35,969 bases of DNA from a virus (lineage: Duplodnaviria > Caudoviricetes), in IMG/VR virus record IMGVR_UViG_3300042366_000335, positions 1 to 35,969 of that record; one strand, 5' to 3'. Positions 1 through 35,969 of this stretch are shown piece after piece. Position 1 is the first letter of the stretch. Each line of letters opens with the position of its first letter. Under the pieces are notes generated by a model, which was not told where the DNA came from, did not search any database, and worked only from the letters and a program-made list of their open reading frames with translations. The translations under genes were made by a program, and so were the position numbers.

Positions 1-2
1 CA

Positions 3-161
3 CTCGGCAGCGTTTACACCGCCGCGCAGATGAAGGCGTATGCAGCCAAAGCGGTCGAGGCAGAGCGGGAGGCGATTTGCCCGATTGTTTACGGGCTGTG
101 CATCAGCGATAACAACGCGCAGGAAATCGTTAACGCAATCCGGGCAAGGGGGACGAAGTGA
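3..161 (+). CDS. 3' end of an early hypothetical protein (truncated by window start)
   Basis: Open frame LGSVYTAAQMKAYAAKAVEAEREAIC...AIRARGTK*, TGA at 159-161; the AERExC...IRARG ending is typical of small phage early proteins. Confidence 0.6.
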   Translation, partial: LGSVYTAAQMKAYAAKAVEAEREAICPIVYGLCISDNNAQEIVNAIRARGTK

Positions 162-164
162 CCC

Positions 165-368
165 ATGCCAAAGCTGACAACCGCTGACTGGTGGACTCGG
201 CGCATCTGCCGATGGATTGACATAGCGCGCAGGGAGGCGCGCAAGGGGCTTGGGCGGCGTTATAAGCCGCCCAGTGACCGCCAATTCGTCGCCATTCGAT
301 ACAATCAACTACAGGCAAAACAGCGTGATCTACTTACTCTTGACCATCGCCGCCGCCGTCCTCGTTGA
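165..368 (+). CDS. small basic hypothetical protein (67 aa)
   Basis: ATG 3 nt after the upstream stop, preceded by a purine-rich stretch; continues the + strand early cluster. Confidence 0.55.
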   Translation: MPKLTTADWWTRRICRWIDIARREARKGLGRRYKPPSDRQFVAIRYNQLQAKQRDLLTLDHRRRRPR

Positions 369-393
369 GTGGCTATTTCCCGACGATAGATAG
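325..393 (+). CDS. possible 22-aa single-TM micropeptide
   Basis: GTG-start frame VIYLLLTIAAAVLVEWLFPDDR*; too short for the ORF track; overlaps both neighbours. Confidence 0.3.
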   Translation: MIYLLLTIAAAVLVEWLFPDDR

Positions 394-2667
394 CGCCGGA
401 GCTTTATCTTCGGCCATGTGCCGCAATTCCGACTTGGTAAGGTTGGCGAATTGCGGGTGGCAGAAAACGTGCTTGCGCGTCGGCCACTCGCGGGAGTGCA
501 GCCGGCCGCAGTCCACCCACCCCGCCTCGCGGAGCGCGTGCATGAGCGCCGGGGATACGACCTTGACGCCTGTAGGCGCCAGGCCTTGCAGACGATCGCA
601 AAGGGCGAAGAAGGGCGAGCCGATGACGCCACGGGCAAAGTCGCCCTGACGCTGCCGAATCATCTCGACCAAGAACGACTCGGCCGTAGACATGGCCGAT
701 TCAATCATAATCAACTTGGCCTCGGTCATGGGCGGCGCGGCGCCAGGGTTGAACGCCGACACGTCACGGGCGTCGAGCCACGCAGCCACGGCCTCAAACC
801 CGCCGGACTTATACCATGCCCAGATACGGGCGGCGTCGGCCTCGGGCAGACGCTCGGCCTCCGACCAGACAACGAACCACCGCCGGTCATCGGAGGGCAG
901 ACTGATGGCGGCGCGCTCGTTAGAGAAGGACAGTACGAACACGCGGTTAAGTGCGTCATACGGGTGCAAGCCCTTGCGGTTCACGCTCAGAAGTTCAGGC
1001 GGCGCGGCGATGACAGGCTTCAGGCTGTTTTCAAGCGCCCGCCGGTCTTTAGCCTCGGCCTGCCGCAGCTCGTTGATGACGATGACCTCGGACTCTAAGG
1101 CATAGCCCCACTGCGAGTTAAGTTCCTCGTTCTTGACGATTGCCACGTTGACGTGGGTGTGGCCGCCGATAGACCACAGGAACGGCGCCCAGAGCGTATC
1201 CTTACCGCTGCCAGGGCGACCGGCGTGCAAGACGGCATGGTTGATTTTCTGGTTGGCGTGCTGGCGCTTGTAGGCCATGACGTTGAAGACGTGCTCGCGC
1301 TCAACCGGGTCGGGGATCATGCGCTCGGCGTGCTCTAACCACACGGCCACGTCGCCGTCGCTAGCCGCCGGTCGCGCGTCGCGCCAACGGTTGCCGTAGA
1401 CCAGGCCGTTACGCGAGACAAGAATAGACTCGCCGGCGGCGAACGTGACGCCGACGAGCGAGTGAGCGCCCATGGCCTGCCGGTTCTCATCGAAGCAGAC
1501 AGAGGCTTCGATGTTGCGGTTGGAGCGGATGCTGCGGCAGGGGATGTGGCGGAACAGGGCGTTGAACGTCTGCCGGCTGATTTCGCGGCGATCCACCATG
1601 TCAAAGTAGCTGTCGTCGTCTTGGATATAAGCAAAACGCTCATACCATTGCGCCCGTTCGATGCGCCCCAGTTCGCGGCGCTCGACCTCCTCAATGACCT
1701 TGGCGGCCTCGTTGGGGAACTCCTCGGTGGGGGTGATTCTGGCCAAAGCGGACTCCATCTTTTTTGCGAGCAGGTCATCCCGCAGGCCGTAGCCCGTCTT
1801 GGGGCCGCCTTCGGCTTCAACCCACCGCAGGAACGCCTCGCTGTTCCAGTCGCCACAATGGCCGTGGAAGCAGGTGTAGCTACGCGTAAGGGGATTGTAG
1901 CGCCCGCCGGGATCGCCCGTCGTGTGCTCGGCGTGGTTAGGGCAGACAACGCCATACCAACCTTCGCCGTTGGCCTTGTCAAGCAGCAGCCCGCGCTCGC
2001 GCACCCACTCCAGAACGGTGTCGAGGCCGTCGTCCTCAAGGTATACGCCGCGTATATACGCCGTGTCTACAGCGCCGGGGGTGACGTTAAACGCTTGACA
2101 AATCTGCGCAAGCGTGTACTCGCGCTCGGGGTAAAACTCGGCCAGGATGGCGGCAAAGTTGTTGCGGCCTTCCTTGAGGTTAACACTACCCTCAATGCGG
2201 AAGTTACGTACGGGGTTGATTGCACCGGGGTCGGTATAACCCGCATCGGCGATGGCCTTGATGGCGGCCGAGAACTCGCCCTTGGTCGGCTGATCGTCCA
2301 GGCCGAACGTGTAGCCCCACTGGTAGTTGCCGGGGCTCGTCTCTAGCTTCCACGTCGGTTCCAGCGGCGGTACCTTGGACTTGGTGCCGATGTCATCCAG
2401 CACCATGAACGCCACGCGCTCGCAGTTGGCCGCAGAGGCCGAGAGGCCATCCGCCATGCGGTCAACGATGAAGCAGCCCGTGTTGGCGTACCACGCCCCA
2501 TCAGGCCGGCGTTGGTAAGTGTCGAACAGGGCGGGCGGCCAGGTGTATTTCGGCGTCCCGTCGTTATGCGTCAGATGCTCGCCCTTTCGGACGATTGGCT
2601 TCTGACGGACGAACAAAATGGTTTCCCCTTCGGGGGCGATATTGTTAATATAGTCGGCGAATCTCAT
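373..2667 (-). CDS. primase-helicase (RepB-type/AEP primase + Zn-binding region + SF3/DUF5906-like helicase)
   Basis: FMVLDD and ETSPGNYQWGY primase motifs; CPNHAEH...CFHGHC Zn-binding motif; Walker A GRPGSGKDT and Walker B VIVINE; start placed at the second ATG (2667), 9 nt after GGAG (ORF track starts at 2676). Confidence 0.85.
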   Translation of the reverse strand: MRFADYINNIAPEGETILFVRQKPIVRKGEHLTHNDGTPKYTWPPALFDTYQRRPDGAWYANTGCFIVDRMADGLSASAANCERVAFMVLDDIGTKSKVPPLEPTWKLETSPGNYQWGYTFGLDDQPTKGEFSAAIKAIADAGYTDPGAINPVRNFRIEGSVNLKEGRNNFAAILAEFYPEREYTLAQICQAFNVTPGAVDTAYIRGVYLEDDGLDTVLEWVRERGLLLDKANGEGWYGVVCPNHAEHTTGDPGGRYNPLTRSYTCFHGHCGDWNSEAFLRWVEAEGGPKTGYGLRDDLLAKKMESALARITPTEEFPNEAAKVIEEVERRELGRIERAQWYERFAYIQDDDSYFDMVDRREISRQTFNALFRHIPCRSIRSNRNIEASVCFDENRQAMGAHSLVGVTFAAGESILVSRNGLVYGNRWRDARPAASDGDVAVWLEHAERMIPDPVEREHVFNVMAYKRQHANQKINHAVLHAGRPGSGKDTLWAPFLWSIGGHTHVNVAIVKNEELNSQWGYALESEVIVINELRQAEAKDRRALENSLKPVIAAPPELLSVNRKGLHPYDALNRVFVLSFSNERAAISLPSDDRRWFVVWSEAERLPEADAARIWAWYKSGGFEAVAAWLDARDVSAFNPGAAPPMTEAKLIMIESAMSTAESFLVEMIRQRQGDFARGVIGSPFFALCDRLQGLAPTGVKVVSPALMHALREAGWVDCGRLHSREWPTRKHVFCHPQFANLTKSELRHMAEDKAPALSIVGK

Positions 2668-2690
2668 CGTAGACATCTCCAGTCTTCGTT

Positions 2691-2719
2691 AGCCCGGCCT
2701 AACCCACCGGGCTTTTTTT
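2691..2719 (+). terminator. intrinsic terminator oriented for + strand transcription
   Basis: AGCCCGG-9 nt loop-CCGGGCT followed by a T run on the + strand; no T run on the - strand. Confidence 0.65.
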
Positions 2720-4679
2720 AGCCCTTACCGTACCGCGCCATGACCTTGACTTCGGCCTTGAGCGGAAACCCCGCAGCCCAGTCAGGCGCCGTACACATAA
2801 CCGTATTCAACACCTCGGCGACCGCCTCGGCGGCTTCGTCGGCGCACTCAATGACGATTTCGTCATGGATGTGCAGCACCGTACGCAGCCCCTGACGGTC
2901 GAGCTCACGCAGGCTATGCCTTAGCAGATCGTTGGCGGTCGCCTGTGTGATGTTCTCGCAAGCCAAACCCTTCCACAGCCGCGCGCGCGGCCATTCGGTC
3001 GCATCCTGCGCAGGCTTCCAGGCGGCTTTGAGGTAACTCACCCCGTCCGACTCCAGACGGGCGAACGGATAACATAGCACGCGGCCTGACGGCAGGGCAT
3101 ACCAAAGATGCTGCCCGTCGTACATGTACGCCACGCGGCCCGCTCGTATTTCATGGTTGACATTTCGCATGGCGCGGGTGTAGGCGTCCTCCAGCTTCTG
3201 CCAGTAACGCACCGCCCAAGGGTTTGCCCGGCGCCATCGGTCAACAATACGCTGCGCCTCGGCCTCGGGCATACTCAGGCCGTAGGCTCGGCCCATGGCG
3301 CTGAACGCTCCGACGCCGCCCGCGAAGCCAAGCGAGAGGATGGCGACCTTGCCGATCTGGCGCTGCTCGTCGTTGACCGCCTCCGGCGCTAGGCCATAGA
3401 TGCCGCCGGCCTCGCGCTTGTAGATGTCGCCACCTTGGCGGAAGGCGTCCAACACGTCCTCGGCGAGTCGGTCGGCGGACAGCCACGCGGTCGCACGGGC
3501 CTCTATCGCTGCCCAATCGGCCACGACGAAAATGTTACCTCGGGCGGGGACAAGGGCTGGGCGCAACATTCCTTTAAGAACGTCTGTAACGCGGCGACCG
3601 AACTCGGGCACGATACTGTGACCGCGCACCAGGGCATGTCTAACCGCGTCGGGCTGTTTGACGCACTTACGCGTAAAGTTATGGACTTGCGCGCCGTAGC
3701 TTGAAGCACGCCCGGTGGCACTTCCACCAGCAAATATAAAGGCTCCACGGACACGAGCGTCCTCCACGTCGGCTAGCTGCTTCAGCCGGTTGAACTTGGC
3801 TACCGACGAGGCCCAAAGGTCATCGGCGCATTGGATTACATCCGCCACGTCGGGCGGCACCTCATCGGCGTTATCCATGGCGAGCAGGTTGGCTCGCACG
3901 GTCTTGTCAATACTAAACTTCTTTTCGCCGTCCTTGTGGACGGTCATCAGGCGCTTGGCCTCGGGCCCGACGCGCTCCAGCACCCACTCGCGCATCTTAG
4001 GCGAGCGGACGGTCGTTATCGCGCCCTGCGTGACCTCAGCCACGATCCGCTCAATATCCTGCAGCTCGACTTCAGCGTAGCGCACGGCGGCCTCGCAGAG
4101 CGGCACGTCCACCATGACGCCGGCGTCGTTGATGCGCTCGTTGACGTGGTAATCGGCCAGCTCGGTGTCCGACAGGTCGCGCATGGCCTTGCTGATCTCG
4201 CGCATAGCGCGCACGTCCTGCTCGCAGTAGGCGACCATCTCGGCCATCAGCTCAGGGTCGGTGTTGAACGTCCCGTCAGCGCGGGGGATGGACAACTGCC
4301 GGATAAGCTGCGCGCCTCGGTAGTCCTTCTTCATCTTGGACGACAGGGCGCGGCCGATGTCCTCAAGGCTACCAGGCAGGCAGTTGGCCCGCGCCTGAGC
4401 GGCCGTGCAGTAGAACTGCGACAAGGCGAACGGCATGTCAAGGACATACCAGAAGATAAGCCGCTCAAAGGCAGCGTTGTGCGCGCGTATCTGGCCCTTG
4501 AAGTTAGCCACGCGCTCGGGAAACGGGTGCTTCGGCAACCACGTCTCGACCTCGCCATCGTCGAAAGCGTAGGACATGCACAGCACCTCAGTGCTCGCGT
4601 CCAAGGCGTAGTTGTACGCACCCGCCGCCGGTAGGTCGCACCGGCTACGGGTTTCAAAGTCTAGCCAAAGTATTGCCAT
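2718..4679 (-). CDS. polA: family A DNA polymerase with 3'-5' exonuclease (APSE-like phage PolA)
   Basis: ExoI DFET, ExoII HNAAFE, motif A VADWAAIEAR, motif B RQIGKVAILSLGFAG, motif C IHDEIV; likely start MAILWLDFET at 4679 (ORF track 4715). Confidence 0.92.
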   Translation of the reverse strand: MAILWLDFETRSRCDLPAAGAYNYALDASTEVLCMSYAFDDGEVETWLPKHPFPERVANFKGQIRAHNAAFERLIFWYVLDMPFALSQFYCTAAQARANCLPGSLEDIGRALSSKMKKDYRGAQLIRQLSIPRADGTFNTDPELMAEMVAYCEQDVRAMREISKAMRDLSDTELADYHVNERINDAGVMVDVPLCEAAVRYAEVELQDIERIVAEVTQGAITTVRSPKMREWVLERVGPEAKRLMTVHKDGEKKFSIDKTVRANLLAMDNADEVPPDVADVIQCADDLWASSVAKFNRLKQLADVEDARVRGAFIFAGGSATGRASSYGAQVHNFTRKCVKQPDAVRHALVRGHSIVPEFGRRVTDVLKGMLRPALVPARGNIFVVADWAAIEARATAWLSADRLAEDVLDAFRQGGDIYKREAGGIYGLAPEAVNDEQRQIGKVAILSLGFAGGVGAFSAMGRAYGLSMPEAEAQRIVDRWRRANPWAVRYWQKLEDAYTRAMRNVNHEIRAGRVAYMYDGQHLWYALPSGRVLCYPFARLESDGVSYLKAAWKPAQDATEWPRARLWKGLACENITQATANDLLRHSLRELDRQGLRTVLHIHDEIVIECADEAAEAVAEVLNTVMCTAPDWAAGFPLKAEVKVMARYGKG

Positions 4680-4687
4680 CGAAGAAT

Positions 4688-4709
4688 CGGGGGCCGTTAC
4701 CGGCCCCCG
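4688..4709 (-). promoter_or_regulatory. 9-bp GC hairpin with GTAA tetraloop between the SD and the polymerase start
   Basis: Minus strand reads TAATGGAG-CGGGGGCCG-GTAA-CGGCCCCCG-ATTCTTCG-ATG. Confidence 0.6.
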
Positions 4710-4714
4710 CTCCA

Positions 4715-5359
4715 TTACGCAACGCGACGCCGACGAGCCGCAGCAGCCGGCGGAGGCGTGTCATCGCCCTCCGGTGCCGAGGGAGCCTCGCCGTCCATGG
4801 ACACCCACTCGACGATTTCAAAGACCGGCGTGTAGATGCGACCGTAGGACTTGTGCTGGTAGTGTTCCTTCTTCAGAACCACCACCGGCACGGGCTTGCT
4901 CTGGTCACGCTCGACCTGGGCTGCGATGGCCGCCGCCAAGGTTTGCACGGCACGCTTGCCGCCCACGGATGTAGTGCTGTAGCGAGCCTCAAGGCCCGCG
5001 TCCTCGCCCGTGATGCACTTCAAGCTCATGCCAACCTGAGTCTCCCACCCCTTCTTGCTCTGCGGGGGCGCGGGCTCAAGTTCCGGCAGCGGCTGCGACA
5101 CCGACACCATCTTCTCGCCGAGCACCTCTCCGTCGCCCCACGCGATGAAGCCGTGAACGAACGAGAAGGGATTAACTGCCCACCGGCTGTTTTCCTCGGC
5201 CTCGGTTTGATCCGCGCCGAAGACCCAGTGGCCCGTCTTATCCATCTTGAGGATAGCCGACCCGACCGGGCCGACCTCCACTTCGATGTTACGCAGAGCC
5301 GTGGACAGGGAAGTGACAGCGGGCAGACCCGCCTTGCTGAACGCAGTGATATTCGACAT
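4715..5359 (-). CDS. putative ssDNA-binding/annealing protein
   Basis: 214 aa between the DUF2800 nuclease and PolA, the usual SSB slot; beta-rich core with a disordered acidic/Pro then Arg-rich tail; GGAG SD upstream. Confidence 0.55.
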   Translation of the reverse strand: MSNITAFSKAGLPAVTSLSTALRNIEVEVGPVGSAILKMDKTGHWVFGADQTEAEENSRWAVNPFSFVHGFIAWGDGEVLGEKMVSVSQPLPELEPAPPQSKKGWETQVGMSLKCITGEDAGLEARYSTTSVGGKRAVQTLAAAIAAQVERDQSKPVPVVVLKKEHYQHKSYGRIYTPVFEIVEWVSMDGEAPSAPEGDDTPPPAAAARRRRVA

Positions 5360-5370
5360 TACTCTACTCC

Positions 5371-6495
5371 TTACACTATTTTAGAAAGGGCCGCAGTCAA
5401 CTGCTGCCCGATTTGCAGCACGGCGGGCCGGGGATCGCTCTCCGGCGCCATCGTGTTGCCCGTCGAGACTGAGACAACGAGGTCATCCGGCAGGGGGAGC
5501 TTCAGCTTCTTCAGCTTCTTCTCCGCCTGAGCCGGGCTAACCACAGTCGTCTCAATCACGTCCTCTGAAGGCAGGTGCGCAAGCAACGCCTGCTTGGCGC
5601 GCTCGTCATCTGCCCACTTGCGCGTTGCGCGCTTCTGCACGAGCTTGAAGCCTGGCACCGGGTTGCCGGACTCCAGCACCTGCATCGCCAGCGCGCGCAG
5701 GTCGCTAATCCAATCCTCAAGCATCTGCGCCCGCTCAAGCATCTGCCCAAGCTGCGCCGCGTCGAGCTCCTTAATCTGCGTCTGCGCTGCACGGTCAACC
5801 GCGCCGGTCATCAGGGGGCAGATGGGCTTGGCGGCGCACCAACGGCAGTGCTCGCCAATCTTGAGCGCCGCGTCGGGGCGTTCCGCCTGCTTGACCGCAT
5901 GCACCAACTCGCGCTCAAACAGCCGCACGCGGTCAAACGATGTAACCCACCGCTTTACCTGCGGCGGCTGGACGATGATGCACTCAATCTCTTTAACGCC
6001 CTTGAATACCCAGTCCAGCGCCGGCGTGCGAATCGCCGCAGCCGTATAAAATAGAAGCTGAGGGTTTTCTTCCACTTCGACGGCCACGCCGTCACCGAAT
6101 TTCCAATCCAATACAATAGCGCGATTGCCAATCCGACCGATAAGATCACAAGAACCAAACACACCCGGCAAAAGATCACCGAAGCTGACGGTTTGTTCGA
6201 CTGCGAACTCAAGTTGCGCGTTTGGGTCGATTTCATTTATGGCATCCATGGCGGGACGAATCTTCTCGTCGAGCAGATCGTCGGTAAGTTTAATGCCGTT
6301 GTACTCCATGCCGAGCACGTACCGCAGCTCCTTGTCTTGGCCCAACAACTCGGCCATGACGTTGTGCAGCAGCGTGCCTTCATCGGCGTACTTGCTTGAC
6401 GGCTTCGGGGGGACTTTTTGGCAGAGCGCGACGCTGCCAGGGCAGTTAATCACGCGCTTGGCGGTGGACCCGCCGACTATGTTGCTATGGCTCAT
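5371..6495 (-). CDS. DUF2800 family Cas4-like PD-(D/E)XK exonuclease
   Basis: GGSTAKRVINCPGS, ADEGTLLH, FGSCDLI, VLDWKFG, NPQLLFY and the HCRWC..KPICP cysteine cluster. Confidence 0.85.
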   Translation of the reverse strand: MSHSNIVGGSTAKRVINCPGSVALCQKVPPKPSSKYADEGTLLHNVMAELLGQDKELRYVLGMEYNGIKLTDDLLDEKIRPAMDAINEIDPNAQLEFAVEQTVSFGDLLPGVFGSCDLIGRIGNRAIVLDWKFGDGVAVEVEENPQLLFYTAAAIRTPALDWVFKGVKEIECIIVQPPQVKRWVTSFDRVRLFERELVHAVKQAERPDAALKIGEHCRWCAAKPICPLMTGAVDRAAQTQIKELDAAQLGQMLERAQMLEDWISDLRALAMQVLESGNPVPGFKLVQKRATRKWADDERAKQALLAHLPSEDVIETTVVSPAQAEKKLKKLKLPLPDDLVVSVSTGNTMAPESDPRPAVLQIGQQLTAALSKIV

Positions 6496-6524
6496 TGAGG
6501 ACTCTCCTTTAGTGTGTTTGCGCT

Positions 6525-6553
6525 AGCCTAAAGCCGCCGAATCGGCTTGTCAA
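6525..6553 (-). promoter_or_regulatory. sigma70 promoter for the replication operon
   Basis: TTGACA (6553-6548), 17 nt spacer, TAGGCT (6530-6525). Confidence 0.7.
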
Positions 6554-6575
6554 GCATTGTTTTATCCCGTAAGAT
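6547..6575 (+). promoter_or_regulatory. sigma70 promoter for the VRR-NUC/helicase operon, probably giving a leaderless mRNA
   Basis: TTGTCA (6547-6552), 17 nt spacer, TAAGAT (6570-6575), ATG 7 nt later; no SD. Confidence 0.6.
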
Positions 6576-6582
6576 TTCGCTC

Positions 6583-6870
6583 ATGCGAGAAAAGACCATT
6601 GAGGAATACTTGACTTGGGCGGTCGAACGTGTTGGCGGCGTGACGTTCAAGTTCCGCTCGCCCTCCCAGCGAGGCGTGGCCGACCGGATCGTGTGCCTGC
6701 CTAACGGCACGACTTGGTTCGTGGAGCTAAAAACGGAGAACGGCCGGCTCTCGCCGCTGCAAAAGGTGTTTGCGTCCGTGATGGCGCAGACAAATCAGAA
6801 GTACAAGGTGCTGTACCGCACAGAGGAAGTCGATGCTTTCGTTGCGTCCGTATCAAGAGAGCGCGGCTGA
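6583..6870 (+). CDS. VRR-NUC domain nuclease
   Basis: MREKTIE...GVADRIVCLP...WFVELK...GRLSPLQ signature; start placed at ATG 6583. Confidence 0.88.
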   Translation: MREKTIEEYLTWAVERVGGVTFKFRSPSQRGVADRIVCLPNGTTWFVELKTENGRLSPLQKVFASVMAQTNQKYKVLYRTEEVDAFVASVSRERG

Positions 6871-8170
6871 TTTCCTATACGAGCACGACCGTGCCATGGT
6901 GCTGGCGCCCGTAGGCGCCGGCAAGACGGCGCTTACCCTGACGGCCATGCGCGATGCCTTGGGCGCTGGCGTAGTCAAGCGTTGGCTTGTCGTGGCACCC
7001 CTGCGCGTGGCGCAGCACGTCTGGCCGGTTGAGGCGGCTAAGTGGGCACCGGGGCTCACGCTCGCGGTGGCTCTCGGCGCGCCCGCTTGGCGAACGAAGG
7101 CGCTAGAATCCGACGCCCGCGTGGTGGTCACTAACTATGACAACCTGCAGTGGTTAGCCAAGCAGAAGCTTGACTTTGACGGCGTGGTGTTCGACGAGCT
7201 GACTAGGCTGAAGAACCCCTCGGGAGCGCGGTTTAAAGCCATCCTGAAGGCGCTGGAGCCGATTAAAGTACGGTGGGGGCTAACTGGTAGCTTCACCTCA
7301 AACGGCCTAGAGGACGTGTTTGGGCAATGCAAAATCATCGACCAAAGCCTGTTAGGCCGCAGCAAAGGCGCCTTCCTGCAACAGTATTTTATCTGCCTCA
7401 ACCGGGAGTTTGGCGAATGGACGCCCGCGCCTGGCGCGTTAGGGCAGGTTATGGCGCGGATCAAGCCCGCGACTTTTGTGCTAGAGCCTGGCGAGTACAG
7501 CGACAAGCTGCCGCCGCTCCACACGGTACAGATGCGCTGCGAGCTACTTGACCGCGAGCCTTACGAAAAGATGCGGCGGGACTTTATGGTGGAGTTCCCC
7601 AACGTCACGGCTATCGCCGCCAACGCCGCCGCCGTCACGTCCAAGCTGCAGCAGATGGCCTCGGGGTTCGTCTACGAGACAACGCGTACGGCCTCGGATC
7701 GACCGGGCAAATTCGACGTGCAGCAAAAGACGGTGTGGTTTTCTGACCACAAGCTAGAGATGCTAGATGACCTGCTGGAAGAAAACCAACACGCTAATAC
7801 GATAATTGTTTACAATTATCAGGCCGAGCTTGCTGAGTTGCGGCGGCGATACCCGACGGCGGCGACAATCGACCAGCCGGGGGTAATTGACGCATGGAAC
7901 CGGGGCGATATTGAGCTGTTGCTGATACACCCCAAGTCCGCCGGGCACGGGTTGAACCTGCAGCACGGCGGGTGCCGGATGGTGTTTATGTCGCTGCCTT
8001 GGTCGTTGGAAGAATACGAGCAGGTCGTCGGCCGGCTGCATCGCAGCGGCCAGCGGCACGACGTATGGGTGTACGTGCTGCAGACTGAGAAGACGATTGA
8101 CGAGAAGATTTGGTCGGCATTGCGCGACAAACGCGCCATGTCGGATGTTGCAATGTGGGAGTTAAAATGA
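6833..8170 (+). CDS. SNF2-family (SF2) helicase
   Basis: LRPYQ, APVGAGKT, VFDELT, LTGS, SAGHGLNLQ and QVVGRLHRSGQ motifs. Confidence 0.9.
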   Translation: MLSLRPYQESAADFLYEHDRAMVLAPVGAGKTALTLTAMRDALGAGVVKRWLVVAPLRVAQHVWPVEAAKWAPGLTLAVALGAPAWRTKALESDARVVVTNYDNLQWLAKQKLDFDGVVFDELTRLKNPSGARFKAILKALEPIKVRWGLTGSFTSNGLEDVFGQCKIIDQSLLGRSKGAFLQQYFICLNREFGEWTPAPGALGQVMARIKPATFVLEPGEYSDKLPPLHTVQMRCELLDREPYEKMRRDFMVEFPNVTAIAANAAAVTSKLQQMASGFVYETTRTASDRPGKFDVQQKTVWFSDHKLEMLDDLLEENQHANTIIVYNYQAELAELRRRYPTAATIDQPGVIDAWNRGDIELLLIHPKSAGHGLNLQHGGCRMVFMSLPWSLEEYEQVVGRLHRSGQRHDVWVYVLQTEKTIDEKIWSALRDKRAMSDVAMWELK

Positions 8171-8364
8171 ACTGGCGAGAGTTGAACGCAAAATTGAACG
8201 CAATGAGCGAAGCCGAAGTAAAGCAGTTGCTTGACGAGGAACTGACCGGCGCCAAGCGGATCACGTTCGTGGAGCGGCTGCACCAGCGGCACTGCGCCCT
8301 GCGCGCCGTCCGTGAGCGCGCAGAGCTGATGGCCTCACTTACTGCGGGATCGCAGGTAGCGTAA
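8167..8364 (+). CDS. small helical hypothetical protein (65 aa)
   Basis: ATGA overlap with the helicase stop; MNWRELNAKL...RLHQRHCALR. Confidence 0.7.
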   Translation: MNWRELNAKLNAMSEAEVKQLLDEELTGAKRITFVERLHQRHCALRAVRERAELMASLTAGSQVA

Positions 8365-9405
8365 GTAGTCCGCCCCTTCCTCGGGCTCCCACCAGACCTT
8401 CACCAAGTCTGGGTGCGACCCTGGCAGTGCAGGGTTGATTGTCGTCACGCAGCAGGGCGACAGCGCGTTGTCGCGGAAGCCCCGGTCTTTCGCGTAGCGG
8501 TCGTAGACCTTGTAGCTGGCGACCTTGACGGCGTGCATAGTTATGCCGTGGATTGCATCTTTAAGCACGCTATACGCCGACTCATGCTTGTGTCCGGCGA
8601 TGTACACGTGGTCGCGGGTACCCATAATCGCGGCCTTCATCGGCCCATGGGCCGGGTTCCAGATGGACGAGCCGCTGTGGTCGTGCCGCGCGTTGACGCG
8701 CACTTCGGCGCCGTTCGGGAACCGCAGCGCGATACGGGCCTCGCTAGCCTTGTAGAGCGCGTTCTGCTGCCGGGCAATCCACTTGAGCGGGTCGCCCGAG
8801 CCTGACCACAGGTCATGGTTGCCGCCGATCATATAGAGCCAGTTGCAGCGGTTGACGAACCACTCAGCAAGCCGCCAAGCCTGCGCCGCTGACGTAGTTT
8901 GGTCGGCATAGAGCCGCGCCAGGCGGCCGCACCAGTTATTCGTCGTGTCGCCGACGTTGGCCGCGAATAGACCTTTAGTCTTGTTGACCAGCGCCGTGTG
9001 GCGCTCAATGGCCTCAATGTCGCAGCCGTCGTCGTCAACGTGCGGATCGCCGAAGTGCAGGATGCCGATAGGGCCGTCGAGCTTGACGCGCACCGGAATC
9101 AGCTTGGAAGCTTCTTCGTGCTCGCGTTTGTGGGTGAACTTGCGCTTGCGCTGCGCAATCAGTTCTTCGATAGAAACGTCGTCATCCGGCAGCGGGGTGA
9201 ACTCAAAGTCCTTGGGCAATTCTTCCGGCGGGTGCCCGCTGTATGTTGATTGCGGGATGTCTATGTTTTGCGCTTTAAGCGCATCCAGCCTAAAGTGCAG
9301 CGTTCGGACGTTGATTTTAAGCGCCCGTGCGGCTACAGCTCGGATGCCGTTGGCTTTGTTTAACGCTTCTAGTATCTGAGCATCCGTAATCTTTTTATCT
9401 GGCAC
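8335..9405 (-). CDS. N-terminal HTH fused to a calcineurin-like metallophosphoesterase
   Basis: Fis-like HTH (GIRAVAARALKINVRTL); metal-binding motifs GDPH, GDTTN, GNHD, RHDH, GHKH. Confidence 0.8.
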   Translation of the reverse strand: MPDKKITDAQILEALNKANGIRAVAARALKINVRTLHFRLDALKAQNIDIPQSTYSGHPPEELPKDFEFTPLPDDDVSIEELIAQRKRKFTHKREHEEASKLIPVRVKLDGPIGILHFGDPHVDDDGCDIEAIERHTALVNKTKGLFAANVGDTTNNWCGRLARLYADQTTSAAQAWRLAEWFVNRCNWLYMIGGNHDLWSGSGDPLKWIARQQNALYKASEARIALRFPNGAEVRVNARHDHSGSSIWNPAHGPMKAAIMGTRDHVYIAGHKHESAYSVLKDAIHGITMHAVKVASYKVYDRYAKDRGFRDNALSPCCVTTINPALPGSHPDLVKVWWEPEEGADYLRYLRSRSK

Positions 9406-9410
9406 AACCC

Positions 9411-9767
9411 CTACTCCATTGTAGTTAACATTTGTTGCAACAGATGTCCTAGCAGATCGACTTTTGACTCGTCGCTTGATAGTTCATCTAGCCCTGCAAC
9501 ATCTAAAAGGGCGTGAATAGCCTCATGCGCCCATACTTGCTGACGATGTGTGCCTTTACAGGTACTTAGCAAGTGAATCTCATATCTATCTGGAAGCCAC
9601 ATTCCAACACAATTCTTGCCATGACGCCACTTGGACGGCGAAATGACCTTTACGCGAATTGTGTGGCCGGCGAGCTGAAAACGCGCCGGGATGCCGTCGT
9701 TGCGGGCTATGGGCTCGGCTGCGCCCACCGTTGCAACGCCCGCAGTTTCGCGTTTTGCGCGTCGCAT
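9411..9767 (-). CDS. small zincin-like metallopeptidase (HExxH, ImmA/IrrE-like)
   Basis: G-x-W...IHL...WAHEAIHALL followed by a downstream Glu (DESKVD). Confidence 0.6.
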   Translation of the reverse strand: MRRAKRETAGVATVGAAEPIARNDGIPARFQLAGHTIRVKVISPSKWRHGKNCVGMWLPDRYEIHLLSTCKGTHRQQVWAHEAIHALLDVAGLDELSSDESKVDLLGHLLQQMLTTME

Positions 9768-10168
9768 TGGGCGGCTAGCTCGCGGAGGTCGGGGCCGATG
9801 TCTGGCCCTTGTTCAAGATTTGCTCCAACCGATCCTGCACCGCTCCCGGCGGCGGGGGCGGGGTCATCAGTTCTGGGGGCGGCGTAGCCGGGACGCATTG
9901 CACCGGGGTCGCGGCACAACCGGACAGGAGCAGAGCGAACAGGGCGGCTAGCAAGAGCAGCCAGTTCGGATGCGTACGCAGTCGAAGCCATTTCAGCGCG
10001 TATGCGATTAGCGCGCTCGGCCCGTAGTTCAGCTTCCAGACGCTCCACTTGAGGGCGAATTTCCTCACGACCTTGCTCCCGAAAAGTGTATACCCCATAG
10101 ATTGCCAGAAGGCCCAAACCTGCTGTCAAGACTAAATGTGGTACGTATTTCAGTAACCAGTAAGGCAC
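9707..10168 (-). CDS. i-spanin (Rz-like)
   Basis: N-terminal TM segment, coiled coil and two Cys; follows the endolysin; contains an embedded lipoprotein frame. Confidence 0.75.
   Translation of the reverse strand: MPYWLLKYVPHLVLTAGLGLLAIYGVYTFREQGREEIRPQVERLEAELRAERANRIRAEMASTAYASELAALASRPVRSAPVRLCRDPGAMRPGYAAPRTDDPAPAAGSGAGSVGANLEQGPDIGPDLRELAAQCDAQNAKLRALQRWAQPSP
9775..9996 (-). CDS. o-spanin (Rz1-like lipoprotein) embedded in the i-spanin; start uncertain
   Basis: Hydrophobic run LLLLAALFALL, lipobox LSGC and a Pro-rich mature region; nearest ATG (10098) would give a 60-aa signal, so the start is tentatively placed at CTG 9996. Confidence 0.65.
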   Translation of the reverse strand: MKWLRLRTHPNWLLLLAALFALLLSGCAATPVQCVPATPPPELMTPPPPPGAVQDRLEQILNKGQTSAPTSAS

Positions 10169-10509
10169 TACTTTACACCATTGTGTTCAAAAGAGTAGTG
10201 GTTGCCGTCATTAAATCGGCCGCCCCACCGAGCAAGCGGGTGCTGCTGCTCCCACCATTCGCCTAGCGGACGGTGATCTTCGCTCTGCTCCAAAAATTCG
10301 CCGTTCTTGAACAGATTAAGGTCGATGGCCAGCCGAATCTTGTGGGCGCTGCTCGGGTGGCTGTAGGACTTGCGGACGCCCATGACGCCATGTACGCGGG
10401 GGTCGCGGAAGGCGTCGCCTAGCGACACCTCGTAGCCAAGCTCGTATGCCTTGTCGATGAGTCTGGCCACCAGGCGTGCGAACAGGCGTTGCTTCTGCCC
10501 TAGCGTCAC
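10168..10509 (-). CDS. endolysin, M15 family peptidase
   Basis: SAHKIRLAIDL (SxH...D) and WGGRFNDGNH Zn-ligand motifs; located in the lysis cassette. Confidence 0.88.
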   Translation of the reverse strand: MTLGQKQRLFARLVARLIDKAYELGYEVSLGDAFRDPRVHGVMGVRKSYSHPSSAHKIRLAIDLNLFKNGEFLEQSEDHRPLGEWWEQQHPLARWGGRFNDGNHYSFEHNGVK

Positions 10510-10733
10510 GGCTTGTCGGCCTTTGCATCCAGCTTGTCGTTTATTCGCATCAACATGGCTTTGATTTCGTCAATGTCGGCGCGGTAGTCAACACGGGTCA
10601 CGTACGTCAACGGCATGTTGCGCACGTCCTTGTCGAGCCGTTCGATGCTGCGGCTGATGTTATTAAGTATCCACCCGCCAAACAGACCGGCAATACCCAC
10701 CACAATGTTAAACAGAATTTGCCCGTCGTTCAC
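10506..10733 (-). CDS. single-TM plus coiled-coil lysis-region protein (holin/antiholin-like)
   Basis: GTG start after GGAG; one TM (ILFNIVVGIAGLFGGWIL), then a coiled coil ending DKLDAKADKP. Confidence 0.6.
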   Translation of the reverse strand: MNDGQILFNIVVGIAGLFGGWILNNISRSIERLDKDVRNMPLTYVTRVDYRADIDEIKAMLMRINDKLDAKADKP

Positions 10734-10734
10734 G

Positions 10735-10929
10735 TCACTTCTCCGAAAGAGCCTGAGTGGTAACAGCGCGTAGCGCCAGGTTAGCAATTGCGCCCGACAG
10801 CATGATCGCTGCCGCCACTTGCGAGCCAAACAACGTCGTCAGATGCGCGCCCATCAGCTCCAAGCCGCCAAGTATGGCTAGCAGCACGTTGAACCACACA
10901 GTTTTTGACTTAAGCGCGCCTTTAAGCAT
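10735..10929 (-). CDS. putative holin (2 TM, 64 aa)
   Basis: KSKTVWFN basic start, two hydrophobic helices, LRAVT end; first gene of the lysis cassette. Confidence 0.65.
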   Translation of the reverse strand: MLKGALKSKTVWFNVLLAILGGLELMGAHLTTLFGSQVAAAIMLSGAIANLALRAVTTQALSEK

Positions 10930-10934
10930 AGGGA

Positions 10935-13436
10935 CTACCTCGCCAGTGCATTGCGGGATTCACCCGCCGGCTCTGCAAACACGTTAGTGACAACGCCCGG
11001 CGCGATTGCCGGAACACCTCGGCCCGGCGTAATTTGTGCCGGCCGAAAAAAATACTCGCCAATAACATCGCGGCGGGTATTTAGCGCGTTGCTGAACGCT
11101 CGCGCTGCGGCGTTGGAGTTAATCAAATCCACGGCTACCTGCGCTGCCGTGCGAACGTCAAGCTCGCCTTTGACGCGGGTCAAGATAAAGTTAGCCAACA
11201 TCGCGGGGCGCGACAGCAACGACGGAATGTCCGCAACTTCTTCCTGCACAATGCCTTTAACGCCCGCACCGGCCCGCTGACCGTCGGCGACCAACTTGTT
11301 GAACTGGCGCTGATCGCGGAACGCGGCGTTAATGTCGTCTACCACGGCCCTTAGCGCGGGGACTTCTGCAACCGCGCCGGTAACACGAGTGGCAGATACG
11401 TCGGGCGTTACGTCAGCAAGGTTAGCTTCGGCTTCCTTGGTGAATGACGCCAAATCGTCTAGCAGCGCACGGCGTCCTTCAAGGCCCATCGCACGCTTAC
11501 CAAACTCCGCCAACTGCGGCCGCACATTCATGCCCGCATTGTCGAAGATGCCAAGCTGCGCGCGGTAACGGTCCATAAACTGCCGGTGCGCCTTGGGGTC
11601 TACGCGACCGCCTTTGACGACGGTTTTGCGATAGTTACCCAAGATACCGTTGCGCATGGCTTCCATCGCGTCGGGGCTATCGCGGAACGCCGCAACGAAT
11701 CGGATGGCGCTGTCTTCGTTGCGCAGCGCCGTGCCGACCACGCTGGTCGGCGGCACGGAAGCCTCGCCACCGCGACCACGCGGCGAAAGCTTGGCCACCC
11801 AGCCCTCACGGAACGGCTGTGCAATCTGCGTTTGATAGACGTTAAGTGCGTTAGCGTACGCATCGCGGGCGTTTTTAGGCACGCCACGGCGGATGGACTC
11901 ATCTACCGAGTCACGCAGGCTCTGCAAGTTGCGCAACGCCATGCGCGAAGCAGGGTCGTTAGCGCCCATCAAGCGGCCAACGTCAATGTTGATTGCCTTA
12001 ATGATGGCGTCCGCGCCTTCAAGCGTAACCTGCGGCGGAACGGGCGGCGGTGCCGGTCGGTCACCTGCTAGTCCGCTCATGGGATCTCTGGTATCCGCCG
12101 GTGCCGAAAACCTGTAGATACGCAAAATTTCGTCAGTGTTAGGCGCCAACCCTGGGTCAAGCCGGGTAGACGGATCGGCTTGGATAGCCCGCGCGCGGCG
12201 CACAACGGGTTCCAAACTAAACTGATTAGGCGCTAGGTCAAACGCCGCCTGATAAGCTGGCGTAACGACCTCACGCTGACGCCGCTCAATTAAGTTCGCA
12301 CGCTCTTGCGCGATTTCACGGCCTACGCGGCGCTGGCTTGTAGTCGGTACAGCACCGGCCAACTCTGTCTCGCGCTCGGCCAACAGACGCTGCTGCACCT
12401 GTTCATCCGCTTTAACGCGAGCCAAGCGGTTAGCCATGTTCTGCTGAATGGCCGCATCGCGCGCGGCGTACATGTCACGTACGGAGGTATTGGCGAACTT
12501 AGCCGTACCAATCAACGCGGCAAGGTTAGAGTTATTTGTTTGCAGCGCGACCTGCTGTGGCGTCATGCCCGACTCTAGCATGTCAATCGCCGCTTGCATC
12601 CGCATCGGATCGTTGTCAAATGCGTCTAAATAGGCGCGGGCGCGGATACGCTCGCCACCACGCGGCAACACGGGTTCAACAATGTTGTATCCCGTACCGC
12701 CCAATTTTTTAGCTGCGACGTTTAAGCCGCCAGGTGCCATCGCGCCAAGGAGAGTAGCGCTTGTCTGAATCAGAGGGCTTTCGGCGCCAAAAACTTGCGA
12801 CGTTTCCAAACCCGCTGCACCGCCAAGCGCCGCTACGGTCTGCTGTCCTGGCGCACGGCCAAGCTCAGTGACGACGCGTTGCGTGGTGCCCGTAGGAACG
12901 CGCTCGGCCAGAGTTGTTGCGGCACGCGCCGTAGCTTGCGCGGGGACGGCAAACTCGGCGCCCGTGCGCAGCACGTCTGTAAACTCTCCTGTGGGTGCGC
13001 CCATGATGCCTTCGGGGTACAAGTCGCGGATTACCTGCGACGGCGTGCGCACGGGGTCAAGCCCCACCACGCCTCGCCCGACGTTGTACATTGACGCAGC
13101 GATGTCGCCAGTAGTAAGGGCCGCAACACCAAACGCCGCGCCGGGCACTGCACCTACGCCAGCAAACGGCGCGCCTAACGCCGCGCCAGCGGCGGCGGCG
13201 GTAGCGTATGGTCCAACTGTAGGGTTAACTACTTCGCGGGCAAAGTCTACAACGCCGCCTGCAACGCGCTCAGGATAGGACAACGGCGCTTGCGATTCTG
13301 TCACCCACTCGCTACCTACCAGATAGGCTTTAGCGCCTTTTGGTCCTGTAGCAGTTTGAGTGTAGGGCTTCCATTCGTCTCCAACCAGTACGACCTTTTC
13401 GCCCGTTTTGGGATTAGTTGCCGTTTGATAAGGCAT
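10935..13436 (-). CDS. large DNA ejection/internal virion protein (gp16-like position)
   Basis: 833 aa, helical, Ala-rich with Gly/Ala hydrophobic segments; third of three genes in the ejection-protein slot. Confidence 0.6.
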   Translation of the reverse strand: MPYQTATNPKTGEKVVLVGDEWKPYTQTATGPKGAKAYLVGSEWVTESQAPLSYPERVAGGVVDFAREVVNPTVGPYATAAAAGAALGAPFAGVGAVPGAAFGVAALTTGDIAASMYNVGRGVVGLDPVRTPSQVIRDLYPEGIMGAPTGEFTDVLRTGAEFAVPAQATARAATTLAERVPTGTTQRVVTELGRAPGQQTVAALGGAAGLETSQVFGAESPLIQTSATLLGAMAPGGLNVAAKKLGGTGYNIVEPVLPRGGERIRARAYLDAFDNDPMRMQAAIDMLESGMTPQQVALQTNNSNLAALIGTAKFANTSVRDMYAARDAAIQQNMANRLARVKADEQVQQRLLAERETELAGAVPTTSQRRVGREIAQERANLIERRQREVVTPAYQAAFDLAPNQFSLEPVVRRARAIQADPSTRLDPGLAPNTDEILRIYRFSAPADTRDPMSGLAGDRPAPPPVPPQVTLEGADAIIKAINIDVGRLMGANDPASRMALRNLQSLRDSVDESIRRGVPKNARDAYANALNVYQTQIAQPFREGWVAKLSPRGRGGEASVPPTSVVGTALRNEDSAIRFVAAFRDSPDAMEAMRNGILGNYRKTVVKGGRVDPKAHRQFMDRYRAQLGIFDNAGMNVRPQLAEFGKRAMGLEGRRALLDDLASFTKEAEANLADVTPDVSATRVTGAVAEVPALRAVVDDINAAFRDQRQFNKLVADGQRAGAGVKGIVQEEVADIPSLLSRPAMLANFILTRVKGELDVRTAAQVAVDLINSNAAARAFSNALNTRRDVIGEYFFRPAQITPGRGVPAIAPGVVTNVFAEPAGESRNALAR

Positions 13437-13438
13437 GG

Positions 13439-14671
13439 TTAACGCCCCGGTCGGTCAGGAACAAAGCCAGCAGGCACCGGTGGCGCAGCCTTACCCGGCG
13501 TCGCGTATTTCTTAAGGGCAGGCCGGTCAAAGATTGATCGTCCGCCTTCGGCATCAAGCCACGCTTCCTCGGCGCCGTCAAACGAGCCCGTCTCACGCCG
13601 CCACCGGGAGTAGAAACGCTGCTGCTCGTTGTCACGGTTAATCTGTTCGCGGGCCACATCCAGCATAAATTGGTTAGCTTTAGGCGTTTTACCCAAGTCA
13701 ATAAAAGTTTGCTCAATACGATCAGCGTCAGACGCGGTTTGCGTACCTTTTTGTTCAATCTGCCGACGCAACACGTTTTCTTTACCGGCGGCCAAAAACA
13801 ATTCGGCGTTAGCGGCTTTAGCTTCGGCTTCGGGTTCGCCAAGCGCCGCGAGGACTCGCGCGCCTTGACGGATGGCATCGGCACCGAAGCCGGTGCGCAA
13901 TCCTTCATTCAGCGCACGCTGGGCTTGGTCAAGGGTTGGCAAGAAGCGGCGGCCCGATTCAGCGCGCTCGCGGATGGTGTTAAATTCCGCCACCAAGCCT
14001 TCGCCAAACTTACCCGCTTCAGCACGTTCTTGAACACTAGTGGTAGTAACCACAGTACGGGGGGCGCCAACCGCGCGCTCGGCCAAATCCTGCGCAAACA
14101 CTTCGGCCGAACGCGGCACGAACAGTTTGGCGCGTTCGGCCGGCGGAATCTGCGACAGGAACTGTCCGCGCAACTGCTGTTGCAATGTTGCAGGATCAGC
14201 CGACAACGTGCGGTCGGCATAGCCGCGGAACTGCGGCGCAAGGCTGCCCTGCGCAATCATAAAGTCTACTTGATCAATTACCTGCGCCTTGGTGGGCGGC
14301 GCGTCGCCATACGCGAAGTCGCCAAGCATTTTCTGAAACCGGCCATAATTTTCGTCGGCCATTTCCGATGTAATCTTATTGGCTTCAAGCCCGGTCTTTG
14401 CTGTCGTAGCGCGCTTGCTCGCAAGGTCCGCCATAGATGCGGCGAGCTCGGCACCAGGCTTGCCAAAGCGCAAAAGCTGGTTCTGCGCTTCGGGCGTGCT
14501 CAGATCGGCGGAAGACAGGTAGTTACGGAACTCCAACTCCCGCTGCGCGGCCGCCAGTTCTTGCTGCTCCTTAAGGCGCTGGGCGCGGACGCCACGACCG
14601 GCCTCAAGCCCCTGCACATACGAGCCGAGGATGTTGACCGGCTCCAGTTGGGTTGCACCGATGACTGCCAT
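13439..14671 (-). CDS. DNA ejection protein (gp20-like position)
   Basis: 410 aa, helical, Gln/Ala-rich; assigned by synteny. Confidence 0.55.
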   Translation of the reverse strand: MAVIGATQLEPVNILGSYVQGLEAGRGVRAQRLKEQQELAAAQRELEFRNYLSSADLSTPEAQNQLLRFGKPGAELAASMADLASKRATTAKTGLEANKITSEMADENYGRFQKMLGDFAYGDAPPTKAQVIDQVDFMIAQGSLAPQFRGYADRTLSADPATLQQQLRGQFLSQIPPAERAKLFVPRSAEVFAQDLAERAVGAPRTVVTTTSVQERAEAGKFGEGLVAEFNTIRERAESGRRFLPTLDQAQRALNEGLRTGFGADAIRQGARVLAALGEPEAEAKAANAELFLAAGKENVLRRQIEQKGTQTASDADRIEQTFIDLGKTPKANQFMLDVAREQINRDNEQQRFYSRWRRETGSFDGAEEAWLDAEGGRSIFDRPALKKYATPGKAAPPVPAGFVPDRPGR

Positions 14672-14673
14672 GA

Positions 14674-15384
14674 TTACGGTCCTCCTGGGCCAGCCGGCGG
14701 CGGGTTAAAGTAGCCACCCTTGTAGAGCCCGTAGCCCATCGCACCTTGGCCAAGGGCTTGGCTCAGCGCATTAGCTTGACCAAGATAGCCCGACGCGCGA
14801 GCCTGACCGCTCTGCATCAGCAAGTTGCCGAGATTGGAGCCCAACTGACCAGCCTGTTGACCAACCTGCTGCGTAGCCGCTTGCCCCGCGCCGTAGAGGC
14901 TGCCGAGGACGCCGAGGCGGTTGCCGAGCAACGCTTGGGCGCGGTTAAAGGCGTTCATGTACTCCTGCGAACCCATCTCCTGACCGTAGCGCGCACCGGC
15001 ACGGATTGCTCCGCCGCCAAGGTACTGACCGCGCGCGGCCTGCATGCGCTCTAGCGCCTTCTCGCCTTCCGCCAGACGGAACGCGTAGCCGGGGTCCGTT
15101 TGCATGTCGGCGGCGCTAAACGGCCGCCCTAGCGAGCCGTACCCGGCCGAAGCGGCGTCGCCGCCAAGACCTAGCAACCGCAGCATTTCGTTCTGCGACG
15201 TAATGCCGGCTTGCCGGAACGGCTCCTGTAGCTCAACCTGCCGCTCAAACGTTTCGCGCTGGACTTGGGCAGCCTGATCGGCGGCCTGCTGCTGCGCTCT
15301 GGCGGCCTTGCTAGCCCCCCGCGACGAGGCGGCGGCACCGATTGCGGCGCTGCCGATAATTGCTGCTGCGGTTCCAATGGCCAT
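14674..15384 (-). CDS. DNA ejection protein (P22 gp7-like)
   Basis: Ala/Gly hydrophobic N-terminus, AAQVQRE..F..Q.ELQEPF..AG and DPGYAFRL..G motifs. Confidence 0.75.
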   Translation of the reverse strand: MAIGTAAAIIGSAAIGAAASSRGASKAARAQQQAADQAAQVQRETFERQVELQEPFRQAGITSQNEMLRLLGLGGDAASAGYGSLGRPFSAADMQTDPGYAFRLAEGEKALERMQAARGQYLGGGAIRAGARYGQEMGSQEYMNAFNRAQALLGNRLGVLGSLYGAGQAATQQVGQQAGQLGSNLGNLLMQSGQARASGYLGQANALSQALGQGAMGYGLYKGGYFNPPPAGPGGP

Positions 15385-15842
15385 TACGCCACCTCTCTTA
15401 TAAACGTACGTTCCATAGGACGAAACCCTTTCCGCGTATACAGATTAGCCATCTTGCCTACGCGGTCATCTTCAAGGGCAATCATAAAAAGTGCTGTTGC
15501 ATTGTTTGCGATTGCCCACGATTCAATCATATCGTACATGGCTTTACCGGCGCCCTTACCCCGTACTTGGGGGGTCAGCCACCACCACAACTCCTGCACT
15601 ACCATACTGGAAGGGCTGAAGTACATAGGGTAAAGCAATGCGCCGGCGATTCCAATAATCTTGCTATCGTCTTCAGCCAACCAGACGCCAACCGACGGAT
15701 CGTGGATGGCGCGTAAGTAAAAGTCTGAATACCCATCCGCGTCAAACGGGATGACGCCGTGCATCGGGGACGCCGCGTGAAACGCCTGCGCAAGCGGCAG
15801 GTAACGCGGCAAGTCCTCGGCGATGGCGCTGCGGACAATCAC
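15384..15842 (-). CDS. GNAT-family acetyltransferase in the tail operon
   Basis: IVRSAIAEDL start, WWLTPQVRGKGAGKAM acetyl-CoA loop and LYTRKGF motif. Confidence 0.85.
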   Translation of the reverse strand: MIVRSAIAEDLPRYLPLAQAFHAASPMHGVIPFDADGYSDFYLRAIHDPSVGVWLAEDDSKIIGIAGALLYPMYFSPSSMVVQELWWWLTPQVRGKGAGKAMYDMIESWAIANNATALFMIALEDDRVGKMANLYTRKGFRPMERTFIREVA

Positions 15843-16174
15843 GAAATCTCCCGACCCGAAGCGCGGATGTTGATGGCCGTGGCCGCTGACGCGATCGTGG
15901 AAATTGACCCGCCAGGAGCAAGCACGTGGCCGACGATTTCGGGGAACGTGTACGTCTCCGAGGGCAGCAGGGTTTTGCTTTTAATGATTAGGTTCTGGTT
16001 GCCGGCGTTATCAAACTGCGTCACAAGGTTGACCGAAATGGTCCGAGCCGACGTGTCGTAGTTAGTCGCCGTAAACTTGTCGATGATGGCCGACACGCCC
16101 GAGGCGCTGTACTGCGTCGTCTGGCTAGACTCCGCAATCTTGGCCGGAATTAAAACTCGTACGTTAACTGCCAT
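15839..16174 (-). CDS. small beta-rich virion protein
   Basis: 111 aa, Thr/Ser/Ile-rich, in the tail operon. Confidence 0.55.
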   Translation of the reverse strand: MAVNVRVLIPAKIAESSQTTQYSASGVSAIIDKFTATNYDTSARTISVNLVTQFDNAGNQNLIIKSKTLLPSETYTFPEIVGHVLAPGGSISTIASAATAINIRASGREIS

Positions 16175-16182
16175 GTGTCACC

Positions 16183-16809
16183 TTAGAACGTAAAGACCAT
16201 ACGAACGCGGCCATTCCCACCGTTTTCGCCTTCGGCAAAACCGCCGTTGCCGCCATATCCGGCTGTCAAACTGTTATCGCCAACTATGCCTGTTGCCCCG
16301 GCGTTAGTGAACAGAGCTCCGCCGTTGCCAGTCGTCCCTGGCACCGTATTACCGCCAGAGGCCGTACCACCCGCGCCTTGGGTATACGACGGCGTGGAAG
16401 TGCCTTGCAGACCACCATTTGCCGTCATGGTCGTAATTGTGTAGGTGCCACTGTAGACGTTTGAGAACGTCCCCGCCGTGGCCGGGCCACCGCTGCCCCC
16501 AGCGCCTCCGGTGCCAACGGTGAAATTGATTGTTTTTAGGGGGTCGCCAACGCCAAGGACAAGCACCGTTTTGGAATACCCGCCGCCACCGCCACCGCCG
16601 CCTTCGTAAATGTCCGGCTCTCCAGGCGCGATGAAATACGTGCCGCCGCTACCGCCGCCGCCGCCCGCGCCCCAAACTTCAATCGTCGCGCCTGTTGCGC
16701 CAGCCGGAATCGTCACCGATCCAGAGCCGGGTTCGCTCGCGTCATAGACGCCCGCGCCAGCGCCACCGGCACTGCCGTTAAAGAACGCTGCGAGGGTCGC
16801 GCCGCCCAT
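16183..16809 (-). CDS. glycine-rich fibre tip/adhesin-like protein
   Basis: IEVWGAGGGGGSG, GGGGGGGGYS and GGNGRVRM glycine-rich domain motifs; TGATG coupling puts the start at 16809. Confidence 0.7.
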   Translation of the reverse strand: MGGATLAAFFNGSAGGAGAGVYDASEPGSGSVTIPAGATGATIEVWGAGGGGGSGGTYFIAPGEPDIYEGGGGGGGGYSKTVLVLGVGDPLKTINFTVGTGGAGGSGGPATAGTFSNVYSGTYTITTMTANGGLQGTSTPSYTQGAGGTASGGNTVPGTTGNGGALFTNAGATGIVGDNSLTAGYGGNGGFAEGENGGNGRVRMVFTF

Positions 16810-17609
16810 CAGGTCAATCCTGCTCCGCTGATAAGCCAAGACGTACCGGCAATCTTAATACAAGTTGCTACGCCATTACGGGCAAGCGTTCGGGTGCCGG
16901 TCGTCGTGCTGTTAGCCAACGTCAACGTGTCTGAGGTAATCGCAATCGAAAGGTTAGTCGCGTTGACATTAATAAAAATTATGACCGTGCCGACCGGGAA
17001 CGGAACTGACGAGTTAGCCGGGATTGTGAGCGTAACGCTGGTGCCGTTCATCAAAATTGACTTACCAGCATCCGATGCAATCAGCGTATAGCCCGTCGTT
17101 TTGCTGTTCTGCGGCGCATCTCGATAGCCTGCCTCATAGTTTGTGTTAGACGGCGCGTTATCGGGAATGAGAACCGTGCCCGTAAACGTCGGGCTGGCAA
17201 TCGGCGCAAACTTGGCGTCCGAGGCCGTTTTGGTGTAGGCGTCCGTGATGCCGTAACCCGACAGCGTGTCGGGCGTACCGGCGATGTCCGCCCACTCAAT
17301 GCCCTGCACGCTGAAGTCGTTAACACCCGACACGTCGTCGTACGTGCCAATCGTGACGTTCGCCGAGGTCTGAAGAACGAACTTGTATGACGCACCCTGC
17401 GTCAGCCAGACCGCATTAGCGGTCCTACCGGCGGCGTTAAGGACGATGGGGTTGGTATTAGGGGCAGCTCCAGAAGACGACGTATAGGTCGCCTGCGGGG
17501 TCGTGGTGCCCGCTGCATACGTGTAGAGCTTGCCGCCCGACAGGATATTGCCGTTGTTGTCGAAAAACTGTGCCCCGACACCGGCAAAAGGAGAAAGAAA
17601 TACGCTCAT
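16809..17609 (-). CDS. tail fibre protein
   Basis: QFFDNNGNILSGGKLYTYAAGTTTP virion-anchor type N-terminus, TLSGYGITDA and SPTFTG fibre motifs, WLISG C-terminus. Confidence 0.75.
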   Translation of the reverse strand: MSVFLSPFAGVGAQFFDNNGNILSGGKLYTYAAGTTTPQATYTSSSGAAPNTNPIVLNAAGRTANAVWLTQGASYKFVLQTSANVTIGTYDDVSGVNDFSVQGIEWADIAGTPDTLSGYGITDAYTKTASDAKFAPIASPTFTGTVLIPDNAPSNTNYEAGYRDAPQNSKTTGYTLIASDAGKSILMNGTSVTLTIPANSSVPFPVGTVIIFINVNATNLSIAITSDTLTLANSTTTGTRTLARNGVATCIKIAGTSWLISGAGLT

Positions 17610-18310
17610 ACGTACACCTGCATAACGGTCAATATGATGGATGGAATCGCCGGCACGGGGGCAGCCGCCGCAAACGTCTGAAGCTGCACGTCAAGGCTGT
17701 CCACCGAAAAATATAACTGAAAATAGTCGCCGTTGGATAGCGGCAAGAAAAAGTTTGCAGCCGAGAAGATTTCGGCGTCGTTGCCCTGAATCTGAATCAA
17801 CGACCCAGAATTGGCGACCGCCGTGCCGTTGATGGCGGGCCAAATGTAAAACCTGCCGCTACCGCCTGAAGTCTTGTCCACCTGAATAGAGAACTGCACG
17901 TTGTAGACGGCAGGCCGCGCAACTTTGATTTTGCTGCTATCCGCCGGATCACGGTAGACGCCATACGCCGTGTCGGCGTTGTTGTAAGTAATGGCTTTAG
18001 CCGTATTGATAACGGTCGCCGCTTGAGTCTGGGTTGAAAAAAACGACCCAAAATTTACTACGTTGGGTTCGGGATAGCGGGGCATCAGTTTAAGCGCCTG
18101 TATCTCCGACTCCAGCACCGGCACGGTGTCTTCTACCGTAGCCGCCAATGCCGGGGTCAACTCAAGGTCAGCCGTCGTAATCTGCGTCGTGCCTGCGCCT
18201 GTCAGCGTGAACTGGTTGTTTAGAAACCTAAACCATTCGCGCGAAATGAGGCCCGTCCGCTCGTCAATGAACGGTACGCGAGGCGCCGGAATGTTAGTGA
18301 TATTAGGCAC
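17606..18310 (-). CDS. tail protein with a C-terminal beta-sandwich (tail needle/knob position)
   Basis: PAPRVPF..TGLISREWFRFL N-terminus directly after the gp10-like gene; VYNVQFSIQ C1q/BclA-like C-terminal domain. Confidence 0.6.
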   Translation of the reverse strand: MPNITNIPAPRVPFIDERTGLISREWFRFLNNQFTLTGAGTTQITTADLELTPALAATVEDTVPVLESEIQALKLMPRYPEPNVVNFGSFFSTQTQAATVINTAKAITYNNADTAYGVYRDPADSSKIKVARPAVYNVQFSIQVDKTSGGSGRFYIWPAINGTAVANSGSLIQIQGNDAEIFSAANFFLPLSNGDYFQLYFSVDSLDVQLQTFAAAAPVPAIPSIILTVMQVYV

Positions 18311-19820
18311 TGGTTCCGGCTATCCTGAGTTCAGCGCCCATGATTGCCGTCACCATAGGGTCGGCGGCAGATACTTCGTACACGCGATCGCGCGACTTGA
18401 GGGTTGCGCCAAGCCGACGCCAGATAACACGGGTCTGCGTTGCGCCAATCGGCCCAAGCGACTCCCACCGCTCGTAGCTCCAAGTGTGCCCGCCATCGTC
18501 CGACCAGCGCAGCATGACCTGCGGATTAACGACGCTGTTCTCCGGCTCGCCCTCGACAACGATGTTGCCAAGGTCTTGCTGCAAGATGTACCCAGGCGCT
18601 TGTTGCTCAAGGAAGCCGGGGTCGTCGTATAGCCCGCCCACGCCCGTCTGGCAGTCAAGCTGCAACTGGTGGTGGATGGTACGGGTTAGGTTGTTCTGGC
18701 CGGTCGGCAGCGCGCGCCATGTCCGCAGCCATTTCTGCAACTGCGTGTCATCGCGGAAATACCGCAGGTCAAACTCGTAGAGACGGCCATCTTGGAAATC
18801 CCCCAAAATCGGCTTGCCCTTAAAACGGGCATGACAGTTTGATCGATGGCGACGGAATTGACCTTTCTCAAACGCTGCGCGTTCATGCCAAGCGCCGGTC
18901 GCGGCGTCATACACCCAAGTGGTGTTGGCCGTCGGGAAAATCAGCACGTAGAACGCGTGGCCGTCTTGCTGATACGTATACGCGATGGCGTCAGACAAAT
19001 CAGTGTAGTTTTGGATGGCGAACTCGACCGCATGGGTCGAAACGCGCACGCCTTGATAGCCTTGTGCGCGGTATACAACACCCTGTCCACGGGCGTCTGA
19101 CCCCAACCAAAACACACTGTTATCCAGTTTTGCAACCGAATACGGCGCAAGGCACCCGATTTCGTTGTATGCGCCTTGGATGCGCGTCAACGGGAAGTCG
19201 GGGTCGCCCGAGTTGTACCAGACCTCAATGGAGTTGGTGCCAAACAGCCACGCTTCGCGGTGGTCTATGATGATGGATACCAAGCCGTCCGGCGAACCTT
19301 CGGCTGACGCGAAGTCAAGCGGATCAACCGACAGGCCATCAAGCAGCGCCGTCACCCATATACGCTGGCTGTTCGGCTCGTTAAATACGAAATACCCGTC
19401 CAAGTAGCCGACCGTGACTGCGCCGGGGAAGTCAGGGTCGGTAATCTCTTGGAACACGTTGGTGTTGTTGTTGTAGATGTATCCGTTCGGGTTACAGGCT
19501 ACAAATATCTGGACGCCGTTGTCCGCCATAGACACGGCGTCGTTACCCGCGATGTCGCCCAGCTTAGTAACGTTAAGGTTCTCGTCAACCTTGTAAAACT
19601 CTTGACCCGATGCGACAAACAGCGAGCCGCTAAGCGGGTACAGCCCACGAATAGGGCCGCTGCCGACTTGCATAAACCGCCGCATACCAGGGCAACGCTG
19701 AAGGTACGCAGGCTCCTTGCCGGCCTCGGGGATGACCTCGGGGTAGAGGTTCACCATCCGAGCATCGGCGGCGTTTACGCTGCGCGCAACGTAAGACGAG
19801 CCCAGGATCGGCGTCTTCAT
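18303..19820 (-). CDS. P22 gp10-like DNA stabilization/tail hub (nozzle) protein
   Basis: VNLYP, MADNG, YLDGYFVF, FASAEGSPD, TWVYDAATGAWHER and LRWSDDGGHTW motifs. Confidence 0.9.
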   Translation of the reverse strand: MKTPILGSSYVARSVNAADARMVNLYPEVIPEAGKEPAYLQRCPGMRRFMQVGSGPIRGLYPLSGSLFVASGQEFYKVDENLNVTKLGDIAGNDAVSMADNGVQIFVACNPNGYIYNNNTNVFQEITDPDFPGAVTVGYLDGYFVFNEPNSQRIWVTALLDGLSVDPLDFASAEGSPDGLVSIIIDHREAWLFGTNSIEVWYNSGDPDFPLTRIQGAYNEIGCLAPYSVAKLDNSVFWLGSDARGQGVVYRAQGYQGVRVSTHAVEFAIQNYTDLSDAIAYTYQQDGHAFYVLIFPTANTTWVYDAATGAWHERAAFEKGQFRRHRSNCHARFKGKPILGDFQDGRLYEFDLRYFRDDTQLQKWLRTWRALPTGQNNLTRTIHHQLQLDCQTGVGGLYDDPGFLEQQAPGYILQQDLGNIVVEGEPENSVVNPQVMLRWSDDGGHTWSYERWESLGPIGATQTRVIWRRLGATLKSRDRVYEVSAADPMVTAIMGAELRIAGTSA

Positions 19821-20611
19821 TAAAAGTTACCGGCGTAGATGTTGTACCGATTGCGACGGGCGATGATGCTGTACGGCATCGCCATAACGTTGTTGGGGTT
19901 GTTGATGCGCTTGAGGTTACGCTTGCTGTACATCGCAACGCGGCGCACGTCCGGCGCCGGCTCAACGCCAAACTCCGGCGCCAGTTCCAGCGCCAAGTTA
20001 TACCGGAACGCCCGCAAGTAGCCCGGCGGCATGAGGATTTCCGTACTGAGCGACGCGGGGTCCAACAGCCGCTGCACCGAAATAAAGTGGAACTCCAGCA
20101 CCCGATTTGGCACCGGATAGACCGACATGGAGATGTTTGGAAACGTATTGTTGACGAACATCACCTGCGGATAGGTGCTCTGCACGGTCTTGACTGCAAT
20201 GTTGTTGTACTGCAGCTGGTTGATGAACTTGATGCCGTACGACACGTTCGTAGACGGGTCGCGGAAAAAAGTCGAGTCATCAAGCAAAATCGGACGCTGC
20301 GCCACATTGTTCCCGTCTTCGACGGAAATGTAGTCATCGTCTTGCGTGGTAATCGGCACTTCGCTTTGAGTGCCAAGCAAATAAAGAAAATCGCCCGACG
20401 GGCCAAGCGTCTGAATACGCTCGCCGGCAGGCCACATGTAAGTCTGGTCTTGGGTGCAGAACACGGCGAGGCGCTCGGTGTTCCAGCTATCCACCATCTG
20501 ATCGAACGCCGAAAGTGCGTCCTGTGCCATCGAAGCCGACGGCGTTTCGCCCTCAGCCAAGATGCCCAGCAGACGCAGCGCCCCGTTGATTTGATCGCCC
20601 GCTGTCGCCAT
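19820..20611 (-). CDS. P22 gp4-like head-tail adaptor
   Basis: TAGDQINGALRLLGILAEGETP start and PPGYLRAFRYNLALELAPEFG near the end; TAATG-coupled to the gp10-like gene. Confidence 0.8.
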   Translation of the reverse strand: MATAGDQINGALRLLGILAEGETPSASMAQDALSAFDQMVDSWNTERLAVFCTQDQTYMWPAGERIQTLGPSGDFLYLLGTQSEVPITTQDDDYISVEDGNNVAQRPILLDDSTFFRDPSTNVSYGIKFINQLQYNNIAVKTVQSTYPQVMFVNNTFPNISMSVYPVPNRVLEFHFISVQRLLDPASLSTEILMPPGYLRAFRYNLALELAPEFGVEPAPDVRRVAMYSKRNLKRINNPNNVMAMPYSIIARRNRYNIYAGNF

Positions 20612-20614
20612 GAC

Positions 20615-20812
20615 CTACTCCTTCCGCTTTCGACGCGCCTTTAGCTCGTTAACGACCGGCATAGGTTCCGGCGACGCAGCAGGGTCTTCCTCCTGCGCCG
20701 CCGGTTCCATTGGGTCATATTCTTCCCACCCGTGCTCGTAGTCCATAGCCGCTTCCAAATCGGAAATGGCTATCTTTAGCCCATGCACGGGATGGCGAAG
20801 ATATATGTTCAT
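20615..20812 (-). CDS. hypothetical protein (65 aa)
   Basis: YLRHPVHGLKIA...GW, acidic middle and basic tail; in the head-completion cluster. Confidence 0.7.
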   Translation of the reverse strand: MNIYLRHPVHGLKIAISDLEAAMDYEHGWEEYDPMEPAAQEEDPAASPEPMPVVNELKARRKRKE

Positions 20813-20814
20813 AG

Positions 20815-21135
20815 TTACGGCAGAAGCCCGTAAGCCTGAAACCGCGACTCCAACTGAGCAACGCGAGTCTGGAGGTTTGCAACCACAGCCAACACCGTGT
20901 TGCCTTCGTTCTTAGTAACAAAGCCAAACGGGGTCGTCTGAGTCAAATCCTGAATCGCAAAGTCGGCCGGAGACGGGGGCGTGGACGTAATCGTCGTAAG
21001 CTGGGCCGTAAGAGCCGCACCTTCGGAAACCGGCGTCGTGCCGAAAAATCCGACCGTACCGCCTGCCGACCCAATTACCGCGCCGTCCAGCTCGGGGTCC
21101 GAAAACGCAACGCCAACCGCCTTAGTATTAGGCAT
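20815..21135 (-). CDS. putative head fibre/decoration protein
   Basis: TVGFFGTTPV motif, C-terminal coiled coil ending AYGLL; AGGAG SD. Confidence 0.6.
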   Translation of the reverse strand: MPNTKAVGVAFSDPELDGAVIGSAGGTVGFFGTTPVSEGAALTAQLTTITSTPPSPADFAIQDLTQTTPFGFVTKNEGNTVLAVVANLQTRVAQLESRFQAYGLLP

Positions 21136-21157
21136 ACAAAATACTCCTGTGAGCAGT

Positions 21158-21185
21158 GCCCCCTACGGTATCACCCGTAGGGGGC
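21158..21185. terminator. 11-bp intergenic hairpin after the capsid/decoration genes (attenuator or mRNA stabiliser)
   Basis: GCCCCCTACGG-TATCAC-CCGTAGGGGGC; no strong U-tract on either strand. Confidence 0.5.
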
Positions 21186-21193
21186 GTTTGCCA

Positions 21194-21595
21194 TTACGAA
21201 ATGCGGTAGACAGTCCAGGCATTGTCGCCGGTCTTGCGGCAACGGAAGTGGCCCGACGTACCCGCCGAAACCGCGCCCGCGCCCACAAGCGTCCAGCCCG
21301 TGCCAACCGCCACCGTAATCGCATCCGAACCGGCCGCGTCGATGTTGATGACAAAGAAGTCGAACGCCGCGTCCACCTTCTCAGCGGACGAGTAGGCCGC
21401 CTCCCAAAGAGCAACGGTCGGAAGGACAAGGTTGCCCGCCGTGCCGTTGAAGGTGAAAAGACCGTTCGCCAGCTCAGCCGGCGTCGCAGTCGCACCCGCC
21501 GTGAGCGCCGTGGGGGCGCCCTGCGGGAAGATCAGCGGTTCGCCGACATTACCAGCACCAACCTGGTAGCCACTAGTACCGTTAGGAATTGCCAT
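21194..21595 (-). CDS. putative capsid decoration (cement) protein
   Basis: 133 aa, Ala/Gly/Thr beta-rich, immediately after the coat gene, GGAG SD. Confidence 0.6.
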   Translation of the reverse strand: MAIPNGTSGYQVGAGNVGEPLIFPQGAPTALTAGATATPAELANGLFTFNGTAGNLVLPTVALWEAAYSSAEKVDAAFDFFVINIDAAGSDAITVAVGTGWTLVGAGAVSAGTSGHFRCRKTGDNAWTVYRIS

Positions 21596-21625
21596 TTTTA
21601 GTTACTCCGTGAATAAGGTTAAGAA

Positions 21626-22837
21626 TTAGCCCCAGATGCGGCAGGCCATCTGCGGACGGATCACCGAGTAGCCATACAGCACGTCGATACGGCAGGGCAT
21701 ACGGTCGTTGTTGATGTCGTACTGACGGACAACGCGCATGGAGATGCCGTTGTGGACCTGACGCGACGCCATGTCAACGCCCTGCGGGAGCAGGAGGTCG
21801 GCGGTGGCAAACGTAATCGCGTCCTTGTGGTACACCAAGTTCTGAGCGTACTGGCCGCTAGCGGCACCCACGTAGGTCACGACATCGCTAGCGGCCGGCA
21901 GCTTGCTGACCGTGGCGAGGGCGTGCGTCGGGCCGTAGACCGCCGGCAGGAACTCCACGTCCACGAACTCGGTAGCAGCCGAGGTGACGGTGTTCTGCAC
22001 AACGAACTGCTGCAGCGAACCGGTGGACTCGCGGGTCTGCGGGTTGACCGCAAACACGCCAGCGATGGTGAACACGTCGCCGGGGACGAGGGTGAGGCCG
22101 TCGGTCACGTTGTCGAGCGTCAGCTTGGTCGCACCGTTGACGAGCGTGGTCTTCACAATCGGGGTGTCCGAACGCGAGGCCGAGCCGTTGGTGTGCTGCT
22201 TGATCGACTGCGACATGTTGATTTCGTCGTAGCCGAGGACGCCTTCACCCATCATGCCGTTCTTGAACTGGCGGCTGATGGAGTCCACCGGGTTGAACAA
22301 GCCCTTCATGCCTTCGACGAGGCCAGCGTTGGCGGCCGGGTTGACGGTCGCGTAGCGCGGAGCCATGCCGGCGGCGGCTTCGTTCAGCTTCTGCTGGGCC
22401 TGCAAAAGAACCAGCGAGGTGCCGGGGGTGACGCCAGGCGTACCGACCGACTGATAGACCTTCTTGAAGCTGTTGGCCACATCGGCGTCGATGCTGGAAG
22501 CGAGCTGGCTGATACGCGGCTTAAGCACGCGCTCGGCGAAGTCGTCCAACTGGAGGGCCATTTCGGCGCTGGTGAAGTTGACGCCAATGTGCTTCTGCGA
22601 GGCGACGGTGAGCGTGGTGAACTGCTCGTTGTCGTCCTGCACCTGAAGCGCGGCGCCGTCGGTCACAAGGGCGCGATCCGGCAGACGGATGCGGAGGGTC
22701 GAACCGATCTTGGCACCTTCGACAGCGAAGCTGTCGTCGTACTGACGGTTCACGTTGCGGGTGATCACCAGGTTGTTCTCAAGGATTTCGAGAGCCTTCC
22801 GGGTGATCATGTCAATAGTAAGCAGCGTATTAGACAC
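21626..22837 (-). CDS. major capsid protein, P22 gp5 family
   Basis: NTLLTIDMITRKAL.ILEN, KIGSTLRIRLP, NLVYHKDAI and CRIDVLYG motifs; GTG start after GGAG; strongly biased codons. Confidence 0.93.
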   Translation of the reverse strand: MSNTLLTIDMITRKALEILENNLVITRNVNRQYDDSFAVEGAKIGSTLRIRLPDRALVTDGAALQVQDDNEQFTTLTVASQKHIGVNFTSAEMALQLDDFAERVLKPRISQLASSIDADVANSFKKVYQSVGTPGVTPGTSLVLLQAQQKLNEAAAGMAPRYATVNPAANAGLVEGMKGLFNPVDSISRQFKNGMMGEGVLGYDEINMSQSIKQHTNGSASRSDTPIVKTTLVNGATKLTLDNVTDGLTLVPGDVFTIAGVFAVNPQTRESTGSLQQFVVQNTVTSAATEFVDVEFLPAVYGPTHALATVSKLPAASDVVTYVGAASGQYAQNLVYHKDAITFATADLLLPQGVDMASRQVHNGISMRVVRQYDINNDRMPCRIDVLYGYSVIRPQMACRIWG

Positions 22838-22858
22838 AGTAAATCTCCAAAAAAGAAG

Positions 22859-23635
22859 TTAGCGGTTACGTCGGGCTTCCCACTGTTTAATCTGTCGCAG
22901 ACGCTCGGCTTCAATCCACTCTGACGTGCTCATGTCCTTGACGGAGCGGGGGTCAGTCGTGTCTCGGGCCGGTGCGCCGACGGTTTTAGCCGTCACAGGC
23001 TTAATCGGCGGGGGCGCATTAGTTGTCTTTTTGACCGGCGGATTGTCGGTCAACTTGACCTCAATCTTACCAATCTCCTTGGCTTGCAGGTATGGCGACA
23101 AACGGGAAATACGTTCAGCCTCGCGGGGGTTGGAGCCCAAGTAGTACGCTACGTCGGGGCCAACATCCGAAGCCTGAATCGTCTCGGCCATCACGTTCGT
23201 GATTGGCAACGCCCTGTTGTACACGACTTGCTCAAAGTCGTCGTACTTGTCAAAGGCCGCTTCCTCACGTTCCTTATAGGCCGTCAACAGCTCGCGCTGC
23301 TGCCGATCCGCCTCACGCTGGGCCAGCAATTCCTCCGCCTTACGGGCCGCAAGGGCTTCCGTATAAGCGTCGGGGTCGATGTCCCGGTCAGGCAGCGCGG
23401 CAGGCGTCTGGGCCATCGGCTCAGGCACTTTCAACGCTTGCTCTCGTTCCCACTTGCGACGTTCCCGTGCAAGTCGTTTACCTACCAGCGCGTCGAGCTC
23501 CTCTTGGGAGAACGTCTTGGCAGGCTTTTCCTCCGGCGGGGTTGCCTCTTGAGCAACAACTTCGGGTTCCGGTGCTGCCGTAGCTTCCGGTTCCGGCGCG
23601 GGTACTTGTTCCGCTACAACTTCGTTTTCAGACAT
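22859..23635 (-). CDS. scaffolding protein
   Basis: Acidic Pro/Glu N-terminus, FSQEELD..VGKRLARERRK coiled coil, GPDVAYYLGSNP and MSTSEWI; directly upstream of the coat gene; start 23635 after AAGGA. Confidence 0.85.
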   Translation of the reverse strand: MSENEVVAEQVPAPEPEATAAPEPEVVAQEATPPEEKPAKTFSQEELDALVGKRLARERRKWEREQALKVPEPMAQTPAALPDRDIDPDAYTEALAARKAEELLAQREADRQQRELLTAYKEREEAAFDKYDDFEQVVYNRALPITNVMAETIQASDVGPDVAYYLGSNPREAERISRLSPYLQAKEIGKIEVKLTDNPPVKKTTNAPPPIKPVTAKTVGAPARDTTDPRSVKDMSTSEWIEAERLRQIKQWEARRNR

Positions 23636-23654
23636 TTTGATTCCTTCAGAATCC

Positions 23655-23708
23655 CTGGTGAACCGCACCAGTACGGATAAATCGTACGCTGTTGCGTAAA
23701 AGAGTCAA
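23655..23708 (-). promoter_or_regulatory. internal promoter and 5'-leader hairpin for scaffold/coat
   Basis: TTGACT (23708-23703), 16 nt spacer, TACGAT (23686-23681); leader hairpin CTGGTG-CGGTT-CACCAG. Confidence 0.55.
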
Positions 23709-23714
23709 TACTTA

Positions 23715-24488
23715 TTACGGCCCAGCATCGCGCCATACGCCGGTGCTGTAGAAGTAAAGTTTGTTGTTTGTGGTGTCGACGACGATGGGTGCCATGCCCG
23801 TGATAGCGGTCGGCGTACCCGTAGGCGTACCCGCGCAGGTCGGGACATACAAGAAGCCGTTGGTCGCGGTCGTAGCAAGGGCGGCAGATGCGCCTGCGAC
23901 GACATTTCCGGCAACCGTGATGCGGAAGGCTTCGGTGCCATCGGAGAAACTGCTCGCCTGACGCCGATAAACAAACGCATCATCACCCGGCGGGAATCCG
24001 ATGATGCCGGAATTGCGGACGCCGGAAACGGCAAAAGCAACCAACGGCGATTTGGTGTCATTCGGCGCGACGATTTCCACCCTCGAATCATCCGCAGCTC
24101 CAGCTAGAGTGCGGGATCGCTGTGCAGATGCGGTGCCGGCGACATCCAAGGGAAAGCCCGGGGTGGTGGTGTTGATACCGACCCGGTTGTTGGCTGCGTC
24201 GATGGCAAGTACATTGGTGTCGAACGTGTTGTTGCCTGCGAAGTTTTGCGCTGCGTCGGTGCGGGCCGCTGTGAAGTTAGCGTCAGGGGTAGTCATAACG
24301 CGGGTCGTGCCAGCGCCGGGGCCTGCGACCTGCAGGATGCCGGTCGTCGCATTCGATCGCACGTTCTTGACCGTCAGGTCATCAGATGCGACCTTAACGG
24401 TGCTGCCGCTTTGAACAATAGGTAGTACCTCAGTACCCGCAAGCGGGGTAGAGGCGGCGGTAAGTTGGGAAATCTTTTTGTCAGCCAT
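23715..24488 (-). CDS. fibre protein with a KISQL N-terminal module
   Basis: MADKKISQL.., NNRVGINTTTP...LDVAG fibre repeat and DTTNNKLYFY...W C-terminus. Confidence 0.75.
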   Translation of the reverse strand: MADKKISQLTAASTPLAGTEVLPIVQSGSTVKVASDDLTVKNVRSNATTGILQVAGPGAGTTRVMTTPDANFTAARTDAAQNFAGNNTFDTNVLAIDAANNRVGINTTTPGFPLDVAGTASAQRSRTLAGAADDSRVEIVAPNDTKSPLVAFAVSGVRNSGIIGFPPGDDAFVYRRQASSFSDGTEAFRITVAGNVVAGASAALATTATNGFLYVPTCAGTPTGTPTAITGMAPIVVDTTNNKLYFYSTGVWRDAGP

Positions 24489-24506
24489 GATAACCTCTTA
24501 GGGTAC

Positions 24507-26447
24507 TCAACCTAAAAATGAAAGCGTAAAAGTACGACTGCTGCCAAGTCTATTTTTAATGCGAAGTTTATTATCCACAAACCAAACGTTAATTTTTCCG
24601 TCAATATCGGGATTTGATCCAGTCGTAGACGCTTCAAAATCATTAGGCGTTCTTGCAGCAATCACATAAACGTCATCATCGCCGCAAGCCAAAATAGCTT
24701 GAGAAGCTGAGTCATAATTAACGCTAATAGCAACTAACAGTCGGTTTGCAGTTACGCCGCGACGATCAAATGCGTGCGTTCCGTCATCAGCGATTGCAAC
24801 AGATTGCACCGACAGCGCGCCATGATTTTCGGCACCAGTAAGCGCGCCGTCCACCAGCATTGGAGTTTGACGCGTCGATTGTGTAGAGCCAACGTAATTA
24901 AGTTCAAATCCGCGAATGTTGAATCCGTTAACAATACCACCCCACCCCGCGTCGGCGTACGTTCCTGCTGCACGGAAAAACGGTTTGGCGTTAGCCGGGG
25001 TTTTTACGCCGTCAAGGTTAATGATGTTTGTAGCATTAAGAATGCGGCCAGCGTTGGTATTTGCGACAAGCATCGCAGCTTGAGTAATTTTTGCGACCGA
25101 AATGTTGTTAAGCGACAAAAAGCCGACGTTTGACGGGGGAAAATCGCTAGAAACGATGCCAAGTACGCCATTACGATTAACTATTACGTTTGACAATGAA
25201 ACCAAAGGCCGGTCAATCGTGTCGTTATAGCCAAGCGTGGCGGACATTATTAAATTTATGTCGGCATTTGCAATGCCAGATTTAATTTCGTTATAAACCG
25301 TCAATCCATCGACTATTGCACCTGTTGATTTTTCGTCGTAATAAGCGCCTTGATAGACCGACGTTAGGGTAACGCTACCGTTGAGCGGAGATGTTGCAAC
25401 ACCGCCACTTAAATAGTCGTAATACATAAACGTGATGTCGTTGATAGTTCCAACGCCATACTGCAAGTCAATTTCTACGCTACCACCAGAAAGGCAATAC
25501 CCATCATTACGAATAATTTTTTCATCGTTGATGTTAGCAATGCCTTGAACCTTGATGGCTCGACCACGGCAGTTGGTGTACGTATTTCCGCTAGAAATAA
25601 ACAGCGATGGCGGAAACACTTTGTGTGATCCGTCTGCGCTAGGAAAGTTTGACGGGTTGGGAGAAGCAAAAACGATTCCGTCATAGTCAAAGTTCGCAGC
25701 AGACCCCGCAGCATCGCCGCCAGAAATGTTACTGATTGAATTTCCGGTATGGATACATTGATAAATCCATCGAAGTTCGCCCCCACCAAGATTGACAACG
25801 GACGCGCCAATTCCGGTGGTGCCGGAAATGCTGACTATTCCAGTACCTGCGGCGCGGGTAATGTTTTCTATTCGGTTTTCCGCTATGTAAACGGTATTGA
25901 AAGACCCCGCAACCAACAAGCCAAAATTGCGGTCGGTGACGGCAAGCATTCTGAAGTTTTTGAATACGCAACCTTTGACTGTTGCGTTTGGCAGATTGCT
26001 TGTCATTGGCGTAGTGTTTCTTACATACACGCCGCCAGCCGCCAAGTTTGATCCAATAAAGGTCAAGCCAGAAAGGATAAAATTGTAGCCGCCACAAACA
26101 AACGTCCAGATGTTGTTGGCAAGTGCGTCACCAGAGTAAGTAATAACGCCCTCACCATAAATCTCAAGATCGTTAATGAGGCTAATAGTGTAGGTATCGG
26201 TAACAATGTAGTTACCTTTTGGAAAATAAATTGACTTTGCGCCCGAAGCAACAGCCGCTTGCAGCGCCGCTGTGCAATCCGTTACGCCGGTTGAATCGGC
26301 TCCAAAATCTAAAATGCTGACAAATTGGCGAATCTGGTCAATGGTTGCTTTTACCGTGATGTTGTTTCCATCAACGATAGGCAACACGCTGGCCCCAGAA
26401 ATAGGCTCAACAGCGGCAGGCAGTTCAGAAATTTTAATGATTGCCAT
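24507..26447 (-). CDS. tailspike/depolymerase-like beta-helix protein with a KISEL N-terminal module
   Basis: VSILDFGADSTGVTDCTAALQAA...IYFPKGNY pectate-lyase-3-like entry motif; Asn/Ile/Gly-rich beta-helix; visibly AT-richer DNA. Confidence 0.8.
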   Translation of the reverse strand: MAIIKISELPAAVEPISGASVLPIVDGNNITVKATIDQIRQFVSILDFGADSTGVTDCTAALQAAVASGAKSIYFPKGNYIVTDTYTISLINDLEIYGEGVITYSGDALANNIWTFVCGGYNFILSGLTFIGSNLAAGGVYVRNTTPMTSNLPNATVKGCVFKNFRMLAVTDRNFGLLVAGSFNTVYIAENRIENITRAAGTGIVSISGTTGIGASVVNLGGGELRWIYQCIHTGNSISNISGGDAAGSAANFDYDGIVFASPNPSNFPSADGSHKVFPPSLFISSGNTYTNCRGRAIKVQGIANINDEKIIRNDGYCLSGGSVEIDLQYGVGTINDITFMYYDYLSGGVATSPLNGSVTLTSVYQGAYYDEKSTGAIVDGLTVYNEIKSGIANADINLIMSATLGYNDTIDRPLVSLSNVIVNRNGVLGIVSSDFPPSNVGFLSLNNISVAKITQAAMLVANTNAGRILNATNIINLDGVKTPANAKPFFRAAGTYADAGWGGIVNGFNIRGFELNYVGSTQSTRQTPMLVDGALTGAENHGALSVQSVAIADDGTHAFDRRGVTANRLLVAISVNYDSASQAILACGDDDVYVIAARTPNDFEASTTGSNPDIDGKINVWFVDNKLRIKNRLGSSRTFTLSFLG

Positions 26448-26450
26448 TCA

Positions 26451-26612
26451 TCACTCCAGCAGCAGCAAGCCGCCGTTCTCTTGCACCAAGTTTTCGCCGG
26501 TTTCGGTTTCCAGATTGCCAAATATCACGTCGCTTGCGTAGCCCGTCAAAAACGAAGCAATGCCGCCAAGCCCTAGCCCGACCGCATTTCGCAAACCAAC
26601 TCCGAAGCTCAT
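26451..26612 (-). CDS. 53-aa putative spike adaptor peptide (not in the ORF track)
   Basis: MSFGVGLRNAVGLGLGGIASFLTGYASDVIFGNLETETGENLVQENGGLLLLE*; ATGA overlap with the upstream gene; fills the gap between neighbours. Confidence 0.75.
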   Translation of the reverse strand: MSFGVGLRNAVGLGLGGIASFLTGYASDVIFGNLETETGENLVQENGGLLLLE

Positions 26613-26911
26613 CGGATGTTGATGGGCTTGGCGTACAAGTCGCCGTCAGCCGTTACGCGAATGGCACTCACTCGCCAGGGCGCGCCAGTGCCTTGCGGCA
26701 CAATAAACGGAATTGGCGTGTTGGCCGGGATCGGAGTGCTGGAAGTCGTTGCCGTCACGCCTTCCCCCACGACCACGTACGCGGCTGACGTACACCATAC
26801 CACTACGCCCTGCGGGCCGGACTGCCAAGTCGCCGTAGAGCCTGCGGTGCCCGTGTACGCTACCGTACGACCGGGGTATACGGCATCGGCCATCGGATTA
26901 AGAAGTTCCAT
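26609..26911 (-). CDS. small beta-rich virion protein (possible head-spike base)
   Basis: 100 aa, all-beta composition, in the late operon. Confidence 0.6.
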   Translation of the reverse strand: MELLNPMADAVYPGRTVAYTGTAGSTATWQSGPQGVVVWCTSAAYVVVGEGVTATTSSTPIPANTPIPFIVPQGTGAPWRVSAIRVTADGDLYAKPINIR

Positions 26912-26920
26912 GTTCTACCC

Positions 26921-27283
26921 TCACGCTAAGAAGCGCAGTTTATAAAGCGTAGAAAGATACAGCGCAACTATTTCATCAATGATGTTCTGGATGGCCGTAT
27001 CGCTCTCGTCACAAAATTTATAGCGGTTGGCCTCAATCTCGGCCAGCGATTCTTGCAGAAATTCGATGATATTGGCGTTTTTCTTGGCCGATTGAAGCGT
27101 GATGGCGCCAATCAGCGCGTGCCGGCCTTGATAGGCTTCGGCAAAGTCGTCCGCCAGCCCTACGATGCCCTCATAAAATGCCTGAAGGGCTACATGCTTG
27201 GCGTAGCTGCGCGTATTCAGATGAACCGAATGAGCGACATCCCGCGCCAGAAACAAATTGCCTACAAAGTCAGCGGCTTTCAT
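26921..27283 (-). CDS. Dps/ferritin-like four-helix protein (DUF5856-like)
   Basis: HSVHL...YAKHVAL..FYE.....DDFAEAYQG and NIIDEI...LYKLRFL pattern; ATGA-coupled to the portal gene. Confidence 0.7.
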   Translation of the reverse strand: MKAADFVGNLFLARDVAHSVHLNTRSYAKHVALQAFYEGIVGLADDFAEAYQGRHALIGAITLQSAKKNANIIEFLQESLAEIEANRYKFCDESDTAIQNIIDEIVALYLSTLYKLRFLA

Positions 27284-29460
27284 TGCATACCTTCTGGCGG
27301 CATAGCCGCCGGTTCCATCTGGGGCGTAACGCGCTCGGCAGACGGCGGCACAAGCTCGCCCGTAGACAGCATGCCCGCCAGCGTACCCATGATAATGTCT
27401 TGAACCTGTTGGTCGTTCAAGCCGCTTTCAACGCTCTTGATACGGTCGGTTTCAGCTTGGTACGCCTTGATTTGAGCCTCAAACTCCTTGACCTGCACCT
27501 CGCGGGCGTCCATGGACTGCTGCACCTGCTGCAGCATTGAGTGCATCATTTCCATCTCTTGCGCCATCGTTTGCATCTGCATGTTGGCAGCCTGCAACGC
27601 CGGGTCTTCCTCGTCCGCCAGCAGCTTCGGATCAATCATCTTCTGAAGCCGCTTGCTAATTTCCTGAGCGCCCGGCCAGTCCATGTTCTTGACGAACAGA
27701 TCGCCGGCAACCGACCAAAGCTGCGGGTTAGCCTGCAAAATCTGCCCCATGGCGTCCATGGCTTCCTGCCGCTTGGTCGCGTAAGACGGGCCGGTCGTGA
27801 CCGCCACGTCGTACTTGCCCACCGACGGGTTGTAGATTTTCTCAATCACCACGCCCGTCTCGTCCACGATGCGACGCACCGGTTCGGCCTGCATCGGGTC
27901 TATACGGGCGGTCGATGTCTCGCCGTCCAAGCCGATGATGCGCGCGATGCGCTGGGTGTCGTAAATCTTCGGAATCAAATCAACGAGTTGGCGCGTCCCA
28001 TAGCGGATAGCACGAGCGAGGTTGTCTACAAAGTGGTATGTGCCTGTGTCGCCTTGCCGTTCACGCGCCAAGATGGCCCGACCGGTGCGCTCGTTGGAGC
28101 GCATGCCGAGACTTGCATCATACTGGCCGGTAGAGGCCTTGATGTCGTCGGCAGCGCCCATTTTCGCCTGAATCAAGCCCGTCTGGGCGAGCGGCGGAGG
28201 TGCGCGTTGTGGCAGCGGCAGGATGTTTCCCTGCCCGTCTGTCACGTCGGGGTTAACTTCTAGGTACGGCCAGTTGGTCGTGTTGGCCGTCTTCCATTGG
28301 GTTTCGTAGCCTTCAAACTGGCCACCATAGCCAATAAACGGCGCCTTGGGGGCCAAAGCCAGCATCTCGGCTTCTTGGGACACCCAGTAGTTGTACATGC
28401 GCTGGGCGTCCTTGGCGTTACGCACAAGGCCCGACACGTACATACGGCCGTCTACTTCAAACTCGTTGCCGATCACGCGGATTACAGGAATCCACCTACC
28501 CGGCCATTCGGACGATTCCAGAATCTCGTAGCCGTTGGTTTTCAGCCACTTAACGCGCTTAACGTCAACTTCGCGCTTGCGGATGGGCTGGAGGCCCAGC
28601 ATCTCAAGCTCACGCGCCTCGGGCGAACCCGCGTACGCCGTTTGGTTGCCGGCGTACAGGTTCAGCGTTTCTCGGCTGTGCTCTTTGTAGAAATACTCAG
28701 CAATACGGACAGTATTCTGGTTGATCCACTGCGACAGCGCCTGGTCGCCGACACCGCGCTGCATAACCGTTGAAATCGGCTCTGCATTGGGGTACATGCG
28801 CTCAAAATCCGACTTCTGGATGTCTTCGGTAATGAAGCACCACTCCGCATCCGCCCCGCAAGGGTCTTGGATGGTCGGGTCCATAAACACACTGAAGCTA
28901 TTTCGGATGCGACCGATACGAAGATCTTGGTCAAACGTGTTCTCGTCGCAGTATTCCGTCAAAATGCGGAAATACCCTTCGCCGTACGTGACCTGGTTGT
29001 CGCACGCGGTGTCGTAGGCGACATCCGCATCGGAAATATACTCAATGTGACGGACAATTCCGTCAAAAATCTCCGCGACCTCAATGTCCGCCTTGTCATC
29101 AACCGGGATGACCTTGCCGGCCGGCCGGTTCTGACGCTGATCGTTCGTTACCTGCCGTACGTGCAGCGGCAGCTTGTTGATTGTAAGGCACGGGCGCGCG
29201 TTGAGCGTCTGCCCCTGCACCGACCCGCGCTGCGCGAGCACGTCCTGCGGCCACTGCCACTGGTTGTCGGGCGAGCCTGCCATGAAGCGCAGGTCGTCCA
29301 GCTCGTCCTCACGACTGTCGGAGTACGCCGCCAGCGCCATCGTGAAACGGGAACGGGCGGTTGCCAGCACGTCCGCCGGATCGCGCGAGGCTTTGCCTCG
29401 GTCGGTGGGCGTGTTAGCGACGCGTGCCGCGCCGCGCAGCCCTGTGGGGTCTTTAGCCAT
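27280..29460 (-). CDS. portal protein, P22 gp1-like
   Basis: DDLRF..G..QW, RPCLTINKL, GLVRNAKDAQRMYNY, GRAILARERQG and GKYDVAVTTGPSYATKRQEA; Gln-rich barrel helix. Confidence 0.93.
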   Translation of the reverse strand: MAKDPTGLRGAARVANTPTDRGKASRDPADVLATARSRFTMALAAYSDSREDELDDLRFMAGSPDNQWQWPQDVLAQRGSVQGQTLNARPCLTINKLPLHVRQVTNDQRQNRPAGKVIPVDDKADIEVAEIFDGIVRHIEYISDADVAYDTACDNQVTYGEGYFRILTEYCDENTFDQDLRIGRIRNSFSVFMDPTIQDPCGADAEWCFITEDIQKSDFERMYPNAEPISTVMQRGVGDQALSQWINQNTVRIAEYFYKEHSRETLNLYAGNQTAYAGSPEARELEMLGLQPIRKREVDVKRVKWLKTNGYEILESSEWPGRWIPVIRVIGNEFEVDGRMYVSGLVRNAKDAQRMYNYWVSQEAEMLALAPKAPFIGYGGQFEGYETQWKTANTTNWPYLEVNPDVTDGQGNILPLPQRAPPPLAQTGLIQAKMGAADDIKASTGQYDASLGMRSNERTGRAILARERQGDTGTYHFVDNLARAIRYGTRQLVDLIPKIYDTQRIARIIGLDGETSTARIDPMQAEPVRRIVDETGVVIEKIYNPSVGKYDVAVTTGPSYATKRQEAMDAMGQILQANPQLWSVAGDLFVKNMDWPGAQEISKRLQKMIDPKLLADEEDPALQAANMQMQTMAQEMEMMHSMLQQVQQSMDAREVQVKEFEAQIKAYQAETDRIKSVESGLNDQQVQDIIMGTLAGMLSTGELVPPSAERVTPQMEPAAMPPEGMQ

Positions 29461-29600
29461 TATTTGCGCTTCTTACCTTGAGCCTTACGCTTGACGGAAT
29501 ACGCAATCGCCACGGCCTGCTTCTGCGGCTTGCCGGCCTTCATTTCGGCCTTGACATTCGTGCGGAAGGCAGACTTGCTGCCAGACTTGACGAGGGGCAT
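29460..29600 (-). CDS. 46-aa very basic protein (not in the ORF track)
   Basis: MPLVKSGSKSAFRTNVKAEMKAGKPQKQAVAIAYSVKRKAQGKKRK*; TAATG overlaps at both ends. Confidence 0.8.
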   Translation of the reverse strand: MPLVKSGSKSAFRTNVKAEMKAGKPQKQAVAIAYSVKRKAQGKKRK

Positions 29601-29785
29601 TAACGCTTCCTCATCGGCGTGGGACGAAAGTCAACAGTCGTACGGATAACGTCCGGGCGCCGCATCGGCATGCGCATCGGCTGCGCCGGGCGCTGCATCG
29701 GCTGCTGGGCCTGCGAACCGACCACCATGTCCTTAACCAGCGCGCGCGGGTTCACGCCAATCGGGTTGTACGGAATTCTAGCCAT
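29600..29785 (-). CDS. 61-aa Pro/Met/Arg-rich small protein
   Basis: AGAGG SD; TAATG coupling to the next gene. Confidence 0.65.
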   Translation of the reverse strand: MARIPYNPIGVNPRALVKDMVVGSQAQQPMQRPAQPMRMPMRRPDVIRTTVDFRPTPMRKR

Positions 29786-29789
29786 AAAA

Positions 29790-29942
29790 TTACCTCTTTT
29801 TAGCCGTTTTAGCCGACTGACGGAACGCCTTGGCGGTGGGCGCGCCCTTGCTGCCAGGCTTGCGCATCTTCTCCCCCGACCCTGCCTTGATCCGTTCGCG
29901 CTTGGCGTGGATATTAGCGTACAAACCCGTTTTAGCGGCCAT
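29790..29942 (-). CDS. 50-aa very basic protein (not in the ORF track)
   Basis: MAAKTGLYANIHAKRERIKAGSGEKMRKPGSKGAPTAKAFRQSAKTAKKR*; TAATG overlap with the upstream gene. Confidence 0.8.
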   Translation of the reverse strand: MAAKTGLYANIHAKRERIKAGSGEKMRKPGSKGAPTAKAFRQSAKTAKKR

Positions 29943-30205
29943 TAGTTGCACTTCCAGCGTCTAAGCGACGCCTTTGCTCGTTCAGCCGGCCCTTTGGCCT
30001 TGGCTACAACGCCCTTCATTCGCGCGCAAAAAGACTTCTTACGCCCTGCGTCCGCCTTAGTCTTCGGACTCGGGGCCGGAGCCTTCAAGTTGCTGCCCGT
30101 AGCGCGGTTATACTTAGCCCGACCCTTGGCCGTCAAGCCCGCGCCCTTAGACACGGGCTGCTTCTCGCCCCGACCGACCGACAGACTGACCGTTTTGCGC
30201 GCCAT
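29942..30205 (-). CDS. 87-aa very basic protein (DUF6321-like)
   Basis: GLTAKGRAKYN...NLKAP...RKKSFCARM...SLRRWKC; TAATG-coupled to terL. Confidence 0.8.
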   Translation of the reverse strand: MARKTVSLSVGRGEKQPVSKGAGLTAKGRAKYNRATGSNLKAPAPSPKTKADAGRKKSFCARMKGVVAKAKGPAERAKASLRRWKCN

Positions 30206-31731
30206 TAGGCTCCCATCCAGCTGCTTGTCATGCTGCCTCCACGCTCGGCGGCGATGCGTCTTGGCTTGTCCCGCGCCTCGCGGTTAGCGAGCGGGTAGGC
30301 GAAGGTGACGGCGAGCGCGTCCGCTGCGTCGGGTGACGCTTGGCCGCGAGCTTTCATCTCCTTCTTCCCTTCCAAGAACAGCGTACCTGACGAGTTAGGC
30401 TTGACGTGGGGGCCGCACAGGTCCGACTTAAGGAGCCGATCTGTCGGGATGCTCGCCGAGCGTAGCCACTCCCGCATGTCGCCCCACATCTCTGCCCGCT
30501 TGTTGCCCCACATCACCGGGTTCTTGGCCTTCCAGCCAAAGTTCACCCCACGTACCTTATACCTCTGCTCTTTTAGCCGGTCAAGTACGCCGTAGCCCAA
30601 ACCGCCCTCGTCGATGACGGTGAGCGCGGGGTTGAACTCCTCAATAGCGTCAATAACGCGACCGACGGTCGTCATGGTGTCCTCGCCTCGGTGGCGCCGG
30701 ATTGCAACAATGTCGCGCCCCTGCCTTACGACGATGACGGTCGAGTCAGCGCCCCCGCGCGCGGGGTCAACGCCAATCACCCGAGGGGCGCTTTCATCCT
30801 TGAAACGAACTCTTGCCATAGCTTCGTCCACCAGGCGAGGACTGATGAACTGGTCGTCTCCGTCGGAGGGGAACTCTCCATACACTTCGACCTTGGCTTG
30901 GCTGCTGTCGGCGCCGTACTCGGCGATGATCTGCTCGTAGACCGCTTTGTCGGTGTCTTCGACTTGGCGCGCGTCGATGTTTTGCGTTGTCCAGAACTCT
31001 CTTTTCGCGTTGAAGCACTCATAGAAATATCCCTCGTTGCGTCGCGGGTTGCTAAAGGCCATCCAAAAGCGATGCGGCGTGTTCTCCGTAAAGAAGCCCG
31101 CCGTCACCGACCAGATACTGTCGGGGATACCACTGGCCTCATCGAAGATGACCATCACGCCGTCGTGGTTGTGTACGCCCGCGTACGCATCGGGGTTCTC
31201 CTCCGACCAGAGTCGCCCTTCGACCGACCAGTACCGCGTGCCTTTCTTAAGGTCGCGCTCGACGATCTCCGCGAGCCACTTGGCCGGCATCACGCGCGTC
31301 GCGCTTACCTCAAACCAATGGCTGTTGATGAGCAGCGCCAGCCACTTAGTCACCTCGGCCCAAGTAACCGAGCGTAGCTGCGCCTCGCTGTTAGCCGACA
31401 CGATGGTCGTCGAGCCTATGCGGGTCGCTAGCATCCATAGGATGAGCCAGCTCACCAAGGCCGACTTACCGATACCGCGCCCCGAGGCGGTGGCCATGCG
31501 CAAGACCTCATAACTGGTCGCCGTCTTGTTCTTGGCGATGTGCGCGGCGATGTCCCGCAGCACCTTGCGCTGCCACCGCCTCGGGCCGTCAAAGTGCTCA
31601 AGCGGCGTCCCCTTCTGCTTCCACGGGAACGCAAACAGCACGAACGCCTCTGGGTCGTCCTTGATGGCCGGCGCCCAGAGTCGGGACATAATCTGCTGCT
31701 CGTCGTCGGCGCTATATATCGGCGTTTGCAT
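30205..31731 (-). CDS. terL: terminase large subunit
   Basis: Walker A SGRGIGKS, Walker B VIFDEAS, coupling motif SNP, nuclease IGVDPARGGAD and SPDAADALA. Confidence 0.93.
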   Translation of the reverse strand: MQTPIYSADDEQQIMSRLWAPAIKDDPEAFVLFAFPWKQKGTPLEHFDGPRRWQRKVLRDIAAHIAKNKTATSYEVLRMATASGRGIGKSALVSWLILWMLATRIGSTTIVSANSEAQLRSVTWAEVTKWLALLINSHWFEVSATRVMPAKWLAEIVERDLKKGTRYWSVEGRLWSEENPDAYAGVHNHDGVMVIFDEASGIPDSIWSVTAGFFTENTPHRFWMAFSNPRRNEGYFYECFNAKREFWTTQNIDARQVEDTDKAVYEQIIAEYGADSSQAKVEVYGEFPSDGDDQFISPRLVDEAMARVRFKDESAPRVIGVDPARGGADSTVIVVRQGRDIVAIRRHRGEDTMTTVGRVIDAIEEFNPALTVIDEGGLGYGVLDRLKEQRYKVRGVNFGWKAKNPVMWGNKRAEMWGDMREWLRSASIPTDRLLKSDLCGPHVKPNSSGTLFLEGKKEMKARGQASPDAADALAVTFAYPLANREARDKPRRIAAERGGSMTSSWMGA

Positions 31732-32194
31732 ATTCGGAGTGCTGCTCCAGATTTACAAGCCTGGGCGATGCGTCTTGGGTCAGTGCAGCCGGTGCTGGCG
31801 ACAATACTCGGCCATTGATGACGCGAGACTCCGCCTCTTGCAGCGCCGCGATGACGCTGATCTGCTGCGTGACATCCACTTGGACCTGCTGCTTCGCCAC
31901 CCAGCCATGCACGTGCTGAAGGATAGCGAGAGCCGCCTTGCTATCGCCATTTCTAGCCGCCTCGCGCAGCTGAACGGCGGCTTCAACCTCCCCATCGGCG
32001 CGGCCTTTGGCTTCGGCCATCTCGGCCAGGGGGTCCATTTGGCATAAGCGACGGTATTCCGTAGGCAGCATCCCCGCCGCCAAGGCAAGTCTATCACCCT
32101 TCAGCCCGAGCGCCGCCGCGTCATAGATGGCCTGAAGCCGCGTCTCGGTCGCCTTAATCTCGCGTGGCTCAAACGGGAGCGATTTGAACGTCAT
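31712..32194 (-). CDS. terS: terminase small subunit
   Basis: HTH-like N-terminus, AKGRADG...GDSKAALAILQ..HGW and ISVIAALQEA; directly upstream of terL; start MTFKSLPF at 32194. Confidence 0.75.
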   Translation of the reverse strand: MTFKSLPFEPREIKATETRLQAIYDAAALGLKGDRLALAAGMLPTEYRRLCQMDPLAEMAEAKGRADGEVEAAVQLREAARNGDSKAALAILQHVHGWVAKQQVQVDVTQQISVIAALQEAESRVINGRVLSPAPAALTQDASPRLVNLEQHSEYANADI

Positions 32195-32200
32195 GCCGTG

Positions 32201-32229
32201 ACTGTAATGACCGCGTAAGTAAAAAACAA
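32201..32229 (-). promoter_or_regulatory. possible late promoter giving a leaderless terS mRNA
   Basis: TTGTTT (32229-32224), 17 nt spacer, TACAGT (32206-32201), ATG 6 nt later; no SD. Confidence 0.45.
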
Positions 32230-32376
32230 GCGATGTGCAGGATTGTCCTGCCGGGAGGCCGCGATCCACAACAACCGTGTGGCCTGTGTGCCGGGGCGGA
32301 GATTGCCTTAGATGGTGGGCGGGGAAACCCTTCAGCTACCTCCCGGTCGCTACGTGCGCATCACGTCAGACATCGC
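32221..32376 (-). ncRNA. candidate structured ncRNA (~150 nt, end-paired multi-branch fold)
   Basis: Nested helices GCGAUGU/ACAUCGC, ACGUG/CACGU, CCGGGAGG/CCUCCCGG and GCAGG/CCUGC plus three inner hairpins; extended -10 upstream; UUGUUUUUU downstream. Confidence 0.6.
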
Positions 32377-32382
32377 GCCGCG

Positions 32383-32393
32383 AGAATAGCACA
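32383..32393 (-). promoter_or_regulatory. extended -10 promoter for the ncRNA candidate
   Basis: TGTGC-TATTCT, then GC-rich CGCGGC, placing +1 at about 32376; A/T tract at about 32420-32438 upstream. Confidence 0.5.
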
Positions 32394-32492
32394 AGGTTTT
32401 GGTTTACGGGCTAGCGGGTAAAAAAATAAAAAATTTTTACGACCCCATAGCACTAGGTACAACCACCGCGCGGGCCGGCCCACCCCCCTAGT

Positions 32493-32513
32493 TGCAAATG
32501 ATTCTCGTTCGCA
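32493..32513. promoter_or_regulatory. Fur-box-like operator
   Basis: TGCAAATGATTCTCGTTCGCA, an imperfect palindrome resembling the AATGAnAATnATT Fur core with TGC/GCA flanks. Confidence 0.5.
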
Positions 32514-32542
32514 TTCAGCCTGGGCGCGGCGAGCCGCGCGGT

Positions 32543-32640
32543 CGTCAGCCGTCAGCCGTCAGCCGTCAGCCGTCAGCCGTCAGCCGTCAGCCGTCAGCCG
32601 TCAGCCGTCAGCCGTCAGCCGTCAGCCGTCAGCCGTCAAC
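32543..32640. repeat. tandem heptamer array (CGTCAGC)13 + CGTCAAC
   Basis: 98 nt with a 7-bp period, read directly from the sequence. Confidence 0.95.
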
Positions 32641-32642
32641 GT

Positions 32643-33012
32643 TGTGGGCAATGTGGGCAATGCGTTTTCAATCGGTAGCCAACGGCCATGCGGCGCATTG
32701 CGGTGGCGCGTGTGGGCAATGTGGGCAACCTAAAACAGATTGCCCACATTGCCCACAAATCGGGGGGCGTGGGCAGGTTGTGGGCAATGTGGGCAATTGT
32801 GGCATTACCCACAGCATCGCGTAAGCGTCTACAGTTATCCCTTACATCTACGCATACTGTACGTCTATACAGTAATAACATTTTTCTAATTAATATAGAA
32901 AACCATTACCCACATTGCCCACAATCCCATCCGCGCCCTATGTTTATAGGCACTTGCGTGTGGGCAATTTGGCTCGATTTGACTACCCACACCATTACCC
33001 ACATTGCCCACA
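32643..33012. repeat. cluster of ~15 9-bp TGTGGG(C/T)AA repeats in both orientations around an AT-rich core; putative replication origin
   Basis: TGTGGGCAA at 32643, 32652, 32711, 32720, 32779, 32788, 32959; TTGCCCACA at 32740, 32749, 32915, 33004; TTACCCACA at 32805, 32906, 32995; AT-rich at about 32870-32902. Confidence 0.85.
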
Positions 33013-33032
33013 CACGATTTGTAAGAAAATGC

Positions 33033-33061
33033 TTGACACCCTACGCGCGCGCGTCTAATCT
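33033..33061 (+). promoter_or_regulatory. early sigma70 promoter
   Basis: TTGACA (33033-33038), 17 nt spacer, TAATCT (33056-33061). Confidence 0.75.
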
Positions 33062-33094
33062 GCACCCATCGACAACGCAACTGAGGTACACGCC

Positions 33095-33346
33095 ATGTTC
33101 GACCATGCAGATTTTGAAACCAACCCGAAAAAGTACGAACTGTTCCGCACCGCGCGCGTCAAGTCGCACGTGTTTACTGAAAATGGTGAGGACGATTTGG
33201 CCGCCGGCCAGTTCGTCGCTATCCGCCACATTCGGAACGCCTACAACGGACTGCGCCACCGCGCCGAACCCGTTTACAGCATCACCGCCGGCGGTAAAGT
33301 GTGGGGGGTTATGTTCGCGTCCACTCTCGCCGACTTTACGCTTTGA
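33095..33346 (+). CDS. first early hypothetical protein (83 aa)
   Basis: TGAGGT SD; first gene after the early promoter. Confidence 0.75.
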   Translation: MFDHADFETNPKKYELFRTARVKSHVFTENGEDDLAAGQFVAIRHIRNAYNGLRHRAEPVYSITAGGKVWGVMFASTLADFTL

Positions 33347-33356
33347 GGTACACGCT

Positions 33357-33488
33357 ATGAAATTCTCCAACCTTTTGTTCTGCTGCTCCGCGATCCTCAC
33401 CTTCGGCGCATACATGGGAGCCGCCACGCTTGGCCTAGCTCTGTTCGCGCAAGTGAATGCAATCATTTGTCTTGCACTTAACGACTGA
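33357..33488 (+). CDS. 43-aa hydrophobic membrane peptide
   Basis: TGAGGT SD; MKFSNLLFCCSAILTFGAYMGAATLGLALFAQVNAIICLALND*. Confidence 0.65.
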   Translation: MKFSNLLFCCSAILTFGAYMGAATLGLALFAQVNAIICLALND

Positions 33489-33539
33489 CTTGCTGTAACC
33501 TAATCTCGTACAATCCAACACACTAAAGGACAATCCACC

Positions 33540-34229
33540 ATGTACACACTCACCGTTTCTCTTGCCACCCTGCGCGCCGCCCGCACCCACGCCGCCGAAA
33601 ATGACGTGCGCGCGTACTTGAAGGGCATCTATCTGGATACCGCCGCCGGTAAGGTTGTCGCCACCGATGGACACCGCCTGTTTGCCGCCAACGCGCGCGG
33701 CGTCAAGTCTGTATACCCTGCAGTCATCATCCCGAACGAAACGATTGACGCCGCGTTGAAGCAATTTACCGGCGAATACGCGCGCGGCAAGTCGCTGGGC
33801 ACGGTCGACGTTACTGTTACGATTGACGAAACGGCCGTGGCTATCGGCACGCCGACGGGTTCCGTTACCGGCCGCACATTGGACGGCCGTTTCCCTGAGT
33901 GGCGCCGCGTCGTCCCTAAAGCTGAGGACGTAGGTGAGCACGTGCCGGCCGTGCTCAACACTCAGTACCTCGCCGACGCGTGCGAGGCGCTCTCCATCGC
34001 GCGAAACGTGCCGAAGAAGAAAGCCGGACAACACGGCATCCGTATCCACATGCGCGGCGAATTTCCGACTGTAGTGACGGACAACACCATCGGCGTGCTC
34101 GCGCTCGTTATGCCCATGCGTAACGACTTGACGGCCGACGTTGCGCGCATGGCGTGCCGCATGGCGCACGATGACGCGTTGCCGTACAGCGCGGACACGG
34201 CCGCCGCCGTCGCCGAAGAAGCCGCCTAA
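33540..34229 (+). CDS. DNA polymerase III beta-clamp-like protein, truncated to about two domains
   Basis: RAYLKGIYL, VVATDGHRL, GRFPEWRRVVP, LNTQYL and LVMPMR match DnaN middle- and C-terminal-domain motifs; AAAGGA SD. Confidence 0.8.
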   Translation: MYTLTVSLATLRAARTHAAENDVRAYLKGIYLDTAAGKVVATDGHRLFAANARGVKSVYPAVIIPNETIDAALKQFTGEYARGKSLGTVDVTVTIDETAVAIGTPTGSVTGRTLDGRFPEWRRVVPKAEDVGEHVPAVLNTQYLADACEALSIARNVPKKKAGQHGIRIHMRGEFPTVVTDNTIGVLALVMPMRNDLTADVARMACRMAHDDALPYSADTAAAVAEEAA

Positions 34230-34243
34230 TCATCCGATCCTAA

Positions 34244-34270
34244 GGGCGGCGCCCACGGCCGCCCGCTCTT
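34244..34270 (+). terminator. intergenic GC hairpin, weak terminator
   Basis: GGGCGGC-7 nt loop-GCCGCCC followed by GCTCTT. Confidence 0.4.
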
Positions 34271-34294
34271 AACTAACCTAAAGGACACTACACC

Positions 34295-34579
34295 ATGACG
34301 ACCGACACCAAGTACAACGGCTGGACTAATTACGCCACATGGCGCGTTGCGCTAGAGATATTCGACGGTCTGGACATCCGCGACTTGTACCCGACCGAAG
34401 TCGCCGACGATGACGCTTACGGCCTCGGCCAACTGTTGGAAGAATACGCCGATAGCGTTGTTACGCAGGACGGCTCGTTAGAAGGCCTCGCCGTGGACTA
34501 CGCCCGTGCCTTCCTGAAGGATGTCAACTGGCACGAGATTGCCGAGCATATGCTCGACGACATCAAGGCGGAGGGCTGA
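34295..34579 (+). CDS. acidic early phage protein (YNGWTNYATW type)
   Basis: AAAGGA SD; YNGWTNYATW...VNWHEIA motif recurrent among phage early proteins. Confidence 0.8.
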   Translation: MTTDTKYNGWTNYATWRVALEIFDGLDIRDLYPTEVADDDAYGLGQLLEEYADSVVTQDGSLEGLAVDYARAFLKDVNWHEIAEHMLDDIKAEG

Positions 34580-34582
34580 ACC

Positions 34583-34912
34583 GTGACCATGCAGCTACAA
34601 GTAACCCAAAAAGGCGCGTTATACACCGCCGAATGCGCCCGGTGCGGCGCGACGCTATATAGCCACGAGTGGGCAACATTCGACCATAACGACCGGCGCG
34701 ATGCGATGCAGGACGGGACGCTGCGGTGTGATGAATGCAGCACCGGCACGGCTGACCCGGAGAGCTTCGGCGCGATGCCGGGGCGGTACTATGCGGCGCG
34801 GTATTCGATGCCGGGGTATCTCGATTGCACGGATTGGCAATATGGGAAGAACCGCCGCGCCTTGGTGCGGGATGTTCGGGACATGTTCGGCGATATCAAG
34901 GAGGAGGGCTGA
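34583..34912 (+). CDS. Zn-ribbon early protein
   Basis: CARC...CDEC plus ARYSMPGYLDCTDW; GGAGG SD. Confidence 0.75.
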   Translation: MTMQLQVTQKGALYTAECARCGATLYSHEWATFDHNDRRDAMQDGTLRCDECSTGTADPESFGAMPGRYYAARYSMPGYLDCTDWQYGKNRRALVRDVRDMFGDIKEEG

Positions 34913-34915
34913 ACC

Positions 34916-35170
34916 ATGGCTCACAAGAAGTACGCTCGCATTTGTTCGGAGTGCGGCAAGGGCATGAACGAGGGCTACTGTTTCGACGGTGGTAGGGCTT
35001 ACTACTGCAGCGACGAGTGCTTGCATAAGCACTTCACTCCCGAGGAATGGGAGGACTGGTGCGAAGACTGCGAGGGCGATTCTTACTATACAGAGTGGGA
35101 CGCCGACGACGACGACGACGACGCGATAGATACCTATCACGCGTGGGACTGCGCGGGAGATGCCGTATGA
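34916..35170 (+). CDS. very acidic Cys-rich early protein
   Basis: CSECGKGMNEGY...YYCSDEC...YYTEW and a poly-Asp tail; GGAGG SD. Confidence 0.8.
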   Translation: MAHKKYARICSECGKGMNEGYCFDGGRAYYCSDECLHKHFTPEEWEDWCEDCEGDSYYTEWDADDDDDDAIDTYHAWDCAGDAV

Positions 35171-35289
35171 TTACTTGGCTACATTGGCTAACGGGTAGCC
35201 GGTGGCGGCATGCCATCGCGCGCCAGGACTGGCGCCGCGTGCCGCCGCCTAACTGGGCGTGCCGGCGCGGTGGCCGTGAGTATCTCTAA
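35167..35289 (+). CDS. 40-aa Trp/Arg-rich hypothetical protein
   Basis: ATGA overlap and GGAG SD; MITWLHWLTGSRWRH...GGREYL*. Confidence 0.55.
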   Translation: MITWLHWLTGSRWRHAIARQDWRRVPPPNWACRRGGREYL

Positions 35290-35307
35290 CAATGTGAGGG
35301 TAACAGT

Positions 35308-35619
35308 ATGCACAAGCCGCCCATTAACATCCTCTCGCCGGATGAGCTGCGCGCCCTTTTGAGCGAGTACCGCGCGGGGCATAGTACGCCCGCACCCGCA
35401 GTAGGCGATGCCATCGACCCCGACCACTACAAGGTTGGCGGGATCGAGACCATCGACTACATGAAAGCCAAGAGTACGCCGGAGGAATTTGAGGGATACT
35501 TGCGCCTGTCATCGCTCAAGTACCTATCAAGAGCCGGGCATAAAGGCGAGGCGCTGGAGGACTACCGCAAGGCGCTCTGGTTCGTTACACGGCTAGTTGA
35601 GGAGGGCGAGCGTGAGTAA
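35308..35619 (+). CDS. DUF3310 protein (family including T7 gp1.7 nucleotide kinase)
   Basis: PDHYKVGGIETIDYM...LKYLSRAGHKG...EDYRKALWF signature. Confidence 0.85.
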   Translation: MHKPPINILSPDELRALLSEYRAGHSTPAPAVGDAIDPDHYKVGGIETIDYMKAKSTPEEFEGYLRLSSLKYLSRAGHKGEALEDYRKALWFVTRLVEEGERE

Positions 35620-35791
35620 CCTACACACCGCCGCCGAGCGCGCGTTGGAGGCGCTCGACAATCTGATACTGGCGTGCGAGCCGCCGACCGACCCTAGCGC
35701 GTTAGAGTCGGCAGTTGCGGCGGCTATCCAAGCCGCATCCGCGCTAGCCGCCGCTATCTGTACCAGTCACACCGAGAGGGAGACAGTATGA
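35612..35791 (+). CDS. Ala-rich hypothetical protein
   Basis: GTG start after GGAGG; ATGA overlap with the next gene. Confidence 0.6.
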   Translation: MSNLHTAAERALEALDNLILACEPPTDPSALESAVAAAIQAASALAAAICTSHTERETV

Positions 35792-35958
35792 CCGAGCACT
35801 ACGAGCCCGACCCGTTGGACGCTGAATGGGACAGCCGGGTACACACCACGACGGAGTACCGCGCCGAGATCCGGCAACTGCGTGAGCGGTGTTGGCGGTA
35901 CGTCAAAGAGTTGGAAGAACTGCGCGAGAGAGTCAAGCGACTGGAGGAGCGAGTATGA
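35788..35958 (+). CDS. 56-aa coiled-coil hypothetical protein (not in the ORF track)
   Basis: GGAG SD; MTEHYEPDPLDAEW...LEELRERVKRLEERV*; ATGA overlap with a further ORF at 35955 that is cut by the window end. Confidence 0.65.
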   Translation: MTEHYEPDPLDAEWDSRVHTTTEYRAEIRQLRERCWRYVKELEELRERVKRLEERV

Positions 35959-35969
35959 GCAAGATTAAC

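What the first reader, a model, noticed from the sequence alone, without database searches (positions are those of the whole stretch)
32221..32393. Candidate ~150-nt cloverleaf-like ncRNA with its own promoter and U-tract, directly upstream of terS
Seen: on the minus strand an extended -10 (TGTGC-TATTCT) and a GC-rich 6-nt discriminator put +1 at about 32376, the first base of a 7-bp helix (GCGAUGU/ACAUCGC) that pairs the 5' and 3' ends; UUGUUUUUU follows immediately. Inside is a four-way junction: a 5-bp hairpin (ACGUG/CACGU), a long arm (CCGGGAGG/CCUCCCGG, extendable by a G-U pair) enclosing three small hairpins (GGG-UUUC-CCC, GGC-AAUCUCC-GCC, CCACA-CGGUUGU-UGUGG), and a 5-bp hairpin GCAGG-ACAAU-CCUGC abutting the 3' strand of the terminal helix. 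A loop-loop pairing CAAUC/GGUUG is possible. Established: a 7-bp acceptor stem stacked on a 5-bp T-arm is the tRNA/tmRNA/YrlA tRNA-like geometry, and phi29 uses a packaging RNA. Here there is no TTCGA T-loop and no CCA, so it is not a tRNA. Inference: a phage stable RNA, possibly a tRNA mimic or decoy, a late-transcription regulator (its U-tract doubles as the -35 of the putative terS promoter), or a packaging-associated RNA. I do not recognise the family.
Basis: partly seen in the sequence, partly recalled or inferred. Interest (0 to 1): 0.82.

Follow-up and report, generated by a model that had tools for sequence, protein, structure and literature searches.

The report
Orphan knotted RNA ahead of terminase
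A conserved 112-207-base non-coding element that matches no catalogued RNA family sits just ahead of the DNA-packaging genes in three unrelated groups of aquatic phages and is missing from some close relatives; it is likely a stable RNA with a predicted knotted fold that would act late in infection by binding a host factor.

Summary
The RNA is real; part of the proposed fold and the tRNA/pRNA reading are not supported. Window 32376-32230 (-) has no Rfam or ARAGORN hit and folds no better than shuffles (z 0.02). Yet 74 distinct copies occur in phage contigs, with sharp ends, 46 of 125 invariant core positions and tree-corrected covariation in four helices. The long arm CCGGGAGG/CCUCCCGG is refuted: its 5' strand covaries with 32295-32291 (73 of 74 copies, against 24 of 74). 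A pseudoknot is likely but rests on 1-2 changes. A -10 hexamer lies 5-8 nt before +1 in 47 of 51 flanks (shuffles 8); the U-tract is not conserved (12 of 54). A terminase gene follows in 57 of 57 copies, across three unrelated lineages. A near-identical phage has lost the RNA, and no phage protein tracks it, so a pRNA role is unlikely. Best reading (about 0.35): optional late-operon cargo RNA binding a host factor, perhaps as a counter-defence decoy. Rivals: put-like leader, new ribozyme. Function untested.

The parts
32383..32391 (-). Predicted extended -10 promoter of the RNA (TG-C-TATTCT), 6 nt before +1
   Evidence: TAnnnT 5-8 nt before P1 in 47 of 51 distinct flanks, shuffle mean 8.1, max 17
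32230..32376 (-). The RNA, 147 nt here (112-207 nt in the family); element position n = window 32377-n
32370..32376 (-). P1 5' strand; pairs with 32236-32230 (7 bp here, 5 bp conserved)
   Evidence: pair 3-145 E 0.020, 5-143 E 0.067
32352..32366 (-). P2 hairpin, 5 bp, conserved loop RUGCG; preceded by invariant CUG (32369-32367)
   Evidence: pairs 13-23 and 14-22 E 0.007
32347..32350 (-). Predicted P3 5' strand GCGA; would pair with 32264-32261 (UCGC)
   Evidence: invariant in 54 of 54 rows, so untested by covariation
32339..32346 (-). P4 5' strand CCGGG plus GG; pairs with 32295-32291 and, less surely, 32299-32298
   Evidence: pair 34-83 E 0.027; four pairs kept in 73 of 74 copies
32317..32330 (-). 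Length-variable peripheral hairpin, absent from the 112-nt minimal form
32305..32308 (-). Predicted pseudoknot 5' strand AGGC; would pair with 32259-32256 (GCCU)
   Evidence: paired in 52/52 to 54/54 rows; compensatory changes only in the L071 and L519 types, not significant
32284..32290 (-). Invariant junction strand CACACAG
32266..32282 (-). P5 hairpin, 5 bp, loop YGGWNGU; loop YGG could pair with invariant CCG (32254-32252)
   Evidence: pairs 97-109 E 0.027, 98-108 E 0.013, 96-110 E 0.053; CGG/CCG 70, UGG/CCG 4 of 74
32237..32251 (-). P6 hairpin, 5 bp, variable 4-7-nt loop, abutting the P1 3' strand
   Evidence: 54 of 54 paired, two independent double changes, E 7-10
32201..32229 (-). U-rich trailer overlapping a predicted second promoter (TTGTTT-17-TACAGT) that would give a leaderless terS mRNA
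31712..32194 (-). Putative terS, 160 aa (position before terL; no Pfam or PHROG hit; weak match to the annotated TerS of DSL-LC05)
30205..31731 (-). terL, 508 aa
   Evidence: phrog_2 E 3.5e-46; Terminase_6N/6C

Best explanation
It is an optional, conserved structured element at the front of the phage packaging operon that is likely transcribed from its own sigma70-type promoter into a stable RNA with a predicted pseudoknotted core, and that would act by binding a host factor, most likely as a decoy against a host defence or RNA-surveillance protein just before terminase, portal and capsid are made. Shown: conservation, sharp ends, covarying helices P1/P2/P4/P5, position, patchy and cross-lineage distribution, absence of a co-distributed phage protein. 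Inferred: the start site, a discrete stable product (3' end by trimming or termination), P3 and the pseudoknots, a host partner, and the decoy role.
For: Ends clamped by a covarying helix whose first base lies 5-8 nt after a -10 hexamer in 47 of 51 flanks. Invariant core with freely varying peripheral stems and a 112-nt minimal form. 15 G-U against 2 A-C cells favour RNA of this strand. Terminase gene downstream on the same strand in 57 of 57 pattern-found contexts. Found in three lineages; the 56-kb one has no tblastn match to the window's TerL, portal or capsid, and no protein is common to RNA-positive and missing from RNA-negative genomes (21 genomes), so a partner would be host-encoded. 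One copy in 12 of 18 near-complete records that I chose; 4 gains or losses on the TerS tree; a clean loss leaving 13 nt in 4 contigs while L016, with the same trailer, keeps the RNA. The same slot holds other cargo: pqqA and an HNH gene, with ArdC nearby in L207. The window-type terS has its own leaderless promoter, so it does not need this leader. Precedent for cargo sRNAs after a late promoter (PMC4104026, passages) and for late stable RNAs of unknown function in T4 (PMC9697503, passage). Weak hint: an RNA-library contig ends at 32377, one base from the predicted +1 (X5), another at 32364 (X1).
Against: No partner, target or defence system was identified; the host is unknown. No conserved terminator (12 of 54). 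RNA-library contigs run from the element into terS (X1, X5), so a discrete product is not shown. One X11 record crosses the promoter, and contigs give no strand or level and may be DNA. In several copies (e.g. L071, L129, L181, L198, L225, L791) terS starts within about 25 nt of the RNA with no room for a second promoter, which fits a cis leader equally well. A fixed position in 57 of 57 is also what a cis element would give.
Confidence: 0.35

Rival explanations
1. Cis-acting 5' leader of the late transcript that works like HK022 put: it binds host RNA polymerase to suppress pausing and termination, or shields the late mRNA from decay.
For: First transcribed element of the late operon in 57 of 57; starts at +1; no conserved terminator; read-through contigs; needs no phage protein; put lies downstream of its promoter and acts over 10 kb (PMC9378689, passage).
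Against: put is about 70 nt with two stem-loops, unlike this multi-junction fold; a second promoter directly behind it bypasses it in many copies; no excess of terminator-like sites in window 13000-32400 (20 found, 22.7 in shuffles); dispensable in G003.
Confidence: 0.22
2. New class of catalytic RNA (self-cleaving or cofactor-dependent) that processes the 5' end of the late transcript.
For: 46 of 125 invariant columns, many predicted unpaired at junctions; one likely and up to two possible further pseudoknots; compact 112-nt core; mobile and independent of phage proteins.
Against: No Rfam ribozyme model matches even at E 10; no circularly permuted form among 119 5'-half matches, of which 113 had the 3' half downstream and 6 were chance; contigs span the element unbroken; a promoter fixed at the first base is not needed for cleavage.
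Confidence: 0.18
3. Metabolite-sensing riboswitch-like leader that gates entry into packaging.
For: Aptamer-like conservation pattern and a 5'-leader position.
Against: No common expression platform: trailers vary from U-tracts to Shine-Dalgarno-like words to a second promoter; the downstream gene differs among lineages.
Confidence: 0.08
4. Packaging RNA like phi29 pRNA, oligomerising through the YGG loop and CCG and binding the prohead or terminase.
For: Always beside terminase genes; predicted three-way junction; invariant complementary triplets.
Against: Lost in G003, whose TerL, portal and capsid are 88-96% identical to the window's; absent from 6 of 18 near-complete records; shared by phages with unrelated motors; pRNAs go with phi29-type gp10/gp16 and have covarying loops (PMC12670572, results part 1).
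Confidence: 0.07
5. A DNA-level signal (pac, terminus or protein-binding site), or chance folding.
For: Lies next to a repeat-rich non-coding region; MFE not above shuffles.
Against: Compensatory changes in four helices, G-U bias on one strand, long inserted hairpins, promoter in register.
Confidence: 0.04

Closest known systems
T4 RNAC/RNAD (PMC9697503, passage)
   Same: Phage-encoded small RNAs of the late phase with unknown function.
   Different: No sequence comparison was made. This element has no CCA end, no conserved T-loop, and lies before terminase genes.
tRNA / tmRNA / YrlA tRNA-like domain (features recalled)
   Same: Terminal helix next to a 5-bp stem with conserved GG/CC; hairpin ending at position 25, an unpaired purine at 26, a large arm starting at 27.
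   Different: No ARAGORN or Rfam hit, no CCA, variable 4-7-nt loop in place of the T-loop, P1 often 5 bp, no anticodon loop or tag frame.
HK022 put RNA (PMC9378689, abstract summary and passages)
   Same: Protein-free RNA element downstream of a phage promoter at the head of an operon.
   Different: put is about 70 nt with two stem-loops at early promoters; this is 112-207 nt, end-paired and multi-junction, at the late operon.
phi29 pRNA (PMC12670572, abstract and results part 1)
   Same: Structured phage RNA tied by position to packaging genes, with a predicted three-way junction.
   Different: Dispensable, found with TerS/TerL motors of unrelated lineages, no covarying loop pair.
Lambdoid anti-sRNAs AgvB/AsxR (PMC4104026, passages)
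   Same: Cargo RNA in the moron slot after a late promoter, acting on a host regulator; a C/A-rich word.
   Different: Those are 51-60 nt and Hfq-bound; the word here is CACACAG inside a junction, not CACAACA at a free 5' end.
cabRNA of staphylococcal phages (PMC10686824, search listing only)
   Same: Structured RNA from the terminase region with a link to host defence.
   Different: cabRNA comes from within the terminase genes and triggers defence; this element is intergenic with its own promoter.
Candidate structured RNAs of Fremin et al. 2023 (PMC10690425)
   Same: Same source collection (IMG/VR); the list includes candidates upstream of terminase genes.
   Different: Their alignments could not be read here, so an unnamed entry for part of this RNA is not excluded.

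Membership tests
Any Rfam 15 family | Covariance-model match at gathering score | tested here: not met
   0 hits in the window; none over the element at E<=10; none over L519, L071, L189 copies at E<=1
tRNA | ARAGORN cloverleaf with anticodon arm | tested here: not met
tRNA | 7-nt T-loop consensus | tested here: not met
   17 loop variants, 4-7 nt; 1 of 74 T-loop-like
tRNA | 7-bp acceptor stem next to a 5-bp T-stem | tested here: inconclusive
   met in the window; outer P1 pairs formed in 43 and 45 of 54 rows
tRNA | Encoded or added CCA and aminoacylation | not testable with these tools
   no encoded CCA in the window
tmRNA | tRNA-like domain plus tag reading frame | tested here: not met
   no ARAGORN or Rfam call; lengths fall in all three frames and the minimal form is 112 nt
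phi29-type pRNA | Genome with phi29-type connector and gp16 ATPase | tested here: not met
   Terminase_6 TerL, phrog_156 portal, putative TerS
phi29-type pRNA | Required for packaging | tested here: not met
   natural loss in near-identical G003; indirect
   YGG/CCG complementary in 74 of 74 but with no double change
HK022 put antiterminator | About 70 nt, two stem-loops | tested here: not met
HK022 put antiterminator | Downstream of a promoter, in cis to an operon | tested here: met
HK022 put antiterminator | Binds RNA polymerase and suppresses termination | not testable with these tools
   needs in vitro transcription
Hfq-bound prophage anti-sRNA | 51-60 nt with a free 5' seed | tested here: not met
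   ends paired, 112-207 nt
Known self-cleaving ribozyme classes | Match to class models | tested here: not met
Known self-cleaving ribozyme classes | Site-specific self-cleavage | not testable with these tools
   bench assay needed
Intrinsic terminator | Conserved hairpin plus U-tract | tested here: not met
   0 sites; U-tract in 12 of 54 trailers

The most novel reading that the evidence does not exclude
A new class of phage functional RNA with a multiply pseudoknotted ~110-nt core, passed among unrelated aquatic phages as a protein-free module at the head of the packaging operon, that is either an RNA-only counter-defence factor or a new ribozyme class.
Probability: 0.35. Interest if true: 0.9.

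Novelty: categorically new. Interest (0 to 1): 0.72.

Why it matters
At the level of RNA families it fits none that could be tested. New, well-covarying ncRNA classes with pseudoknots are rare and have yielded ribozymes and riboswitches (own knowledge). The 112-nt natural minimal form makes cleavage, probing, ligand and polymerase assays directly doable, and a natural plus/minus pair of near-identical phages exists. A protein-free module fixed before terminase genes in unrelated phages would be a new layer of late-phase control or counter-defence. Caveats: function is untested, the rating refers to the RNA class and not to a shown mechanism, and it may be an unnamed entry in a published candidate list whose alignments I could not read.

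Tried and rejected
Rfam, ARAGORN: nothing. Cultured phages (50,697 records): no match with two query forms; DSL-LC05 lacks it. Cellular copies: none among 120 pattern hits in genome contigs (scan covered 52 of 64 parts); 0 of 151 genomes of one betaproteobacterial order and 0 of 151 of an alphaproteobacterial class sample; not found in those searched. More divergent members: a loose pattern, a short-form pattern and the metagenome scan (59 stretches) gave only known types or chance hits; the covariance model found one more ordinary copy and nothing remote in 92 sources; 80 loci of L189-type terS relatives held it only in the two L189-lineage contigs. Coding role: the overlapping 62-aa frame on the + strand is rejected because copies differ by indels in all three frames. 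Partner protein: none. Host: not found. Runs X3, X4, X6, X7, X11: small shares; higher depth over the element in X4 and X7 is explained by cross-strain conservation and is not counted; X4 is probably DNA; X2 and X6 have no cover of the element. Earlier findings: none in four look-ups. Literature searches that found no description of this RNA. Recalled likenesses to glmS, SRP helix 8, the sarcin-ricin loop and group I/II cores were dropped because the shared words are explained by P4 pairing and no model matched.

Full report
Context. The window is a 36-kb tailed-phage record with terL, portal, capsid, DNA polymerase and primase. The element lies between a repeat-rich non-coding region and a putative terS. 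TerL relatives come from a spring and a lake and lake-water runs hold the stretch, so the habitat is aquatic; the host is unknown.

Observation. Alone they prove little: no Rfam or ARAGORN hit, folding z 0.02, and no promoter or terminator at this site from the consensus scan.

Homologs. Loci fetched with TerS and TerL gave 88 profile hits among 160 partly redundant loci. Identity to the window is 72-90% inside the element and 47-58% in the 60 nt upstream for eight examples. A 3'-half pattern listed 119 stretches, about 170 estimated; two were chance. An independent 5'-half pattern listed 119, about 190 estimated; 113 also carry the 3' half. Parsing gave 74 distinct full-length copies, 112-207 nt, including a divergent form (L071) and a minimal form (L519, L522).

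Structure. On 54 distinct core rows of 125 columns (variable hairpins and the P6 loop left out; alignment anchored by hand), my R-scape-like test with 150 tree-based nulls gave E<0.05 for pairs 13-23, 14-22 (P2), 97-109, 98-108 (P5), 3-145 (P1) and 34-83 (P4), and 0.053 and 0.067 for 96-110 and 5-143. Four non-pairing correlations among positions 13, 14, 22 and 23 also passed; they follow from the linked swap of two pairs. P6 is paired in 54 of 54 with two independent double changes but is not significant (E 7-10). On a MAFFT alignment of 18 chosen copies, 97.7% of cells pair and 22 of 43 pairs change on both sides, against 35-43% paired when slid; the structure was derived from these sequences, so this is not independent. 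The freed strand 117-122 is complementary to the loop enclosed by P4 in all three forms, which would make a pseudoknot; support is one or two events, an alternative partner at 36-38 fits all but the minimal form, and three of its four pairs break for one row in the MAFFT alignment. P3 (GCGA/UCGC), YGG/CCG and CUG/CAG are complementary in every row but show no double change, so they are untested. If P3 forms, the top is a four-way junction with tRNA-like spacing and the third arm is an expanded three-way domain. 46 of 125 columns are invariant, and helices hold 15 G-U against 2 A-C cells.

Expression. TAnnnT lies 5-8 nt before P1 in 47 of 51 distinct flanks (shuffles 8.1, maximum 17); a U-rich tail occurs in 12 of 54 trailers. 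Window-type copies have a second predicted promoter for a leaderless terS, also seen where the RNA is lost; others run within about 25 nt into the gene. In RNA-library contigs, X5 ends at 32377 and X1 at 32364 with adapter, both continuing into terS. A probably-DNA run has a record spanning 32229-32378, and an X11 record crosses the promoter. This is a weak hint of a 5' end, not proof of a discrete RNA.

Distribution. Of 84 contexts found by RNA patterns, 57 had at least 1.5 kb downstream; all 57 have a terminase gene on the same strand within 2.5 kb. Three lineages are involved: the window's, L189's and L207/L519/L812's; the 56-kb lineage shows no tblastn match to the window's TerL, portal or capsid. 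Of 34 records that I selected, 22 carry one copy, 12 of 18 among near-complete ones. G003 is 97-100% identical in primase and polymerase and 88-96% in TerL, portal and capsid, yet keeps only the last 13 nt. The TerS tree (58 rows, 32 with RNA; loci with under 700 nt upstream and no RNA were dropped) needs 4 changes. No protein tracks the RNA across 21 genomes. The slot also holds pqqA or an HNH gene in relatives. No cellular or cultured-phage copy was found in what was searched.

Mechanism. An element that is invariant in its core, needs no phage protein, moves between unrelated phages and can be lost must act alone or on something of the host (inference). I favour a stable late RNA that binds a host factor, most likely as a decoy, because its distribution resembles counter-defence cargo and terminase, portal and capsid are recalled triggers of host defence (recalled, no call). 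Confidence 0.35. A put-like cis leader (0.22) and a new ribozyme (0.18) are serious rivals; riboswitch (0.08), pRNA (0.07) and DNA signal (0.04) are weak.

Known systems. It fails the testable defining features of tRNA, tmRNA, pRNA, put, anti-sRNAs and catalogued ribozymes (see membership test). Papers seen: PMC10690425, passages and four readable supplement files, which gave no match for sequence words or two contig ids, while the alignment archives were unreadable; PMC12670572, abstract and results part 1; PMC9378689, summary and passages; PMC9697503, passages; PMC4104026, passages; PMC10686824, listing only. Searches showed no description of this RNA; the library lacks most subscription papers.

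Verdict. Observation partly confirmed, interpretation partly supported. A real, apparently undescribed phage ncRNA class with a corrected fold and untested function. Interest 0.72.

Noticed in passing
L131:2379-2450 and the same slot in L134, L137, L138, L140, L143, L144, L145: pqqA (TIGR02107 E 5.6e-10 for L131) before terS in more distant relatives that lack the RNA; suggests PQQ-using hosts for that clade.
   Followed up: partly
L131: about 2473-2560 (also L134, L135, L137, L138, L140, L145): A second, unrelated conserved ~90-nt non-coding element with complementary ends (GGGCG/CGCCC) between pqqA and the terS promoter; no Rfam hit, z 0.10 for a slightly offset stretch.
   Followed up: partly
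window 32529-32659: About 13 tandem copies of a heptamer (GGCTGAC on the minus strand); relatives carry other short tandem units at the same place.
   Followed up: no
window 32637-33016: Many direct and inverted copies of TGTGGGCAA units; similar 9-mer repeats in relatives; possible origin or genome-end region between divergent gene blocks.
   Followed up: no
window 32415-32490: G-run, GGCC, then an A-tract/T-tract, kept upstream of terS in relatives with and without the RNA; candidate pac or terminus signal.
   Followed up: no
L001:1061-1561: HNH_3 endonuclease gene (weak AP2 match) directly upstream of an RNA copy identical to the window's; could mobilise the slot.
   Followed up: partly
L058:2305-2508: 67-aa Cys-rich leaderless ORF of no family between the RNA and terS in one subgroup.
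   Followed up: partly
L074, L080, L105, L208 just 3' of the RNA: An additional conserved hairpin-like insert of about 35 nt follows the RNA in some copies.
   Followed up: no
L207:3002-3901: ArdC-like anti-restriction gene on the opposite strand between terS and the RNA.
   Followed up: partly
window 7403-7479 (+): ARAGORN tRNA-Ala call lies inside an SNF2 helicase ORF and has no Rfam support; probably spurious.
   Followed up: partly
window 33540-34229 (+): Phage ORF with a DNA polymerase III beta-clamp central domain (PF02767 E 3.8e-08).
   Followed up: no
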